Source: Gordius albopunctatus
Lineage: Eukaryota
Length of the DNA stretch: 64,000 nt
Reading direction: 5' to 3'
NCBI GenBank assembly: GCA_964276515.1
Contig: OZ193909.1
Coordinates: forward strand, 17,484,001-17,548,000
In this document: positions 1-64,000 of the stretch, one piece after another
Numbering within the stretch: the stretch's first letter is position 1
How the letters are laid out: the number at the start of each line of letters is the position of its first letter
Program-made: the position numbers and the translations under genes
The notes under the pieces: model-generated
The model's input: the letters and a program-made list of their open reading frames with translations, nothing else
Databases searched by the model: none
What the model was told of the DNA's origin: nothing

Positions 1-58
1 TAAATTTAAAAGGCTACCTTTTGGCTTAAGCATTTCAGCTGCTATTTTTCAGCGTGCT

Positions 59-2035
59 ATGGCGTCGATTTTTAGTAATTTAGACGGTATAATATTTTAT
101 TTGGACGATATATTAATAACGGGACGAACGAGAGATGAGCATGATTTGCGTCTTGTTCAGGTCTTGAATTTAATTAGTCTAAAAGATTTAAAAGTTTCAG
201 CTAAAAAATGTGTTTTTGGGACTGAACAAATTAGCTATTTAGGACATATTTTAAATAATGGTAATATTCAACCAAAGTATGACAAGATAGAAGCCATTAA
301 AAATGTTAAGTTGCCTACTAATAAAAAGGAACTATCGTCATTTATGGGTTTAATGAATTATTATAGTAAATTTATAAATAATTACACTGAATATGCTGGA
401 CCATTATACGAACTGACAAAAAAAGACGTCATATTTAAATGGAGTAAAAGTGATATTGAAAAATTTGATTTTTTGAAAAATATCTTGCTTAAAAAACCCA
501 TTTTAAGATGTTTTGATCCTAACAAACAACATATATTAAGGGTCGATGCGTCTAATATTGGTATTGGAGGCGCATTATGTCAGGTCGAGGATGGTATGGA
601 GCATCCAATTTTGTATTTTTCGCGTAAATTAAATAAAACAGAGGTCGGATATTCGGTTATAGAACGCGAGGCATTAGCGATGATTTACGGTTTACAGCGA
701 TGTCGCGAATATTTAATTGGCAAATCGTTTACTGTGATCACCGATCATAAGCCGCTTGTTGCTTTATTTAAAAAGGCGAACGCCGAACTATTAATGTCTC
801 CTAGATTACAACGTTGGCTTGTAATGTTGGGTAATTTTACATTAACCCTAAAATACGGCAAGGGAGAGGATAATCATTTGGCTGATGTACTATCGCGTTT
901 GGGCGCAGATAACATTGAGGCCGAAGATTTACCTTTGTCTTGTGATATTATAGGAGGACATGTAATCAATTCTTTGAATATTTTAGATTTAAATGATATT
1001 GTTAATGAAAGTAACAGGGACCCTGAAATATGTAAAGTAAAGAATATTTTGGCGGGCTTAGACGATAAAATTAATGTACCTATTCCTTTTAAACATATTT
1101 TGAACGAATTATATTTAGAAGATAATGTTCTTAAAAAGCATGAAAGGTTAGTGGTACCGATTAAGCTTCGTCAGGAAGTGCTAAAAATAGTACATCAGGG
1201 ACACTGTGGAATGGTTAAAATGAAAAGCTTGGCTAGACAATATGTCTGGTGGCCGCAGTTAACTAAAGATATCCAAAAATTCGTTAGGCAGTGTGAGCTT
1301 TGTAAGCTTGATGCACCGATGCCGCGTAGAAATAAAAAATCTAAGTGGCCTCGTCCTAAATTTCCATGGGAGCGTATACACATAGATTTTTTTGAATTAG
1401 ATAAAAAACGGTACATATTAATAGTAGATGCATTTTCCGGTTGGACGGAATTTAGAATTATATCAAATATATCTAGTAGAGTAACAATTACAATTTTGAG
1501 GGAATTGATAGGAAATTATGGGTTTCCAGAAATAATTGTTACGGATAATGGTAAAGCTTTTGTTAGCAACGAGTTTAAACAATTTTGTTTAAAATATAAA
1601 ATTAATCATATTTTAACTCCACCGTACCATCCAAGCTCTAATGGGCAGGTAGAAAGGTATGTAGGTATTGTTAAAAAATGGTTAAAAATAGCTAAAGTAA
1701 CGAAGGACGGAACGTGGTTATCTAAACTTTATCACAATATGTCACCACGGTATCCTAATCGTGCTCCGGTTAGCTATGAGTTTTTGAATCGTAAATTAAG
1801 GTACCCACCCGATTTGTTAAAGTTCACTGAACACCAAACATCGCCCAGTATTAGTGTGCCAAAGTTTAAGGTAAACCAAAGAGTTTGGTATCGAAACTAT
1901 TTGGGGAAACCTAAATGGGTGTTAGGTGTAATTATTGAACAATTAGGGACAAAAGTTTATAAAGTTAAGGACTCAAATGAAAATAAATTTGAAATTAGGC
2001 ACGCGGAACAATTAAAATTGTTTGATGCTATATGA
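59..2035 (+). CDS. pol: Gypsy Pol, 5'-truncated by the window edge (RT C-terminal part, RNase H, integrase)
   Basis: YLDD; RNase H DAS..GIGG and TDHKPL; integrase HQGH..CELC, IHIDFF / VTDNG / GQVER. Confidence 0.95.
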   Translation: MASIFSNLDGIIFYLDDILITGRTRDEHDLRLVQVLNLISLKDLKVSAKKCVFGTEQISYLGHILNNGNIQPKYDKIEAIKNVKLPTNKKELSSFMGLMNYYSKFINNYTEYAGPLYELTKKDVIFKWSKSDIEKFDFLKNILLKKPILRCFDPNKQHILRVDASNIGIGGALCQVEDGMEHPILYFSRKLNKTEVGYSVIEREALAMIYGLQRCREYLIGKSFTVITDHKPLVALFKKANAELLMSPRLQRWLVMLGNFTLTLKYGKGEDNHLADVLSRLGADNIEAEDLPLSCDIIGGHVINSLNILDLNDIVNESNRDPEICKVKNILAGLDDKINVPIPFKHILNELYLEDNVLKKHERLVVPIKLRQEVLKIVHQGHCGMVKMKSLARQYVWWPQLTKDIQKFVRQCELCKLDAPMPRRNKKSKWPRPKFPWERIHIDFFELDKKRYILIVDAFSGWTEFRIISNISSRVTITILRELIGNYGFPEIIVTDNGKAFVSNEFKQFCLKYKINHILTPPYHPSSNGQVERYVGIVKKWLKIAKVTKDGTWLSKLYHNMSPRYPNRAPVSYEFLNRKLRYPPDLLKFTEHQTSPSISVPKFKVNQRVWYRNYLGKPKWVLGVIIEQLGTKVYKVKDSNENKFEIRHAEQLKLFDAI

Positions 2036-2062
2036 TTATGTTCAACGTTTATTGTTATTCAG

Positions 2063-2530
2063 ATGAGAATTAATGCTGCCTGGTGCGACGTGGATTTAGA
2101 GGTGACATCCACGGCATCGAGGAACGAAAGAGTTCCAGTGTATATACTAATAAAAGTGGAGACGAACGAAAGTGCAAGATTGTTGAACTTGACGCACTCT
2201 CCGGGTCCGCCGAGACAGGTTGGGAGATCGTACGCACAAGGCTCAAGAGCCCCAAGACAACCAAGACAGGAAGAGGCTGCGGTCAGAAGTAGAGATACGA
2301 ACGAAGAGCAGCGACGAAACGTGTCTGGGAATCAACCGTTGCTGCGGCCTCCGATCTTGAAAAGAAAGAAGTGTTGGGGGTGTAAAAGCAAGCACTTGCC
2401 CCCAATGTGCTTCAAAGCAAAAACTGGTTCGGGGAAGAAAACTCAACTCAAAGATGTAGCAGAGCTGGAGTCCAGGGTGACTATGGACACCCTGACCTTG
2501 GACAGCCCCGGTCCTTCAACTTCCCAATAA
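2063..2530 (+). CDS. ORF3 of the retroelement (155 aa, basic, CX2CX3HX4C motif), copy 1
   Basis: Open ORF between the pol stop and the PPT; ATG immediately preceded by TTATTGTTATTCAG acceptor; KRKKCWGCKSKHLPPMC. Confidence 0.7.
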   Translation: MRINAAWCDVDLEVTSTASRNERVPVYILIKVETNESARLLNLTHSPGPPRQVGRSYAQGSRAPRQPRQEEAAVRSRDTNEEQRRNVSGNQPLLRPPILKRKKCWGCKSKHLPPMCFKAKTGSGKKTQLKDVAELESRVTMDTLTLDSPGPSTSQ

Positions 2531-2537
2531 TGGAAGG

Positions 2538-3509
2538 TGTGGTATACGTGTATACCACGATACCAGATGTTATAGTATACAGCGTTTTATTTAATGTCCG
2601 CGGTATAAGCGTGTTATTTAATGTTCGCGGTATACTTTGATCTTAATTAAAATTATTTTATTAATGTTAATGTAAAAGGGTTAACGAACGGTTCCGCAAT
2701 CCTTGTAATTAAAAAAAAGGAATTGGTCAAAAGAAGACACTTTTACCGCAGGTTAACCCAGACGCGGAAGTGGCTAATTCTCTTTGACGCTCTCTTTTTT
2801 TAATTACTTTTACTTTTTATTTTTAACTCAGCCACATCTGTTACTAATCTTTGCAGCCCCGTCTGAAGATTTGCTAATTCAATCAAGCCGACCACCCTGG
2901 GGAGATCCAACAGCTATAAAAGCGAAAATCTCACTTCACTAAAAAAGTCCTCGTAAATTTTTCCCCAGTCCTTCGAAGTTTTCCCCTAACTTTGTATTGT
3001 CCCCAAAAACCTTATAATTGTTTCCAATCCCTACGCCTTCGCTCTTTTACTATAATATTATTGAATTGTGTANNNNNNNNNNNNNNNNNNNNNNNNNNNN
3101 NNNNNNNNNNNNNNNNNNNNNNNNNNNNNNNNNNNNNNNNNNNNNNNNNNNNNNNNNNNNNNNNNNNNNNNNNNNNNNNNNNNNNNNNNNNNNNNNNNNN
3201 NNNNNNNNNNNNNNNNNNNNNNNNNNNNNNNNNNNNNNNNNNNNNNNNNNNNNNNNNNNNNNNNNNNNNNNNTCACTTCACTAAAAAAGTCCTCGTAAAT
3301 TTTTCCCCAGTCCTTCGAAGTTTTCCCCTAACTTTGTATTGTCCCCAAAAACCTTATAATTGTTTCCAATCCCTACGCCTTCGCTCTTTTACTATAATAT
3401 TATTGAATTGTGTAATTTAATCTTCGCGAATATTAATCTGTCTTTATCGTTGTAAATAAATTTGCATCTTTCTTTTATACTTAATTTTCTTTCGCCTTAG
3501 ACCGCCGTC
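2538..3509 (+). repeat. 3' LTR of plus-strand copy (contains the N gap and a 142-bp duplicated overlap; lacks the terminal CA)
   Basis: Starts TGTGGTATACG after purine tract AATAATGGAAGG (2526-2537); matches 8586-9217 reverse complement; TATAAAA at 2915, AATAAA at 3455. Confidence 0.9.
3073..3272. other. Assembly gap (200 N); flanks 2931-3072 and 3273-3414 are the same 142 bp
   Basis: Direct reading of both flanks. Confidence 0.98.
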
Positions 3510-3827
3510 TGCAAAGATTAGTAACAGATGTGGCTGAGTTAAAAATAAAAAGTAAAAGTAATTAAAAAAAGAGAGCGTCAAAGAGAATTAGCCACTTCCG
3601 CGTCTGGGTTAACCTGCGGTAAAAGTGTCTTCTTTTGACCAATTCCTTTTTTTTAATTACAAGGATTGCGGAACCGTTCGTTAACCCTTTTACATTAACA
3701 TTAATAAAATAATTTTAATTAAGATCAAAGTATACCGCGAACATTAAATAACACGCTTATACCGCGGACATTAAATAAAACGCTGTATACTATAACATCT
3801 GGTATCGTGGTATACACGTATACCACA
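3509..3827 (-). repeat. Truncated 3' LTR (first ~319 bp only)
   Basis: Matches 8899-9217 apart from a substitution at 3611 versus 9001. Confidence 0.92.
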
Positions 3828-3834
3828 CCTTCCA

Positions 3835-4302
3835 TTATTGGGAAGTTGAAGGACCGGGGCTGTCCAAGGTCAGGGTGTCCATAGTCACCCTGGACTCCAG
3901 CTCTGCTACATCTTTGAGTTGAGTTTTCTTCCCCGAACCAGTTTTTGCTTTGAAGCACATTGGGGGCAAGTGCTTGCTTTTACACCCCCAACACTTCTTT
4001 CTTTTCAAGATCGGAGGCCGCAGCAACGGTTGATTCCCAGACACGTTTCGTCGCTGCTCTTCGTTCGTATCTCTACTTCTGACCGCAGCCTCTTCCTGTC
4101 TTGGTTGTCTTGGGGCTCTTGAGCCTTGTGCGTACGATCTCCCAACCTGTCTCGGCGGACCCGGAGAGTGCGTCAAGTTCAACAATCTTGCACTTTCGTT
4201 CGTCTCCACTTTTATTAGTATATACACTGGAACTCTTTCGTTCCTCGATGCCGTGGATGTCACCTCTAAATCCACGTCGCACCAGGCAGCATTAATTCTC
4301 AT
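3835..4302 (-). CDS. ORF3 of the retroelement (155 aa), copy 2
   Basis: Identical translation to 2063-2530; acceptor AG at 4304-4303 abuts the ATG. Confidence 0.7.
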   Translation of the reverse strand: MRINAAWCDVDLEVTSTASRNERVPVYILIKVETNESARLLNLTHSPGPPRQVGRSYAQGSRAPRQPRQEEAAVRSRDTNEEQRRNVSGNQPLLRPPILKRKKCWGCKSKHLPPMCFKAKTGSGKKTQLKDVAELESRVTMDTLTLDSPGPSTSQ

Positions 4303-4329
4303 CTGAATAACAATAAACGTTGAACATAA

Positions 4330-7300
4330 TCATATAGCATCAAACAATTTTAATTGTTCCGCGTGCCTAATTTCAAATTTATTTTCATTTGAGTCCTTAA
4401 CTTTATAAACTTTTGTCCCTAATTGTTCAATAATTACACCTAACACCCATTTAGGTTTCCCCAAATAGTTTCGATACCAAACTCTTTGGTTTACCTTAAA
4501 CTTTGGCACACTAATACTGGGCGATGTTTGGTGTTCAGTGAACTTTAACAAATCGGGTGGGTACCTTAATTTACGATTCAAAAACTCATAGCTAACCGGA
4601 GCACGATTAGGATACCGTGGTGACATATTGTGATAAAGTTTAGATAACCACGTTCCGTCCTTCGTTACTTTAGCTATTTTTAACCATTTTTTAACAATAC
4701 CTACATACCTTTCTACCTGCCCATTAGAGCTTGGATGGTACGGTGGAGTTAAAATATGATTAATTTTATATTTTAAACAAAATTGTTTAAACTCGTTGCT
4801 AACAAAAGCTTTACCATTATCCGTAACAATTATTTCTGGAAACCCATAATTTCCTATCAATTCCCTCAAAATTGTAATTGTTACTCTACTAGATATATTT
4901 GATATAATTCTAAATTCCGTCCAACCGGAAAATGCATCTACTATTAATATGTACCGTTTTTTATCTAATTCAAAAAAATCTATGTGTATACGCTCCCATG
5001 GAAATTTAGGACGAGGCCACTTAGATTTTTTATTTCTACGCGGCATCGGTGCATCAAGCTTACAAAGCTCACACTGCCTAACGAATTTTTGGATATCTTT
5101 AGTTAACTGCGGCCACCAGACATATTGTCTAGCCAAGCTTTTCATTTTAACCATTCCACAGTGTCCCTGATGTACTATTTTTAGCACTTCCTGACGAAGC
5201 TTAATCGGTACCACTAACCTTTCATGCTTTTTAAGAACATTATCTTCTAAATATAATTCGTTCAAAATATGTTTAAAAGGAATAGGTACATTAATTTTAT
5301 CGTCTAAGCCCGCCAAAATATTCTTTACTTTACATATTTCAGGGTCCCTGTTACTTTCATTAACAATATCATTTAAATCTAAAATATTCAAAGAATTGAT
5401 TACATGTCCTCCTATAATATCACAAGACAAAGGTAAATCTTCGGCCTCAATGTTATCTGCGCCCAAACGCGATAGTACATCAGCCAAATGATTATCCTCT
5501 CCCTTGCCGTATTTTAGGGTTAATGTAAAATTACCCAACATTACAAGCCAACGTTGTAATCTAGGAGACATTAATAGTTCGGCGTTCGCCTTTTTAAATA
5601 AAGCAACAAGCGGCTTATGATCGGTGATCACAGTAAACGATTTGCCAATTAAATATTCGCGACATCGCTGTAAACCGTAAATCATCGCTAATGCCTCGCG
5701 TTCTATAACCGAATATCCGACCTCTGTTTTATTTAATTTACGCGAAAAATACAAAATTGGATGCTCCATACCATCCTCGACCTGACATAATGCGCCTCCA
5801 ATACCAATATTAGACGCATCGACCCTTAATATATGTTGTTTGTTAGGATCAAAACATCTTAAAATGGGTTTTTTAAGCAAGATATTTTTCAAAAAATCAA
5901 ATTTTTCAATATCACTTTTACTCCATTTAAATATGACGTCTTTTTTTGTCAGTTCGTATAATGGTCCAGCATATTCAGTGTAATTATTTATAAATTTACT
6001 ATAATAATTCATTAAACCCATAAATGACGATAGTTCCTTTTTATTAGTAGGCAACTTAACATTTTTAATGGCTTCTATCTTGTCATACTTTGGTTGAATA
6101 TTACCATTATTTAAAATATGTCCTAAATAGCTAATTTGTTCAGTCCCAAAAACACATTTTTTAGCTGAAACTTTTAAATCTTTTAGACTAATTAAATTCA
6201 AGACCTGAACAAGACGCAAATCATGCTCATCTCTCGTTCGTCCCGTTATTAATATATCGTCCAAATAAAATATTATACCGTCTAAATTACTAAAAATCGA
6301 CGCCATAGCACGCTGAAAAATAGCAGCTGAAATGCTTAAGCCAAAAGGTAGCCTTTTAAATTTAAAAAGTCCGGCCTCGGTATTAATTGTTAGGAGCCGC
6401 GATGACTTTTCATCTACCTGTAACTGCAAATAAGCATTGGCAAGGTCAATTTTTGAGAAAAATTTAGCGCCTATTAATTTAGCAAAAATAATTTCTAACC
6501 TAGGTAAGGGGTATTTTACCTCAATAATACATTTGTTTACCGTGATTCTATAATCAGCACAAACCCTAATTGTACCGTCAGTCTTCCTGACAGGTACTAA
6601 AGGTGTGGCCCATTCCGAATAGCCAATAGGTTCAATTACATTATCCTTTAACCATGTTTTAATTACCTCGTCGACCTTATTTTTTAAAATAAAAGGTACG
6701 CGTCTGGCAGAACAAAATTTAGGAATGGCATTTAAATCAACTCTAACCGAAAATATTTCGTCATTTAAACATCCTAAACCAGGTTCAAAAATTTTAGAGA
6801 ATTGGTTTTTTATATTATCAATCTTGGTGTGCCATGTTGTGACCAAATCAGACTTTGCCTCCAAATTAGCTAATTTATGGCATGTGGGTACCAAAGGTAC
6901 CCCGCACTTTAAATCGGCCTGAAAAATGGGTTGTTCTTGGCAGACGGGACCTCCCGAGTTATCTGATTTATGAGCTATGCGCTCTAACTCAGAATGAAAA
7001 ACGGGTGTGAAATCCCTGCACTGTGAACTACCTGACAACGCCTTCGACATCACCATGGACTTAACATCAACTTTCAAAATTTTGCGAGCATTACTTTTAT
7101 TACATAATCCCCACCATTGAATTTTGGGCCCAATTATCCTAATCCAGGACCAGCCCATTATGTTATCTACGTTCTCTTTAATAATAAATAAATCCAATTC
7201 GACTACAAATTCTGCCACTTTAACCAAAACATTAATTTTACCTAAAACAGTTATTAAAGTATTATCAAGTTGCTTAGCAATTATATTAGCAGTTTCAAAA

Positions 7301-7458
7301 TTTCGATCCGGCCAAAATTTTTTAAATGTTTTAAAACTAATAATGGATATTGCGGCGCCAGTATCTAATATAAATGTTAGCTTAAAATTATCGACATTTA
7401 CTATCACTAAAGGTGAAGCTGACGAATTTAAAACTTTATTTATATCTACCTTGCGCAT
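4330..7458 (-). CDS. pol: Gypsy Pol polyprotein (aspartic protease, RT, RNase H, integrase), intact, 1042 aa from first Met
   Basis: LDTGAAIS protease; WATPLVPV, IDLANAY, LPFGL, YLDD RT motifs; RNase H; HHCC and DDE integrase. Confidence 0.97.
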   Translation of the reverse strand: MRKVDINKVLNSSASPLVIVNVDNFKLTFILDTGAAISIISFKTFKKFWPDRNFETANIIAKQLDNTLITVLGKINVLVKVAEFVVELDLFIIKENVDNIMGWSWIRIIGPKIQWWGLCNKSNARKILKVDVKSMVMSKALSGSSQCRDFTPVFHSELERIAHKSDNSGGPVCQEQPIFQADLKCGVPLVPTCHKLANLEAKSDLVTTWHTKIDNIKNQFSKIFEPGLGCLNDEIFSVRVDLNAIPKFCSARRVPFILKNKVDEVIKTWLKDNVIEPIGYSEWATPLVPVRKTDGTIRVCADYRITVNKCIIEVKYPLPRLEIIFAKLIGAKFFSKIDLANAYLQLQVDEKSSRLLTINTEAGLFKFKRLPFGLSISAAIFQRAMASIFSNLDGIIFYLDDILITGRTRDEHDLRLVQVLNLISLKDLKVSAKKCVFGTEQISYLGHILNNGNIQPKYDKIEAIKNVKLPTNKKELSSFMGLMNYYSKFINNYTEYAGPLYELTKKDVIFKWSKSDIEKFDFLKNILLKKPILRCFDPNKQHILRVDASNIGIGGALCQVEDGMEHPILYFSRKLNKTEVGYSVIEREALAMIYGLQRCREYLIGKSFTVITDHKPLVALFKKANAELLMSPRLQRWLVMLGNFTLTLKYGKGEDNHLADVLSRLGADNIEAEDLPLSCDIIGGHVINSLNILDLNDIVNESNRDPEICKVKNILAGLDDKINVPIPFKHILNELYLEDNVLKKHERLVVPIKLRQEVLKIVHQGHCGMVKMKSLARQYVWWPQLTKDIQKFVRQCELCKLDAPMPRRNKKSKWPRPKFPWERIHIDFFELDKKRYILIVDAFSGWTEFRIISNISSRVTITILRELIGNYGFPEIIVTDNGKAFVSNEFKQFCLKYKINHILTPPYHPSSNGQVERYVGIVKKWLKIAKVTKDGTWLSKLYHNMSPRYPNRAPVSYEFLNRKLRYPPDLLKFTEHQTSPSISVPKFKVNQRVWYRNYLGKPKWVLGVIIEQLGTKVYKVKDSNENKFEIRHAEQLKLFDAI

Positions 7459-7488
7459 ATCAATGTAATTTGAATTATCTTGCGCTAG

Positions 7489-7992
7489 TCAATCAAACAC
7501 AGTTTGCCCATTAGCAACTGTTTGCGCGTGATTGACGTGTCCTCTACACTTATAACAAAATTTACCGTCCCCAACCTCTTTTGTGTTGTCGTAATTATTC
7601 GAAGTGGTGGGTGCGTTAAAACTTGGAACGTTTTTCTGGTTAAATCTATAGTCAGTGTAGGGTCTATGGGGTTGCGCATAATTATTAAAATTTTCTCTCG
7701 GACCCCGTTGTGCAAAATTTTCCGAAATATATCTGCAATTTCCCGTATTCCCCCTTTTAAAATATTTATTGTCACAATCCCTTTTGAGATGTCCCCGTTG
7801 CCCACATCCATAACATCTTATATTAGATTTAAAATTAGCCTTAAGTACAAAAACTTTTTCTATTTTCTTTAATTTATATAAGACAAATAAAACTAATATG
7901 CTTAAAATTGATATATATACAAGTAATTTATCTGCGCACAAATAATTAAAAAAATTGATACCAATTGACGGCGGCGTGTAAAAACCAAACAT
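7489..7992 (-). CDS. gag: Gag-position ORF (167 aa): hydrophobic segment plus CCHC zinc knuckle; in frame with pol
   Basis: LLVYISILSILVLFVLY followed by KLKK; CYGCGQRGHLKRDC (CX2CX4HX4C); ends TGA CTA G, then 10 open codons to the pol ATG. Confidence 0.75.
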   Translation of the reverse strand: MFGFYTPPSIGINFFNYLCADKLLVYISILSILVLFVLYKLKKIEKVFVLKANFKSNIRCYGCGQRGHLKRDCDNKYFKRGNTGNCRYISENFAQRGPRENFNNYAQPHRPYTDYRFNQKNVPSFNAPTTSNNYDNTKEVGDGKFCYKCRGHVNHAQTVANGQTVFD

Positions 7993-8567
7993 TATAAATT
8001 ACCAAATGCAATCAGAACTATATTTAAATTAATTAAACTAAATAATTTAAATAGAAATCAAATTCAATCAAACAGCAATTTAAATTAAATAAACTAAATA
8101 ATTTAAATAGAAAATCAAATTTAATTAAATAAAGCAATTTAATTAAAACCAAGCTTAATTAAGTAATCTAAACAAAAGTTTTCGTTTAATCAAAAATTAA
8201 TTAAGTAAATCAAACAAGAGTTTTCAAATAAATTAATTATCATAATGTATACAGTAACCATTTTATTAAACATAGACGTATATAATAATTATTTAATATA
8301 AGTATCACGATTAAAAGTAAAATTATCAAACATAAAAACCCTTTATCCATTATTATGCATAAATAGAAATATTCACCTCCTAATAACTTCAATATAATAT
8401 TTTACAACCGAACATTATATGATCAAATCTATTCCAATATTTTACAACAGAAATATTCGATCAGACCTTATATTCAATTATAATTATTTAAACCAACATT
8501 CAAATAAAAATCTTTTACTAAAAAAATTATTTTTACTTACGATTCCTTTTTTTTAAGAAGAGGGCGA

Positions 8568-8578
8568 TTCTGACACCA
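8568..8578 (-). promoter_or_regulatory. Primer-binding site, likely tRNA-Leu
   Basis: TGGTGTCAGAA 7 nt inside the 5' LTR end; resembles the complement of the tRNA-Leu 3' end. Confidence 0.75.
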
Positions 8579-8585
8579 AATTTAA

Positions 8586-9217
8586 TGGACGGCGGTCTAA
8601 GGCGAAAAAAAATTAAGTATAAAAGAAAGATGCAAATTTATTTACAACGATAAAGACAGATTAATATTCGCGAAGATTAAATTACACAATTCAATAATAT
8701 TATAGTAAAAGAGCGAAGGCGTAGGGATTGGAAACAATTATAAGGTTTTTGGGGACAATACAAAGTTAGGGGAAAACTTCGAAGGACTGGGGAAAAATTT
8801 ACGAGGACTTTTTTAGTGAAGTGAGATTTTCGCTTTTATAGCTGTTGGATCTCCCCAGGGTGGTCGGCTTGATTGAATTAGCAAATCTTCAGACGGGGCT
8901 GCAAAGATTAGTAACAGATGTGGCTGAGTTAAAAATAAAAAGTAAAAGTAATTAAAAAAAGAGAGCGTCAAAGAGAATTAGCCACTTCCGCGTCTGGGTT
9001 TACCTGCGGTAAAAGTGTCTTCTTTTGACCAATTCCTTTTTTTTAATTACAAGGATTGCGGAACCGTTCGTTAACCCTTTTACATTAACATTAATAAAAT
9101 AATTTTAATTAAGATCAAAGTATACCGCGAACATTAAATAACACGCTTATACCGCGGACATTAAATAAAACGCTGTATACTATAACATCTGGTATCGTGG
9201 TATACACGTATACCACA
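8586..9217 (-). repeat. 5' LTR, 632 bp, TG...CA
   Basis: Begins TGTGG (9217), ends GTCCA (8586); TATAAAA at 8840-8834; AATAAA at 8642-8637. Confidence 0.92.
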
Positions 9218-9385
9218 ATCAGCTTAGAAACTTTAGGTATATCATTGGCCGCCAACCAAGCTTTATTGCAATAGGGTCTCATTGTTATCATGTTTTGCTG
9301 ATATATTGTGTAGTTTAAGTCAATAGGTACCATTATAGACGTAGCCCGATCCTCTACCCTCAATTTGCCCTCCGTTAATTTTTAC

Positions 9386-9515
9386 TAGTGCTGTAAATGA
9401 ACGCGTTCAAATTTTATGAACGCGTTCATGAACGGCGTTCTTTTATTTTTTGGTGAACTTTGAACGTGAACGCGTTCTTTTTTTTGATGAACGCGTTCGA
9501 ATTTAACGTTCATTC
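9386..9515. mobile_element. MITE end with repeated GAACGCGTTC palindromes (hAT-like)
   Basis: TAGTGCTG start followed by several TGAACGCGTTC units. Confidence 0.5.
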
Positions 9516-9744
9516 AATTTTAAAAACCCTTTTTTGTTCTTATTTATTTGAAAATTAATGTCAATCCGAATTTTTTACAAAAAAGTATTATATTTTATAA
9601 GCTGTTTATCCTTTTTCCTATTACCAATTCCGAAATACTTTTAACATACTATAAAGTGCAAAAGAAGATAAGATTAAAGTTAATTAGTTTGATAATTAAT
9701 TATAGTTTAATTTATAGGTTAATATGGACAATCATAATATTATA

Positions 9745-11500
9745 TCGTCGTCATCTTCAGATTCTGAATATTCTTTCTTGCATCTTGACCGGGTGAGTGC
9801 CATGTCTTGACTACTCTTTAGTTTTCATAACTTTATCGCCTTGCCCGTTCCATGTGACACGGGGTCGTCCTCTTCCTCTCTTCTCCGGCACCTCCATGTC
9901 CACTACTTTTCGATTTAGGTCATTCGTGTCCCCCTTAGTATATGTTCATATCACCTTAACTGATTTTCGTCAATCATGTCCGCCATAGGTTGAATATTCA
10001 CTTTTGTCCTGAGAAAGTCATTCGTCATATGGTCGAGCTTAGTTAACCCCAAGCTCCACCGTAAAATTCTCATCTCTGTGGCTTTTATAAGTTTTATTTC
10101 CTGGTGTTTAATGCCGATGCTTATTAATCAATTTTTAATTCCTTAATTAATTTATTATCATAATGTCAAGTTCGACAAAAAATAAGGTTTTTTAAACTAT
10201 TTAATTATTTTAATAATCGACCGTCCAGGTTCAAAATGCTCCATAAAATGACCACTGTCTTACGTTAATTTGTATGAGTCCGGCCCGAGGCGACCGGAGC
10301 AACATCATTAATCTCGGTTATTTCCGAAACATGCGAATATCCCCTAACTTCCTAAGCAAATCCTCCTTTTTTTTAAATATGCCTAGATATACAACATTAA
10401 AAACTGAGATATTATGGGGGGTCGTAAAAAAGCATTGCCCACAAACCTTACTTTGGTCAATAAGCTATCAGTGTACTCAGATAATTCATAAAAACCTAAA
10501 GCAACCGGTATAAGCATGGACGTAGCCAAGCCCCCAAACATTAAGCTCCGTTTTTCTCCCCTGCTTAAATTTCACAGCAAATTAAATGTTTTTCAACGAA
10601 GTGTAGAAGAATTTAGGTTAAAGGCTCAACAAAAAACAACAGGGGGCCCGGGGGCGCTACCTAACACCAAAGAACCGAGGACAATAACCTTGTTAGGAGT
10701 TAGGGGCGGAACCCTTCTTAGAGGTCCGAAGAACTGAGATATATCAACATTTATTGGCACTTTGTTGAAAGTATTTTTATTTTTCTCCTTATTTAACGCG
10801 CAAAAAATGACAAAATTAGATTTTTAAAATTTATTTAGCCACGCAGGAGGTGACACGACCGTCCTATAATAATAATTGACGCGAAAAATAAGCAAAAAAA
10901 TGAAACGGTGTCAAAGTAGCAGAATGATTAAAAAGTAGCAGAAAAGGTCGAAACAATAAACCCAACCCAAACTCTAAAGTACTGCATAATTATAACCCTA
11001 ACCCTAAAGTACTCCATAATTATAGGTTAAAACTTGAATTCTATGCTAAATCCTGACCAATCTTGATCAATTCTGACCAATTTGGCTGCTTTTTTTCTGC
11101 TACTTTGACCGGGTGCCAAAAAAATGACTTTGATTTAATGTTTCAAATCGTAAAAAGTTTCCATTTTCCGCAGCACATGCTTATATTTATCAGACTACAC
11201 TACCTACACGCATGGCGGTCTAGAAAATACTATAAGTGAAGTGATACACTTTTACTAAAGAACTGTATATTCAAATTTTCAAAGAACACGATAGATACGC
11301 ATTACGTCATGAGGTTGGGTTTGATTGACATTTTATTAAGTGACAAAACGTATAAAACTAAATAACTTGACCGTCTTATGACTTAGAGATTTCGAAAATA
11401 GTTAAAAACCTAGGCTCAGACCTACCAAATATTCGCAGAATTTTCCATTTCGGAGGAGTTGAGGACACCACACGTGACACGAGAATTATATATATATAGA
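9745..11500 (-). mobile_element. Composite repeat: RTE LINE 3' fragment joined to a Helitron-like non-autonomous element
   Basis: Collinear with 56045-57605; minus-strand 5' end TCTATATATATAATTCTCG; RTE-like EVPEKRGRGRPRVTW segment. Confidence 0.65.
10902..11117. mobile_element. Small TIR MITE nested in the composite repeat
   Basis: GTCAAAGTAGCAGAA ... TTCTGCTACTTTGAC inverted ends; flanked by duplicated AAAAAAAT; absent from the 57.2-kb copy. Confidence 0.6.
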
Positions 11501-12014
11501 ATATACACCAGTAGGCAGGATTGCCTAATGGAGGATGGGGGAATTAAATTTGCGTCTAAAGAATTTGGCTGAACAAATAGGAATCATGTTAATGATTGAT
11601 AAAAATGGAGAACAAATTAATGTGCACAGTAATGAATTAAATTTTCGCACAGTAGAAAATTCAAATGAACAGTAAAATAATAAAATGCTCAGTATAATAA
11701 TCAAATGCACAGTAAAATAATTAAATGCTCCGTAAAAAAATAATATTCAGTAAAATAATTTTTTGTACAGTATTAAATTCATTTGTTCAGTTATTTATTA
11801 CGATGTTGTTGATTTTTTTATTTTATTTTTTTATTAAATGAAACTATAAACAACTATAAAAATCATATGCGAGGTAAACATTCGAAAATTGCGATAGCGT
11901 TGAAATGACAAATAATGATTTGCACAGTTATTTAAAATTATTTTCATAATAAAATATATAGGCATAAGGGAGTCTCGAACTCGCACACTAAGTTAGACAA
12001 ACCTGCACCGTAGG

Positions 12015-12688
12015 TAGAGCCCTGCAAAATAAATTTTTTTCTGCCCGAGCCCGACGTCTCTATTTTTATTTTGCCCGAGCGCGAACGACTCTTTTATTTT
12101 TGGCCCGACCCGAGCCCGACCCGATTTTTCAAATAGAAAATTTTTAAAAATCTATTTTAAAATTATTTTATACAAAAAAATATAGCATTAAATTGTTATT
12201 AATCGTAATTTACAACTAGAATAAGTTTAAAATAAAATTTTCATTTTCGCTCGCTACAATTTATTGAGCTAATAATTTAAAACTGGCGATCTAACTTTAT
12301 AAAAAAATTTTTATCTAACAGTTCCAAATAAAAAACATTTTAAAAAAGTTCCTTATTTAATTTCTAAAGTAATAGCTACTATGAATTTATTTAAATACTA
12401 GAATAAGATTTGCAATTTAGGTCAAAATATTATAGACACAGGGTGAAAAGGCTGAAGTTTGTAAGCTATATTGTGTATGGTGTACGAAGATAATTATTTA
12501 ATATCGAGTTGAGTTTGTTTAAATCATATTTTATAAAAGATTAGTTTGCTTTAGTCATATCGGGCCGGGCTCGGGCCATCAGGCCCGATCCGAGCCCAAA
12601 GCCCGATTGTTTCTTTAAATTCTGCCCGAGCCTGGCCCGAAACCCGATCGGGTCTGGCCGGGATTCGGGCGGGCCGGGCAGGGCCCTA
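12015..12688. mobile_element. hAT-type MITE with GCCCGA subterminal repeats
   Basis: TIRs TAGAGCCCTGC / GCAGGGCCCTA; 8-bp TSD ACCGTAGG at 12007-12014 and 12689-12696. Confidence 0.88.
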
Positions 12689-13091
12689 ACCGTAGGGCGT
12701 GAATTACCTGTGGTCTCATAAAAAGTTGATTTTTTTGTTAATATATTAATAGCAAAATGCTTTTTTCCTAAAATTATACTTGCCTTTAACTTGAAGAACA
12801 TGGAACTTACATTCTCAGGTTATAAGACTCTTGAAACTTATGAATCTATATAAGATAAAGCTATTGTATACGCATCAACTTTATCTCACACTCATACCGA
12901 AAATACTGACAAGCTTAAAATAAAGAATGAAATTAAAGATGAGATAAAAAAAACTGTTTTTCTGCGGGGAGGGTTTTTAAATCAGAATCATATTAATTTT
13001 ACAATTTATTTAAATACAAACACTTTCACAAAAAATATTTATTATAAACGTCATATCATATAATTTTATAAAATAAATAGTAGGGAAAAAA

Positions 13092-14387
13092 TTATTTGCG
13101 CGATTTAGATAAAAATTCATTGATTATATCTTGAGTGTCTGGAATTAAATCTCTATGAATATTCAACAAGGTCAAACCTATAAGCCTATATAAAATTAAG
13201 AGTTTGTAATAAAATGTATTTACCTCTCTTGCCCAGTTCTATTCCTCAAGTAAGTTTTAAGTCTTCTCAGCGTAGAAAAACTTCTTTCATTAGAACACGT
13301 TGTTACTGGGAGTGTTGCTAAAATCTGGTATAACACTCTTATATTTGGATATAGAAGCAGCTTGGAATTATAATCCCACAATGCTTTTAGTGCATAAAAA
13401 GGCAGGACTTCAGGGTTACAATCTTTAAAAGATTGATACCAGAGTTTAATCTCAGCCTCATAAATTTCTTGATTTCCATTCAAATCATCCCCATAAAAAT
13501 TGGCTAAATTCAAAAAGTTCGCCAGTTTAACTTCAGATAGCTTTACAGGTGGTTGTAGTAGTAAAGAATGAAATCCCATGAGAATTTGTTTATTCTCAAG
13601 AAACCTTGTGTCCATTTCTACCAAAAAAGTGTCTAAGAATGCATTATACAGAGTTATTCTATAATAAGCCTCCGGGGTTTGTTGGGCATTTCCTCTGGGA
13701 ATCGAAATCTCAAAGTCATATTGTTTTCCCATCAATGTGACATCTTTAAAAATCCTGGAAAACTCTACCTGAGAATTATTTCTAATTAATTTAATAGCTT
13801 CCACAACGTTTTCGGCCGCATTTATTGCCTGTGATAAGTCCAGGTTAACGCTTTGCAAATGAATACTAAGATTTAAAGTATAAGCAAAAATTTGCTTTAG
13901 TGTGTGTAATGATAACCAAAAATGGCCAGTTTTAAGTGCTGATACCAATAGCATGGCACCCGAAGAGGAATCATTGTCTGCCCATTCACTAATCTGCTCA
14001 AGGGTTGTGATGATTGAATCTCTTAATTCAAAAAAGCGGTTTATTGCTTGATGCTTTTGAACCCATCTTGTTTCACAGAGAGTTTTTAATTTCAAATTTT
14101 TGGAATCTGAAGACTTTACAATTGAATCAAACTTTATTCAAATTGATAGAGGAATTCATATGAAATGCATACGTTTTATAACCACAAGGAAAATTTAGGA
14201 AAAATATATTAACGCCTAAAAATACTTAATGGTTGTTGAAAATAAGAGCTCTCCATAGTTAATTAAATAGCACTCATTTTATAATATTTACTATATAATG
14301 CTATATTAGAAAATAAAAAATATTTTTTCGAAATCCGCGGGGGGGGGGGTTTGAACCCTAAAACCCCCCCCCTTGCGTACGCCACTG
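13092..14387 (-). pseudogene. Internally deleted hAT transposon (ZMYM1/PRKRIR-like transposase C-terminal half)
   Basis: LCETRW and LPVTTCSNERSFSTLRRLKTYLR; a 38-nt intron (13186-13223) leads to RLIGLTLLNIHRD...SRK*; CAGTGGCGTA terminus at 14387. Confidence 0.85.
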
Positions 14388-14399
14388 AACAATAAATAG

Positions 14400-15560
14400 A
14401 TATTGGTGGCGCAATATGACCAAGGATATCAAAGAGTATATTGTGTCATGCCATGTATGCCAGACCCATATCCCAAGGATTGATAAGGCTGTTCCTGTGC
14501 TTAATAACGTGGCCGTCGTCCCAGCACCATGGAAACAAATAGGGATTGATTTGTGCACGTTGCCCATAACCGAACACGGGCATATTTGTATGTTGGTCGC
14601 CATTGATTAGTCTCACTCGGCCAAGGAGACTTCATACAATTTGTGGGAAATATTTTGCCGATGTGGGCGTCCCAAAGTAAAAACTTAGTTGATTTATTAA
14701 TTTTTTAGATTGTTATAAGTGATCAAGGCCGTGAGTTTGTGAACTCACTGTCAGAAGGCTTGTACGCCCTTACTCGCGTACATCACAGGATCACATCAGC
14801 CTACCATCCACAGGCTAATGGACTGGTGGAAAGGGCCAACCGCACCATCGTTAACTCGTTGGTAAAGGTGTTGGAAAACGAAACCAATAAATGGGACGTT
14901 GAAGAGATGTGGACACTGGGGATTTGGTCCACAGAAGTGGATATCATGTTAGCGGCGACAGTTTTTAATATAAATATATATGTTTATTGTTCTCAATTCG
15001 GCCAATGGGCCCCTTATACACCAAAATTAAACGACAAATTATGTACTAATAATATTTATTTACACCATTCTATTAATCATTTTTAATATATATTGGATTG
15101 TAACGAATAAATTTATTTCCATTTAATGATACAATCTATAAAATTAAACCAAAAATTTAGACAGGTATTTATAGATAAACAGATAAATATTAAAAAAATT
15201 AGAAATATGCACAAAATTTGGCAGAAACTTGAGAAATATTCACAAATTTAGACACAAATTTATAGATAAACAGAGAAATAATAAAAATAAACAATTTAGA
15301 CACATAGAAATATCAATAGACAGATATTTATAGATAAACAGGTAAATATTAAAAAAAAATAGACAGAAACTTGAGAAATATTCACAAATTTAGACAAAAA
15401 TTTATTTAAAAATCAAAAAATTTAGACAGAAATGATAAATATTAAAAAAAAAATAGACAGAAATTCTATATGCAACTGAATTATATGGATGTCATGTAAA
15501 CGTAATTGACGTATGTCAAAATTGCAAAGTGTATCTGTCAATAGAACGATTTCCTTAGTG
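14400..15560 (+). pseudogene. Ginger-like DNA transposon relic: gypsy-type integrase fused to an OTU-like tail
   Basis: WWRNM..CHVC, IGIDL, 32-nt intron 14677-14708, ISDQGREF, AYHPQANGLVER, then WSTEVDIMLAATVFNINIYVY..IYLHH..NHF; minisatellite 15150-15470. Confidence 0.65.
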
Positions 15561-15579
15561 CACAAACACAATCTTACAC

Positions 15580-16170
15580 CGGCCACGAACCCGAATTGCT
15601 ACGCCGATATTTCCACCTCGTTTTTCAGCCTTGTTACTAATATCCTTTCCATAAGCTTAAAGGAGTGGCAAGTTAGCTTGATACCTCTGTAATTGCCGCA
15701 TTCCTGAGGGTCTCCTTTGCCTTTAAATAAGAGTATAACCGTGCTTGCTCTCCATTTATTAGGGATTCTCTCTTCTACCAATATCTTGTTAAGGAATTTC
15801 GTCATGGTGGTGACTCCTTCTTCACGACATCCGAGCAATGCTTCCATAGGTATTCCATCTGGGCCATTTGCTTTTCCTTTTTGCATCTTGTTAATTTGTA
15901 TCCTAACTTCATCTTCCTGCAAGAGTTCGACCATACTTATATTTGGCACAATTTCGGGAAGGGAATCCTTGTCATTTGCAATCTTAAAATATTCTTTCCA
16001 CCTTTCCATCACTTCTTTCGGCTTGAATAAGGTTTGACCCTTCTCGCTTTTGACTATTTTAAGAACTCCGACATCGCGACTTTTCTTCTCCCTTATCTTG
16101 GCCAATTTGTACATAAGCCTATCGCCTCCTTTATGATCCAGTTTGTTTGCCATCTCGGTGTACAATGACC
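15580..16170 (-). mobile_element. RTE-clade LINE reverse transcriptase fragment
   Basis: KANGPDGIPME, LFKGKGDPQECGNYRGIKL. Confidence 0.9.
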
Positions 16171-16339
16171 GCGGCCAGGAAAATTCGAGAATGTGTTCAA
16201 ATATTTTTTAAGTTTGTTTATGCAAGCAATACGGCTCCCTCCTTTATTAGTTACAGTGACATAATTACTTTTTAAAAAGCGCGACCAAGCATCTCACCCC
16301 TCACAGTCAAAGTAAGTAGAATCTCTTAATTATTTCCGA

Positions 16340-17060
16340 AATCGATGTGAAGATAGGATGATATTTATAACTTCCAACTGTCTTCATCGAAGAATTTGAT
16401 CAAAATTTAATTTAGGGGCCACGTGGATTTTAAACTATAAATCAAAATTTTTCAATATTTGTAAACATAATGAGAATAGTAAGAAGATGTAAATTGAGGA
16501 TTTTTTTTATATTTTAAACGTCTCAATATCATAAAAAGAATTTGATAAAATTTAAACTAAACAAAATGTTTCAATAAGTTTAAGCATCACGACAATAAGA
16601 AAATGTAAATTAAGATCTAACAATATTTATAACGCTTCGATGTCTTATTAATAATAATATATCTTGATCAAATTTTTTAATATTTTGACCCGCGTTGATT
16701 TTAAACTAAAAATCAAAATGTTAACAGCATTCAAATAGCCAAAAGATTTAAATTGAGGATCTAATGAAATTTATAACTTTTCGATGTCTTAATAATTACA
16801 TTTGATGACTTTTTTTATGGGCCACATGTATGTTAAACATTAAATCAAAACGTTCCAATAAGTGTAAACACCCATTAAATAGTTATGATGAAAATTCAGG
16901 AATTATAAATATAACTTAGTGTTATAATAACATGAATTTGATTTAAAATTTTAAGCCTCATAATTTTCAAACATGTTTTAATATGTCTAACTCTAAGCAT
17001 CATGACGATAGTAAGAAGGTGCCAATTGAGGATCTAATGATATTTATAACTGCTCAATAA
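16340..17060. repeat. Degenerate tandem repeat (units of roughly 120-140 bp)
   Basis: Recurrent AAGATGTAAATTGAGGAT / AATTTGATCAAA / AATCAAAATGTT blocks. Confidence 0.55.
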
Positions 17061-17788
17061 CAACAATAATCAGAATTTAGAGATGTCCTCAAAGAAAACA
17101 TTGGTAAAATTTCACATGAAAAATAGCGAGAAATTGAGAAATTATAGGAAATAAAGGAAAAATTGGGGAAATAATTAGAGAGATCAATGTAAGGAGACTT
17201 AATTTGAATTAATAATATAAACACAAAAACCAACCCATTTAACATAAAATTTTTACACATTTATTGAGAATTTTACGATAAACGGTAAAATAATTTAATA
17301 CATGCTCCAAAAAATTAATATAATGTATATAATATAATAAAAGGTTAAGAAGCGTAAAAAGCTATTGATTGCCATTGATAAGATGTAATACATAATTGCC
17401 ATAATTTTAAGTATCTCGCCGTTCGCTTATTTGTTTCTAAGTTTATTAAGAAACCGAACGCTGAACATATCCTTTAGGAAGCAGCATTAGAAGGCGGCAG
17501 TGAACAAATTCATTATTGCTAGTGCACAAATCACTTGATTATATCCCTTTCCACCAAATGAGGGGCGTTGTATAATCAACACTGGCCCATATCCCTAGTG
17601 ATGGGAAAACGCTTAGCACTAGCGCGCTTAGCACATCCCCGCTGATGGGAATAGCCTCTTTAATAGGCCATGTCTACTAGCACATAGTCACTTTAAGTGC
17701 TATATGCTATAGGAGATGGGAGGTTTGAGGCGCTAAAGCTATGGGAAATGGGAGGTTTGAGGTGCTATGAGCTATAGGAGATGGGAGG

Positions 17789-19682
17789 CAGAGGCCAGAA
17801 ATGGGCCGGGCCCGGGGGGGGGCACGCTGATAAGATTCGGGCAATTCGGGCATGCCCAAAATTTTATCAAATTAATTTTTCTTGAAAAAAGAAAAATTCG
17901 CTTATAAACAATTTTGGGCTATAATAAATTTGACTAGATTTATTTTCCATCGCTTAAATCTTCATTGTACGTTTATATAATGTCCTAATTTCAATTTATT
18001 CAAAATTAAATTTTATTTCGAATAAATTAGTTTAACTAGTTTGTCTCAGGATCAAAAATTTTTAATTTTTAGATTATATTATAAAAGAATAAAATCACAA
18101 CGGTTTAAACTGCCATGGGCGTAGACAAGGGGGGGGGGGGCAGGAAGGGGCAGCTGCCCCCCTCTAAACTCAAAAATTTGTTAAAATGTATTAAAATTAT
18201 GGCTAAATTTGTAAAAAATGATTATTTTGCCCCTTCCTAAATCATTATTGCCCCCCTCTAATTTTAATGCTGGCTACGCCCCTGTAAACTGCTACTCTAA
18301 TCTAATACTATGGAAGAAACCATTTTACTCTCTGGTAGTAAATTATTTTATTACATTTTTATCGCGTTCAGTTAAATCTTTGCCCTACTCCATTATGGAA
18401 AGGATTGTATTATTTATATTTATGTAGCCAAAGCCATTTCATTGTTCGCAATACGCTACACATGTGTGCCGTCTAGACTTAAAACAAAGGCTCATGCCAT
18501 TTTCTAACAATGCGCATAATTGTAATTCATTTAATTTCTTAACAACTAAAAAAACATGGTGGAAAAATAAAACAAACAAGTCACATTAAAGTTATTAAAA
18601 AAATATAACTATTTTAGGTATCCTAAATTAGCAAGGTTTACAAAAATACTCTTTGCCATCCCGGCGACGAGTGCTGCTAGTGAAAGAAGTTTTTCTATCG
18701 CAGGAAGATTAATAGAGAAAAGACGCACAAGATTATCCCCGGAAATTGTCGACGATTCGTTATTTTTACATAATAATTATGAATAATAAAATATTGTCAT
18801 CTTTGTTTGGATCAATATGCCATTAATTTAATGCTTATTTTGTAATAGTGGCTGAAAGATTTAGGGATTGGATAATTTTGGGTCTACCGGGAAAATTTTA
18901 TTAATCATGCCGGGCAACTCTAATGGTTTGGGCATGGCTGAGCCGACACTTAGAAGGGTTCAGGCGGGAAATTTAATTAAAAATTTTGACCGGGCCGCGT
19001 TCGGGCAGAAAAATTTAAACTACTCCGACCTCTTTTTGGGACCTCATTGTCATATATGACACATATTGATTCTTTGAAGACGAGCAACGAGAGGCGCGGC
19101 ATATGTGGAGTCGTGAAAGACGAGCAACCAGAGGCGCAGGGTAATTACCAGGTGCGGGACGATAGCAAGCGAGAGACAAAAGGAAATCTAAGAAGAGTAA
19201 CGTGAAGGACGCAAAGGAGAATAACAACTGGCGCGGGACACACAAAGAGAGTATTATCAGAGGCAATAACAACTGGTGGAGGGAATAACAACTGGTGCAA
19301 GACCCGAGAAGAAAAGATCAGTATCCGGAAAAAAGGGACATTGGCGAACATACATAAAACGAATCAATAAATTTTTCCTAAAAAATAAATCGTTTTTGGC
19401 ATAATTTTGTACTTGGAATAAAATATTTATCGGACGTACGAATTATTCTCGGACCTAATATTGGACGTACGATTTATTCGTGGACATAATATTCTCGGAC
19501 CTAATATTGGACTTACGAGTTATTTGCGGACATAATACTCATGAATTCGGGACTAACGGGCAAATTTATTATTTCGGGCCGGGCAATTCGGGCGGGCCTC
19601 GGCGGACACTTAGATGGGTTCGGGTGAAAAAATTGAATCGGGCCGGGTTCGGGCAGAAAATTCCCAACAAATCTGACTTCTG
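17789..19682 (+). mobile_element. Non-autonomous hAT element (ZBED-like C-terminal remnant) inserted into an older MITE
   Basis: TIRs CAGAGGCCAGA / TCTGACTTCTG; 8-bp TSD ATGGGAGG (17781-17788, 19683-19690); YPKLA..IPATSAASERSFSIAG..RRTRLSPE at ~18618-18785. Confidence 0.88.
18114..18284. mobile_element. CATGGGCGTA-family hAT MITE (relatives at ~23500-23652, 28377-28480, 35955-36111, 39815-40060, 45466-45908, 53940-54089)
   Basis: TIR CATGGGCGTAG / CTACGCCCCTG; TSD TAAACTGC; other copies show TSDs CTTTGATT (39815-40060) and GGTCAAAC (53940-54089). Confidence 0.88.
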
Positions 19683-20029
19683 ATGGGAGGTTTGAGGCGC
19701 TAAAGCTATAGCACGGCGCTAACATTGATAATAATTTCAATGAAAACAATAGAGTATAATATGAACTTGTGCGTACTCACTCATGTTATTGTATTTTAAT
19801 ATCTAATAAACAATCAAAAAATTTATTCTCAATGTTAGCGCCGTGCTCTAGCGCATTTACGTGCTATCGGTTACAGCTTTAGCGCCTCAAACCTCCCATC
19901 TTCTATAGCTTATAGCACTTAAAGTGACTACTATGTGCTAGTAGATATAGCGGCATATTGTTGCTATATGCTATAGCTTTAGCTCCTTAAAAATGCTATT
20001 TCCCCATCACTACATATCCCAGACTCGGG

Positions 20030-20260
20030 CCTAATTCCATCTCTACCACGAAATTCAGCTTGATTTGCGATAGCCTTTCCGAGGTGGAGTTTTATATTAA
20101 CGCACAGGCGGGAAACACCGCTAATCGCTTTACCTAAATCTGCTAAATTTCTTCCACAAAAACGTGGATCGAGCAAGTAGGTCAAATAATCATGTATTTA
20201 TCTAATAAATTGCTTCAACAAATCGGATAAATATACTCGGTCTCCCTCTAGCTCCACTAT
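20030..20260 (-). pseudogene. Short hAT transposase relic
   Basis: LTYLLDPRFCGRNL resembles the hAT (A)YLLDPRY.G motif. Confidence 0.4.
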
Positions 20261-21735
20261 TTTAGAATTTATTAGCCTAAAAATGTTAAGGTTGTTGGAA
20301 TCAAACCCCAAATATTATCATTGTCTAACAAAATTTGCCTTTTATGTTTATCATCGAAACCTTCACTGATGGATGGCTATTTCTTAAACAATATATTTAT
20401 TTAAAGCCGTGCTTTCAAGCAAGCACCACCATTCTTTTCTTTTTGCAATTGCTAATAATTTTTATTTTGTTATGCCAAATATATTTTTTTTTATAAAGTT
20501 GGCTATGTAATGATCATTTTAAAGGTAGACTTTGAAAAACAAAGAACTAAACCGTAAAGATTATTAATTCTTAGTTTAATTTTTCCATCAACCTCTACCT
20601 TTTTTAAGGAAAAGGATTTTAAAGGTTAAATATGAAGCATGCATGAATAAGGCGTGCAAAACGTTTTGTAAAATTATCGTTTACTTTTAGTATATTAATT
20701 ATTTGTATTTTTAATTGCTATGTATAATTATGCTTTTCTCGAGTAGTATTAACACTTGCAATTTCTAAAAACAAGGATTCTAAAGTAAGTAAAAACGTTA
20801 AACGATTAGAAAAATTAAATAATTAAGTATATTATTTCTCAAATTTGGCTTGTATTACCATCTAGCTAAGATAGTTTTAAATAAATAATTAAAAATTAAA
20901 TTTATTTTCATTGGAATTTTTGCATAAATGGTCTTATATTTAATTTGTTGATTTTTATATAGAATTAAATCCAAAATTAAGGTAATTAATTATTATTTTC
21001 AGCGCAACATTACCAAGAGTTCTATTAATAAAATTGAGTTTTTCCATGGAATTTGAGGAAAAAATAAAAAAGTTTCGCTAATGGGGACCATTGCCTCGAT
21101 TGTGGAGAACGTCTTCATAACTCCATATAAAAGACTAATTGTCAACCAAAAGTATCTGAATCCGAAGCGCTTAGTGGAATAAAAATGTTTTCCTCTAAAT
21201 AATATCTAATTGATCAGCGTTGTAAATGATTACAACATCTAACTCATGAGCTAGCTACATGATAATAAATTGCGCGTATTTGCATTTTTTTAAGTACCCT
21301 AATGACGTAGGATATTAAATTGATGAAATTTGGATAAAATGTATCATAAAAGTTTAGTATAGTATACTCCTACTAATAAATCGTTGCTATTTTAAACTTT
21401 CAAGGTGAAAAGAGTTATGCTAAATGAAGTAAGAAAATTCAAAATTTTTAACAAGTTTAATTTCTTGTACACTTAAACAAATTTAAATTACAATGATCTG
21501 TTTTTTCCAAAACATGGAACTAACGAAAGTTAAACATTGTTAAATGTTCTAAATCATGTTAAAATCCATACACACAGGGAAGATAATAAGTTTATTTATA
21601 ATATACTGCTATATAATGTATGATATGTTATGTGTTATGAAGGAAATAGTTTATGAAAGGCTATAAATCAAAGAATTAAAGTGCACTTTAATTAAGGCGA
21701 CAAAATATAAATGGTGTCAAAATTTAAATATGTGG

Positions 21736-22383
21736 TCAATATCCACCCCATCTCCCACCCCAGCCGCCACCACCCCAAGAGCCACGCCCACCTCGTCCCA
21801 TACCGCCTCCGTACCATCCGTGGTCGCCTCCGTACCATCCGTGGTCGCCTCCGTACCCTCCGTAGTGACCATGATAATCGTCATTGTCATCGTTCATGTC
21901 GTCCATCATTTCATTGTCTTGATTATCGTCGTAGTTTCGTTTGGTGCGTCCACCATCTTGGGAATCATTTCCCGCTAATCCTACCGCCAGCTGATTTACT
22001 ACTAAGCAAACCTTTTATCCCCACCAAGGAAATTTAATTAAATCGAAATAATTTAATTTATTAATTGTGAAAATAAACATTAGTTACGACAACTTTTAAA
22101 ATGTTTGGGGCTATTTATGAACAATCACAAAAGCTCGCAACAACTTAAGTTAATTTCAAAATAACTGATATTTTGCTTAGTTAATGAGTCTAACAACTTT
22201 ATATTTGCTAGAAATACCTTTCAAAATTTGTGAATCTCGTTAAAATGAAAATTTTTTAATATAAGCAAACCGACTTAAGGTCCATAAATGTTACATCATA
22301 CATTTTATAAAGGACTGCAATGGTAGTATAAAGATAATAGAACTTACGACTGCTAATATGAGAAAGGTTGTAAAACTCTTCAT
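21736..22383 (-). CDS. Small secreted Gly/Tyr/Trp-rich prepropeptide (~103 aa; exons 22383-22348 and 22011-21736)
   Basis: MKSFTTFLILAV|VCLVNQLAVGLA signal-like start, GTAAGT donor, RTKR site, acidic block, GGDHGWY x2, ...GGWGGRWGGY*; AATAAA downstream. Confidence 0.75.
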
Positions 22384-22936
22384 GACGGTAATTCAAATTT
22401 TGAAAATAAGATTATGTTTAAACATCTAATTGTTAAAGCTTTTATAGTATGCTAACTAGACGTCCTTGAGACAAATAATCTATGCTTCAATAAATATTGA
22501 TGTCAAATTTAACAATATTCATTCAAGCATTTGAATTTAAGTTTTGGCATAACAACTTGATGGCAAACTTATAACAATTATGACAAAAATTTGATCAAGA
22601 AAAATATTAAATCAACTTGACATTATATAACCACATTTATGAGTTAAATCATGCGAAATTAATGTGTTTTTTAAGAAAAGGTCATTTTATCTCAAAGACA
22701 AATTAAAAGTGATCTTTATTGTACGTAGTTTTTATATTAAAAAACAGTTTACTCAAAATTCCAAATATTTCTTAAATTAGCAAGATATAGGGAGTCAAAT
22801 AATGTTTATACAATTATATAAACATACATCTTTGATTCTTTTTGACAAACATAAATTTTACATAAGCTATATTTCATCATAAATCTTAAATATAATATTA
22901 TAATGGTTAATTTGTATGAGATATAAATATAAAAAA

Positions 22937-24839
22937 TTATTTTTTCTTGAAAAAATCCGTCATTGAAGCTTGCTTTGTTGCTGGTTTGGAGCCATGCCCT
23001 TTTTTATTAGCAGGTATTGATTTCTGTTGTTCTTTTTTAACTTTCTCTTCTTTAATTAGTTTTTGAATCTTGGCCTTTATTGGTGATTTTGAATCTTTAG
23101 CAAACGTTTGAGGAGATTGAGTGTTGCTTTGGCTCGTTGATTCCCAAACTTTCTCAGTAACTAATTAAACACAAGCTAGTTAAGTTGAATTAAAATCATG
23201 TTCACATGTCAACAATTTTACACCATTCCTCATTATGTATTCTCTTTAAAAATTAATAAAAAATTTTAATTTTGTAAAAACTCCTAAAAAACTATAAAGT
23301 TTAGTGAAAATCAATTGTTATAATACCTTAAAAGCTTATTTAGTAAATATTCTACATAAAGTCTAAATCCAATTTTTTAACATTTTGAGAAATTTATTTT
23401 TAATCAGCAATAAAATTTGGTATTACAAGGAAAACAATAATTATTTACCATAAATAAAATGAAAAAAAAATTAGTTCAATACTTTTATCTAATAGATGAT
23501 GGGCACATGAGCCACCTCTTCCAGCCCCCCCTCTAAATCCAAAAGCTTTTTGAAATTTATTAAAATCATGGCTAAATTTTCAGAAAATTTCATTTTGCCT
23601 TTCCCTAAATCATTATTGCCCCCCTCTAATTCAGATGCTGGCTACGACCATGGATGGACATGAATAAATGTCATAAAATTTTAAACCTAGGAACCCTTCT
23701 TCATTGAGATATGTTTTATTAATTAATTTTCTATGATTAGGTGGCATGGGTTCTTCTTCATTATCAAGTGTACTATAGGCATCCCCTTTTCCATCATCAT
23801 CATCATTAGGTTTGTCATTTTGAATTTCTGTTTTGACATCTATGTTAAAGAAATTAGCATAAATTTTACAATTGTTTTACAAAATTTAAATTTACCTATA
23901 TCTGAGCTTTTGTGCTCTAATTTATCTAAACTAGTACCAGATAATTTAGCTTCCAACTTTATCTTAGAACCACCTTTTTTTCTCAGTGGAGAACTTATTG
24001 GACTACTATCTATTATAGGTTCTTTTGCATCAAGAGGCTTAATTGGTAATTTATCAGGTGACCTTTTTAATTGTGTGACTAAAAAAATTATTTATAATTC
24101 CATAAATAACTTACTAATATTTTGAGATTCTTTTTTAGGAAGAACTTCCATTTCATTTGTAGTATTTAAGCTTATATTTGAAACTGGTTTTATTGAAGGA
24201 TCTCTTATTAAATTAGATCTAAAATCAATTAATTGGGACAAATAATATTGGCATACTTAATATAAGTATCATCAATTAATTTTGATTGTTCATAATCAAC
24301 CAAGTAAATTAGGTTAAAATCCTATAAAATTGCATTTTAAATGATTATATTATCAATAAGGGGAATTAAGTCAAACGAGTACTTTAAGACTTAATTTCTA
24401 ATTGTATACTTTTATTTCTGAGTTTGATAAAGCATATATATTTTTTGATAGAACATTGTATTCTTTCTCAAAATCACCCAATTGAGAAGAGTTTAAAAGA
24501 TTTATAGAAAAATTCTATAAAATAGGTAAAATGTTTCAATTGACTACCTCAGGATTTTTTTTATTTGATGCATAGACACGATATGCTACATATATAGGCA
24601 TATTCTCAAATGCAGTTACTTCACAAAATTCCTTCAAGAATCTAAGCACTTAAAAGATTAAATTAAAAATTACTCATTTATTTGAAAATTATTGAGATGA
24701 TAATTCCTTTTAAGCCATTTAAAGGTGACCTACAAAAAAGCTAATTAAATGGAAAAGATTATTTAACTAGTTTTTGTTCCTCTTGTAATAAATTATAGAC
24801 TGTCTCACGAGTCAATTTATGAGATTTCTCGAGAATCAT
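22937..24839 (-). CDS. POLD3: DNA polymerase delta subunit 3 (p66/Cdc27), ~9 exons
   Basis: N-terminal EEQKLVTFKWL, KTYLNEEGFLVTEKVWES, C-terminal PIP box KQASMTDFF; all introns GT-AG and frame-consistent. Confidence 0.85.
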
Positions 24840-25435
24840 TTTAGCTTAAATTTAAATAGACAGCTGAGTCTATAGGTAACCTTAATGTTACAATGCAATC
24901 AACCACTTTATATTCAAATTCAAGCATAGACATAAGTCTATGTATTCAAATATCCAACATCTTTTATATTCGTCTGTTTAAGTATATTAGGACATGTATA
25001 ACATTGCCTTTTTTAAAAAAATATTAAAGGTTTATTACTACTATTGGTTGAGGACATACACTTGGTAATAGAGCACTAATTAAAATTTATTTCAATAAAA
25101 TTCGAGCCACTAGTGGACGTTATAAAGGATAGTTATAGACTAATAAAACCATAGACTTCCGAACAACTGATATTCTCAGCAAGCATAAAAAGCGCTATAT
25201 TGACGGAAATTGTAACCGAACAATACAACTCAACATAAGTTATATTAGAAATTAGTAAATAAATTGCAGGTTAATGATATAATTTAGAAGATAATAACAA
25301 CCCCTTTCAGGAGTGCCTGCAATTAAATTAAAAGAATACTCTAATTAGCGCCATCTATAGGCAATTTTAATTAGAGACTAATTTGAACTATGTATATCCC
25401 TATCTTTTTTAGTATGTGACTCGAAAATGATAACA

Positions 25436-25478
25436 GACATATAACGTTTTCGCTCTTATTAGAGCTCATCAGTATGCC
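25436..25478 (-). ncRNA. Minimal type I hammerhead ribozyme
   Basis: GGCAUA-CUGAUGA-GCUCU(AAUA)AGAGC-GAAA-ACG-UUA-UAUGUC: conserved core, stem II, palindromic AACGUU stem III, stem I GGCAUA/UAUGUC. Confidence 0.85.
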
Positions 25479-25641
25479 ATAGTTAATTCTCTAGTCACAC
25501 ACTAAGCGAGATAGGTATCAAAATAATTATTACTACCATAATTATGGGGGTTATTTCATAGCCAACAGAAGAATGAATTAAATCTAATTTGTGGATTATA
25601 TATACCTATCTCGCTTAGTGTGTGACTAGAGAATTAACTAT

Positions 25642-25684
25642 GGCATACTGATGAGCTCTAATAAGAGCGAAAAGGTTATATGTC
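25642..25684 (+). ncRNA. Minimal type I hammerhead ribozyme (stem III variant AAGGUU)
   Basis: GGCATA CTGATGA GCTCT AATA AGAGC GAAA AGG TTA TATGTC. Confidence 0.75.
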
Positions 25685-26118
25685 TGTTATAATTTTCGAG
25701 TCACATACTAAAAAAGATAGGATATACATAGTTCAAATTAGTCTCTAATTAAAATTGCCTATAGATGGCGCTAATTAGAGTATTCTTTTAATTTAATTGC
25801 GGGCACTCCTGAAAGGGGTTGTTACCAAATCCATTATTTTCCTAATTAACAAACCAATTTCCTTCTATAAATGCACATTATGTGGACGTCCATGATATTT
25901 TATCTTTTTTTGACAAACTCTTTTTCAAGAGGCAGTTAAAGGGAGTTGGCAATGAGATTTCACAATATCACTTTAGAATAACAAAACAAAATAATAAATT
26001 TATTTCGTAATTATAAATATAATAAAAACAATATGTTCATTTCTTGAAAAAATAAAATAAGGTTATAAAAAAAGTTGTCATAATCTTCATCTTTTTATAA
26101 AGTAGTTGTAATAATGCT

Positions 26119-29100
26119 TCACAATTTTTCGATAAGTATTGAGGAAGCTGCACCCCCTCCATTGCAAATGGCAGCAATTCCCTTTTGACCTTTTCGAAGA
26201 ACGTGTGCCAAATGGCCTGTAATTCGAGCTCCTGACATACTGTAAATAAAAAAACCTTTTAATAAGCATTATCTAATTAGTTATCATTTTTATATATTTG
26301 TACTACAAAAATTTAAAGTGTAACTTAGAATAAAATGATTATTTATTATGCCGTCTTGCCAAATAGATGGGTCAACAAATAATGTTCTTAAAAAATCGAC
26401 CGAAAAATTGTTGCGAATTCTGGTAGAGTTTTTTACGGTGAAGACAAATATATTTTTAGTTTTTCCCCTATACGTGAAGTTCTTGAAATGTTTGCTGTCA
26501 AAGTTGCTAAAAACAGCGTTTTGGTGTTTAGATAGGGAATTTTTTTTAATGAATTCCTCTAAATCAAATTTATTAAAGTGAAATTTTACAGATTAATTTG
26601 CAAGTTATTGACGTTTGTATAAAGCCAAAATCGCTGATTTTAGCAATTTTGACAGCAATTTCAAAAACTTGAGGTATAGGAAAAAAATTAAAAATATATT
26701 TGTGCTCACCGCGAAAAACTCTACCTCTGCAAACAGTTTGACGGTTAATTTTTCTTGTAGCAGCGTGTTAGTTAAATTGAATAAAGCATTTTTATAAGTA
26801 GGAAAGAATAAAATGAGGGCTTTATACAACTTTAAGCCCTTAAGAAATCTCTAAGATCTACAAAAGTTACAAATACTAGATTCTAAAGAAAAAACCGCAC
26901 ATTATTATAGGGTCATGATAATATCTAAAACCTTGAAGTTTGGTTTGTTCAATAAATAAAAAATACTTTTCAAATTTTAATGGTATTTATAACGGGAAAA
27001 ATAGCAAATAATCGCGAATCTATTTTATACAATAAATAAATCTTCTATTTCAACATGGATGATAATAAAAATGGTTTTATAAAATTACCCTATGGGGTGT
27101 CCCATACTAACAGCTCCTCCGTGAATATTCACTTTATCGACATCTAGCTTTAATTTTCGAATATTACCTAAAGCTACGACCGAAAAAGCTTCGTTAATCT
27201 CCCACAGGTCTATGTCACTTATTTTGAGATTGGCTAGAGAAAGGAGCTTAATAATTGCACAGAAAATGTTTACCATAAAAATATACGGCTAAATGAGATA
27301 TAGAATTTTTGGTATGATAGTTAAATTGTCCAAAATTAAAGTTTTTCATCAAAAAAAGATTGATGTAATATATAAAATGATAATCTTATAAAAAACTAAA
27401 AAATTTATCATGATTGTCAGCGCTGAGGCTAGCAAAATTTTGAGGGGGCTACGATAAAAAGCAATCAAAACTTTATATACTTCATTTAAAACTGCGAGGG
27501 GTTCAATTTCAACTAGCACCATTTAACTTTGTTATAAAATACGCGATTTACATTTCATAATTTAACAATTATTTGTCAAATAAACATATTAGTTGATGTA
27601 AAAAATTGACGAAAAATTTGCAATTTGTATGGTAAAGCAGCAAAAATAAAGTGACGCGTTTATTAAGCTGCAGCTTTGTTATTTGCATTCTTTGCTTCGC
27701 TTCAAAATGGCGCATAAAAACACACAAGCCAAAATCGTAGTATACACTATTATTTTTATCAAAAGTATTCAAATATAAATTAAACTCATATATTCCTGGT
27801 GCCCCCAATTCTCCTAATTTTCACTTTTTGAATACAATAACAAATGTGTAGAAAGAACCAGAAGGATTAGACGGTGTTACGCATCTAAACAAAATAAAAA
27901 CTGCATTATTTTAATCAGCCCCGTTAAAAAATAACATTAACTACTAACACATTAAACCTACCATAACAAATAGACCAAAGTTTTTTAGTCTAAGCTTCGG
28001 TCTATTTTTGAGAAGAAAAACAGAACAAAATATCGTTGGTTGGTTGATGTTTGGTCGATCAAGCAAAACCCAGCCGGTTTCACAAAACTACTTAATAAGA
28101 AAAGGCAAAGTGGCCCGGAAGTGGAAACGATGATTTTTGATTTTATATAGTCTTACCTTTGGAATAGCCACTGAAGGTGCGATGGTAAAATCAACGGGGT
28201 CCAGAGCGGCGTCCGCGAAAGCTATTACCCGGGCTAACGGTTTTAAATCAAATTTTTCGGCGGTTTGAGCATCCGTTATGAGTAGAGCTGCCGCCCCATC
28301 ATTGATTTTACTGGCGTTAGCTGCTGTTATAGTTCCTGCAAAATACTTTGTTATAAGCCGAGACTAAAACAGCTGACATGAGCGTAGCCAGGGGCAGTCT
28401 CTAAATCCAAAAATTTGTTGAAATTCATTAAAAGAATGGCCAAAATTTCGAAGATTTTTCAAATGCTGGCTACGCCCATATAAATATTAATATATCAAAA
28501 GTTATTGATTTAATTGAATAATTAAAAGTTAGGGCCCAATACGTAAAGATAATCCCTAAATGTTCTCATTCTTCTTTCCTCCACACGAGCACAGTGGAAA
28601 AACGGACTCAAAATGGTATGGCTGTCTAAGTTGCTTAATTAATTTTGATGCAAGAATTCGTTCACCTATCTATTGTATAATTAGTCCATGGTCATATGCC
28701 TCTGCGTAGTCAGGGGGAGGCAAGATTCATAATCAATAACTTATGATTTAAATTTCTTAGAACTATCATTTTGCTCTTGTCTAGGCAATATCCACCCACC
28801 ACCCACCCAACCTACGGCCACAATTCTACGCGTATTATGGTTAATAGATTACTGTAATTATTCTCTGATTCCATTATAGAAATTATAACGGCTAATTTAT
28901 TAAACTAATTATTTTACGGTTTAAATCCGATCGAAATTTATCTTGTGTTCGAGATCAATGCACATTTGCATTATAAAAAGTATTTATTAAGCGATTTACA
29001 AGACACACTTTTTTAAAGTAATCCCAATAAAAGTTTCTCGAAAAGGTTATTTTTTGGTTACATTAAGGATTAATAAGCTGTTGCACAAATATTGCTCCGA

Positions 29101-32100
29101 TACTATGCGAAACCTTCATCTACGAGATTAACGGTGCAAAAAATAGCTCAATAAGCATCGAGTAATCATTTGATTTTCAAATCTTAATAACTATTATTGA
29201 TTATTTGTAATAATCAATCTATATACAAAAATTAAGTACTCAAAAATCCAAATTGGGCCTTTCCTTTAAGACTGCATAATTAGAGAGAGGGGAAGAAGAC
29301 AACAATTTTAAGAACGTTTAAACCGACGAAACATGTTATAGCTACTCCGAAAAAAATCCTATTTTCGAAATTTATCCACTCCGATTCCTATTGTCAGTGC
29401 ACGTGGGACATAAAAGCATACAGCAGCTCTCAAGCCTCTGGTCTCTTTATGTTTAATCGACTAAAACCAAAGGTCATCCAAACAAAATCCAGCCCGATAT
29501 TATCATAAAATAATACCAAAAAATCGATTGAACAATTCCAAAGCCCACCTGATTTGTCGAAGGCGGGCGATAGCTTGGCAAATTTATTGGTGTCACCCTT
29601 TTTAGGTTCTTCATCTTCAGACATAACCAAGTCCGGGGCTCCCTTTTTCTGCTTGATCGATACTGGGGTAATCTCTTTGCTAAATATCCCATCCTAAAAT
29701 ATATTTTTATTTTTGTTGTTATAAAAAAGAGAATTTATATTTTTTGTAAATTATTATATTAAATTCTAATATTAAAAGCTGAAAGAGGGAACAATGGGTC
29801 AATTTAACTATTTAACCCTCAAATTTATATGAAATTAATTGAATCACAAATTGATCCGCCAAGAACTAAGGAACATGGCAAAATCATTCACAAATCTAAA
29901 AACTCCAATTTTTAGTATTTTCAAAATTTTAAATTACAAGCAAGATAGTCAAGATGGCAGTAGCCAGGATTAGAATTAGAATTTAGAAAATGTAATAGCA
30001 AAATGATAACTTTTTGAAATTGTAACGTTTATTTCAATGAACTTAGAAGATTTTTCTAATTTAAAGGAGCGGCTGCTCTTTCCTACGTGAACCTTGCTAA
30101 GCCCACGAAGATCATCAATTTCAAAAAGTAGTATAACTAAATTAATAAATTACAATATATCAGCAGAGAGGGCTGTATTTATTAAAAAATAGATTAAATT
30201 TAAAAAAAATTCATTTTTTCACATTTCATTTTTGAGAAATTAAAGTTTTTTGAATTTCAAAATGAGATTAGAATTTTTACTTTAAGGGCTTTCAGGCTGC
30301 GTTCATAACTCATAGCAGCGTATGCATCTTGATCGGCCCGTGTTATATTCATCAATTTGGCCAATTTTTCTCCGCAAACACCCTACAAATCAGTGTAAAT
30401 ATTCAAAATTAAAATACGTGCACAAAGAAAAAGTATCAAGCATACATAACAATATTTTATTAGATATTGCCTATGATTGTAAGAAGCGTTATGGTAACTA
30501 TTTTAAACGGTTATAATAGGGAATAAGAAATAAAATTATTTTTCAGATTTTTTTCTTTCAACCACATTCCCTCAATGAGGGTTTTAGATTTCAGACGTGA
30601 ATTGCATGACAAAAATTTAAGATCACGATCGCATAGAGCACGTTTCAAACTTTCAGCACACACGTTTTAAAAGCCCAAACAGCTAAATCATACCTATTTT
30701 AACTTATCATAAAAAAATAGTTTTTATAAACAAAAACTTCAAAAAATTTAAACCGTTTAAGGAATTTAGTTTTAAAAAATTTGATCATTTACCATATGTA
30801 TTTTGTCGTAGGCATCCGTTAAGCCATCCACAACGATGCCATCTTCAACTCTAAATCCTCCGTATGGCAAATCACTTCTAGCCACGTAAAAAGGAACGTG
30901 GGACATACTCTCCATACCACCAGCTATCACCATGCTCTAGCAATTATTATTGATTCATCAACATAAAAATATTAAAAATCTATAAATATAAAAATCAACG
31001 ATTTAAATAAGGTTAGGTCTCAAATAAAATTTTATAATTCAACAAAAGAGTTTTTATAACTATGCTTTTTAGCGAAATTTTGGCGGCCATCTTGAACTTA
31101 GCACTTTTAATGGGCATAGCCAGAGAATTTTGCATGCTAACGGAATTTATGGTTAAGATTTCAAAAAAATGAATTTGTCAATCTATAAATCATTATCCCA
31201 CAATTTGGCCCCTTAAAATTCAAATTCTAAGATGGCCAATAAGAAAAGTTAAAATTATCCTTGAAATTTATAAATAGTTTGAAATTAGACTTAAGTATAT
31301 TCAAACTTAAATTTTCAAATTTACATAGACACATGTTTATAGCCATGTTTTATTAGACAAAAATCGTAAAAGTCAAATTAAATTTGACACTTTGTAATTG
31401 ATAGTCAAATTAAATTAATTTATTTTTTTGCATAAAAACTATGAGGAGTAACTTTTTAGTAGGTAATGTATTGATAAAACAAATATATCTATTTTAATAT
31501 AAGGTAAAAATAAAGGAAGATTCATAACCAAATTTATAAACAAACATTTAAGAGTAATGCAAAAATATAAAATAGATAAAAATCAGATTTATGCATTCAA
31601 ATTTTAAACTAGCAGAAAAATTGAAGGTGATAATTGAATTACATGATGACCAGTCATGATACTTTGAGCTGCAAACATAATTGATTTCATTCCAGAAGCA
31701 CAAACTTTATTAATGGTTGTACAATCCACTGAGCTAGGTATTCCTGTATATAGATAACACTTGGTCATTAAGTTTAAGGAATAATAATTATTTTTCAAAA
31801 GTAAAACCAATATATTAGTTTTTTATACGCATAATTTAATAAATCTATGGCATTCTTTTCAGAGAATAATTTATTTCCATTTCATTAGGTATCAAAAAAC
31901 ATGCTATTGAACAATTTTTATAGTCCTCACAATTCATTTAACTCACTAATAATGTATATAAATAAAAAAAATAATAATAAATAAATAAATCATGAAGGAT
32001 ATTATTGTAATTTTTGCAAAATTAAGTTGAATAGAATGATCAAACAGAGATACTATTTTAGCCAATTAAAATAAATTTTAAAATTAAAGATATGGTGTTG

Positions 32101-32796
32101 TTAATTGAATATAGAATTTTTAATGGATATTTAAATTTGATTAAAGACACTAAGATTGTAAAAATTATATATAATATTTGGTTAAAACTTAAATAAAATA
32201 TATATAAACATTAACATATGTCTACAAATTATAAATATTAATTTTAAAAGTAGATTGGTTATAAAATACAGAGAAATAGATATATTATATTTGATTACTT
32301 TATTGTTTTTTATAGACTGTTTTTTTGTAAATGAAGATATTTTTAATTGGCAAAAATATATTCAACCTGCTCCAATTGATGCCTGTCTAGCTGGAGATTG
32401 ACCTAAACCTGCTTGACACACATTTCCCATTAAGACCTCATTGATTTCATTAGCATTTATTTCTAATCAACAAACTTTTATTTATAATTGTTTGTTATTA
32501 ATTATCAAAAAATAATTAGTAGTTTGAATTTTAACAATTCAATTAGTAATGTGCCAATATCATAAATTATTTATAAAATCTCTTCCTAATATTGAAGTGC
32601 TTTTCATACTATTTCTATTAAGAAGAGCTGCAATTGCCAAAGAGCCCAGTTTAGTTGCGGAAAAAGATCTTAGAGCCCCCCGAAATGAGCCTATTGGTGT
32701 TCTTAAAGCATCTATTATAAATACATCCTAAATAAATAAAGGCTTAGATCATTAGAGATTTACTTTTAATTTAGCTGCAGCTTTAACACCTGACAT
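26119..32796 (-). CDS. ACAT1: Acetyl-CoA acetyltransferase (T2/ACAT1-type thiolase), ~10 exons
   Basis: [60 protein letters not shown]; the 5' end is uncertain. Confidence 0.92.
26422..26725. repeat. Degenerate inverted repeat (MITE-like) in the last thiolase intron
   Basis: 26422-26524 approximates the reverse complement of 26624-26725. Confidence 0.65.
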
Positions 32797-32849
32797 CAGG
32801 TGTTGATTTTAAATATGTACGTATGTATGTATGTATTTTTTGCCCCGAA

Positions 32850-33478
32850 TAGTGTTGTTAAATTGCTAACTTTAGCAATGCTAACTATGTGCTATGCTCG
32901 AGCACAAACAGTAGCTGGGTAATATGCTAGTTTAGCACAAAGAGTGCTAACTGTTCGGTGCAATAGTTTTAACAGTAGCACGTAAAAATGCTCGAGAGGT
33001 TAGTCGAAGCAGCCAAATCTGTTAAAAAATTTAGCAGGAGCTCGAGCAGGTAGTAGATTGAATTGCTTTTGTCAAACTTTTTTAGTTACTTACAATAATA
33101 TTTGCTCATATTATATATCATAAATAAATTAAGAACTTTGCCCCCCCCCCATCTCCCCTCTGGTGAGAAAGAGGATAAAAAATGGAGGGGGGATAAGTTC
33201 TTAATTTATTTATGATATATAATATGAGCAAATATTGTAAGTTATTAAATTTTGACAAATAGCAATTCAATCTACTATCTGCTCGAATTTACTGCTCGAG
33301 CTCCTGCTAAATGTTTTAACAGATTTGGCTGCTTCGACTAACCTCTCGAGCATTTTTACGTGCTACTGTTAAAACTATTTCACCGAACAGTTAGCACTCT
33401 TTGTGCTAAACTAGCATATTACCCAGCTACTGTTCGTGCTCACGTTTTTAGTTGAAGCTGCTTAGCAATTTAACAACT
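32850..33478. mobile_element. Fold-back MITE (nearly whole-length palindrome); fragment also at ~62505-62650
   Basis: GTTGTTAAATTGCTAA / TTAGCAATTTAACAAC ends; internal arms ~32895-33135 and ~33197-33440. Confidence 0.85.
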
Positions 33479-33479
33479 A

Positions 33480-33935
33480 TAGCCCCAAAGACGCCCAAGA
33501 GCTTAGTAAGTGCAATCTAAGGTTGAGCCTCTTCTCACGCCAAATGGCGCATAAGACCACGATCGAGGTCGCACAGATGTTAAAAAGAAGAGAAGTACAC
33601 ATCGCCTGCCTACAAGAGACGAGGTGGAACGGAACGAAAGCTCGGGAATTAGGAGAAGGATACAAGCTTTTCTACAGTGGGTCACCAAATCGTAGAAACG
33701 GGGTCGGTATCGTTCTAAGCGAATCGTTCAAGGACAAGGGGGTGGAAGTAAAGCGTTGTTCCGACAGGCTAATTTGGGTGAATATTGCAGATCAAGGGGG
33801 CCTCCTAACCGTTATGTGCGTGTATAACCCCTAAATTGGATATCTGGAATCAGAGAAAGACATATTCTTTGTTTCATTGGAAAAGGAAATACAAGGAATA
33901 GGACAGGAAGAAAGGCTAATTATTGGGGCAGGTGA
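33480..33935 (+). mobile_element. RTE LINE AP-endonuclease fragment
   Basis: IACLQETRW, GYKLFYSG, RNGVGIVL, LIIGAGD. Confidence 0.85.
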
Positions 33936-34516
33936 TGTCCCTACCGATATTGCTGTTTCTGGGTTCGAGTACAGGAGTTGGCATAAATCTGCAGCCAATA
34001 TCGATAGCTTGGCGCATGACAAGGAATTAAAGCCAGGAGTATTCCTTCCTGAGCAACCGGGATGGAGGAGAAAGAAATCGAGTCAATGCTGGCATGAGGG
34101 TTTCATTGCAACAAGAACGGAACCGTTGTCATACTCAGTGGAAGCGGACGAAAGGCTACTGCGGAAGCATGTCGACCAACTAAGGAAGAGATTCTTAGAT
34201 ACACAAGAGCTGATGCAAGTGTACAACCGTCAGTTAAGCAAACCACCTTCAATACTTATCGAGGAAATATAATTAAAACCCAAAAATAAAGGTAGGACTT
34301 ATGTTATATATTTGAATATTGTATTTTAATATTTATTCCAAATGACACAATTTATCGTTTCGTACTTTAGGTATATTTCTATTATCACATGATATCGCCA
34401 TATTGCTTTATCGCGCGGATGTTTAATACTTAATAAACTCCAGTTATATCAGGTACTATTTCTTAAATGTGAAATATTAAAGAGAGAGAAAAGAAAATAG
34501 TTAGTGATTTGTAACA
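33936..34516 (+). mobile_element. Gypsy integrase C-terminal fragment followed by a probable short LTR (34302-34516)
   Basis: WHEGFI..RTEPLSYSV..RKHVDQLRKR; purine tract, then TGTTA...TAACA. Confidence 0.6.
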
Positions 34517-36164
34517 GTATCGTGTTGTTTATATAGTAAAGTAAAGACAATCATTTCATGGTAATGCTCAAATAACACTTTAAAACACCGTTGGCTCTTT
34601 GTATACAATTAATTCAATTAAGATTTTAAAAATTATAGTAAAGTAAAGAGGTTAATTTGATTAATCATTTCAAGGTAATGTTTCATTAACACATTAAAAC
34701 ATTGTTGCCTATTTGTATACAATTAAATCAACTACGATTCTGTATAACGCCTTACCTGAAAATTGCGAATGATCGTAAATTGAACAACTCTTAAAATCAA
34801 GTATAAGATTAGATTAAGGAACTGGTCTAAGGGTTAGGTATTAAATCAGTGGAAAATTATGTATGTTCATCTCTCTTAAATTTATCCATTGTTTCAATTT
34901 GTCCATTGTTCTTTTGTTGTGTTTTTTATAATTAATAAATAAGTCCTATTTCTAATACTTGGCGCTGCAGGCAATATGTCCCTAAAGAATTTGGTTTTAT
35001 TCAAAAATTTATCGAGGATTAATTAAATTACTTGGACGCTCGCCTAGATATTATAGGAATATCCTCCGATGTGACGAGGAAAAAGCTAATAAGGGTATTA
35101 TTAGGCACCACAAATTAAGAAAACTATCTCAGTTCTTCTGTTTAAAGACGCCATTTTGAAGAAAACGTCTGTGCGTTGCCTATAGTTTTTAAAGACAACT
35201 TCAGGGTTTGTGGCAAGAATGGAACTGATGCGTTCGAAGACCAGAGGAGTTGGTATTATATTTTAATGCAAAATTAGTTCCAAACCGTGGTATAGAGCAC
35301 CCTTCTTAACGCACTTTTAGACAAAATGTTTGAAACTAAACGTGGTTTTAAGCAAATTTCTGATTTGTTATTTTTCCGCCTGAACCCCACCCTGTGTTAA
35401 ATTAAGATGCCCGTCTGGACCCGCCCAAAAGTTTTGTGAGTGTCCGCCCGGCTATGCCCGAATTATTAGAGCTGCCCGAAAGACAAGATCCGAATTCGAA
35501 TTTTTTAGTTTTTGTCATTAATTTTTTTTATATACTTGCTAAAATTGTAAAATTCACTTCTGGTTTTATTTAGTTGAGAGCTATGATTAATGAATATTAT
35601 ACAATCAAAAAGTGACAAAATAATACACCTAAACAAAATAATTCGTTTTATAAAAAATCTCATTAAGTCTGAATTGCCCGAATCTTTTTATAATCCAATA
35701 GTTGTATGTAATTAGCAGAATTTCATTTAGTATTAAATATTAAATTAATATAAAGTTTTGCCATGTTGCCACGGTGTTTTCGAAACAAATGCGACTCAAA
35801 ACAATATAACTAATCCTTCTGCCTTAAGGAGGATGAGTTAGTACGAAAATTCGTTGATTCTTAAGCATTGATGCTACACTCTATTGTTACAAAAATCACG
35901 TTTTAAGTTGTTTTATTGATCGTATAGGCGACAATTAAAAATTTAAATCATTGCATTGGCGTAGCTAGGGGGGGGGGGAACGGCTGCCCCCTCTAAATCC
36001 AAAAATTTGTCAAAATTTATTAAAATTGTGGCAAAACTTTCAAAAAAGATCATTTTGCTCCTCCCTAAATCAATATTGCCCCCTCTAATCACAATGCTGA
36101 GTACCCCCATGATTTATTACACACATCAATATCATTTTTAACTTAAAAAATCCTTTGAATATCT

Positions 36165-36830
36165 TCTTCTTTTTTTATCAGTTATTTGGCCCCAAAGTCG
36201 TGGGGTTTGCTTTAATGAGTTTCTTCCATCTTCATCGGGTAAGTGCCATGTATGGACCAATATCTTTAGTTTTGATAACTTGATCGACTTGCCCTTTCCA
36301 CGTGACACGAGATCGTCCTCTTCCTCTCTTGCCCGATACCTCCATTTTGAGTGCTTTTTGTTTAACATCATTCGTCTCTCTTCCAACGCTTGACTTCGAC
36401 CACCTTGTTCTTGAACGAATCGCTTAGAATAATACCGACCTCGTTTCTACGATTTGGTGACCCACTGTAGAATAGTTTATATCCTTCTCCTAACTCCCAA
36501 GTTTTGGCTCTGTTCCACCTGGCCTCTTGCAGGCAGACGATGTGTATCTCCTCTTTTTAGCTTTTGTGGGACCTCTATGCTCTTTCCCGTAAATGTTCCC
36601 ACATTCCAGCCAGTTAATCGCATTCTTTTTACAACTACTTTCATTTACAGCCTTTGTTGTGAGTCGCGTAGTTACCCTAATATATTTTTCATGTTGCACG
36701 GGGGGGGGAGGGTATGCGGTGCTCGTTGTTTGTGGAGGACGCCATAGCTTTCTGTTGTAAAGTTTTGTTAGAAACTATCGTGGTTTTGGAGCAGGTTTTT
36801 ATAGCTGGTTTCCGACCTGACGTCAATCCA
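36165..36830 (-). mobile_element. Internally deleted RTE LINE (5' end and endonuclease start joined to the 3' end)
   Basis: Endonuclease segment similar to 33480-33935 fused to a 3' tail similar to 51580-51760. Confidence 0.75.
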
Positions 36831-36849
36831 CCACGGATATTCGGTATGG

Positions 36850-39310
36850 GTATGGTGTTGGTTTAAAAAAATTTAAATTATAGCATGCTAGGATTAATAA
36901 TATTAAAGAAAGGTTAAACAAAATTTTTAACGTGGAATTGGGTTCTTTAAATAATATCATTTTTAAATACTGGTTAATTCTAATGCAGACCACTTTTTTG
37001 TTCTGCGAGAAGCATACCCTTAATTTGGAAAGATAAAGTGCACCAGGTTTTTGTAACTGGCTTAAATATGATGTCATAGAACCGATCAAATATTCGAAAT
37101 GGACAACTCCCTTAGTTCTTGTCAAAAAAAAGTGATGGAACTATTAGAGTGTGCGTGGATTATCGCGTTAATGTTAATAAATTGGCAATTGAAGTTAAAT
37201 ATTCATTACCTAGGTTAGATATGGTTTTAGCTATTTTAAAAAGTAGTAAATAATTTTCCAGGCTAGATTTAGCTAACGCCTAATTAAGATTATTAACAAT
37301 TAACATCATCGATAAGGATTTATTTGCATTTGAACGGTTACCTTTTAATTTAAGTGTATCTGCACCTAATTTTTAGAGGGCGATAGCATTTATATTTAAT
37401 AACATAGAAGGTGTATTTTTTATTTGGATAATATTTTGATCATAGGTCCTAATCAGGATGAACATGATTTACTGTGGAGAAGGTGTTAAATTTAAATAAA
37501 ACTAAAAACCTGTTAGGCATTGACCAAGTAATTTATTTAGGTAATGTAATAACTGATGGTAATGCTAAACCTAATTTTAAAAAATAGACGTAAAAACATT
37601 GATAGATCAAAAGATAGAAACTAGCATCTTTTATAAATTTTATGAATTATTACACAAACTATTCTGGTTCTTTATATGAATTTATTAAGGAAAATGGTTT
37701 ATTTAAATGGGATAATTTATATCAATGCTGTAATTTCTTAAAAAATGTTTTATTCGTTGATCCAATAGTTAGATGCTTCGATCCTGATAAAGAGCATATT
37801 TTAAAAGCGGATGCATCTAATAGGGGTATTGGTGAGACTATATGTCGGATGAAAGGTGAAATATAGCATCCTATTATTTATTTTTTCCGCAAGCTTACTA
37901 AAGCTTATCTAAATTATTTGGTGGTAGAAGATCAGGGTCTTGCTATGGTTTATTAATAGACTTTGTAATGAATATTTAATTGGCAAAGAGTTTTAATAAT
38001 TAACTGATCATAAGCTAGTGGTAGTTTTATTTAATAAAATAAACACAGGTTTTTAATGTCACTAAGACTCCAGAGATGGTCATTAATTCTGTTAATTCTA
38101 GGTAATCTAATCATTCATTAATATCAAAATATAGGGAAGGTAAAAGTAATCTTTTAGGTGATATTTTGTCGCGTATGAACAAAGTAATTTATGGTATTAC
38201 CTAATTAGAATAGTGGTACCTTTATAATTTGGATATCACGTTGTTCACATTCCTTTTTACTATATATGAATACACATTATTTATACTCCTCCTTATTCTA
38301 TTCACAATCATTATAATTTGAATAGCCCCCAACTACCTTACGAGTTATTTATATTAACCTCTTTACAATGGTATATAAGCTAATGCTTAACGATATAGAA
38401 GGACTTTGGTTTTATATTAATAAAGTAGGCTTAAACCCTACAAATTAATGATATTTCTATCTCAGTTAATAATACGCAATTATAAATTATTAATACCAGT
38501 TGAGGTGCGTTCCATATTTTTACACCCACAAACCATCCAAGTTCTAACTTCCACCTGATTTTTTACGTGACAACGCTCATAATGATAATTTAATACGTAA
38601 GACTAAATACAATATTAATGATTTGGTATGGTCTAGGAATTATAATGGTGAGCCTAGATAGGAATTATTGATGGTAATAAACCATATGGGTTATAAAATA
38701 TATAAATTTAAGTCATTAAAGACTGAAAAATAGATACTAGGCATCTTGAACAATAAATGAGTTATAAAGCTTAATTTGTCTATTTAATTTTTATATAAGT
38801 ATCTTCATGGTGCAATGTGCAGGTAGTGACGAGAATATCGGATATTCATCCATCGGGTCCATTGCACATGTCATTCACTATTGGGGAGGATGGCGTTCCT
38901 AGGATGAGTCATTTCTTTAAGAGTCCGGCAGCCATGAGGATCCCAGCGGGGGTCCCGGCAATCAGAACTAGGTATTCGAGAGAGTTACCGGGGCCTAAAT
39001 ATTGCCGTGTTAGATGCGGGAACCGGAGGTGGTACGGGGTTTGCCAGAGATGGCATAACTTACCCATGTGTCCGCCCCCGAGGATAACTTTAAATTACAA
39101 TTTAATTACGATGCCAGTCGTAACGTTGGCGATGAAAGTTATGGATACTTTAATAACTTACTTCGGCGATGTACTTGGCAAGTAATTTGCCGGGATAGCG
39201 ATTCAGCTGGTAAAATAGGAGGTGTGGCATATGTTATATTGACTTTTCTTATATTGCCTCCCGTTCGATTATATTCTAAATATATTGTCTCTCGCCCGAT
39301 TATATTATAC
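36850..39310 (+). pseudogene. Decayed Gypsy element related to the 3509-9217 element (RT, RH, IN end, ORF3, start of LTR at 39223)
   Basis: Frameshifted matches such as [41 protein letters not shown]; purine tract AAAATAGGAGG then TGTGGCATATG. Confidence 0.85.
38817..39185 (+). CDS. ORF3-like ORF of the decayed element
   Basis: Lies between the IN end and the PPT; RRWYGVCQRWHNLPMC resembles KKCWGCKSKHLPPMC; start codon uncertain. Confidence 0.5.
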   Translation: MQVVTRISDIHPSGPLHMSFTIGEDGVPRMSHFFKSPAAMRIPAGVPAIRTRYSRELPGPKYCRVRCGNRRWYGVCQRWHNLPMCPPPRITLNYNLITMPVVTLAMKVMDTLITYFGDVLGK

Positions 39311-39311
39311 A

Positions 39312-40372
39312 CTAGATGAACCCGGCAAACTTTGTTTTGCCATTTACCCGGGTGTATAAAATTATGTTGTAATTTTAGGGCATATTTGATGATAAAGCGG
39401 TTATTGAAGTAAAAATAAAGTTTGATAATTTTTAAACAAATAGTTAAAGAGGGTCCAAGGCCCAGGCCCACCCAAGAGAGAAAACCTGGCCCCATGCCCC
39501 CCAAGGGAAAAATCTTTGGCCCCCTGGCCCTTCAAGCAATTTTTTTTTATTTTTTAGTAATTAAGAAACAATATCATAATTATTTGTTTCTGAATAAAAC
39601 TTTTAATTCTGAACTTAGTAATGTCCGAAGAACTGAGATATACCAACATTAATTGGCACTTTGTTAATTGTATTTTCATTTTTCTCTTTATTTAACACGC
39701 AAAAAATGACAAAATTAGATTTTTTTAAATTTATTTAGCCACGCAGGTGGAGACACGACCGCCCTATAATAATAATAATTGACGTAAAAAATAAGCAAGA
39801 AAATGACTTTGATTCATGGGCGTACCCAGGGGGGGGGGACAGGGGGGGGAAGCAGCCCCCACCCCCCTAATTTAAAAAAATATTAATTTTTCAATGCAAA
39901 ACCCCTGAAAAATTATGTTTTGCCCCCCCCCCCCCCTAATTAGTCTGGGGAGGGCAGGGAGGACGGCTAGCCCCTGCGGGTCTCAGGAAAATATTTGGAT
40001 AGTCGAGAAATTTTTTTTAATCTGCCCCCCCCTCTAATTCAAAACCTGCGTACGCCCATGCTTTGATTTAATGTTTCAAATCGTAAAAAGTTTCCATTTT
40101 CCGCAGCACATGCCTACATTTATCACACTAACATAGTTTTATTTAGATAGGCAGTACGTCATGAGGTTGTGTTTGATTGACATTTTATTAAACGGCAAAA
40201 CATATAAAACAAACTAACTCAAAAAATACTGCACCTATTTGGCTCGAACATATCTTAAAACATGCTCCAGAGTGTGGGGAATAAAGTGTGAAATTTTGAG
40301 CCAAATCGGTCCGGTAGTTCTCCAAAATTGGTGGCGGCATACATACATAGTTTTATTTTTATATATATTATA
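39312..40372 (-). mobile_element. Non-autonomous Helitron (with nested MITE 39815-40060)
   Basis: Minus-strand 3' end GGCAAA-N6-TTTGCC hairpin, GGGTTCAT, CTAG|T; body homologous to 54678-55622. Confidence 0.75.
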
Positions 40373-40689
40373 CATTTATAATTGTACTTTAATAGGCTGT
40401 CATGATTGTTTAAGATGTAGGCAGTAAAAAATTCACGAATTGCTTTTGTATCCAAGGAATCCCGTAATTGATAAGTAATAGGAGTGTAGTGCCTCTGGCG
40501 ATACCTAAATTACCGAATTGTAGAATGTTGGTGGTGATGCCTCGAGTGACAATTAAATTACCGTTAATTGGGTTTAACGTATATCTTCGTTTCTGTATAG
40601 ACCATTATCATTCTCTCGATTTTAATTCTTCCTGACGTTAATTATAATATTATCCTGCGCGGGCGTCCTGAGTAGGATCCTATGCGGTG

Positions 40690-41070
40690 ATGCGAAGGTA
40701 TAAACTAAATAATAATATCAAAGTATTTATAACAAAATTTGAGCTATTCCTAAGGACCGAGCTTAAACCCGGGACGAACGAGAGAAAAGCTGCGATGCTA
40801 TTAGGCAACCTCGAGGGGTAGGTATTCCAATTATTGTTATAAGTCTTTAGACCGCGAGATCTTACAGGAATTTTATACGAAGAAGCTAAGAAACAGCCAA
40901 GGAAATTATTCGATAGGAATTCATGTGTGATGGCAATGAGATATAAATTCTCAAAGGTTCGACAAGAGGTGGGGGAGACGATATACGTATACGCGAAAAA
41001 ACTCAATGCCACAACTCACAGATGCAATTTAGGAAACAAAAAATTGCAAAACAGATTATTTTATTAATTT
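40690..41070 (+). pseudogene. gag: Decayed conventional Gypsy/Mag gag capsid region
   Basis: KAAMLLGNLEG*..LYEEAKK..VMAMRYKFSKVRQEVGETIYVYAKKL..RCNLG with in-frame stops; possible PBS TGGCGA at 40496. Confidence 0.65.
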
Positions 41071-41419
41071 TGCCCTAAATTGAAAAGTGTTTTATTACTC
41101 GCTTAAAATATGCGCATCAAAAATGCTTAAACACAAATTTTAACCTTTAATGATAAACTACTGTGAAAAGCGTAGATTTTAATCTAATACTTACTCAGCT
41201 TATAAGCCAGTCAAACAACCTATTTGTCAAACATATATTAGGAGATCTAATTAAAAAATTAACATTATGATAGAGTTGTTGCTGTCGTCGTCCCTGTAAA
41301 TATTAATAAATATTAAATTCTAATAGATAAGAGGTCTAATAGAGGCAAGCAACATAGATTACTATAATCAAAAAATGTATTTCGATGTGTATGCGGCTTC
41401 ATATATAATTTTGCACAGA

Positions 41420-42440
41420 TAGTTAGTTTTAAGGTATTCAAATATCTAAAATTCGATTTCTATTGTGTTTATAAATTGTATAATAAGGGGTGAGAATAGA
41501 GCGGTACCATACATTCGAATTGTGTAATAAAGGATATGAATAAAGCGTTACCATATATTCAGACTGTTTAATTAATAAGGGATATGAATAAAGTGCTACC
41601 ATATAATTCCGCTCCCTATTTGCAAGTAGTGCTAAAAGTTAAAGTATTCGGCTAATTTAATTGGCCAGTGAACTTTTCAATAGACTTGCTGGTTGTATGG
41701 CTTGACTTAGTGCTGTTTCAGGTGGTTGCAGGTGTAAAGGTGGAAGGCTGAGATGTAATGGTTGGGCATTTTGTGAGTGGTTTTTGTAATTTAACTGATT
41801 CGACATAGACTAGCTTTAAACGGTCAATCGATATTTTATCTTTTTTCCCGTTTCTGTCTATCACAAAATATTTAGCTTGTATCTCAATTACTTTGAAAGG
41901 ACTTTCGGTTTCTATGTGGTTTTGGGTATTGTGTTTTGTTGTTGGCGTATATATTGTGTTTTGAAAACTCTGGGGAATTTTTTTTAATAACGAACTAAAT
42001 TCTTGAGGATGTGTAGAGAAATAGGTTTCTACTTTAATATAACCCAAATTATTCGAGTGAATGCTTTTAAATAAAACGTCGTTTTTATATACACATCTGG
42101 CGAGGTTATTTGTGTGAATAATAATGGTGAATAATGTGGTATTTAAATTATAAGGAGTAATCAAATAATAAGGTTAAGATATATGAATAGTGAGGTTTGT
42201 GAGTGCTCGAATAGTAAAGGTTAAGTATTTTCCTAGGTAACCGATGATTGAGTTGCTTTATTCGAATTACCTAGATAACCATAGATGTACAAAAGTCAGT
42301 TGTTAATTTAACTCGTTAAATGTATTTTGTTTATGTAAAAATGATGAGGTTTGTGTTTCTATTTGTTATCTCTTCTTAACATCTACTGTTAATTTAAAGT
42401 TACTTAAAAAATCTGCACCATATATTGGAAGTTTTACAGA
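41420..42440 (-). mobile_element. Internally deleted Gypsy fragment (protease end, integrase tail, LTR-like tandem repeats at 41480-41610)
   Basis: LPIYGADFL; SPFKVI..ISIDRLK. Confidence 0.6.
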
Positions 42441-43046
42441 GTTCTTTGCTAATATATATACATATCTTCACGAGCGTGAACAGGTTGAGACTGGGACTGA
42501 CAGTTGTCCAGTATATTTATACAAATTATAAAAATTACTATCTTACCTTCCTTAAAATTATCAATGTTTTGCTTCCTTAACTCAAATCCTTGCATTAGGT
42601 AAGCGAAGAATAGATTTATGCCTATTGGCTTATATGCAGAAAACATGTGATGTATATTTTAAAAAAAATTTCATAAAGGTAACACAGGCTTTAAAATCCA
42701 CATACATACTTAATACTTTGTATATTTTCAAAAAATGCTAACATCTTCATTAGGAATTTTGTGTTAAAACCAAAATCACGTTAATTTAATGGATTTATTC
42801 TTCTAAACAAGTATTTTTATAAAGTGTGTAAACAAGTTTGATTTTTTAAAAGGATAATTTGGATTTTTATAACTTCTGAAACTAGTGTGTCTATTTAGGT
42901 AAGGCAATAGGTATGTGTTAAGAACTTAAAATACCTTGTTTTTGTTGATTACCTATCTTATAAACATAAATATACTCTTTGTACTGTGTCAAATGCTGTG
43001 TATATACATATTGATTATATATTTTGCTTTAAGATTTAGTATCATT

Positions 43047-46000
43047 ATGATCAATGACTCAGAAGGTAGCAGGCTATCTTCAATGTTCAAACGTGTTTCA
43101 ACCTTAATTGAACCTAGGGGAGGGAGTCAAGTAATTTTTTACAAACTCTATCTATTATATTTATAGGATGAGCTTAAAAAATTTTGGATGCCAGACAGTA
43201 ATTGCAAAGAATGCTATGAATGTGGAGGCCACTTTACAACATTTAGACGTCGACATCATTGCAGAATTTGTGGACAAATCTTTTGCAGTAAATGTTGTCA
43301 CCAAGAAATTCCAGGAAAAAAATTTGGGTTTGAAATTTCTAACTATAATCTATTATTTTTTGTTTGAAATATCTAAAAATTTTGTAGTTTAACAGGATCC
43401 TTGAGAGCATGCCATTATTGTTGCTCTTACCTAACCAAACATACAAATTTGACGTCAAAAAAATTACCTTCTCTTAATCAATTGAATAAATTGGAAAAAA
43501 GTAAGAGCATAAGCTATGATGACTTTACTTATGAGCACAATGCCAAACTATCTATTAATGGCATGCCATTAATTAATCCTGCGCAAAAAGATTCTGTCAA
43601 TGCAGAAGCAAATTTATATTATAGTGAGACTGATACAAAGTCTCTCTCAAATGATTTCAGTCTTAATGAAGCTGATTATTATACGGATAAATCCCTGGAT
43701 TTATTCTATGACCAAGATGCAACAGATATAACATGTAATTTATATAGAATTAACATACAAATACATTTTTTATCATTTTTTTTATTATTAAACTAACATT
43801 TTTGGATGATAAGTTTGAATTACACATTTTAATTTTGTAGCTCGAGAAGTTAATGTGCCCAATTACTCTTCTCTCCCTAATTCTTATAACCTGGAAGCCC
43901 TAGGTTTGGGAGCCTATTTATCGAGTGTGTACGAAAAAATGCAGCACCCCCTGCTCGGTATCAAGCTAGCAAACAATCGATTACATTTCAAAAATTATCC
44001 CAATACCATCACAGGTATACAATATTATTATTCGTATTTCTGAATAAATATAAATAAAATTAAAGAGAAAAATAAATTTATAAAGAACTGCCATTATTAA
44101 AGGTGCCCAGGTTATAGAATGGATCCTACGCCTGCCTAGCATAGCAAATCGTGAAGCCGCTTCATCCTTAGCTCAAGCGCTGTTGGATTTTGATTACATT
44201 ACATCGGTCACCAATGGTAAAACTAACAAAGAGGCCAAGCCTGCTTTCCGCGATAATGACATTTACAAAGCAGGGTTGGCATCTGTTACAGGCATAAATA
44301 AGCTTAGCCTACCTGACCCCACTAGCGGTATACACAATGATGAGCTAAGTTTTAACATTATATAATATCCTTTTTGTATAGAATGCGAATATACGAAAGT
44401 TTTGAATATGACCTTAGCTGGCGCCTCTTCGGTATCTTACACAACTCGGTCTCAAAGTCCGGAAGTTGGCCTAAAGGTTTTTGTCACATTTATATATGTT
44501 TAATAAAGCAAGCTGTTATTATATAACATCCACATTCCCTTTACTAGAACGGCTGAATGGTTTTAAGTTTATAAAAACCATTGTATGGAGATAAAAGAAT
44601 TTGCTTATTAGATCAACGTTATAACTATAAACTCTTATATTCATTTCGGCTTATTATTTATAGTACATATAAATTTTTAGTTGAACTGAAATTTAAAGTT
44701 GAAACTGAACTAATTTCTTTTTTAGGTAAGGAACGATTAATTCAAACTAATACTTTTTTTGAGGAACCTTAACAACACCATTAAAGTTTATGTACAAAGG
44801 AAAGATAAAAAATGCTAAGTCTTCTTAAAATTCTATATCATTAATAGGAATTACAGAGGTCCTTAAATATTGACTTTGTGATTTCACCCCGTAATATGAA
44901 AGATAACTGATAGATGATTATATGCTAAATAATATGTTTTTTGTTTTTTACCAAGTCGTCCATCTTTTGAGATAAATGAAGTTAAAGGTGCAAAATGGGC
45001 ATTTAAACCTTTTTTAAGGCTGTATTTCCACCCCTGTTTTTTAATATTTATTTTAGATTTTCTCCCCTCTCTCTCCTACGCTTCCACTATCGCCCCTATA
45101 TCTAGCCAAGCACACAAAAAGGGTGCGGTTTTGGAAGTAGAAGGAGAAAGTGAAGTATGTAGCGCGCCCTAGGGTGTGCTGAGGGGGTATTGTAATCTTC
45201 AGAAAAAGAGCCACACCCACACTGTTAGTCTCCTTCTCTGGTTGAATACCGACCATTAACTGGTCTATGATTTTTTCATAGAGACCCGATGGACCATTAG
45301 ATATATGCTAAGGGGGTGTTATTAGCTAGTTGTTATTGTCATCATCATTAACACGATATGTGTTGATTTGTTAATCTAAGCTATCCTATCTATAAAGTAT
45401 AAGTAAACTAATATTAAATCAAAGACTTTGCTAATTACCGGACAGGACATTCAACTTTTACTTTTATGGGCGTACGCAGGATTGTATAATTTTTTTTTTT
45501 GGGGGGGGGGGTAAGGGGAAGGGAGGGTTACAATATCAAATAAACTGTATCTAAGCTTGGTGTTTTTGTTATGCCCCTCCAAAAATATAATGTTCTTAAG
45601 CCCTTGTAATTTTTACACAAATTATAAATTATTTTCATCTTTCGACTAATTTTTATCTGTGTAAAAGCACAACAAACATTTTATTTCAAAAAAATCATTT
45701 TCATCTAAAAAAATAGTTCCAAAAATATTTAACCATGAAAATTTTATAACCGCCTCCTTCAAAAAATCCTTCTTATGTTTCTAGATTTTTATAAGTGTCT
45801 TAAAGTCTTTGATGTAACTAAACTATAATATTTTAACCCATTTAATTTAGTTATTAATCAAAAAACCTTTCAGGAATTTCCCGTCCCTCCCCCTCATTTA
45901 CGCCACTGATTTATCCACATTGTTGCTATTTTATGTTTAAAAAAAGTAAATAGTACTAATTACCTCTTCCCCCTCATGCCTTATTTGTTTCATCAATGTG

Positions 46001-49000
46001 ATGGTTAATGTAACTAATGTAATGCCACATGTGGCGGTTCTATTTTCTACACTTTAGGACCATGGGGGAGGGAATTAGTGAATAAAAAGAGACCTTACAC
46101 TAGGCAAGCGCGTCTGTAAAATGGCGCGCCGCATAACATCACTAAGTATTAGTAAACATCGCAAAAACAGAATGTACTCTAGTGTACTCCTATTTACAGA
46201 CATAGTTGAAAGAATTTTGATAAGGCGAAGTGTTTGCATTAACACATAAATTCATAAAGAGAAACAAAAATTAAAATATAGCCCTGTAAATTAATCAATG
46301 GTCTATATGATTATATAAATAACATTAAAAATAAATATAAAAAATGGCATGGTAATATAGCCTCTTAAGACGCAAAAAGGCATCTTTTGAACCTTTATCA
46401 TCATTTATCTCGAAATCTGGACGTCTTGGTGAAAAACTAAAAATGATTAGCATATCTCTATCAAAAATTTTGGTCCGATTGTTGCTGTGTTATTCGATTG
46501 CCAAAATTTGTTATCTTTTTAGACTTTATGATATTATTTCTTTATCGGCGAATTTAAGAACATAGCAACTGTAGCGGATATAAAAGAAGAATACCTATAT
46601 GGTAATTTAGCCCAAACTGCCGATTCGATTAAAATAGACATCAACCCTAAGAAAGAGGATAATTTTTCGATTTACGAGAATACCAACCTAGCCGGCGATG
46701 AAAAGGATATGATTAACAAGTTTCCCCTTACGGCATCTTTTATTTAATTTAATTATCTCTCCTGTTAGGTGTATAGATGAGATATTGGTTAAATTGATTA
46801 AGACTTCCATCAATGCAAACGATAACTTTTGTGAGCAGCTCTCCCCATCCCTTCTTTCCCACCTACGGAACTTGGTTCGACAAAGGTTGTGGTTCGAGAA
46901 AATAACTGACGAACAGCACATGCTTAAATGGGAATCGACGATCGTTGAAATGGCATTGAGGGTTATTGATTTTATTGAGTTACGTCCTACCGGAAATCCT
47001 GAATTTGATAACATATGTTCTTGTATCAAAATCAAAAAAATTTCCCCATCCTATCTTTATTTTTTACATGATGCCGAGCTAATGGAGAAAAAGGAAGAAA
47101 GGGCAATCTTTCTTTTTCCAGGCATAGTGTTTACGCAAAATTTGGTTCACAAGGATATGACAATGTTTTCGGCTAAGCCCAAATTAATGTCCATTGCAAG
47201 CCAACATAATTTATTGTTAGAATTACCTCAACCTAGTATATTAATGCTACGCGGTCCTATAGAATACCAGAGGGTCGAACACAAGCTTGCATCCCTCGAA
47301 CCCATAATAATGCAGGAGCGTGAATATTTAAAAAATGTGGTGGCCAAAATAACAGCTCTCAAGCCTGACATCGTTATAGTGCTCAAACAAGTTTGTCTCT
47401 TGGCTCGCGAACTTATGCTAGAAGCTGGGATTGCTTTGATACACAATGTTAAGAAGGAACAACTTTTCACACAACTCTCCATTTTAGTTGAAGCGGAAGT
47501 CGTACGATCTATGGAAGGTGGTCACTTGTTTTTTAAACCGAAAATGGGGCTGTGTAGAAGTCTAAAAATTGTGAAGGTTTACTCATTGGGAAGCAAAAGT
47601 AAAACGCTGGTATTTGTAGAGGCATATTCTGCAAGCGACCAATATATCTCAAAACCCGAAAGACTACCCTATTGTACACTTTTATTATCTACTTCGCGTA
47701 ACCTAAGAATTGCCGGAATTATTAAACGAATACTCCGTTTTACCATATATGCCGCTTATCACCTTAAGCTCGATGCAAGTTTCGGCGTTAGCTGCCAAGT
47801 CAAAAACGAAACCATAACAAAAGAATTATCCTACTCCGAATGGACTAAAGCTTTTAGAACATTAATGCAACTCAAAAATTTCTTATTTTATCCTGAAAAG
47901 GTCGCTGATGCTACTCTGATCGAAAATGATGTTAAACATTTGAGTCCTTCTGGGGAAACTCCAGACGCCTGCGTAAATAAAGTAGCTCTTTACCAATTGC
48001 TCCTTCTAAATATCTCGCTATCTGTAACCCCCGACGTTCGTTTTAAAATTCCTTATATGGATTGCTTAAAAGAACTAACGTCAAACCCTTTTCGAGGTGC
48101 GGATGATAATGCAAAGATGAAACATTACGCTTATTTGTCAAACATGATACCGTCTCGCCTGTATTTTTCTAAATTTTGGGATAACACTCCTGGGGAGATT
48201 TTGTTGCCTCCTAACTGTGATTCAAATGAGAAAAATGATGTTCCTATAACGAATATCTCTGAAACTAAAGATGGTTTATTATTCCGACACTTTGTTGAAT
48301 CATCCGATGATTTAGGAGATTATTTAGCGCGTTTTAGGTACGAAGATGAATACATGGTAACGCCCAACAAGGAAACGGAAGTTATTGATGAAAATCATAA
48401 CCTTTTACAAAATTCGCCACCTGATTGCTTCGATATAACGTCTTTACAAAGGATACACTTTTTGTTCTACAGTTTCTCTACCAACTCTACCAATTACCCT
48501 TCATACTGTATATCTCCTTGGATCGTTAAAATGAATTTTTACGGTTTGCACGATATAAGCCTTCACACCTTTTTGTTTCGATTTTGTTTTGATCCGAATT
48601 ATCAATGCCCGAGCAGCGTTTGTCAAGCTTCTTGCTTGACCCACGTACGTCGGTTCGTCCACGATAATCGGAGTATTAACATCACTTTACTAAATTATGC
48701 GAGCGATGGGGTGAAAAACAAACAATTTTTTTCAGCAGACGTGATCATCTATTGGACTGGTTGTAAAAAATGCGGGGTTCCTCTTACCGGTCCCAGTTGT
48801 ATGTCACGGTATGCTAAGCAACTTTCTTTCGGGAAGTATTTAGAATCCTTGGCTTATGGACGGACCAACGATGGAAACACTTGCAAGACGTCTCAGTGCT
48901 CTGATGCTTCCATCGAAGCGAGAGCTACGAACCTGAACCATTTTTTTGCTTACCGTTCCGTAGTGGCCTGTTTTACATGTCAGAATGTTAAAATAGGTAA

Positions 49001-51287
49001 CATCGTTTTCCCACCTTCTCAAATAAACTTTTACCAAAATCTTTCATCTGAGTTTAGGAGAACGTGTTTAAATGACGTCGAATGCCTAACCGTACTGGGT
49101 TACAACGTTTTTAATTCTATTAATGAACGAATTCTCTTATATGGGACTGAAATACTTAATCAATCTTCTTCGCCTCTTGAACAAGATAAGATTAACGAAA
49201 TGTGTAGCACACTCGAACGCGACAGGACGGCTTTTAAGGAGCTACTCGAAGGTTCGCAAATTATGTTGACAAAAGTTCCAAGAGCGCAACTCATGAATGG
49301 ATCAAAACCTGACTCGCAACTCTGTTCGGAAATTGATGAAAACATGTACGTTATCGAAAATCTTTTGTGCGAAGCCAAATCTCTACTCGTTAGATGCATC
49401 TATTCTTGGAATCCCAGACTTAGCGACATGTTTAACATGTGGAAAAGTGAAAAATCTGGTAAAAATATGGGCAATACATCTCTAGACAAAGATATAGAAA
49501 AGGGGAAAATGAGGGAGTCTAAATTCAAGCAGACTGATATTGCTGAAAGTTGCCTTAATAATACTGCAAGCAATATAGCGACCATTAGTAGTCAAGTCCA
49601 GGATAATAAACGATCCCAAGAGGGAAAATTAGATGAAATGTTTAGCGTTGGTAAGAAATTGGACGCCACAATTTGTGACGTGGAACAAGATAACCTCGAA
49701 ACAAATAATTTAGGAGATTCAAAAAAGGACGTGACTTTTACATTTAACATCAAAAATAAATTGTCCGCTTTAATATCCTCAAGTTCATTCGATCCTATAC
49801 CAACTCCATTCTCCCCCTTTGAACATTACAATCTACCATTTAATGCAAATGACCATTTGCGAACTATGGTTTCAGAGGAGATGCCTAGCTCAATCATTGC
49901 TTTCGCCCTATCTACGATGGAGTACGAAATTCGGTTAAAGGAAATAAAGCGATTTAGCGGAACTCTCATCGAACCTTCTATTCCTAAAACAAATTCTCAT
50001 TTAATTCAGCCACAACAAACCCAAGTTTTTGGCGAAATGGACAATAATTTACAATTTAAATCGAATGAAAACACCGGTAGTACAAAAAATTCAAATAATA
50101 TTAGCTACATTCCTACATTGCAAGATAAAGAAAAAGATTCCCGTGAATCACAACAGCGTTCGCAGCATATTGAAATAAACTTTCAAGACGATACCACCTC
50201 TGCTAAGTTTTATTGTAAAATTTATTTTGCAAACGAATTCTCACGCCTACGAGCTCTACTTTTTCCTAAAGGCGATATTCAATACGCTCGTTCTTTATCA
50301 CGGTCGATTAAATGGTTTACAGGAGGGGGGAAATCTGGTTCAAGTTTTTGTAAAACCAGCGATGGTCGCTTCTTAATCAAGCAAATGTCACGCCTTGAAC
50401 TTCAATCTTTTTTAAATTTTGCAATCCCTTACGTCGCCTACCTTAAAAATTCCATGAGGACTTCAGCAATTAATAAAAAAGAGGAAAGCGGTTGCCTTGT
50501 TAATACCATTGCCTTGGCAAAAATAGTGGGCGCATATAAAGTCAGCTTTAAAAATTTGGTGAATAATACATCGGTCAAACAAGATTACATCGTAATGGAA
50601 AACCTATTTTACGGTAAACGATCGATAAAACGTGTGTTTGATCTCAAAGGATCAGTCCGGAATCGACTTGTCAATGTTGACCTATTGACGCCGTCAACTA
50701 ATGAATCGGAAACTTTTGACAAAACCACTAATCGCGTAAACCTACAAGATCAGGCATCCTCATTTGGTACATCAGAGCCAAATACGTTTTTAGAATCTGA
50801 AACTAAACGCGCGGCGGAGCCTGAATGTCAAATACCGTTAAACAATTTTGATACATCCGACTACACTAAGGATGAAAGGAAACCGCAGATACCTAACGTC
50901 GTTTTATTGGACGAAAATTTTATAAGGATGACGTTGGAGACACCTTTGTATATCTACCCCTTTTCCAAGATGGTTATCATCAACACATTAGAACGTGATA
51001 CTCAGTTTTTAGCTGATCATGAAATTATGGATTACTCACTTCTCGTCGCTTGGGATGCCGACTCTGATGAATATAGTATAGGGATCATCGATTACATCAG
51101 ATCTTTCACCTGGGACAAAAGGTTAGAAATGGTCGTAAAAAAGTCTGGATTGCTTGGGGGCCAAGGCAAAACTCCCACTATTATATCGCCCCAGATGTAC
51201 AGAGCGCGCTTCATAGACGCTATGAAACGTTACTTCTTAGCCACGCCTGATCACTGGTACAATCTAGCCACAATCCCAAACATATGA
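43047..51287 (+). CDS. PIKFYVE: 1-phosphatidylinositol 3-phosphate 5-kinase (FYVE, DEP, CCT-like, CHK, PIPK domains)
   Basis: WMPD..CYEC..RRRHHCRICGQIFCSKC FYVE; DEP-like exons 43841-44326; GGKSGSSF, DLKGS, IMDYSLL, GIIDYIR..TWDK; final exon 46769-51287; start and middle exons approximate. Confidence 0.95.
44900..46470. mobile_element. Old TIR element in the long PIKfyve intron
   Basis: Degenerate inverted match between ~44905-45000 and ~46375-46465. Confidence 0.45.
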
Positions 51288-51579
51288 CGGCCATGCATCC
51301 TTTTTATATTTAGGTTATTTATTTGAAACTGGTTTATATTTATTTTTAATTCGAAAATGTATAATTTAAATAATAAATTGACTATGTCTTTAGTTTTGTA
51401 AGATAAAAGATTTGTCTTTAGTGGTTTACAAACGATTATCTTTATATTTCGAATATTATAAAAAATTTAGTGTCCAAACACATGGCTGTAGGAAGGCAGC
51501 GTTCTCTCTATTTAATTAAATTATGCTCTGAAATTTTGCCTTATTATTATAAAACCCTCAACCCCCCCTCCCTCTTCTT

Positions 51580-52970
51580 CTTATTTATCAGTTATTTGGT
51601 CCCACAGTCGTGGGGTTTGTTTTGATGTTTCTTCCATCTTGACCGTGTGAGTGTCATGTCTTGACTAATCTTTTTAGTTTTCATAACTTTGTCGACTTGC
51701 CCTTTCCACGTGACACGGGGCCGTCCTCTTCCTTTCTTTCCCGATACCTCCATGTCCAGTACTTTTTCATTTAAGTCATTCGTGTACCTTCTTAGTATAT
51801 GCCCATACCACCTTGGCCGATTTTCGTTAATCATGTCCGTCATAGGTTATATACCCATTTTTCCATGAGAAAATCATTCGTCACATGGTCGAGCTTAGTA
51901 TATCCCATGCTCCACTATATATTTTCTTCCATAGGGTTTAATCATAGACTTAATAGACTGCTCATTCCCTTTAAAAAAGTGATGCCAATTTCGACCGCCA
52001 TGTTGAACTAATATTTTTGTTTTCCTAGAGTTCTAACAGTTTATAGATGCACAGCATGTCATTCTATGGTTTGTTTTCTTTTTTCCTATAAACACTAAAA
52101 TATAATTATATATAGCATCTAAATAATTTACCTGTGGCGCTTGTTATTTATTTCAAGATGGGTACTTTTTTAGCTTCAAATTATTCATATGTTTGCATGC
52201 TCAATGAGCAGTCTATTAAGTCTATAGGTTTAATGCCCATGTTTCACTTCCTTAGAGTAACACCGGTTTTAGGATAGATTTGTAAGCCTTGCTCTTTAAC
52301 TGTATTGGAATTTTCTTGTCGCACATTACACCGGATATACTTCGCCATTTAAGCCATCCTTTTAGGACCCGGGCATTGACTTCCGTTGCGCAACCTCCCT
52401 CTTCATGTAGCATCGAGCCGAGGTATGTAAACCTATCTAGTGTTGGGCACTTTCGATGGCCATCCAGCGATGGTGTGCCTGTAACGTTCATTTACATGTG
52501 TACCGTTTTTTAATCGCTGAGTATATTTTCTCCCTTTTCTCTTCGCATAGTAATATTATCGACATATAACATACACCATGGCGATGGCTTTTAAATGCCT
52601 CTCGCTATGGTATCCATAATTAAATTTAATAAAAAGAGACTTGAGGCAGATCCTTGATGTAATCCAATTCCATTCCGAAAAGGCTTACAGTCTCCAACTG
52701 TCGTCCTAATGCAAGAATTAGAGGATTCACAAAAACATTTTTCATATGCCTTATATATTGGTTAAGGGCATTTTGTTTTTTCAGTCACCATTATTGAAAA
52801 CGCGAGGGACCGTGTCATAAGCTATTTCCAAGTCGATAAAGACCATATGTAGGCCTTTTCTTTTCACCATATTTATCTATCATTTGTCTTAGTGCGAAGA
52901 TTGGGTCGAGTGTGGATTTTCTGGCCACAAATCCGAATTGCCGATGTTTCCACCTAGTTTTCAGCCTTGT
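51580..52970 (-). mobile_element. Decayed RTE LINE 3' half
   Basis: FTYLGS, KWRSISGVMCDKKIPIQLKSKAYK, RWYGHILR, GRGRPRVTW; GAA-repeat tail. Confidence 0.88.
51943..52226. mobile_element. hAT-type MITE inserted in the RTE (relative at ~53425-53690)
   Basis: TIR ATAGACTTAATAGACTGCTCATT; 8-bp TSD GGTTTAAT. Confidence 0.82.
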
Positions 52971-54638
52971 TATATGTTTGGTATACAATTCTAATAACTT
53001 AAATAAAGCTAATCAGAATTGTGGTTATAAAATTATAATTTATAAAAAAAATTACAATTTATTAAGTTATGTCAATCCAATATTTAATAAATCTGTTGTA
53101 CAATTATATCACTTACTATAACTCATAGCCTTCCTCTTTATATAGATGAATTAATTCGTTTTCCCGTTATCTGATTCCTTCATAGGCAAGTAAAATATAA
53201 AAATTAATTTTAACGATGACATCTTAAAATTCTAATTATTTCAATAGCGATGTAAAGAGGATTTGCAGCATCTGAATATCGCATCGTTAGCACTTCAATT
53301 GTTCTCATAACCTAAATATGGCAGGGGAATTAGTTAGCAATAAGTCTGCAAGTTATTTCTTTAAGTCAGCATTAAGGAAAAAGAAAAGGAAAAGGCAATT
53401 ATTTCCCTGTTTATGACAGACTAATAGACTGCTCATCTCCTATATATTCACGCATCAAAAAGGTTGCCTAAAATGACCGCCATTTTGATAAGTGAAGTAG
53501 ATTTTGTATAGCGAGCATTGCATTGGACAATAATCATTGATCTTATAACATGAAACAACCCATTTTAATCATTATAGCGATTTAAAAAATTTATCAAACC
53601 ATATAAATTGGCAAAAAAATTAATGTTTCACTTATCAAAATGGCTGCCAAAATTGGGTAAATTTTTTAAAAGGGAATGAGCAGTCTATGGTTTATGACCA
53701 TTAAAATATAATTGAATTATATTAATTGCTCAATAGATACAATCCTAAGCGCAAGGGGGATGTCAAGGAAGTAAAAGAAAAAAGAAGGCAATTATTTCTT
53801 TACGGCCAATGGCCGTTTTCGGTAAGCAAATGCTTACAATGATCAAACGTCAATTTGATCTACAAGTATGATCTGTATGTAACAGTGGCGTAGCTAGCCT
53901 TTTTGACTTGAGGGGGGGGGGGGCTGAACGGGGTCAAACCGTGGGCGTAAGTAGGGCGGGGGGGGGCAAAAAAATTTTCATTACAAAAACCCTTAAAAAT
54001 TAAAAAAAAATTATGTTTTGACTCCCCCTCCTAATTAAACTTAAAACATTTTCGCCGCCCCCCTAATCCAAAACCTGGATACGCCCATGGGTCAAACGCA
54101 ATTTAAACTTTTTTTCCTCATAAACGTTGGACAAACTTAAAATTCCGCTACTACTTTGTGTATTTTTTATAATAACATCACACTGGTATGTCTCAGACCC
54201 TCGTGTTTATAGGGTATAAAATAAATAAAATTTATTCATAAATATAACAAAATAATTTAGTTGAAACAATATAGAAAATTTCACATGGGATAATTAATTT
54301 TTGTATAAATGAATTGTAAGGGCACAAATTGGAACGGGGATAATGACAAAAAATCTTTGACATTTTAAAAAAGGATACAAATAGTAAAAAAAACTATACG
54401 ACAAAGTTGTTATAAAAATATTTTATTACCACGACCCCAAAAAATTGTGGCCATATATATAACAAATTTTAATTTTACATAAGCAATATTGGCAGCATTT
54501 ATATCAGAAAGCATTTTTTAAGGTTAGATCCTCAAAGGGCGAAATTATAACTTAAAATAAAAAGAATTAATTATGAAATTAAAATTCGTTCGAGAATGAG
54601 TATTTAGAAGTTATTGTACCTGATGATATTATAGATAA

Positions 54639-55872
54639 CTAGCTGACCCAGCAAACGTTGTTTTGCTATATACATTACTAGATGAACCCGGCAAACGTTG
54701 TTTTGCCATTTACCCGGGTGTATTAAATTATGTTGGAATTTTAAGGCATATATGATGATAAAGCGGTTATTGAAGTAAAAATAAAGTTTGATGTCTATAT
54801 GTTCTACTTCTATTGTTCTATTTCCGTATAATAGATTAAGAATATATCAAATATAATTGGTAAGTGTTTAATATGCAAAAATTATTAAATAAATAGTTAA
54901 AGAGGGTCCAAGGCCCAGGCCCACCCAAGAGAGAAAACCTGACCCCATGCCCCCCCCCCAAGGGAAAAATCTTTGGCCCCCTGGCCCTTCAAGCAATTTT
55001 TTTAATTTTTTCTAATTGAGAAACAATATCATAATTATAATTATTTGTTTCTGAATAAAACTTTTAATTCTGAACTTAATAATGTCCGAAGAACTGAGGT
55101 ATATCAATATTTATTGGCACTTTGTTAAAAGTATTTTCATTTTTTCCTTATTTAACGCGCAAAAAATGATAAAATGAGATTTTTGAATTTATTTAGCCAT
55201 GCAGGAGGGGACACCCGTCCTATAATAATAATTGACGTGAAAAATAAGAAAAAAATGACTTTGATTTAATATTTCAAATCGTAAAAGGTTTCCATTTTCC
55301 ACAGCACATGCCTACATTTATCTCACTACACTACCTACAGGCATGACGGTCTAAAAAATACTATAAGTGATACACTTTTACTAAAGAACTGTATATTCAA
55401 ATTTTCAAAAACACGATGAGGTTGCGTTTGATTGACATTCTATTAAACGTCAATACGTATAAAACAAAATATCTCGGTAACTACTTGACCGATTTGGCTC
55501 GAACAAATCTTAAAAAATGCCCCGGAGTGTCAGGAATAAACTGAATTTTGAGCCAAATCAGTCTGGTAGTTTTCCAAAATTGGTGGCGGCATACACACAT
55601 TGTTTCATATTTATATATAAGATAGATGAATCCGGCAAACGTTGTTTTGGGGTGTATTAAATTATGTTGAAATTTTAGGGCATATATGATGATAAAGCGG
55701 TTATTGAAGTAAAAATAAAGTTTGATAATTTTTAAACAAATAGTTAAAGAGGGTCCAAGGCCCAGGCTCACCCAAGAGAGAAAACCTGGACCCATGCCCC
55801 TCCAAGGGAAAAATCTTTGGCCCCCTGGCCCTTCAAGCAATTTTTTGTAATTTAAAAACAATATCATAATTA
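54639..55872 (-). mobile_element. Tandem non-autonomous Helitrons
   Basis: Hairpin+CTAG ends at 54639 and 54678; TC 5' end at 55622 joined directly to the next copy's 3' end at 55623. Confidence 0.75.
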
Positions 55873-56044
55873 TGCCTAAATATTTTTACAAGATTTATTA
55901 AATATAGAAGCTATAAATTAGCAAAATCTGAAATTCCTAAGGATGATAATAAAAATGTAGAATTACTCCATTATATAAAAATTCAGGATGAAGATCTGGA
56001 ACAAAACGAGCAAGAGTGGATTGAATTTTTAAGACTAAGGATTT

Positions 56045-57605
56045 AATCCCTCTTCTTCTTTATCAGTTATTTGGTCCCACATTGGTGGGATTTGTTTTGA
56101 TAAGCTTTTTCCATCTTGACCGGGTGAGTGCCATATCTTGACAAATCTCTTTAGTGCCCTTTCCACGTGACACGGAGTCGTCCTCTTCCTTTCTTCTCCG
56201 GCACCTCCATGTCCAGTACTTTTCGATTTAGGTCATTCGTGTCCCCCTTAGTATATCTCCATACCACCTTAACCGATTTTCGTTAATCATGTCCGCCATA
56301 GGTTGAATATTCATTTTTGTCACGAGAAAGTCATTCGTCAATCTTAGTTTACCCCAAGCTCCACCGTAGAATTCTCATCTCTATGGCTTTTATAAGCTTT
56401 CCTTCCCTGGTGTTTAATGCCGATGCCTATTAATCAATTTTTAATTCCTTAATTAATTTATTATCATAATGTCAAGTTCGACAAAAAATAAGGTTTTTTT
56501 AAACTCACTTTGTTGTTCACGTGTATTCTATCTTTATTTAATTTTTTTAATAATCCACAGTCCAGGTTTAAAATGCTACATAAAATGACCACTGTCTTGC
56601 GTTAATTTGTATGAGTAGTCCGCCCCGAAGCGAAAAGCCATTTTCATTTTTGCATCCGAATTGAGCCCGGAGCAACATCATTAATCTCGGTTATTTCCGA
56701 AACATGCGAATATCCCCTAACTTCCTAAGCAAATCCTCCTTTTTGTTTAAAATATGCCTAGATATACAAAATTAAAAACTGAGATCATTGCCCACAAACC
56801 TTACTTTGGTCAATAAGCTATCAGTGTACTCAGATAATTCATAAAAACTTAAAGCAACCGGTATAAGCATGGACGTAGCCAAGCCCTTAAACATTAAGGT
56901 CCGTTTTCCTCCCCTGCCTAAATTTCACAGCAAATTAAATGTTTTTCAACGAAGTGAAGAAGAGTTTAGGTTAAAGGCTTCTTAACAAAAAACAACACGG
57001 GGCCAGGGGCGCTACCTAACACCAAAGAACCGAGGACAATAACCTTGTTAGGAGTTAGGCCGAAGAACTGAGATATATCAACATTTATTGGCACTTTGTT
57101 CAAAGTATTTTCATTTTTCTCCTTATTTAACGCGCAAAAATGACAAATTTAGATTTTTTTAATTTATTTAGCCACGCAGGAGGGGACACGAGCGTCCTGT
57201 AATAATAATTGACGTAAAAAATAAGCAAAAAATGACTTTGATTTAATGTTTCAAATCGTAAAAAGTTTCCATTTGCCTACATTTATCACACTACACTACC
57301 TACACGCATTTCTAGAAAATACTATAAGTGATACACTTTTACTAAAGAACTGTATATTTAAATTTTCAAAGAAGACAATAGATACGCAGTACGTCATTAG
57401 GTTGCGTTTGATTGACATTTTATTAAACGTCACAACATATAAAACTAAATAACTCGACCGTCTTATGACTTAGAGATTTGGAATATAGTTTAAAACCTAG
57501 GCTCGGGCCTACCAAATATTCGCAGAAATTTCCATCTAATTCGGTCCAGCCGTTTTGGAGGAGTTGAGAACCAAACACCGTGATACGAGAATTTTATATA
57601 TTAGA
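56045..57605 (-). mobile_element. Second copy of the RTE-fragment + Helitron-like composite repeat
   Basis: Collinear with 9745-11500; 5' TCTAATATATAAAATTCTCG. Confidence 0.65.
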
Positions 57606-58778
57606 TTTGCAGCTCTCCCCCCCCCCCCCTTTACACCACCTGAAAATTAAAATGAACTAATAAATTTAACGGCTAAATGAACCTTAAAAATATTCTGTCA
57701 AAATTAAAAGTATCAAAATTTTATTTAATAAATTTTAGATGAAATTAGAGATGTGAGATGCACTGAACAACTTAGCGTTAATCCAATGATACACCAAAAA
57801 AAATTTTTAGGATTTTTATCCCTTTAAAGTCTTGATGCGTTAAAAATTGTCCATAAAATTCAGGAATTTTTTATTAATATTAATTTATGAAACTTATGAA
57901 TGGTGAACTTTTATCAGTAAACTTCTTAGTGTTCCGAATCGACAAATATGGCATACAAATTAGAACTTGATAAACAAGTCGTTTACCCTACCACGCCTAA
58001 TAAATTTTGAAACAAACCGGTTTGGGTCAGAAAACATATCACGTTAACATGGCCTAAAGGAAAAGTATTAGCAAGAAATGGTTTGTTATCTGATAAGATT
58101 AGGCGTAATGATGCATTTATGCATAAGAGGGCTGATAAAATAAGGAGATGAAGTAGTTAGAAGTCAAAAATTACCAAGTCCAACTTCAGTCGCTTTAAAA
58201 CGATCCGAAAAAGTTATTGCCCATAGAAAGTGACACAGCGGTTTTTGCTTTGCATTTTTATAAAAATAGAATAAGATATATATTTGGCGACTGTTCTAAT
58301 GTGTTTGGTATAGTTAATTTTTTCCATAGAAAATATTAGAACAAACTAAGTAAATAAAAGGACGAATTTAAAATATGGCTCTAGACAATTAGCTAGCGAA
58401 TATTAGAATTCTCAAAGGTTTAGCACAAAATTTAACTATTCGCAATTAATGTTAAATTCAAAGGCCCCATCTTAATTTTTATTCGCAATTCTCCAGTTCA
58501 CATTTAAGTGGTCATATGTATAAAGCATAGCAAACTATTTTTTGCTTAAAGTAAATAATCTTCCTTAGATTCACTTTCTGATTTTTCATAATGATAAATT
58601 TTTTATAAATGATATAATTAACTAACTTTGTTATAGCGTGCCAACGCGTGATTGTAACCTTAGCATTCATTCCTTGGTAATTAAAAAGTTATCAATGTTT
58701 TGGCTGACTTTAGCCTTTGTTATATAAACTTTTAAATTATATGTAATTTATAACCCGATGGTATAAAATTAAAATTAT

Positions 58779-60901
58779 ATGTTATCAACAAATATGACGT
58801 TGGAAGATTCTTTTATATCTCAAGAACTCAATACAACTACTGATAGCTCCAAATATTGCCAAACTTTTGATGAAATAGATGAATCTTCTCATGATTCAAA
58901 GTGTGAAAGAGAAATAGGATGCGATCATTTACATCCTTCACCAAATTGTGATTTTTGTCCAAAAGATTCTACGAAATTTTTAAGCCTCAACCCAAGATGT
59001 TCAAAATTTGAAGATGACCAGACTACTTCATTTAATGCCAAGAGTATTTGCAATGGTGTAGATTCTAATCTAAATGGTAAAAAAAGTTCTAGTCATTCAA
59101 GATTATCCTTAAAAAAAGTTTATCTTCAGCCATTTATTCATCAAGTTGGGGGACATCTTTGTATGCTCAAATATGATAAAGATACATTATGTAAACCATT
59201 GCAAGAAAAGGAGCAAGAGTTCTATGAAAACCAAGTACCAAATATACTGAAACCTTTTATTCCAACATATTATGGTATTTTTAAATTTTTATTTGCATAC
59301 AACAAAATATACATATATATATGAATTATCAATACAGATCTATATTAATATATTAAAATACCCTTTATCTTTATTGCCTAATTATAGTATATTAACTTTA
59401 CTTATAGTTTTAATTTATTACTGCTCTTTTATATAGTTAGATAATATTTTTATTGATCTTTAAGGAACTATTAAAGTCCATATTGAAGAAGATGAACATG
59501 GTTATGTGAATTTAGTCACTTCAGTCAATGATCTCACCAATAATAAGTGTGATGGATTGCTAGCAAAAAATCAGAATAATTCTTTTGATCTGTAAATAGC
59601 ATGTTTATTAGTTTGTCCTTTTACTCAATTGTTTTATATAAAATACTTTATTTAGACTATCATCAATTCAAGTGAAGATGAAGTCTACCGGCAGCTTAGA
59701 AGTATTGGATCCCTTGATGCTGAATCTTTTTGAAAAAGCTGACCCATTTAAGACCAATGATTCTTCTTTTAAATGCAAAACTTATTCATTCAATCCTTGG
59801 AGTTTAAAGCGACACAAAGAACAGATTGTTTCAATGAGAAATAATAATGACATAACTTATAGTAATATGTGATGTTAATATAAAATGTCTTTAATTGCAA
59901 AAAGTATAATAAAATTTAGGGGATATTAATACAGTTGGCACAATGAAATTACCATTTTGTTATGTTATCTTAGAATTCATTCGTCTCGAGGATTTAACTG
60001 CAAAATTTAAGTACCCTTGTGTGCTTGACCTGAAAATGGGAACGCGACAATATGGCGACGACGCACCCGAGCAGAAAAAAATAACTCAAAGGGCCAAATG
60101 TCAAGCTAGTACCTCGGCCAGTCTCGGGATTCGCATATGTGGTATGCAGGTATGTCATTTTGGGAATAAGATATCCTAAAAGCCAGTATTTTAAACTTAT
60201 CATTCATTATAAAGAGTGTTCTCCCGGGTTCATTTTATATATCGATTTTTAAAATAATTTATTTAAATGCTTAGGTGTCACAACCCTTTACTTATTAGAG
60301 AACACGAATTTTTAAATACTAAGCTAAAAATAATACAAATATAATGGCCTAAAACGTAAATACGAAACAAACGCAGGTTTATCAGCCCGAAAAGGGGGCC
60401 TTCTTTTGTTACGACAAATACATCGGGCGCAAATTAACAGTAACGGAGTTTGAGCAATCCCTACGAACCTACTTAGCCACGAGCGTATCTAATTGCACTA
60501 TTCACGGTGGACCGGACGTGGTGGGTGCCATATTAGAAAGGCTTAAGGCTCTGAAACAAGCCTTGCTCACTTTAGACAGTTACCGCTTTTATTCGAGTTC
60601 TCTCCTGATTATGTACGAAGGAGCTGCCCCACCTCGCTCCAACGGCGAAGATACAAGTCACGGGAAGAGGCACTGCAGTTGGCGATGCGCCACCGCAGAT
60701 TCCTTAATAAAGGTAAAAATGATCGATTTTGCCCATTCCACCGGAGACCCTAGCCAAAATCTGCCCGTTCATACGGGTACTGATAAGGGCTATCTATTCG
60801 GACTCACCAATCTCATACGGATCATAGAATGCACGCACGAAGAACAGTCAAAAACTCTTTTGGTTCCTAAGGATGGAACGGCGATTAAACAGCTTTCATG
60901 A
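58779..60901 (+). CDS. IP6K: Inositol hexakisphosphate kinase-like (exons 58779-59274, 59465-59591, 59656-59861, 59974-60149, 60377-60901)
   Basis: [30 protein letters not shown]; frame-consistent GT-AG introns. Confidence 0.92.
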
Positions 60902-62308
60902 ATTGATAAAATGCTCGGCAACTCATCTTTCAACCCCATGATATGATGGGGTTGTGTGCGGAGTTCTCAAGCATTTTAACATCCTCTTCTTCTCATTCAC
61001 TTCGTTTCTCAACGCGGTGTCGCATTAAATGTGATGTATGATCTGTCATCGCATCGCCCATTGCCCAGACGAATTTTAGTAAATTTTTTCAAAACCCATC
61101 TAAATTATTGAAATCTTCTTTGTTCCTTCCAACCCTATTTATTCCATAATTTATTGGCATTCAATGCTCACATCGCATAGATAATTTCAGATGTATCTAT
61201 CTTATATCTATATATATAATGTGTAATATATTAATATTTATATCGTCGTACACGCGGCTTTGTTGACCTGATGTATGCATCAAAAAACGTATTATTTTGA
61301 CACTCACTCACCCAACACACCCCTTTCCTATGCATTCAGGACCATTTTAAATGGATCTTTTTATAACACGCGACTTTATTCTTGTTCGTTTCAAAGCGTG
61401 TCCTTCCACCTAATCTGTGTTATTCTTAATGAATCTTTCTTCGGCCGTATGTTACCTTATATCCCAATAAATTTTTAATTTGCACTAGGTGGAATTTCTA
61501 TTTTATCTGTTATATGATTTGAAATTGCACTCTCTTAGAGTTTTGAAAATAATGAGGGCATATACTTGGTTGATATAAATGGAAGGAAATCAGAATATTA
61601 AAAAGGAGCTCATCAAAATTATTTTGCCTTTGGCTCGCAGCCTAATTTTAGTGAATGGTCCCAAAGAAAATAAGAATTTTTTTAAGTTGTTTATAGAAAT
61701 CAATATTTATTACATAAATATGTGGCAGATAGTATGCATTAAAAGACTAACACACGCTCATCTCAAATGAAAGTGAAAAAACCTCTAACATTTTTAAATT
61801 GATGATGAAACTTGTATTTTAATATGTTTTAGGGTCAACAACTTAAAAGAAGATTAACAGGAAATTTGAGAACATTTTAAAAAGTATCACACGATAATTT
61901 TATTACACCACTTAGCTTGGAGTATTTTAAGGGTAGTAAGGCTAAAAATGAGATAAAACTTTTTCATAAAATATTTTTTGCGCCTCCTTAATGAGTTCTT
62001 TATTCGTACGCACCCATATATTTATTATAATATAGGCTGGCGAATAGCTGTTTTTTACTTTATTGACCAACTTAGGGCCGTCATTTAAGTAAATTTCTAA
62101 GGATAAACTTTCCATAAGTAAGTTTGACTATCCAACAAAGTAAATATCTTTTATTTTGTTATTAACTCTTACTTATTAATCATCAGCTATTTGCCGATTT
62201 ATACCTATTATAGTTTGGTACAAGTGTGCGCAACCTTGTTTATTTCAAAATGCTAGGTTAGATGAATAATTTATTTAAAGCTCGCACACCTAAAAAAGTT
62301 ATTATAGC

Positions 62309-62930
62309 TAGAGGCATGCAAAATCGAATTTTTTCAGCCCAGCCCGAAACCTTTTATTTCATTTCCCGAGCCCGAAATTATTTTTTCAGGCCCGACCCGA
62401 GCTCGGCCGATTTTTTTTGAAATGTAAATTTACAAAAAAAAATTATTTAGAATCTATAGTTGTTAGATTGCTAAGTAGCTTCAACTAAAAACGCGAGCAC
62501 GAAGTAGCACGTAAAAATGCTCGAGAGGTTAGTCGAAGCAGCCAAATCTGTTAAAGCATTTAGCAGGAGCTCGAGCAGTAAATTCGAGCAGATAGTAGAT
62601 TGAATTGCTATTGTTAAAATTTAGTAACTTACAATATTGCCTCATGGTATATTATAAAGTTATTATATTATAGTTTTATAACAAATTAAGCAGGTTGAGC
62701 ATAAAATGATGGATTGCACGATAATAAGATGAGATTGTATAATTGATTTTTTATCTTACAGCACATTTCATCTAACATAAAAGTATTTTTTCTCTCCTAT
62801 ATATAAATCCCTGCAAAATGAAATTTCTCTAAAATTTTGTAAACGATAGGTAGATTTTGTTTCGGGAAAATTTTGATTTTTGGCTAGAGCTTGGCCCAGC
62901 CGCGTTTCGGACAGCCCGCGCAGGGCTATA
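62309..62930. mobile_element. hAT-type MITE related to 12015-12688
   Basis: GCCCGA repeats; imperfect TIRs; TSD ATTATAGC at 62301-62308 and 62931-62938. Confidence 0.7.
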
Positions 62931-64000
62931 ATTATAGCTAGTTGATGTTACCTTTAAATGTATAAATTCTGAGCAAAAAACTGATTTACTTATCATTTAA
63001 AGATAAGCAATGTTAATTATAAGGTAAGTTTATAAAGCGAGCTTTTTGCGACTTTAAAAAATGAATATAATAATAAATCAGTTATTTTATTATTTATTGA
63101 CATTTGCATATCCCTTTAACATTTAGATTATTGATTTTCTTAAAAAGCGCTACCTAATTTTTACATTTCAATAACACCTGTTTATAGAATATATAATTCT
63201 TTTTCTGCAACTGGTTGGCTTTTAACTCCACTTCTGCATGGATCAATTAATATAATAGGTTTATTAAGAATCTAAGATCGATTTTTCTCAGTAAAAAGTA
63301 TATATTATATCTAATATTGCTCGCCAGTGTATCTGCCATTCCGATGAGCTTGAATTCTTCATTGTACGGCAATACAAAAGATAAAACTAGAGCCAATAAA
63401 TTGAAGTTGGTCAGCGCAGGGGAGAGGAGGAAGAAAGTGGGATAGTAGGGTTAAATATAATTTGTGTACAGGTCATTTGATCCGATCATTCGATGCATAA
63501 TTCCGCATATTTTTTAACAAAAACTATAAAACATATCATTTTTATTTTAATAATATACAAATTTTAGCTTGATAAATAGCTCGTATCTATAGGAATTAGT
63601 GTTAATAAGACAGGATGCAAATTTTAAGATATACTAATTGGATCTACGAAAAAATATGTCACAAAATATTCCAAATCCCACAGGAGAAACAAGTATTGTG
63701 CATATTACAATAATTAGGTTGTCTTATTATTTTTAATTATATCTGATTAAACATACTGGGAGGGGCTTAAGGGGACATAGGTTATAAATAAGATTTGTTT
63801 AGAAAATAGTACAAATAAAAAGTTCTGAAATGTATTACAAACTCAGCTTTTAAATATCAATATTAAATAACTAATTATTATCAAAGAAGTTTCCAAGTGA
63901 GTGTGCAAAACGTGGAGGGTTGACGCCAGCTCGGTAACTGGCCATAAAAGCCCCTCCAAAATTATGACAATTTTCCCCAAAAATTAATATTAAAACATTA

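Follow-up and report, generated by a model that had tools for sequence, protein, structure and literature searches.

A Ty3/gypsy-like LTR element of Gordius albopunctatus with two zinc-knuckle reading frames and no detectable capsid domain

Can an LTR element do without its capsid? The capsid is regarded as indispensable to LTR retrotransposons and retroviruses, where it confines the tRNA primer, the reverse transcriptase and the strand transfers and shields the cDNA, and we know of no LTR element proven to replicate without one. The question is raised by a locus of Gordius albopunctatus, positions 17,484,001 to 17,548,000 of contig OZ193909.1 (assembly GCA_964276515.1); this 64,000-nt stretch is called the window and all coordinates refer to it. 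A first-pass annotation had described here an element with a capsid-less gag, a readthrough pol and a spliced third reading frame other than Env. Our best reading, to which we assign a probability of roughly 0.4, is an apparently recent Mag-type Ty3/gypsy insertion in which Gag may have been replaced by two nucleocapsid-like proteins, one of them with a predicted membrane anchor.

Layout of the element and the foldback

Every feature of the layout proposed in the first-pass annotation could be located, and all of them lie on the minus strand, which is the strand of the element, in the order LTR, PBS, splice-donor-like site, AT-rich leader, ORF1, TGA-CTAG, pol, acceptor-like site, ORF3, PPT and LTR. 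ORF1, pol and ORF3 share one common frame with a single TGA codon between each; this and the zinc knuckle of ORF3 had been missed. The 5′ LTR (8586..9217) has the ends TG...CA and a TATA-like box at 8840-8834, and a transcription start around 8820 is our guess. It measures 632 nt and not about 320 nt as initially stated, the shorter value corresponding to a 3′ LTR that is cut at 3509. An 11-mer starting with TGG, located 7 nt past the end of the 5′ LTR (8568..8578), resembles a PBS and is a putative match to tRNA-Leu. The PBS types of Mag are Leu and Ser according to the portion of the source available to us (PMC3286476). No tRNA gene was found within the 64-kb window. On the other side, a polypurine tract (3828..3839, 10 purines out of 12) overlaps the ORF3 stop and precedes the first 319 nt of the 3′ LTR (3509..3827). 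With direct LTRs ending in TG...CA, a PBS behind the 5′ LTR and a PPT in front of the 3′ LTR, the element has the terminal structures of Ty3/gypsy.

Only 319 nt of the 3′ LTR are present at 3827-3509 because the sequence folds back at 3509. Positions 1..3508 carry, on the plus strand, an inverted duplicate of the 3′ half of the element (part of pol, ORF3, a near-complete 3′ LTR and a 200-N gap), and window positions 1-2856 are the exact reverse complement of 3509-6364, with 0 mismatches in 2856 nt. We rejected the inverted arm as a second insertion, since it is an exact foldback of the same sequence and has the 3′-LTR-specific difference in common with the element. The junction is likely an assembly or amplification foldback. 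It adds no independent copy, so the analysis rests on one copy, and the 3′ flank of the element is replaced by the foldback. The stretch from LTR through PBS, leader and ORF1 to pol is free of gaps; the scaffold gap and the foldback lie elsewhere at the locus. When the 3′ LTR is completed, which is possible only via the foldback arm, the two LTRs differ at 2 of 630 positions, and by this measure the insertion looks recent. Near-identical LTRs and recent activity had been proposed before, and the LTR count agrees with this.

The predicted readthrough site, pol and its relatives

At the boundary between ORF1 and pol lies an in-frame TGA-CTAG (7485..7491, minus strand), a predicted readthrough site. 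ORF1 and pol together offer 1219 in-frame positions, and the one directly past the stop is the only one that starts CTAG, which makes a random nonsense change unlikely. The readthrough stop context is described in the sections of PMC5100048 and 10.1101/2022.12.06.519325 at hand, and readthrough from ORF1 into Pol, as first claimed, is likely and well supported by its context. We considered TGA as a general sense codon and rejected this, as TGA is absent inside reading frames of 1052 and 1524 codons. The annotation had also spoken of retrovirus-like regulation. As such it is not new, since TGA-CT readthrough between gag and pol and spliced non-Env ORF3s are both already described in Ty3/gypsy elements, as far as the available parts of 10.1101/2022.12.06.519325 and PMC5408684, respectively, go.

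Pol (4330..7488, minus strand) is intact, as had been stated, with 1052 aa, the order PR-RT-RNase H-IN, its catalytic motifs and no internal stop, and it lacks the C-terminal tail that canonical relatives have. Named matches outside Gordionus are mostly K02A2.6-like, which we take to be Mag. Our RT-RNase H trees contain K02A2.6-like relatives only, with neither a named Mag nor an outgroup; the first holds 89 of 121 sequences, those matching the cut-out pattern, and the second 26 of these. An RT phylogeny had been suggested as a check, and in the second tree pol forms a 100/100 clade with two proteins of the horsehair worm Gordionus sp., P0001 (CAK9296000.1) and P0043 (CAK9291465.1), to which it is 45% and 42% identical. 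Judged by sequence among the K02A2.6-like relatives, pol is probably Mag-type Ty3/gypsy.

The Gordionus proteins resemble this pol in further respects. The spacer between PR and RT is 221 aa in our pol and 215 aa in P0043, against a median of 136, and pol ends at the same point as P0001, whereas a tail of at least 39 aa follows in 94 of the 118 other relatives whose motif could be located. Both Gordionus proteins lack a fused Gag, and of the 112 others in which a protease motif is present, 96 carry at least 230 aa upstream; the Gordionus protein starts prove little because these are automatic gene models. The shared spacer, pol end and clade would point to remodelling at the level of the lineage, and we counted them for our best reading. 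In metagenome contigs we recovered 3 distant loci at 27-35% identity, and no Mag-type capsid match came from any of them; the viral and prokaryote contigs scanned gave no loci.

The undetected capsid and the two knuckle reading frames

We built a capsid HMM on the capsid regions of 96 relatives and applied it to the six frames of the element, where the best match reached only E=16. The same HMM recognised a decayed Mag-type capsid at 40711-41064 with E=4e-13, and therefore capsid-bearing relatives were once present in this host. Capsid probabilities from hhalign were 0.1-0.2% for ORF1, ORF3 and three leader frames and 97.3% for the 40.7-kb control, and neither LTR nor leader gave a capsid-like exon in any frame. 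This copy has no detectable capsid domain, and the capsid-less gag of the first-pass annotation thus stands for it. Ty3/gypsy elements are defined also by a Gag with a capsid domain, and none was detectable here; we therefore describe the element as working like this group and descending from it, and not as a canonical member.

ORF1 (7489..7992, minus strand) encodes 167 aa. A hydrophobic 19-mer at residues 23-41 (7926-7870) is a predicted TM helix, followed by a basic flank with 5 K within 12 residues, by a CCHC knuckle at residues 60-73 (7815-7774), and beyond it by a low-complexity linker and a degenerate second Cys pair at 146. The distance from Met to the first knuckle is 59 aa, compared with a median of 207 in 94 relatives, so that the helix and its basic flank stand where relatives have a capsid of about 200 aa. 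The hydropathy of the helix is KD 2.49, and none of the 96 relatives' Gags reaches KD 2.4. AlphaFold2 in single-sequence mode gave one helix at 8-50, with pLDDT >90 at about 21-40. In 5000 shuffles the 56 N-terminal codons remained open 0.7% of the time. Of 1500 shuffles with an open frame, 87 were equally hydrophobic and 1 had the basic flank in addition, a criterion chosen after the sequence was seen. Hydrophobicity of the ORF1 start by itself is weak evidence for an anchor: the window has 75 AT-rich open stretches, 4 of which are as hydrophobic, and a short ORF in the leader exceeds the helix. The first 56 codons are leader-like in composition (23% GC), and GC within ORF1 jumps from 15% to 38% near 7840-7820, beside an acceptor-like AAG|G. 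An origin of the ORF1 start by old duplication of the LTR end with the PBS was considered as well and rejected (P=0.26). ORF1 has neither Gly at position 2 nor an MGxxxS/T motif.

The AT-rich leader (7993..8540, minus strand) has 18% GC, matching nearby host introns, a 56-nt tandem duplication and 8 ATGs, because of which translation of ORF1 from unspliced RNA would be hindered. The upstream ORF of 36 hydrophobic aa in it (8240..8350) is no real gene in our view, as an ATG ORF of this length arises in 21% of leader shuffles. A predicted splice donor GTAAGT (8535..8540) has no second occurrence on the sense strand between 9217 and 3509; the chance of one in the 100 nt past the PBS is P=0.037, and the 280 nt upstream of the donor are free of ATG. 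The predicted acceptor, a pyrimidine tract with CAG (4303..4319), abuts the ATG of ORF3; none of the 66 ATGs inside pol has a comparable site. From these motifs, splicing from donor 8540 to acceptor 4303 is predicted.

ORF3 (3835..4302, minus strand) encodes 155 aa at 51% GC, with a basic low-complexity linker, no TM segment and a knuckle CX2CX3HX4C at residues 104-116 (3993-3955). It is open in 0.1% of shuffles and the knuckle motif appeared in 5 of 200000. Similarity to the first knuckle of the relatives was found by hhalign at P=0.0013 and a probability of 18%. Two other identities were rejected. An Env protein would be a large glycoprotein carrying both a signal peptide and a TM anchor, and the idea of a pol tail truncated by a nonsense change in this copy does not fit the identical end of P0001 or the GC jump from 25% to 52%, which falls at the ORF3 ATG and not at the stop. 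Of the spliced non-Env ORF3 originally proposed, the non-Env part holds (highest 19-aa hydropathy 0.45) and the splicing is a prediction from motifs.

Regarding homologues of the two proteins, word searches, which needed exact 5-mers and covered near lengths only, gave none for ORF1 or ORF3. ORF3 had no Pfam match. In the Atlas, ORF1 had only a weak match (0.83) and ORF3 matched unnamed arthropod clusters at 0.91, with recognition under the threshold of the tool. NCBIfam and PDB sequence searches returned knuckle matches or noise and nothing else. The single-sequence AlphaFold2 model of ORF3 was uninformative (pLDDT 38); structure prediction and fold search, another check suggested at the outset, thus gave the one ORF1 helix and, with these weak models of both proteins, no fold match at E<=0.001. 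A codon model set against an open-frame control gave z=1.3 for ORF1 1-56, 0.4 for ORF1 57-167 and 0.3 for ORF3, and its preference for both ORFs disappeared once this control was applied.

Competing explanations and known systems

If Gag was indeed replaced by two nucleocapsid-like proteins, ORF1 would be made in excess and ORF1-Pol by occasional TGA-CTAG readthrough, with the single helix and its basic C-terminal flank holding the knuckle and Pol at a membrane, on its cytosolic side. Joining of the 8540 donor to the 4303 acceptor would yield a short mRNA on which the ORF3 ATG comes first, and this second basic knuckle protein would coat RNA. Speculatively, the membrane-tethered RNA-protein assembly could concentrate the protease, tRNA primer and RT and so take over the job of the capsid, and such a layout might be the standing design of the lineage, of which one copy was examined. 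We consider it possible but doubtful that an autonomous lineage gave up its capsid and reverse-transcribes on or in host membranes, with a TM nucleocapsid (ORF1) tethering RNA and Pol and a second nucleocapsid made from a spliced 3′ mRNA. We have similar doubts that such a capsid-free layout would resemble an RNA virus that expresses a structural gene from a subgenomic RNA more than it resembles a retrotransposon. If true, a mobile lineage with an anchor in place of the capsid would make it testable whether a membrane compartment suffices.

The family may instead have lost its capsid and have its Pol and RNA-binding proteins packaged in capsids of helper Mag-type elements, in the manner proposed for Tos17. 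To our knowledge all known LTR elements use a capsid, and the decayed capsid at 40.7 kb shows that capsid-bearing relatives once existed in the host. Gag-less elements that likely borrow capsids are described, and Tos17 is active with pol kept and gag absent, according to the available part of PMC3977881. However, Tos17 lacks the entire gag including the knuckle, and here a knuckle ORF is kept; moreover, the readthrough context, predicted anchor and extra knuckle gene are not obviously needed by a pure hitchhiker, and we regard this explanation as unlikely. A deletion, in which this insertion lost a capsid that its parent has between the leader or hydrophobic N-terminus and the knuckle, seems to us just as unlikely. 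Only a single copy was seen, the GC step near 7840-7820 is junction-like, and a scan that selects oddities would enrich rare deletions. However, a random leader fusion rarely leaves 56 codons open from ATG (the 0.7% of shuffles above), no leader position has 56 open codons upstream, and such a fusion rarely ends in a helix with basic flank. The knuckle region is remodelled too, with the second Cys pair 86 aa past the first knuckle compared with 18-21 aa in 94 relatives. A parent combining TM and capsid would itself be out of the ordinary, as 0 of 96 relatives have this. The readthrough and ORF3 hold regardless.

Finally, the hydrophobic start of ORF1 could be intron or leader DNA, with the true upstream exon elsewhere, or the region could be an assembly chimera. 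The acceptor-like AAG|G at 7841 looks similar to the end of a host intron identified by eye in the kinase gene near 59.4 kb, and the locus already has a foldback and a scaffold gap. We consider this improbable, as the donor at 8540 is preceded by 280 nt free of ATG, the frame that would join to 7840 meets a stop three codons ahead of this donor, no capsid-like exon turned up in the LTR or leader, and the stretch in question is gap-free.

Even under these rivals, we found in the open-access literature, Repbase and GyDB entries being outside this scope, no Mag-type element that joins a hydrophobic Gag start with UGA readthrough and has a further knuckle gene after integrase. The K02A2.6-like polyproteins of the Mag lineage, for example P0002 and P0011, have 34-39% pol identity over the best alignment and the same domain order. 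The knuckle spacing of ORF3 occurs in the Gags of 43 of 96 relatives, with FK close after it in 23, as in ORF3. Unlike these relatives, the element has no capsid region, a predicted TM helix, knuckles that lie apart, an in-frame stop before pol, a PR-RT spacer 80 aa longer, no integrase tail and the extra ORF3. In the available text of PMC5408684 the knuckles of Mag lie next to each other and gag and pol are not joined by a frameshift, which fits the relatives compared; our element has one knuckle and the degenerate Cys pair 86 aa on.

Among Ty3/gypsy elements, Tj1, Tcry1 and Tosmo1-3 of fission yeasts also separate gag from pol by an in-frame TGA with CT after it, but they are fungal, and the accessible part of the report mentions no capsid loss or third ORF (10.1101/2022.12.06.519325). 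Bdelloid rotifer LTR elements carry a family-specific ORF3 after pol, typically expressed from spliced messages; these ORF3s, in the part of PMC5408684 available, accompany a gag ORF and encode esterases, exonucleases, coiled-coil or TM proteins, whereas ours is a basic knuckle protein. The sORF2/FAST-like fusogens share with ORF1, by prediction on the ORF1 side, a short N-terminal part, one TM helix, an adjoining basic patch and a position upstream of pol. However, sORF2 is a separate protein of 63-107 aa, often myristoylated, beside a normal capsid Gag, and in ORF1 the helix is fused to the knuckle and, via putative readthrough, to Pol, with no capsid. Tos17 of rice is likewise a mobile LTR element that keeps pol and encodes no capsid itself. 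As described in the available part of PMC3977881, it is of Copia type, lacks the whole gag together with the knuckle and has neither readthrough nor ORF3, whereas the Gordius element retains a knuckle ORF in frame with pol.

Layout of the element and its inverted arm

Read on the minus strand, the element (3509–9217) shows every feature named in the first-pass annotation; that description stood with two corrections, among them an LTR length of 632 nt. The 5′ LTR (9217–8586) is followed by an 11-nt PBS-like site (8578–8568) and by GTAAGT at 8540, a predicted splice donor that occurs only once on the sense strand of the element. A 548-nt leader with 18 % GC and eight ATGs separates the donor from ORF1 (7992–7492, 167 aa). 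TGA-CTAG, a candidate readthrough stop, stands between ORF1 and pol (7488–4333), which encodes 1052 aa of PR-RT-RNase H-IN and ends in TGA. A pyrimidine tract with CAG, the predicted acceptor, lies directly 5′ of the ATG of ORF3 (4302–3838, 155 aa), and a PPT and the 3′ LTR follow downstream. ORF1, pol and ORF3 share a single reading frame. The LTR starts with a perfect 9-bp hairpin (9216–9197, minus), followed by a 27-nt tandem repeat (9120–9180).

The 3′ LTR breaks off at 3509 after 319 nt, so a target-site duplication cannot be read at the ends of the element. The reverse complement of 3509–6364 recurs exactly (2856 nt) at 1–2856 across a 652-nt spacer, and the difference specific to the 3′ LTR is also present in this inverted arm. 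The simplest account of the duplication is that a single copy is folded back on itself, and the arm therefore gives no independent support for the element. Positions 1–3508 resemble a foldback chimera or mis-scaffold; a 200-N gap within them has flanking sides overlapping by 142 nt. With the rest of the 3′ LTR taken from the inverted arm, the LTRs differ at 2 of 630 nt, near-identical as first proposed and compatible with recent insertion.

Lineage of pol and the missing capsid

Among the best 120 of 898 pol relatives above threshold, the top match (CAK9296000.1, 45 % identity) and match 43 (CAK9291465.1, 42 %) are automatic gene models from the horsehair worm Gordionus sp. The remaining relatives are 34–39 % identical, and the named ones are mostly K02A2.6-like, which we take to be Mag-type. 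The assignment rests on the single ORF and adjacent zinc knuckles ascribed to Mag in the accessible text of PMC5408684. In the RT phylogeny suggested by the first-pass annotation, the RT-RNase H of the element and the two Gordionus proteins formed one clade on a long branch, with support of 100 in FastTree (89/121 sequences) and 100/100 in IQ-TREE (26 sequences), both trees lacking an outgroup and any named Mag element. The grouping suggests a nematomorph host. The PR-RT spacer is 221 and 215 aa in this small clade, against a median of 136 (n = 104). We read the pol stop as a feature of the lineage and not a lesion of one copy, because pol ends at the identical point in CAK9296000.1, whereas the C-terminal tail measures 39 aa or more in 94 of 118 other relatives (median 80; 24 lack the motif used). 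The stop region (4332–4240, minus) is in frame with ORF3 and has a predicted stem-loop within about 45 nt (no shuffle control); a Pol-ORF3 readthrough product may be made.

The capsid domain that the first-pass annotation found missing is not detectable by either method used. A profile of the capsid regions of 96 relatives gave no match in the six frames of the element (stops rendered as X; lowest E = 16), and it detected a decayed capsid at 40711–41064 with E = 4e-13 as positive control. With hhalign, ORF1, ORF3 and three leader frames scored only 0.1–0.2 %, and the control 97.3 %. The capsid of this long-branch lineage could have diverged beyond the reach of the profile, but there is also no room for one: 59 aa separate Met from the first knuckle in ORF1, where 94 relatives have a median of 207, ORF1 76–145 and ORF3 51–105 are hydrophilic and of low complexity, and the leader does not look like coding sequence.

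The decayed Mag-type fragment (40708–41067, plus) has an internal stop and no adjoining knuckle or pol. Nearby, a 151-codon open frame (41718–42173, minus) looks by eye like an integrase end from a different gypsy-type element and has only a sub-threshold DUF6843 match in Pfam. Other transposon remnants are a hAT dimerisation domain (13220–14137, minus), an integrase core fragment (14709–15086, plus), an RT-like frame recognised by eye (15599–16207, minus) and an endonuclease-like fragment (33466–33834, plus). Nested long inverted repeats, 98–99 % complementary, form MITE-like hairpins at 25295–25824 and 32900–33441. Two genes were seen on the plus strand: a PIKfyve/Fab1-like gene (43135–51287) with FYVE, TCP-1-like and PIP5K domains and one 1524-codon open frame, and an inositol polyphosphate kinase gene (58773–60901) with short AT-rich introns (about 17–27 % GC, borders by eye).

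Predicted expression and products of ORF1 and ORF3

Across ORF1 and pol, just one of the 1219 in-frame positions begins with CTAG, the one directly after the stop, which makes a chance origin of the stop in this context very unlikely; TGA would result from 27 % of single-step nonsense changes. The heptamer itself is not rare in the window (5 found, 3.7 expected), so that its position, not its occurrence, carries the weight. UGA-CUAG is described as a readthrough motif (PMC5100048, accessible text), and we infer readthrough from ORF1 into pol.

Residues 23–41 of ORF1 are strongly hydrophobic (KD 2.49) and the next 12 hold five lysines; a KD of 2.4 is reached by none of the 96 Gags of the relatives. 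We take the segment to be a putative, likely membrane anchor. The first 56 codons are open in 0.7 % of shuffles, and among 1500 open shuffles the hydrophobicity was matched in 87 and the basic flank as well in one, by a criterion picked after the ORF1 sequence was seen. Several observations weigh against an anchor: the first 56 codons have a leader-like GC content of 23 %, which climbs near an acceptor-like site at 7841, hydrophobicity equal to that of ORF1 occurs in 4 of 75 AT-rich open stretches of the window, and a codon model controlled for the open frame added nothing (z = 1.3).

ORF3 has no TM segment and no notable match in Pfam, NCBIfam or PDB, hence, as had been proposed, it is not Env. 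Its frame stays open in 0.1 % of shuffles, and at the ORF3 ATG the GC content jumps from 25 % to 52 %. Residues 104–116 form CX2CX3HX4C, a motif found in 5 of 200000 shuffles; 43 of 96 relatives have a first knuckle with this spacing, and in 23 of them FK follows closely, as in ORF3. ORF3 gives the impression of a nucleocapsid that was moved or duplicated and has a new N-terminal part of 50 aa. Word searches and viral and prokaryote contigs yielded no homologue, and in the Atlas it matched unnamed clusters from arthropods at 0.91, with recognition that was low. No ATG occurs in the 282 nt that begin at the presumed start site (P = 0.05), so the predicted splicing from 8540 would make the ORF3 ATG the first.

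Interpretation and comparison with known elements

The reading we favour, with a probability of 0.4, is a family-level design in which a membrane-tethered ORF1 and an ORF3 made from spliced mRNA replace Gag. ORF1 would be a nucleocapsid tethered to the membrane and produced in excess over ORF1-Pol, ORF3 a soluble nucleocapsid, and a membrane-bound RNA-protein assembly would house reverse transcription. That such an assembly replaces the capsid function is speculative, and autonomous replication on membranes without a capsid is doubtful. The first interpretation held in part: the layout, the lack of a detectable capsid and the non-Env ORF3 stood. Readthrough, splicing and membrane anchoring are predictions from sequence.

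A helper capsid could instead be supplied in trans, as proposed for Tos17, a rice LTR element without gag (PMC3977881, accessible text); we consider this rather unlikely, and a capsid deleted in this single copy equally so. Least probable by some distance is that the ORF1 start is intronic or the product of an assembly chimera.

As far as the accessible text of each source goes, every regulatory part of the element has precedent. Rotifer LTR elements carry spliced non-Env ORF3s (PMC5408684), MDG1 elements small ORFs with a TM and a basic part like the putative ORF1 anchor (10.1101/2025.03.14.642691), and fission-yeast Ty3/gypsy elements TGA-CT between gag and pol, like the ORF1/pol stop (10.1101/2022.12.06.519325). 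Exosome sorting of proteins by oligomerisation and membrane binding (PMC1885833) is a loose precedent for the proposed membrane assembly. No element that combines these parts with the absence of a capsid turned up in the open-access literature searched, including the accessible parts of PMC2774666, PMC5009743, PMC3286476 and PMC13524379, and supplementary or Repbase repeat libraries could contain the family; the Gordionus genome preprint (10.1101/2023.06.26.546503) gives, in its accessible text, repeat totals and no element structures. Without a detectable capsid, which is a criterion of Mag-type Ty3/gypsy elements, the element nevertheless functions like one and descends from one.

Follow-up and report, generated by a model that had tools for sequence, protein, structure and literature searches.

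A third gene under selection in a young Gypsy-type LTR retrotransposon family of Gordius albopunctatus that lacks a capsid

Third genes and export factors in LTR elements

Complex retroviruses are well known for their accessory regulators, which are rare in LTR retrotransposons. The env genes of errantiviruses and retroviruses have a splice donor placed shortly past the PBS and an acceptor located before the ORF. The literature search found one worked-out export factor of an LTR retrotransposon, the CERV protein of the C. elegans element Cer1, which is made from a spliced mRNA, bears a KRKK signal, depends on essential cysteines, and is required for genomic RNA export (PMC10309623). Non-envelope ORF3s are carried by the bdelloid rotifer elements Juno and Vesta, ORF3s being typically spliced; the same survey lists no ORF3 for the Mag family, mentions no CCHC ORF3, and characterizes the Mag lineage by a gag-pol without frameshift and by two adjacent knuckles (PMC5408684). 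For Tos17, a gag-less copia element of rice, a helper Gag has been proposed (PMC3977881). In the literature covered, largely papers outside subscription, no direct precedent was found for a knuckle ORF3 in the Mag clade, for a capsid-less element or for a spliced third ORF.

Architecture of the Gordius element

The analysed window, 64,000 nucleotides of the G. albopunctatus contig OZ193909.1, holds on its minus strand an LTR retrotransposon of Gypsy type that belongs to a young family without a capsid and with a selected third gene. The 5' LTR (8579..9217) starts with TGTGG at 9217 and ends within 8586-8579, with a TATA box at 8840 and AATAAA at 8642. It is followed by an 11-nt PBS (8568..8578), presumably of the tRNA-Leu type. 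An intact pol frame of 1052 aa (4330..7488) precedes ORF3 (3835..4302), whose stop codon is overlapped by a polypurine-tract-like segment (3828..3839). Both LTRs are present together with the PBS and PPT, the 3' LTR being represented by its U3 part only (3509..3827), truncated by an inverted duplicate whose LTR copy it abuts at 3508. The 5' LTR and the 3' remnant differ at 1 of 318 nt, and the family looks young. The duplicate (1..3508, plus strand) contains the 3' part of pol, ORF3 (2063-2530), an LTR and a 200-N gap; it is identical to the element over 2856 nt (100%) and corresponds either to a fold-back or to an assembly mirror.

The pol product presents the order protease-RT-RNase H-integrase that defines Ty3/gypsy elements and is 34-45% identical to its nearest sequences, the closest coming from Gordionus sp. 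In a tree of 45 sequences, drawn from search hits only, it groups with two Gordionus proteins with a support of 1.0. Its translation, read by eye, carries the sequence mark of the Mag lineage, to which the "K02A2.6-like" elements presumably correspond.

The place of the gag capsid part is taken by an AT-rich, intron-like stretch (7841..8540) of 700 nt with 19% GC, 47% T and eight AUGs at 8499-8243; across the AG 7841/7840, GC content rises abruptly from 0.15 to 0.37. What is left of gag (7489..7992, ATG at 7992) encodes 167 aa, comprising a hydrophobic segment (residues 23-41), one CCHC knuckle, an Asn-rich linker and a second Cys/His motif that is atypical and distant from the canonical knuckle. 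No capsid domain was found in the six frames of 3826-9220, where a profile of 100 related Gags matched knuckle columns only, while elsewhere in the window, near 40.7-41.1 kb, the same profile did detect a capsid in a decayed state (E=1.8e-13). Pfam and PDB searches of the reduced gag likewise returned knuckles only, none of 26 candidates (lengths 91-293 only) was a homologue, and its best Atlas score was 0.85. The frame ends with an in-frame TGA followed by CTAG, presumably a stop-readthrough context, and pol continues in the same frame; no stable RNA structure was found 3' of the UGA (z=-0.2). None of the best 16 of 3598 contig pieces bridges 7933-7972, so other copies may carry a longer form. 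The missing capsid, stranger than ORF3 itself, is absent from the original prediction, made from the sequence alone.

Candidate splice signals, selection and sequence of ORF3

The original prediction proposed that ORF3 is expressed in env fashion from a spliced subgenomic RNA, and the motifs it invoked are in place. The candidate donor GTAAGT (8535..8540) begins at 8540, 28 nt past the PBS, and is the only such hexamer on the minus strand within 3500-9300 (21 occur in the whole window, both strands). Scored with an approximate splice matrix, it comes 1st of 273 GT sites when only intron letters count and 18th of 273 when exon letters are included. The candidate acceptor (4303..4316) has its AG at 4304-4303, immediately before the ORF3 ATG at 4302; with the same approximate matrix it ranks 17/263 among AG sites. 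It is preceded by 62 nt devoid of AG, a distance matched by 2.3% of sites, and an ATG directly follows the AG in 7 of the 263 cases. The leader between the TATA box and the donor does lack ATGs, with none against 3.5 expected (P=0.022, shuffles). Splicing from 8540 to 4303 would also replace C by A at position -3 of the ORF3 AUG. The mirror acceptor at 2062/2063 exists, but it adds no independent support because it lies within the 100% inverted duplicate beside the N gap.

By themselves, the splice motifs are good but not exceptional, and it is the variation among copies that provides the strong evidence. Considering the motifs and their conservation among copies, the 8541-to-4302 junction is probably used. 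The donor may not be dedicated to ORF3, as it opens the intron-like stretch and has nearer candidate acceptors at 8094, 8038, 7932, 7840 and 7485, of which 7840 coincides with the abrupt change in composition and looks like an acceptor of the host. Three introns of an IP6K-like host gene, checked by frame continuity, have 16-27% GC and T/A-rich acceptors, and one of its donors has a non-G exon end; the splice sites of the element and its post-donor stretch look like these introns. The copies were examined in contigs from two sequencing runs of one study, possibly the assembly's own source. The best 15 of 63 rows contain no 8541/4302 joint and one contig spans the 4303 acceptor unbroken, but the contigs of both runs behave as DNA, being therefore uninformative on splicing.

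The same contigs revealed purifying selection on ORF3, in agreement with its proposed nature as a protein-coding accessory gene. Among the 34 differences in ORF3 found within the best 40 of 125 difference rows, 25 are synonymous against 10.0 +/- 2.6 expected, a count reached in 0 of 20000 resamplings, and 26 fall at third positions (binomial P=3e-7), whereas each of the two shifted frames would yield 3/34 synonymous changes. Within these rows, codons 2, 3, 5 and 6 vary only synonymously; selection begins at codon 2, and the start codon of the gene is the ATG next to the acceptor. A substitution at -3, present in 4 X1 contigs and 6 X2 contigs, creates a stop in the in-frame codon just upstream while YAG is kept. 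At -8 and -9 the variants retain or gain a pyrimidine, and the acceptor is retained as such in variant copies. ORF3 was accordingly rejected as a C-terminal extension of pol, since some copies have a stop directly before the ATG and yet keep the YAG acceptor. ORF3 is retained in contigs about 80-85% alike, and diverged contigs realign to it over codons 1-36 and again over the KRKK-knuckle block, codons 90-115, skipping the middle; these two blocks and the C-terminus are its conserved parts. Some copies are broken, as indicated by four single-nucleotide deletions towards the end of the frame (its last third), each supported at low depth by a single contig per run.

The 155-aa product has a pI of 10.0 and no membrane segment (best 19-residue hydropathy 0.45), as anticipated. 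It had also been described as Arg-rich, which holds only modestly (16/155, 10.3%), and its Arg/Pro/Gln middle is the part left unaligned in the most diverged contigs. KRKK occupies residues 100-103 and is followed by CX2CX3HX4C at 104-116. This knuckle weakly resembles that of Gag nucleocapsid, judging from its match to the second knuckle in the profile of 100 related Gags (6.3 bits; equalled by 0/1000 shuffles); it shares 6/15 residues with the element's own gag knuckle (E=0.18). Two matches to a nuclear-export-signal pattern (one at 139-146) are of a kind that 60% of shuffles also produce. The profile search and structure prediction suggested earlier for ORF3 yielded no homologue and no confident fold: none of 79 candidates (lengths 85-272 only) was a homologue, no relative appeared in metagenome and viral contigs or at three distant pol loci from metagenomes, Pfam and NCBIfam gave no match, and the PDB gave one chance match (E=0.51). 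The top Atlas scores (0.91) were to arthropod-rich clusters, a lead only, with recognition at 2265 below the 2300 mark. The structure model has a pLDDT of 38 and suggests a mostly disordered protein; residues 1-46 modelled alone reach 66 and matched no PDB structure. Lacking a signal peptide, a membrane segment, a large ectodomain and any Pfam match over its 155 aa, ORF3 was rejected as an env protein, and it was likewise rejected as a FAST-like fusogen and as a relocated capsid.

Possible roles and comparison with known systems

We tentatively favour, at somewhat less than even confidence, a model in which a short RNA, spliced between the 8540 donor and the 4303 acceptor, serves for translation of the selected ORF3, whose basic knuckle product acts in the nucleus on the element's unspliced RNA, in a manner analogous to Rev or CERV. 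The full-length RNA would keep a host-like intron with eight upstream AUGs and would therefore need help to exit the nucleus unspliced, help that ORF3 may supply or regulate. Most likely the family would obtain its capsid from another Gypsy element of the host acting as helper, as proposed for rice Tos17. Against the export model stand the Arg-containing middle of ORF3, which aligns worse than any other part where an RNA-binding arginine motif would be conserved, and the modest full-matrix ranks (acceptor 17/263, donor 18/273), with nearer acceptors competing for the donor.

The basic pI and the alignment of the knuckle to the Gag profile, and loosely to the element's own knuckle, would also suit a further nucleocapsid-like protein, acting as chaperone or scaffold in RNA packaging or reverse transcription and offsetting a Gag of only 167 aa without capsid; this seems rather unlikely, as KRKK next to the knuckle suggests the nucleus and Gag still has a canonical knuckle. 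Another rather unlikely account accepts ORF3 as real but derives it from an internal promoter or a nearer donor in integrase, the 8540 donor then serving the AT-rich intron before gag/pol. It draws on the best full-matrix donor of the element (4708, same approximate matrix), about 400 nt upstream of the 4303 acceptor, on a TATAAAA at 4770 and on the 19% GC stretch that the 8540 donor opens and that ends on AG. However, TATAAAA is frequent in AT-rich DNA, both 4708 and 4770 lie within integrase coding sequence, and an AUG-free leader with a PBS-proximal donor matches the classical subgenomic layout.

It is unlikely that ORF3 counters host silencing (piRNA/chromatin) through nucleic-acid binding or short motifs recruiting host proteins: the probably disordered, mostly low-confidence model, the conserved ends and variable middle, the young look of the family and a GC content of 0.51 against 0.34 in pol, consistent with a separate origin, would fit, but the ORF3 searches found no similar known suppressor. 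We consider very improbable an autonomous capsid-less lineage in which a membrane-anchored nucleocapsid, composed of the hydrophobic segment, the knuckle and the Asn-rich linker, substitutes for the shell, pol is obtained by UGA readthrough or splicing, and spliced ORF3 controls or scaffolds the genomic RNA. That the ORF3 frame arose by chance or is neutral cargo, with coincidental splice motifs, is scarcely credible; the lack of a homologue and the sub-threshold Atlas recognition would agree with it, but it is contradicted by the synonymous bias and its frame specificity, by the retention of ORF3 in the diverged contigs, and by the rarity of a stop-free frame of this length (0.14% of shuffles, P=0.0014).

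If the favoured Rev/CERV-like role is true, the selected knuckle ORF3 would be an independent and much smaller solution than CERV. The missing capsid outweighs ORF3 in importance. With a borrowed shell, this would be an animal gypsy element keeping pol and a third gene, whose helper dependence is testable; the alternative, if true, would mean that the capsid is dispensable for LTR retrotransposition.

The closest working analogue of ORF3 is CERV, as a spliced nuclear export factor. Both would be gypsy-type accessory proteins with a KRKK nuclear signal and a cysteine cluster, ORF3 at motif level only, and the Cer1 genomic RNA retains its splice sites, as would that of the Gordius element. CERV has 517 aa, exons common with gag, three folded domains and a C4-type loop, and in Cer1 a capsid-like domain is present and no stop separates gag from pol; ORF3 differs in its 155 aa, its position 3' of pol and its CCHC-type knuckle, and its element in lacking a capsid and having an in-frame TGA. 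Homologue, PDB and model searches found no homology or fold linking ORF3 to CERV or Rev. Errantivirus and retrovirus env share with ORF3 the position after pol, the donor near the PBS and the acceptor before the ORF, but not the absence of signal peptide, membrane segment and ectodomain, nor the 155-aa size. Juno and Vesta also have, in place of env, a family-specific third ORF of non-envelope type; these rotifer ORF3s encode DEDDy exonucleases, GDSL esterases, coiled-coil or membrane proteins, unlike the knuckle ORF3 (PMC5408684).

Mag-like (K02A2.6-like) Ty3/gypsy elements have the same pol domain order, but in typical relatives gag and pol form a single frame, Gag, capsid included, measures about 290 aa, and a median of 84 residues lie past the integrase end motif against 12 in the capsid-less Gordius element. 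The latter shares the single frame of the Mag lineage, as defined in PMC5408684, but has an in-frame TGA and one canonical knuckle. Tos17 likewise combines an intact pol, LTR, PBS and PPT with no full gag, gag having been cleanly removed from this plant copia element (PMC3977881), whereas the Gordius element, an animal gypsy, retains the nucleocapsid part of gag and has both an in-frame UGA ahead of pol and a third gene.

Selection on ORF3 and its start codon

The 155-codon third gene of the element, ORF3 (4302-3835, minus strand), was compared with contigs from two runs, placed on 3826-4460 at 80% likeness, both runs belonging to one study that is perhaps the source of the assembly. Among 40 of 125 difference rows, 34 fell inside ORF3, 25 of these being synonymous and 26 at third positions, against 10.0 +/- 2.6 synonymous changes expected from random matched placement and 3 of 34 in shifted frames. 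ORF3 is a real gene, and its being a chance frame is scarcely credible, even though four one-base deletions (in single low-depth contigs) count against gene intactness, as do two in-frame insertions in its middle part. Contigs of greater divergence skip the middle of ORF3 but match again over codons 1-36 and 90-115 and at the C-terminus. ORF3 starts at its own ATG, because synonymous changes occur from codon 2 onward in the listed rows and a variant at -3 creates an in-frame stop. The same variant retains the YAG, and those at -8 and -9 keep or gain a pyrimidine, so that the acceptor acts like a retained signal; a variant at -17 weakens one candidate branch-like motif. The pol stop alternates between two stop codons among the contigs.

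No membrane segment was found in ORF3, as the original prediction had it, and family, homologue and structure searches returned no match. When compared with the second knuckle in related Gags, the ORF3 knuckle (CX2CX3HX4C, residues 104-116) scores weakly, yet above 1000 of 1000 shuffles, which suggests a nucleocapsid origin. GC content is 0.51 in ORF3 versus 0.34 in pol.

The element and its missing capsid

The Ty3/gypsy LTR retrotransposon (9217-3509, minus strand) keeps its LTRs and an intact pol frame of 1052 codons, ordered protease, RT, RNase H and integrase, and is a young insertion, since all but 1 of the 318 sites comparable between its LTRs are identical. The best pol matches were two Gordionus proteins (45% and 42% identity; the other 118 listed matches, 34-39%), with which the element clusters at support 1.0 in an RT-RNase H tree of 45 sequences, a pointer to the group of the host. 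The LTR-end octamer CCGCCGTC (8595) repeats at 7974 and, apart from the LTR copy, nowhere else in the window, followed there by the PBS-like TGGTATCA (7955-7974, minus strand). The LTR end at 8592-8604 (minus strand), just before the PBS, resembles the complement of the tRNA-Leu D-arm, in which case the primer would make contact in two parts; the window holds no tRNA gene. Neighbouring features are a PIKfyve-like gene (46713-51287, plus strand; uninterrupted frame of 1524 codons), an IP6K-like gene (58773-60901, plus strand) whose introns are short and AT-rich and whose splice sites are weak, and a hAT-type transposase fragment (13220-14137, minus strand). The two genes mark the window as animal DNA.

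Upstream of pol lies a frame of 169 stop-free codons in which Pfam, PDB and a purpose-built profile from 100 related Gags all detect a knuckle and nothing else. The Gag profile does match a decayed capsid with stops, from another Gypsy element, at 40699-41058 (plus strand; E=1.8e-13), so capsid-bearing relatives were once present in the host. The capsid's place is taken by an intron-like stretch (7841-8540, minus strand; 700 nt, 19% GC), which carries 16-30 stops per frame along with eight AUGs and has no space for a capsid domain. Among the contigs listed, those at 7392-7932 and 7973-8554 showed no substitutions, at a depth similar to that of ORF3 and pol contigs, depth not being copy number and 7933-7972 being without a bridge. 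The capsid-less stretch is probably common to near-identical copies, and the capsid is likely absent family-wide; the simplest reading would be that a helper supplies it.

GC climbs steeply at the AG at 7841/7840, which resembles a host acceptor. Several candidate acceptors therefore lie closer to the donor at 8540 than the one before ORF3 does, and expression of gag or pol may likewise depend on splicing. The gag frame reaches 57 codons into the AT-rich stretch (7822-7992, minus strand), being open in 0.5% of shuffles (P=0.005, post hoc) and preceded by 244 nt without ATG (P=0.012). This part, encoding a hydrophobic segment and then lysines, has an intron-like GC of about 0.24, and an in-frame 81-nt GT..AG at 7920-7840 would excise it; from ATG 7992 a 167-aa protein with the hydrophobic segment runs to an in-frame UGA. 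At the gag-pol junction (7485-7491, minus strand) one shared frame is divided by TGA then CTAG, presumably a readthrough context, and the AG at 7486-7485 could be an alternative acceptor, the first AUG thereafter (7458) being in the pol frame. A +1-frame ORF of 108 codons with an ATG start overlies the gag tail (7485-7811, minus strand); it stays open in 2.6% of synonymous resamplings and has no match in Pfam.

A candidate spliced mRNA and its alternatives

An env-style splice from 8541 to 4302 had been proposed to feed ORF3, and the donor, acceptor, AUG-free leader and knuckle on which it drew were all found in place. The donor at 8540 is the sole perfect GTAAGT in the element; with a matrix of approximate values it ranks first of 273 on intron letters and 18th with exon letters added, and the acceptor (AG at 4304-4303) 17th of 263, with an AG-free zone of 62 nt. 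The leader lacks AUG at P=0.022. Taken by themselves, these motifs and the knuckle are moderately unusual. Both sites fit the host style, since three host introns verified by frame continuity (16-27% GC) have splice sites just as loose. The mirror acceptor and ATG at 2062/2063, mentioned alongside, do not count as a second observation because 1-2856 is a 100% identical inverted copy of 3509-6364 adjoining an N gap. The whole of 1-3508 is an inverted duplicate, tail-to-tail, with a 142-nt exact overlap flanking the 200-N gap and 100% identity over 2856 nt. What stands is ORF3 as a real accessory gene; the splice is probable, predicted from its motifs, and the function is putative.

The intact pol, the absent capsid and an ORF3 selected with its own start are established. 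A single PBS-proximal donor would yield a subgenomic ORF3 mRNA, while genomic RNA, retaining a host-like intron, would need a factor against splicing and nuclear retention. ORF3, whose KRKK (100-103) adjoins the knuckle in the best-kept block, would be the natural candidate for that escape factor. We hold this reading tentatively, as a serious possibility. Given its knuckle, ORF3 might instead supplement the nucleocapsid, which is unlikely, and expression from an internal promoter or through a short intron is equally improbable. A role as silencing suppressor is somewhat more doubtful still. The interest of the finding rests equally on the capsid-less gag and on ORF3.

Comparison with known systems

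A literature search for a knuckle-bearing ORF3, a capsid-less element and a spliced third ORF found no paper on the combination. ORF3 shares the location of env genes, but it failed the env test and was rejected as env. Published systems offer partial parallels: Tos17 for helper dependence (PMC3977881), Candida Tca2 for gag-UGA-pol (PMC2194720), rotifer ORF3s other than env (PMC5408684) and antisense regulatory candidates in plant Retand elements (PMC11963269). MDG1 elements have small accessory ORFs (10.1101/2025.03.14.642691), but the layouts differ, those ORFs lying 5' of gag on unspliced RNA. ORF3 would act in a manner similar to CERV (PMC10309623); the likeness drawn is one of function, not a claim of family membership.

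Follow-up and report, generated by a model that had tools for sequence, protein, structure and literature searches.

In-frame gag and pol genes separated by a stop codon have been described in several retroelements. Tj1 of Schizosaccharomyces japonicus, Tosmo1-3, and Tcry1, which are fungal Ty3/Gypsy elements of the Tf1/sushi type, are reported to conserve a TGA followed by CTA or CTG at the gag-pol junction (bioRxiv 2022.12.06.519325), and removal of the stop codon abolished the activity of Tj1 (PMC4600332). UGA-CUAG has been described as the strongest known context for readthrough; it operates in the mammalian genes OPRK1, OPRL1, MAPK10, and AQP4, and UGA-CUA alone gave 1.5% readthrough in HEK-293T cells (PMC4132726). 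Sindbis virus also uses UGA-CUAG readthrough (PMC2194720). The gag and pol genes of Tca2 (Candida albicans) and Moloney MLV are likewise arranged as gag-stop-pol in one frame, and both junctions combine a purine spacer with a structure of the pseudoknot type (PMC2194720). However, the Tca2 junction sequence alone was reported to fail to direct readthrough (PMC2194720), which shows that simple readthrough does not follow from the gag-UGA-pol arrangement itself. Other routes have been described for foamy virus, whose Pol is made from a spliced RNA without Gag (PMC3705302), and for the plant LTR elements Tos17 (PMC3977881) and BARE-2 (PMC13570524), which are reported to be mobile without a Gag of their own. 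Our search of published papers found no animal case among Mag-like elements and no capsid-less layout of the kind described below. Gao et al. reportedly surveyed gag-pol recoding signals in 2003 and may list animal cases.

Here we analyzed a 64,000-nucleotide stretch of Gordius albopunctatus DNA (hereafter, the window), whose minus strand carries a Ty3/Gypsy LTR retrotransposon in region 3509-9217, with LTRs, a primer site, a purine tract, and a pol showing the PR-RT-RH-IN domain order (Pfam) that defines Ty3/Gypsy. All features of the element given below are on the minus strand. The 5' LTR (8579..9217; 3' end approximate) starts with TGTGG at 9217 and contains a TATA-like box at 8840 and AATAAA at 8642. 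It is followed by the primer-binding-site-like TGGTGTCAGAA (8568..8578), the sole match within the window and presumably a primer site of the tRNA-Leu type. Next comes a splice-donor-like GTAAGT (8535..8540), a candidate by motif and the single GTRAGT within 8830-3800. No AUG occurs in 8830-8541, 5' of this candidate donor, and the stretch that follows it (7993..8534) resembles a leader or an intron, being AT-rich (GC 12-22% over most of its length) with eight upstream AUGs. ORF1 (7492..7992, 167 aa) is terminated by TGA-CTAG (7485..7491), an in-frame stop in a leaky context whose TAG doubles as a possible 3' splice site. A spacer of ten codons (7456..7488) leads to the AUG at 7458-7456, the first in the pol frame, and the protease aspartate lies 31 residues past this AUG. 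The uninterrupted pol (4330..7488, 1052 aa), which encodes protease, reverse transcriptase, RNase H, and integrase, ends at a second TGA. An acceptor-like motif ending at 4303 lies directly 5' of ORF3 (3835..4302), which is in the pol frame, has 49% GC, and encodes 155 aa from its own AUG, including a CX2CX3HX4C knuckle. A purine-rich tract (3828..3839) precedes the 3' LTR, whose assembled part (3509..3827) is interrupted by LTR sequence in inverted orientation (3273-3509) and by a gap of Ns (3073-3272); the end of this LTR and the target-site duplication were lost to the assembly gap.

Over as much of the 3' LTR as was assembled, the LTRs agreed at 318 of 319 letters, indicating that the element is a recent insertion. 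With near-identical LTRs and an unbroken pol, Pol must be made or must have been made recently. The 3' half of the element recurs in inverted orientation at 1..3072 of the plus strand (pol from residue 376, ORF3, and LTR; no differences over 2856 letters) and stops short of the ORF1-pol junction. Region 1-3827 contains two identical 3' halves placed tail to tail, with 200 N and scrambled fragments of LTR between them, an arrangement that may be an artefact of repeat collapse in the assembly. The flank at 9218-9400 is itself a repeat and is very deeply covered in the sequencing runs. Elsewhere in the window, we found a hAT transposase fragment (13220-14137, minus strand) and, on the plus strand, integrase remnants (14404-14834), an endonuclease fragment (33466-33834), and an inositol polyphosphate kinase (60353-60901).

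The junction sequence quoted in the earlier note was recovered exactly at 7500-7453 of the minus strand, its single occurrence in the window. Reading the frame from 7992 to 4330 also confirmed the one frame with one stop that the note had described: 167 codons, TGA at 7491-7489 with CTAG at 7488-7485, and 1052 codons, so that full readthrough would give a product of 1220 residues with the predicted junction peptide TVFD-X-LAQDNSNYIDMR. Of the 2053 TGA triplets in the whole window, counted over both strands, only 5 (0.24%) are directly followed by CTAG, and against this background the context at the junction is unlikely to have arisen by chance. The mammalian genes in which the same context acts also include LDHB and MDH1. 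In OPRK1, OPRL1, MAPK10, AQP4, and Sindbis virus, as the respective reports describe them, readthrough was measured, whereas for this element it is predicted from the stop context (PMC4132726; PMC2194720).

A weak GCGCA/TGCGC stem after the stop had also been pointed out. Both arms are present (GCGCA at 7485-7481 and TGCGC at 7457-7453), but the fold is ordinary: the 60 nt past the stop gave -7.6 kcal/mol (z -0.79 against 300 shuffles), and 29 of 60 coding windows folded equally well or better. The stem was therefore rejected as a readthrough stimulator. No significant stimulatory 3' RNA structure was found among seven windows (six with z between -0.26 and -1.43, and one with z +1.28), in which the element differs from Tca2 and Moloney MLV as described in PMC2194720. 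Two other recoding events were considered. We rejected a +1 shift of frame at the UGA, since the +1 frame runs into a TAG immediately, and readthrough of the second TGA from pol into ORF3 was thought unlikely, given its TGA-TTA context and the acceptor-like site before the ORF3 AUG.

ORF1, pol, and ORF3 form one frame that is interrupted only by two TGAs, as would be expected if TGA were a sense codon through an altered code or selenocysteine insertion. However, no internal TGA occurs in pol, which has 19 TGG, and none occurs in pol, ORF3, and the host PIKfyve gene taken together, which have 33 TGG. PIKfyve (43041-51287, plus strand) has a 1524-codon open frame with its best match in Gordionus sp. 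(54%; 414 bits versus 331 for the next match), and the alignment runs to the final residue of the relative, with a TGA immediately after it. This match points to a horsehair worm (nematomorph) as the likely host. The host therefore reads TGA as a true stop under the standard genetic code. The TGG/TGA counts and the PIKfyve terminus largely refute an altered code, and selenocysteine was rejected because a search found no SECIS family at E values up to 1 in 3400-9400. We consider a sense reading of the TGA extremely improbable.

To compare the junction with other copies, we read contigs of public runs; seven runs from three studies contain the element, and no run was recorded as RNA. Across 7440-7545, 46 contigs aligned (24 from run X2, 15 from X3, 7 from X6, and 0 from X7), of which 23 were listed. 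A contig was taken as bridging when it carried at least 31 letters on either side of the stop, and differences were reported only away from the ends of the aligned pieces. Three divergent bridging contigs were found among those listed, with 13 differences in 89 letters (X2 record 3), 12 in 103 (X3 record 9), and 8 in 87 (X6 record 17), corresponding to 85-91% identity and carrying two organism labels (A and B). Positions 7481-7499 were unchanged in all three, while 7477-7480, 7500, 7504, and 7511 varied. Exact matches also spanned the stop (X2 records 1 and 5 and X1 record 7); the window itself may derive from the material behind runs X1 and X2. A sense codon in other copies, which the earlier note had named as the mark of a private nonsense mutation, did not appear: the stop and CTAG were intact in each of the three divergent contigs. 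TGA-CTAG is thus common to related copies and not private to one copy, although this support is modest, since the chance of no change per bridging contig is 33-51% for 7 letters and 5-16% for 19 letters and the contigs share ancestry.

These contigs also bear on the view that the family inherited the stop as a nonsense mutation and is carried wholly by the proteins of other elements, with the stop context arisen by chance. Conservation of the seven letters alone is not significant, and the lack of a capsid (see below) makes the family already seem dependent. On the other hand, the 1052 codons of pol are intact, 10 of the 16 listed pol differences were at third positions, and a TGA-CTAG with a background of 0.24% is shared across two organism labels. 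We regard such a neutral stop as improbable.

Other contigs differed in length or arrangement. Two divergent contigs (X3 record 24 and X6 record 31) were five letters longer than the window across 7505-7871 of ORF1; either these are broken copies or part of ORF1 is non-coding. In contigs of X3 and X6, 7772, just past the ORF1 knuckle, was joined to 4908-4911 in the integrase region with about 29 other letters between, which suggests rearranged derivatives in organism B. The summed contig depth in organism B fell about tenfold or more over 8425-8826, which includes the 3' part of the LTR, the primer site, and the donor, and the sequence may differ there in this organism.

Between the stop and the pol AUG, three of the six listed variable sites were synonymous and the other three fell in one codon (20% expected, P ~0.10), weakly favoring translation of the spacer. 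By eye, one contig of depth 1842 (X2 record 7) appeared to be four letters longer in this interval. Four extra letters would break the readthrough frame and leave a start at the AUG unaffected, and this contig suits either an AUG start or a dead sub-lineage.

A start at this AUG could follow from splicing. Pol would then be made from its own spliced RNA, in which the donor at 8540 is joined to the TAG ending at 7485, ORF1 is absent, and AUG 7458 comes first; the TGA would be a plain stop and CTAG a splice acceptor, although both uses could coexist. Foamy virus is the model for this route; as described in PMC3705302, it belongs to a retrovirus genus with its own Gag, whereas splicing in the element is predicted from motifs. 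The single perfect donor motif just past the primer site, with its AUG-free upstream region, fits such splicing, as does a branch-point-like CTAAT (7510..7514) about 25 letters 5' of the TAG with an AG-free zone. By a criterion set post hoc, a CTRAY 16-40 letters 5' combined with 25 AG-free letters, 63 of the 2768 YAGs of the whole window qualify, as do 2 of 95 in the coding region of the element, the junction TAG among them. The invariant block covers the eight letters 5' of the stop, ORF3 already looks splice-expressed, and the contig with the longer spacer is compatible with splicing. In contrast, the pyrimidine tract ranks no higher than the median (56 of 114 YAGs equal or exceed its score), the changes in the spacer lean synonymous, and since any position before the AUG would serve for an acceptor, its exact fall within TGA-C-TAG would be a coincidence. 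We regard the spliced origin of Pol as the chief rival to readthrough but judge it rather unlikely on balance.

The same AUG could also be used by ribosomes that stop at the UGA and re-initiate, or on a transcript from a cryptic internal promoter. It is in frame ten codons past the stop, has a purine at -3, and precedes the protease aspartate by 31 residues. The pol of Tj1 is reported to lack such an AUG (PMC4600332), a difference that favors an internal start here, and a minor promoter has been described in the Tca2 junction (PMC2194720). However, re-initiation after an ORF of 167 codons is usually inefficient, and CUAG would be left unexplained; we hold this route to be no less improbable than the neutral stop.

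To place the junction among relatives, we compared Pol sequences. The closest matches were single-ORF elements with 36-38% identity, which we take to be of the Mag clade. In a midpoint-rooted RT-RH tree of 76 sequences, the element was a long-branch sister to 62 Mag-like sequences, within a set that had been fetched with a Mag-like alignment and without named references. Of 79 metagenome loci fetched by RT alignment, 54 had a readable junction from the double knuckle to RT, the others being too short or lacking a motif. Single ORFs accounted for 43 of the 54 junctions, frame changes for 8, and in-frame stops for 3; the two relatives with a single in-frame stop had TAA or TAG located inside the protease. 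A TGA-CT stop before the protease was found in none of the 54. The conservation of TGACTAG that the earlier note had proposed to check therefore holds among the readable copies but does not extend to these Mag-like junctions. The Mag-type single gag-pol ORF with two adjacent knuckles is absent from the element. Since the relatives are mostly single-ORF elements and none has a TGA-CT junction, the stop looks derived in the lineage of this element.

The element shares in-frame genes split by TGA-CTA/CTG, within Ty3/Gypsy, with Tj1, Tosmo1-3, and Tcry1, so far as these are described in bioRxiv 2022.12.06.519325 and PMC4600332. The motif at a gag-pol junction is thus less unusual among Gypsy elements than had been implied when frameshifting or a single ORF was given as their usual arrangement. 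According to the same sources, the Gag of the fungal elements includes a capsid, and an AUG is lacking in the pol of Tj1. In contrast, the element here is from an animal, is Mag-like by its best matches, has no capsid that we could find, carries an AUG ten codons past the stop, and has a third ORF. The UGA-CUA junctions of the two groups probably had independent origins.

ORF1 had been labeled gag. It encodes a hydrophobic helix at residues 23-41 (Kyte-Doolittle 2.49), a lysine-rich stretch, one CX2CX4HX4C zinc knuckle (60-73), and a low-confidence tail. The knuckle ORF is thus present, but no capsid domain was found in the element by Pfam, the knuckle being the only match in ORF1. A profile built from 38 Mag-like Gags also detected only knuckles in the element, where any capsid would have to be very divergent; the same profile found a degenerate capsid elsewhere in the window (40708-41058, E 7e-14). 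From these comparisons, ORF1 does not appear to be a full Gag. The AT-rich leader (7993..8534) occupies the place of capsid coding in Mag-like relatives, and a deep contig (X1 record 8) was identical to the window over 7973-8554, so this copy is not alone in having lost the capsid. Codons 1-50 of ORF1, which include the hydrophobic helix, were open in just 60 of 5000 shuffles, although among open shuffles of this AT-rich stretch, 37 of 592 were as hydrophobic. ORF1 homologues were absent among 26 candidates, and viral-contig scans gave no matches. Single-sequence folds were of low confidence (pLDDT 46 and 38) except for one confident N-terminal helix in ORF1, and atlas matches (at most 0.83 for ORF1 and 0.91 for ORF3, with recognition below the threshold) serve as leads only.

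The helix followed by basic residues recalls sORF2/FAST-like fusogens, described in bioRxiv 2025.03.14.642691 as having a single membrane helix and then at least three K/R within 15 residues. ORF1 shows this pattern by hydropathy, which, as noted, some open shuffles also reach. The described fusogens are separate ORFs of 63-107 aa, often starting with MGxxxS/T, whereas ORF1 has 167 aa, is fused to a knuckle, and starts with MFG; the likeness is loose.

The knuckle of ORF3 scored 11.5 bits with the profile of knuckle 1 and 1.6 bits with that of knuckle 2, and is of the type carried first by Mag-like Gags. The ORF1 knuckle scored 15.6 bits with knuckle 2 and 13.0 bits with knuckle 1. Mag-like elements share the PR-RT-RH-IN order, the knuckle types, and the style of primer site with the element, but they have a capsid and an adjacent double knuckle. 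By these profile scores, it looks as if the two knuckles of one Gag now flank pol on opposite sides. Three of the four listed differences in ORF3 were synonymous, and ORF3 has a weak counterpart in an older relative (frame 38799-39185; 2 of 1000 shuffles scored as high).

This older, broken relative (36884-41190, plus strand) shows 62% DNA identity over the RT region. Its pol is followed by the ORF3-like frame, a purine tract, and, near 39223, a start with TGTGG; a 1-kb inserted repeat separates these from the capsid remnant (40708-41058). The whole may represent a tandem arrangement in a family that carries a capsid. Its pol part (36884-38712) has no protease region and hence no junction to compare.

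Taken together, we predict from the stop context and the reading frame that Pol is produced by programmed UGA-CUAG readthrough, with a probability of roughly 0.62. Readthrough is preferred because the context is the strongest known and has a precedent in Gypsy elements; the points against it include the AUG in frame ten codons past the stop and the candidate splice acceptor at the same TAG. Ribosomes would occasionally pass the UGA and make the 1220-residue ORF1-Pol fusion, which the protease of the element would then cleave. The CUAG context, and not the weak stem, would drive this event, at a level on the order of a percent if the mammalian reporter data apply. Use of the donor GTAAGT at 8540 would remove the AUG-laden leader from the ORF1-pol message, and splicing from 8540 to 4303 would yield ORF3 separately.

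Readthrough, as the earlier note had proposed, is thus the most likely route, but its further proposal that readthrough sets the ORF1:Pol ratio presumes a structural Gag, and no capsid was found. A ratio of Gag to Pol usually serves capsid assembly, a reason that falls away here. The family would also need the capsid of another element, and a related capsid remnant lies at 40708-41058. Tos17 and BARE-2, so far as described in PMC3977881 and PMC13570524, are plant elements, and the present element differs in retaining a knuckle ORF, a stop in a leaky context, and a downstream knuckle ORF. One speculative and doubtful scenario is that the family abandoned its own capsid and now uses a membrane-anchored knuckle protein, a readthrough Pol fusion that is likewise membrane-anchored, and a second knuckle protein made behind pol from a spliced RNA, with copying on membranes or inside the shell of another element.

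Readthrough alone would be a modest addition, as stop-separated gag-pol with UGA-CUA is already known. Most of the remaining surprise lies in the missing capsid, and the larger puzzle is the means by which a young family spreads when its pol is intact but no capsid can be detected, and its reason for rationing Pol even so. If the prediction is true, the junction would represent an independent animal origin of the UGA-CUA trick known from fission-yeast Tj1, in an element whose relatives have a single ORF, and would provide a natural readthrough signal from a phylum with almost no molecular data.

Follow-up and report, generated by a model that had tools for sequence, protein, structure and literature searches.

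A Mag-like Ty3/Gypsy LTR retrotransposon, recognized by its sequence features at 3509..9217 on the minus strand of the 64-kb window (the whole stretch of DNA analyzed here), has no capsid-coding sequence between its LTRs. Its Gag position is instead occupied by an open reading frame, ORF1, predicted to encode a membrane protein that carries a zinc knuckle. The explanation to which we give the most weight, with a probability of about 0.45, is that this protein holds the element's RNA and a Pol made by readthrough at a membrane, with a relative providing the capsid. In LTR retrotransposons and retroviruses alike, the capsid is accepted as the core that Gag proteins have in common. If a young family retains all enzymes and a knuckle but has a helix in place of capsid, it would represent either a new form of hitch-hiking on helper particles or a case in which a membrane compartment replaces the capsid. 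Such a family bears on the necessity of the capsid itself and on the way in which membrane functions resembling those of matrix or envelope first became part of Gag.

Layout of the element and absence of a capsid

The element displays the direct LTRs and the PBS-like and PPT-like signals of Ty3/Gypsy retrotransposons, with only 319 bp of its 3′ LTR present here. The 5′ LTR (8586..9217, minus strand) is 632 bp long, is bounded by TG...CA, and differs from the element's own 3′ LTR piece at 1 position in 319 bp (99.7% identity). Seven nucleotides beyond its end begins a primer-binding-site-like sequence (8561..8578), assigned from its sequence, which starts with TGG, and its position; no tRNA was found in the 64-kb window. 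This is followed by an AT-rich noncoding leader of 568 bp (7993..8560, minus strand, 18% GC) that has stops in all six frames and eight upstream ATGs opening ORFs of 3 to 36 aa. The longest of these, at 8243-8350 on the minus strand, is a second hydrophobic frame, of 36 aa, and a self-complementary AT-rich stretch (8021-8109) lies immediately 5′ of the ORF1 ATG. At the other end, a polypurine-tract-like stretch (3828..3839) runs across the stop of a third frame, ORF3, and leads into the first 319 bp of the 3′ LTR (3509..3827), which is truncated at the boundary with an inverted second copy. In runs X1 and X2, contig joints link 9217 to 3830 across two intervening letters; they correspond to a PPT-LTR junction and so confirm the LTR start. 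The inverted copy (1..3509, plus strand) comprises the 3′ part of pol, ORF3, and a 3′ LTR with a 200-N gap. It is 100% identical to the element, tail to tail, over 2856 bp (1-3509 versus 3509-6364), and its 3′ LTR pieces show 2 differences from the 5′ LTR. This copy may be a duplication or an assembly artefact, and the element's 3′ flank, on the target-site duplication side, is lost at the inverted junction. We consider the insertion young, given the single mismatch over the 319 bp of LTR that can be compared and a pol that runs through 1052 codons without a stop.

The pol gene (4330..7488, minus strand) encodes, by domain matches, Gypsy-type protease, reverse transcriptase (RT), RNase H, and integrase in that order. 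Among the best 120 of 1639 protein matches, the closest was a protein of the horsehair worm Gordionus at 45% identity (two Gordionus proteins at 42-45%), and most further matches were K02A2.6-like at 34-39%. In a tree of 25 of 121 pol proteins, built without named reference elements or an outgroup, the element and the two Gordionus proteins formed one group with support of 100/100; the label Mag is one that we presume from motifs. From this placement, the host is probably a horsehair worm or a similar animal. The spacer between protease and RT (~6800-7100, minus strand) is ~80 aa longer than in typical homologues, a length common to the two Gordionus proteins. More than 200 residues precede the protease motif in the same ORF in 101 of the 120 listed pol homologues. 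A search with pol residues 1-260 yielded none of 886 candidates, and metagenome contigs with pol were uninformative, representing three distant loci (27-35%), in one of which a knuckle was all that could be recognized.

ORF1 and pol share one frame and are separated by a single stop, a point overlooked by the sequence-only reading. This stop lies in a UGA-CUAG sequence (7485..7491, minus strand), a context reported as readthrough-prone (10.1101/2021.04.18.440353). Since a single stop in leaky surroundings is all that separates pol from the frame ahead of it, the junction is a predicted readthrough site, and readthrough would produce an anchor-knuckle-Pol fusion, the link that the tether idea requires. 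An ATG ten codons past the ORF1 stop could also initiate pol independently. RNA structure 3′ of the ORF1 and pol stops was not significant (z of -1.6 and -1.0, respectively). Past the UGA that ends pol, ORF3 (3835..4329, minus strand) continues in the pol frame for 164 codons and contains a CX2CX3HX4C knuckle-like motif. Its GC content is 49% versus 34% for pol, and 3 of its 5 listed differences among copies are synonymous. ORF3 had no match in a Pfam search and only weak ones in the ESM Atlas (best 0.91, arthropod clusters); its single-sequence fold prediction, of low confidence (mean pLDDT 43), shows strand and disorder with no helices. It is possibly a readthrough tail of integrase or a second nucleic-acid-binding protein; as a capsid it was rejected on the negative capsid-profile search and the predicted strand and disorder. 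With two probable in-frame stops to pass (ORF1/pol and pol/ORF3), expression would also follow a pattern that is unusual among animal Gypsy elements.

The sequence-only reading had described the Gag position as devoid of a capsid domain, and profile searches bear this out. A gag profile built from 101 Mag-like homologues was run against all six translations of the element, each stop being replaced by X, and its matches were confined to the knuckles. A capsid-only profile from 95 of the 101 Gags was then compared with 21 element-derived targets, namely ORF1, ORF3, the spacer, and six frames each of the leader, LTR, and 3′ region. All gave E-values of 1.8 or worse, four of them not being reported at all, while a decayed capsid at 40690-41067 of the window, used as a positive control, scored 3.5e-14. 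The profile was sensitive enough to detect three of four fragments of this decayed capsid at E 4.5e-4 or better, 45-aa pieces (E 4.5e-4) included. With hhalign, capsid probability was under 5% for the five element targets run and 96.8% for the control, and direct comparison of the capsid remnant with the element by tblastn and phmmer gave only noise (best E of 0.05 and 0.1). The stretch upstream of ORF1 (7993-8560) likewise contains no long ORF, as had been claimed. The element thus lacks the capsid domain of a canonical Gag and combines, in the manner of Tos17, absence of capsid with an intact pol and cis signals.

The positive control belongs to the surroundings of a decayed element of the same lineage (36884..39310, plus strand), whose pol pieces are 36-74% identical to the element's pol. 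In frame with its pol end lies an ORF3-like region (38799-39185, 47% GC) with weak similarity to ORF3 (E 0.02, pairwise), and there is a PPT-like stretch and an LTR start, TGTGG, at 39224. The decayed Mag-type capsid-coding region (40690..41067, plus strand; gag profile E 2e-14) begins ~1.4 kb past this LTR start, of which ~1 kb is a repeat insertion (~39311-40370) that we take to be Helitron-like from its ends. Decayed knuckles accompany the capsid remnant. The whole of 36884-41480 (plus strand) may be a tandem unit, which would show that capsid is present in near relatives; as the capsid remnant follows the LTR start and the repeat, a normal Gag may be found among them. The position of the remnant beside a same-lineage element favors helper availability, the linkage of remnant and element being putative, and this decayed sequence is the only capsid seen in the 64-kb window. 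Further mobile remnants lie at 13220-14137 (minus), 14404-14888 (plus), 15599-16207 (minus), and 41718-42173 (minus), and include hAT transposase and Gypsy integrase pieces and, recognized by eye, another integrase tail and a LINE-like RT piece, the latter with no Pfam match. Two host genes are also present, one with PIP5K and TCP-1-like domains in a PIKfyve/FAB1-like open frame of 1524 codons (46713-51287, plus) and one encoding an inositol polyphosphate kinase (58773-60901, plus).

ORF1 and the variation among its copies

ORF1 (7489..7992, minus strand) encodes 167 aa, from an ATG at 7992 to a stop at 7491-7489, and is overlapped by an antisense frame of 127 aa. In order, it comprises a 22-aa N-terminal segment, a predicted transmembrane helix, a basic patch, a CCHC knuckle, an N/R/Y-rich spacer, and a degenerate knuckle. 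The 17-residue hydrophobic run noted from the sequence maps to residues 23-39 (7876..7926) with a Tyr at its end; its mean Kyte-Doolittle hydropathy is 2.79 over 17 residues and 2.49 over 19, and 5 Lys follow within the next 15 residues. In the 101 Mag-like Gags, no 19-mer was as hydrophobic (0/101; maximum of 1.62). An AlphaFold2 single-sequence model displays one helix over residues 8-50, with a pLDDT of about 91-95 over residues 21-40, under 50 outside the helix, and 46 on average for the whole protein. Beyond the helix lies an amphipathic stretch with a moment of about 0.5. The CX2CX4HX4C knuckle (residues 60-73, 7774..7815) scores above the cut-off for Pfam zf-CCHC (PF00098, E 5.9e-5), and the degenerate CYKC..H is found at residues 146-151, so that ORF1 has one canonical nucleocapsid knuckle and a degenerate second one. 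Fewer than 60 residues indeed precede the first knuckle, which starts at residue 60, compared with positions 116-265 (median of 211) in the 101 homologous Gags. From hydropathy and the positive-inside rule, ORF1 is predicted to be a single-pass membrane protein, N-out and C-in, with the knuckle on the cytoplasmic side because basic residues follow the hydrophobic run.

Searches for homologues returned the knuckle and nothing of the N-terminus. In a word search none of 26 candidates reached E 0.001, and HMMER against 1.84 billion representatives gave 156 matches, of which the best 150 were nearly all knuckle-only and the 8 extending furthest beyond the knuckle were generic knuckle proteins. Leads from the ESM Atlas were of the knuckle type (best 0.83), and none of 22 viral contig stretches carried ORF1. 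No published description of a capsid-less, membrane-anchored Gag was found in a literature coverage that was incomplete and left subscription journals largely outside.

The sequence-only reading had cautioned that T-rich DNA can yield hydrophobic translations by chance. This caveat holds for hydrophobicity alone, which is weak evidence because 8 of 47 random sequences of leader composition that stay open are equally hydrophobic over a 19-mer (3% of all random sequences of that composition, open or not). It does not extend to the open frame, which is improbable by chance for codons 2-59 (0.003) and for the part upstream of a splice acceptor proposed near 7841 (0.012).

To follow the segment in other copies, 7765-8045 was compared with contigs of four runs (19, 180, and 37 contigs, and none in X7), and ORF1 with its leader was found covered by contigs from two organisms. 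In run X1, contigs matching ORF1 and the leader exactly had depths of 1643 and 1499 versus 151-217 for divergent ones. From this roughly eightfold difference we infer several near-identical copies, although depth is no copy number; together with the contigs from two organisms, it suggests that the element is not a one-off deletion. The listed differences, pooled over unphased contigs, number 39, of which 31 fall in codons 1-59, 2 affect the knuckle, and 6 lie just 5′ of the ATG; expectations were drawn from the same substitution types. In codons 1-59, 13 of the 31 differences were synonymous versus 8.3 expected (P=0.043), and none created a stop in the ORF1 frame, whereas each of the other frames gained 2. 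For the part that precedes the proposed acceptor, the count was 11 of 24 (P=0.045). The strongest signal, in a post hoc split, came from codons 1-22, with 6 synonymous differences of 8 (P=0.003). Within the helix there was no synonymous excess (3/10 versus 3.3 expected), and hydropathy was not kept better than under neutrality (P=0.72); replacements there were never charged, amide, proline, or stop, with 0 polar gains against 0.85 expected, which is not significant (P=0.32).

Contigs too divergent to align across the segment appeared as loose ends, 17 of whose 40 rows were read by eye; they carry more weight than the counts. One, a single contig, keeps an ATG at exactly 7992-7990 and, of the first nine residues, M, F, T, P, and S, the last three through synonymous codons. 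In another, the ten residues specified by codons 23-32 are all apolar or small when read in the ORF1 frame, and in no other, the alternative frames containing a stop in one case and Asn/Asp in the other. Matching ended at 8000-8002, just 5′ of the ATG, in several contigs of three runs, and the only long loose end at that point was again AT-rich. No joints were listed within 7765-8045 and no loose end among those shown ran from the knuckle into unrelated sequence, in a comparison that a strongly diverged capsid-bearing relative would escape. Length changes also occur. At 7904, within the helix, X3 and X4 each have a contig that lacks 1 nt (depth 676/77,508 and 252/6,815, respectively); an extra nucleotide in a contig of X1 appears to be compensated; and one X3 contig has three gaps totaling 18 nt. 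Conservation of the N-terminus in copies is supported by the synonymous differences, the kept ATG, and the apolar run, but not by helix hydropathy, which shows no excess over neutrality. Taken together, the copies support statistically, with modest strength, that ORF1 is kept as a protein from its ATG onward. Differences at 7838, 7839, and 7842 flank the proposed acceptor, and this copy variation speaks against the hydrophobic codons being spliced out at ~7841.

Proposed membrane tethering with a borrowed capsid, and the alternatives

That RNA and Pol may be held at a membrane, as the sequence-only reading had suggested, stands in part, with the absence of capsid, the N-terminus kept in contigs from two organisms, and UGA-CUAG, which supplies the link to Pol, on its side. 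Most ribosomes would halt at the UGA and release the short anchor-knuckle protein, and a minority would pass UGA-CUAG to make anchor-knuckle-Pol, so that the stop/readthrough ratio would keep the structural product in excess of the enzymatic one, as is usual for Gag and Gag-Pol. In the predicted N-out, C-in orientation, the cytoplasmic knuckle would bind genomic RNA and chaperone primer annealing, and crowding at the membrane would allow the protease to dimerize and to free RT and integrase. The shell, in the least certain step, would come from a capsid-bearing Mag relative of the same genome, as proposed for Tos17 of rice. We put the most weight on a borrowed capsid because of this Tos17 precedent and because a Mag capsid is found in the element's genome. 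Several points temper the proposal. The selection signal on the ORF1 N-terminus is modest, and Pol would be joined to a membrane anchor and not to capsid, which counts against borrowing in that it offers no obvious route into the helper's particle. The searches gave no homologue of the N-terminus, pol may start at its own ATG, and the one capsid seen is decayed, with a putative link to the same-lineage element.

An autonomous LTR lineage with no capsid at all seems doubtful to us. The anchor-knuckle protein, clustered at the membrane, would replace the capsid, hold RNA and Pol, and form a membrane or vesicle compartment for reverse transcription, perhaps carried between cells. The element has retained the protease, the knuckle, and the stop-type switch between Gag and Pol, which is what a structural role for ORF1, as a protein made in excess, would predict, and the architecture persists in the copies of two organisms, even those too divergent for 80% alignment. 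An anchor would moreover be superfluous for a simple borrower of capsid, and Tos17 lost gag without remnant (PMC3977881). Full autonomy is difficult to reconcile with a CA-NC core that, according to PMC2577118, every Gag of this kind shares, and the Mag-type capsid remnant in the window indicates that potential helpers are, or once were, present in the host.

The hydrophobic segment could also be incidental, in a plain nonautonomous, capsid-deleted family whose N-terminal codons supply a start and an open frame or are spliced out at ~7841, which we judge rather unlikely. The DNA is T-rich, with 23% GC in codons 1-59, and the open random sequences above, like the hydrophobic upstream ORF starting at 8350, illustrate how easily such a stretch arises by chance; the helix itself shows no synonymous excess, and a frameshifted minority copy exists. 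Yet the synonymous excess reaches upstream of the proposed acceptor, the first residues are conserved in one divergent contig and the apolar run stays in frame in another, and copies differ around the acceptor itself.

It appears improbable that ORF1 is a fusogen of the sORF2/FAST-like type fused to a nucleocapsid knuckle and moving ribonucleoprotein between neighboring cells. In hydropathy and counts, it displays most of the screening features given in 10.1101/2025.03.14.642691: a size within 60-210 aa, one predicted helix, an ectodomain of 10-50 aa (22 in ORF1), a tail under 150 aa (128), at least 3 K/R in the 15 aa that follow the helix (5), a Tyr at the helix end, and an amphipathic stretch after it. 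However, such features are widespread among single-pass proteins, no sequence similarity is known, and the described sORF2 proteins are separate genes next to an intact, capsid-bearing gag. ORF1 begins with M-F and lacks the MGxxxS/T myristoylation motif, for which reason we do not class it as sORF2/FAST. Finally, a capsid hidden by extreme divergence, in a spliced or edited leader, or in ORF3 is hardly credible: the 763 nt from primer site to first knuckle offer about the room of a Mag capsid, but the leader has stops in all frames at 18% GC, ORF3 is predicted, at low confidence, as strand and disorder with no helices, and profiles that detect 45-aa pieces of decayed capsid find nothing in the element.

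Comparison with known systems

Like Mag-clade (K02A2.6-like) Ty3/Gypsy elements, the element combines LTRs, PBS-like and PPT-like signals, and a PR-RT-RNase H-IN pol with a CCHC knuckle before the protease. It differs from them in lacking capsid, in the predicted membrane helix ahead of the knuckle, in the in-frame UGA that splits gag and pol, and in the extra in-frame ORF3. Its second knuckle is degenerate and ~70 aa away, whereas Mag elements usually have two CCHC knuckles (PMC2577118).

For the junction, the closest parallel is Moloney murine leukaemia virus, in which one stop likewise separates gag from a pol in the same frame and Gag-Pol is made by readthrough of that stop (PMC5009743). 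The predicted readthrough site of the element has UGA with CUAG and no significant 3′ structure (z -1.6), that of the virus UAG with a pseudoknot. A 2003 survey cited in PMC5009743 found pol in the -1 frame in 28 of 51 animal elements. The sORF2/FAST-like proteins of MDG1-group retrotransposons (10.1101/2025.03.14.642691) share with ORF1 a short ectodomain, one predicted helix, a Tyr followed by a polybasic patch, and a position upstream of pol. Unlike them, ORF1 has no myristoylation motif, is fused to a knuckle, is in frame with pol, and has no capsid gene beside it.

Capsid-less elements themselves have precedents in plants, in a different superfamily and a different kingdom. BARE-2 of barley is described as having an intact pol without a capsid of its own. 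Tos17 of rice (PMC3977881) is a gag-less Copia element with an intact pol that is proposed to use the Gag of Lullaby; it resembles the present element in being active-looking with no capsid of its own, but its gag was lost without remnant, whereas the element keeps a knuckle and has a new N-terminal hydrophobic segment. The element is a Ty3/Gypsy family lacking the capsid.

What the first reader, a model, noticed from the sequence alone, without database searches (positions are those of the whole stretch)
25295..25824. Palindrome carrying two outward-facing minimal hammerhead ribozymes between ACAT1 and POLD3
Seen: each arm has the CUGAUGA core, a 5-bp stem II, GAAA, a 2-bp stem III and stem I GGCAUA/UAUGUC with a predicted UUA cleavage triplet. 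The minus-strand copy has the self-complementary AACGUU; the plus copy has AAGGUU. Known: minimal type I hammerheads with palindromic stem III occur in Penelope-like element pLTRs and retrozymes and are thought to cleave as dimers. Inference: an inverted pLTR remnant. The intact copy lies on the strand of ACAT1 readthrough heading into POLD3, and the palindrome could also yield dsRNA.
Basis: partly seen in the sequence, partly recalled or inferred. Interest (0 to 1): 0.7.

Follow-up and report, generated by a model that had tools for sequence, protein, structure and literature searches.

The report
Head-to-head hammerhead repeat, horsehair worm
This mirror-image stretch is two back-to-back pieces of a very abundant, protein-free repeat carrying a conserved motif for a predicted self-cutting RNA; it was likely pasted in by a Penelope-type jumping-gene enzyme, and here the mirror arm is predicted to block the ribozyme, so it probably does not regulate the neighbouring genes.

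Summary
The palindrome and both hammerhead motifs are real: the arms differ at 4 of 224 columns, and the motif scores 0 hits in 500 shuffles. The host is likely a horsehair worm. The palindrome is not a self-contained element. It holds two head-to-head copies, cut at different points, of a high-copy unit of at least ~350 nt. Other loci of the family invert at other points. Across copies in two organisms no catalytic-core position varies at 6% or more, and AACGUU is the family form; the plus copy is a private mutant. The ribozyme has canonical type I geometry (6-bp helix I, 4-bp helix II, 6-nt loop), which is the retrozyme type, not the minimal pLTR type. It sits at the tip of a ~55-bp hairpin. 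I found no TSD and no linked RT/GIY-YIG ORF. Read-through from ACAT1 would bury the ribozyme (about 68 kcal/mol penalty), and a poly(A) signal precedes the repeat. Best reading: a retrozyme-like non-autonomous retroelement inserted by Penelope-type machinery (0.5). Rivals: stub of a true pLTR (0.28), or cargo of a DNA transposon (0.14). Opposite-strand hammerhead pairs are already in print, so interest is modest.

The parts
25295..25527 (-). Left arm: copy of the repeat unit reading leftwards, cut short at its 5' end
25436..25478 (-). Type I hammerhead, family form (AACGUU); predicted cut after UUA, between 25442 and 25441
   Evidence: family form
25243..25294 (-). One-sided 3' continuation of the left copy (at least 52 nt), absent from the right copy
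   Evidence: loose ends behind 25802 continue into this sequence; three X3 pieces run from the arm to 25242-25243
25134..25242 (.). Further repeat sequence with a sharp end at 25134/5 and a [C/T]ATAGAC-type terminus; probably the end of a separate DNA-transposon derivative, link to the hammerhead unit not settled
   Evidence: 49-57 contigs with diverse flanks before 25135 in each of X1, X2, X4, and two different continuations behind 25171/25172
25528..25601 (+). 'Spacer': the 5' part of the right copy, itself repeated elsewhere
   Evidence: X3 record 24 covers 25532-25681 in one piece; loose ends before 25577/25578
25602..25824 (+). Right arm: copy of the unit reading rightwards, ending without the extension
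25642..25684 (+). Type I hammerhead with a private change at 25674 (AAGGUU) that breaks the self-complementary helix III; predicted cut after 25678
25584..25741 (+). Long imperfect hairpin (25584-25636 with 25690-25741, 78% complementary) that extends helix I and puts the ribozyme at its tip
   Evidence: (z -7.4, 0 of 100 shuffles)
25999..26268 (-). Last thiolase (ACAT1-like) exon with stop at 26119 and AATAAA at 25999-26004
22937..24839 (-). POLD3-like gene; candidate start codon at 24839, C-terminal exon matching Pfam CDC27
   Evidence: the N-terminal assignment rests on recalled similarity, Pfam gave no hit on those short pieces

Best explanation
The locus is two head-to-head, unequally cut copies of an abundant protein-free repeat whose hammerhead core is conserved across copies, likely a retrozyme-like non-autonomous retroelement that was likely copied in by a Penelope-type reverse transcriptase/endonuclease acting in trans. 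Shown: the layout, the many copies, the core conservation, the canonical geometry and the other inversion points at other loci. Predicted: transcripts of single-orientation copies fold into a long hairpin with the ribozyme at its tip and cut after UUA, probably as dimers through AACGUU. Inferred: the helper enzyme copies the RNA at a genomic cut and lays down a second, inverted, 5'-shortened copy, building the palindrome anew at each insertion. At this site the product is predicted to be inert, because the mirror arm pairs over the ribozyme.
For: Many copies: 1,679, 4,095 and 2,689 contigs lie on the stretch in X1, X2 and X4, nearly all on the repeat, while the flanks sit at single-contig depth. 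The two arms are 98% alike, whereas listed pieces from other loci differ at about 8-29 places in 120-190 nt, so both arms came from one template. Conservation: all 16 variant rows at 6% or more were listed; within 25632-25688 only 25659 (loop 2) and 25674 (the window's own mutation; C in 93-99% of depth) vary. Geometry matches the 'canonical' definition of PMC4209133, the class that PMC7229834 places in non-LTR retrozymes, with PLEs proposed as helpers. The unit is 30% GC, strongly self-paired and has no long ORF. Inversion points vary: 10 of the 15 joints shown (of 105) cross from the antisense arm to the sense copy. Four are clean (25448>25597, 25460>25621, 25488>25734, 25494>25596; each one contig in X1 and in X2 at about single-copy depth, not explained by the internal hairpin). 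One search adds 3 opposite-strand joints, one in organism B. Head-to-head inverted, 5'-truncated copies with a one-sided tail are the described PLE footprint (PMC8557442, PMC3846280).
Against: No helper ORF was seen: no GIY-YIG or PLE-type RT among 91 of 98 window ORFs scanned, and no genome was available. No TSD. The extension is at least 52 nt and possibly 160 nt, not 30-40. Retrozymes are defined as tandem arrays and this locus is not one; only two head-to-tail joints were seen, and terminal redundancy was not significant (869 of 2000 shuffles scored as well). The four clean joints rest on sides of only 24-30 nt, X1 and X2 are one study and may be the window's own source, and the polarity of the opposite-strand joints is not given. 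A RepeatModeler survey of another horsehair worm reported no Penelope or SINE elements (10.1101/2023.06.26.546503). Support for the long hairpin is mixed: two G-U to A-U changes keep pairs (25620, 25631), but 25618 G>C has no listed partner change. Cleavage is untested.
Confidence: 0.5

Rival explanations
1. The unit is the pLTR of an autonomous Penelope-like element, and this locus is its shortest insertion product: inverted pLTR plus pLTR plus tail.
For: Head-to-head layout, one-sided extension and variable junctions. Opposite-strand hammerhead pairs 100-700 bp apart are reported for PLE motifs (PMC4209133). Some insect, rotifer and shrimp PLEs have a small palindromic helix III, and Selaginella and some Chlamys PLEs have canonical hammerheads. 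Cover falls towards the 5' side, as 5' truncation would give.
Against: Three described traits of animal PLE min-HHRs are missing: helix II of 7-8 bp, helix I of 4-5 bp, and the extra base before helix II. No open frame longer than 17 codons enters the unit from the 5' side. The unit of at least ~350 nt exceeds the ~190-220 bp pLTRs quoted for Adineta. No PLE ORF in the window.
Confidence: 0.28
2. The hammerhead unit is internal cargo of a non-autonomous DNA transposon with [C/T]ATAGAC termini, and the palindrome arose by a local fold-back rearrangement that lost the second terminus.
For: A sharp repeat end at 25134/5 with two different inner continuations behaves like a terminal inverted repeat. 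It lies only ~110 nt from the last position shown to be joined to the hammerhead unit. An element with similar ends and an 8-bp TSD is at 51943-52226. The genome is rich in palindromic repeats.
Against: No listed contig bridges 25218-25242. Three X3 pieces stop at 25242-25243, one with 91 unaligned letters beyond. The second terminus is not in the window. A DNA transposon needs no RNA step, so it does not explain the conserved core. Summed depth on the ribozyme exceeds that on the terminus several-fold, though depth is no copy number.
Confidence: 0.14
3. The insertion has been co-opted to cut or silence ACAT1 read-through RNA or to tune POLD3.
For: The family-form ribozyme is on the strand of both genes, 295 nt past the thiolase stop and 300-400 nt before the POLD3-like start. 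A transcript across it would form a ~224-bp duplex.
Against: The ribozyme fold costs ~68 kcal/mol in such a transcript. AATAAA lies upstream of the repeat. In organism B a 2,296-nt contig matching 25866-26254 runs on unbroken for 1,746 nt on the repeat side (record 32), which suggests but does not prove that the insertion is absent there.
Confidence: 0.03

Closest known systems
Metazoan non-LTR retrozymes (Cervera and de la Pena 2020, PMC7229834; newt satellite 2 / axolotl HHR_Amex1, Schistosoma SMalpha)
   Same: Canonical type I hammerhead with a weak palindromic helix III; protein-free, low-GC, strongly self-paired unit in the 170-400 nt range; very many copies.
   Different: Here the copies are head to head with varying junctions instead of head-to-tail arrays. 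Monomer ends and circular RNA are not shown. No TSD.
Insertions of endonuclease-bearing Penelope-like elements with inverted pLTR and tail (PMC3846280, PMC8557442)
   Same: Head-to-head inverted copy, unequal 5' ends, extension on one side only, hammerhead within the repeated end.
   Different: No linked ORF, no TSD, extension of 52 nt or more, ribozyme of canonical rather than min-HHR geometry.
Dual min-HHRs on opposite strands 100-700 bp apart in Schistosoma mansoni (PMC4209133)
   Same: Two hammerheads about 180 bp apart on opposite strands, seen as truncated-element products.
   Different: Those motifs have helix II of 7-8 bp, helix I of 4-5 bp and an extra base before helix II.
Rfam Hammerhead_HH9 (RF02275)
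   Same: Core, GCUC/GAGC helix II and 6-nt loop nearly identical; UAY before helix I and U after it agree by eye with the printed consensus.
   Different: Scores 26.6 and 22.7 bits against a gathering score of 52; helix III is 2 bp with a 2-nt loop.

Membership tests
Type I hammerhead ribozyme | Core CUGANGA / GAAA / NUH with three helices, helix I open | tested here: met
   triplet UUA
Type I hammerhead ribozyme | Core conserved across copies | tested here: met
   no variant at 6% or more in the core, helix I or the 4-bp helix II in 4 runs (depth-weighted, copies at least 80% alike)
Type I hammerhead ribozyme | Reaches an Rfam gathering score | tested here: not met
   best 26.6 of 52 bits
Type I hammerhead ribozyme | Self-cleavage | not testable with these tools
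   needs in vitro transcription
Canonical metazoan type I HHR (PMC4209133) | Helix I 6 bp, helix II 4 bp, helix III 1-2 bp with a 2-4 nt palindromic loop | tested here: met
   met by the minus copy and the family, palindrome broken in the plus copy
Canonical metazoan type I HHR (PMC4209133) | Conserved loop 1 / loop 2 contact bases | tested here: inconclusive
   UAU before and U after helix I and loop YAAUAA resemble the HH9 consensus by eye and, apart from the first loop-2 base, do not vary; cmscan did not align loop 1
Animal PLE min-HHR (PMC4209133) | Helix II 7-8 bp, helix I 4-5 bp with ill-defined loop 1 | tested here: not met
Animal PLE min-HHR (PMC4209133) | Extra unpaired base between positions 9 and 10.1 | tested here: not met
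   sequence runs CUGAUGA directly into GCUC
Animal PLE min-HHR (PMC4209133) | G10.1-C11.1 pair and palindromic 15.2-16.2 / loop 3 | tested here: met
   shared with canonical motifs
Non-LTR retrozyme | Short, low-GC, non-coding, self-paired unit with a canonical type I HHR | tested here: met
   (30% GC, 65-71% paired as a circle); true ends not fixed
Non-LTR retrozyme | Head-to-tail tandem arrays | tested here: inconclusive
   not at this locus; one go-back joint in organism A and one in organism B; no terminal redundancy
Non-LTR retrozyme | Expressed as circular RNA | not testable with these tools
   needs RNA data or northern blot
Penelope-like element insertion | Inverted, 5'-truncated copy joined head to head | tested here: met
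Penelope-like element insertion | 30-40 bp tail on one side | tested here: inconclusive
   one-sided extension present but at least 52 nt
Penelope-like element insertion | Target-site duplication | tested here: not met
   the papers also report copies without TSD
Penelope-like element insertion | Repeat is the pLTR of an RT + GIY-YIG ORF | tested here: inconclusive
   none in the window; genome not held
MITE / foldback DNA transposon | Palindrome arms are fixed termini with a TSD and a fixed centre | tested here: not met
   the family runs past one arm end, junctions differ between loci, no TSD

The most novel reading that the evidence does not exclude
A retrozyme-type element with a canonical hammerhead has spread through horsehair-worm genomes as dispersed copies bearing Penelope-type head-to-head insertion scars. 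These scars would identify PLE enzymes as the long-proposed but unproven helpers of animal retrozymes, in a phylum reported to lack Penelope and SINE elements.
Probability: 0.3. Interest if true: 0.6.

Novelty: new variant of a known kind. Interest (0 to 1): 0.36.

Why it matters
PMC7229834 and PMC7761336 state that the enzyme which mobilises animal retrozymes is unknown and name PLEs as the likely candidate on circumstantial grounds. A canonical-hammerhead, protein-free family with many independently built head-to-head junctions would allow that idea, and the PLE insertion mechanism, to be tested by counting junctions in one assembly. It may also be the first hammerhead family noted in Nematomorpha: searches for 'hammerhead ribozyme'+'horsehair' and 'Nematomorpha'+'ribozyme' found 0 papers in the held library. 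The single locus itself is an ordinary, probably inert insertion.

Tried and rejected
No whole genome is held, so copies could be seen only through contigs of public runs. No RNA holder was listed, which is no evidence on expression. A family-type pattern found 0 matches in metagenome contigs and 0 in viral contigs. A second pattern found 2 metagenome loci that share only the core and helix II and have other flanks and a different helix III; rejected as relatives. Rfam miRNA matches (mir-559 and others) reflect the palindrome only and lie far below their gathering scores. No tRNA and no match to my simple Pol III A/B box patterns, so no tRNA-SINE evidence. An apparent likeness between the 3' extension and the 5' spacer (circular permutation) was rejected: 869 of 2000 shuffles and 269 of 836 background windows scored as well. 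A 2-bp TA duplication around 25297-25822 was rejected because the family runs past that end. Two crossing joints (25412>25598, 25429>25523) were set aside as possible artefacts of the internal hairpin, and the 12 'skip' joints shown were not counted because most are short matches around an unaligned middle. Lunse et al. [quoted passage not shown] No PLE protein was at hand as a query, so whether horsehair worms encode PLE enzymes is left open. Look-ups of earlier findings by sequence and by place gave nothing.

Full report
Observation. The palindrome is real. Arms 25295-25518 and 25602-25824 differ at 4 of 224 columns. Each arm holds a type I hammerhead motif. These are the only 2 matches to my descriptor in the window, and 500 shuffles gave none. 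Rfam finds HH9 on both strands at 26.6 and 22.7 bits, below the gathering score of 52. The upstream gene on the minus strand is a thiolase. The downstream gene ends in a stretch matching the C-terminus of Pfam CDC27/POLD3 at E 0.0011. A kinase in the window has its best hit in Gordionus (460 bits against 345 for the next of 120 listed), so the host is likely a horsehair worm.

What the repeat is. No genome is held, so I laid contigs of public runs on the locus. Thousands of contigs lie on 25135-25824 in organisms A and B while the flanks stay at single-contig depth. The tool's depth is not a copy number; I read it as many copies, likely hundreds or more. The 'spacer' is the 5' part of the right copy, and other copies continue past 25824 into the sequence that here lies left of 25295, at least to 25243. 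So the locus is one copy reading right from about 25528 and one reading left from about 25527, joined head to head, with an extension on the left only. The unit is at least ~350 nt, 30% GC and without a long ORF. It folds into a long hairpin with the ribozyme at the tip (z -7.4). Further left, 25134-25171 behaves like the terminal inverted repeat of another element; no listed contig bridges 25218-25242, so I leave its link open.

The ribozyme. One search listed all 16 variant rows at 6% or more over 25575-25760 in four runs. None falls in the core, helix I, the 4-bp helix II or loop 1. Position 25674 is C in 93-99% of depth, so AACGUU is the family form and the plus copy is a private mutant. 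The self-duplex is -3.5 kcal/mol for AACGUU and +2.6 for AAGGUU. Position 25659 varies U/C without a partner change, so helix II is 4 bp with a 6-nt loop. That is the 'canonical' metazoan geometry of PMC4209133, not its PLE min-HHR (I read parts 1-2 of 4, Results and Discussion). PMC7229834 (parts 1-4 of 6, main text; supplement unreadable) places canonical motifs in non-LTR retrozymes and proposes PLEs as helpers. Limits: shares are depth-weighted, unphased, and exclude copies under 80% alike. The long hairpin has two pair-keeping changes and one that appears to break a pair.

How the palindrome arose. The arms are far closer to each other than to other copies, so they came from one template. 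Of 15 joints shown (of 105), 10 pass from the antisense arm to the sense copy at different places. Five have an unknown middle, and two (one of those five and one other) may reflect the internal hairpin. That leaves four clean junctions, each one contig in X1 and in X2, with short sides of 24-30 nt. One search shows three opposite-strand joints, one in organism B, of unstated polarity. Variable junctions argue against a fixed MITE and fit the inverted, 5'-truncated copy with one-sided tail described for PLEs (PMC8557442, passages; PMC3846280, passages). Opposite-strand hammerhead pairs 100-700 bp apart are already reported. Against: no TSD, an extension longer than 30-40 bp, and no PLE ORF among 91 of 98 window ORFs of 72 aa or more that were scanned (the other 7 mirror scanned ones in a duplicated block). 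The Gordionus genome preprint reports no Penelope or SINE repeats (passages); a second Nematomorpha preprint does not mention ribozymes (passages).

Effect on neighbours. Because the copies face outward, any transcript crossing the locus makes the antisense arm first. Forcing the hammerhead fold costs 67.7 (minus) and 70.3 (plus) kcal/mol, against 3.6-4.0 for a transcript starting in the spacer. The two motifs lie on opposite strands and cannot pair in cis. An AATAAA lies 175 nt before the repeat on the ACAT1 strand. In organism B the contig matching the ACAT1 3' region runs on unbroken for 1,746 nt on the repeat side, which suggests an empty site. A long duplex RNA is possible if the locus is transcribed; I could not test that.

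Mechanism and odds. Best reading (0.5): a retrozyme-like, non-autonomous element, inserted in trans by PLE-type enzymes, leaving head-to-head stubs; this copy is predicted inert. Shown: layout, abundance, core conservation, geometry, variable junctions. Predicted: fold, cut site, dimer need, blockage. Inferred: RNA intermediate and helper identity. Rivals: stub of a true pLTR (0.28), cargo of a DNA transposon (0.14), host co-option (0.03).

Novelty. Each ingredient is in print. The combination of a canonical hammerhead with PLE-type head-to-head scars I did not find in the papers returned, of which I read passages of PMC7761336, PMC8969392, PMC6155905, PMC6765202 and PMC8490949; Lunse et al. 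2017 I saw only through a review. No held paper joins Nematomorpha or horsehair worms with ribozymes. Earlier AI notes on other genomes reach like conclusions; they are leads, not support. Verdict: new variant of a known kind, interest 0.36.

Noticed in passing
window 51943-52226: Small element with [C/T]ATAGAC...GTCTAT[A/G] ends and an exact 8-bp target duplication; a partial relative ends at 53689.
   Followed up: partly
window 25134-25171: High-copy terminus with two different inner continuations in four runs, behaving like a terminal inverted repeat.
   Followed up: partly
window 32900-33441 and 26422-26725: Two other palindromic repeats without a hammerhead match; the first has a partial copy near 62454-62652.
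   Followed up: no
window 1-2856 and 3509-6364: Perfect inverted duplication around a 200-N gap, through an LTR-retrotransposon pol frame (4330-7488; RT, RNase H, integrase); may be an assembly artefact.
   Followed up: no
window 13220-14137, 15599-16207, 33466-33831: hAT transposase fragment, a non-LTR RT-like fragment (RTE likeness recalled, no Pfam hit) and an endonuclease/exonuclease fragment.
   Followed up: no
window 46713-51287: PIKfyve-like kinase with 1,524 codons in one open frame; best hit Gordionus at 50% identity.
   Followed up: partly
L001 ~2960-3025 and L002 ~1060-1145 (minus strands): Two hammerhead cores in metagenome contigs, unrelated to this family in their flanks.
   Followed up: no
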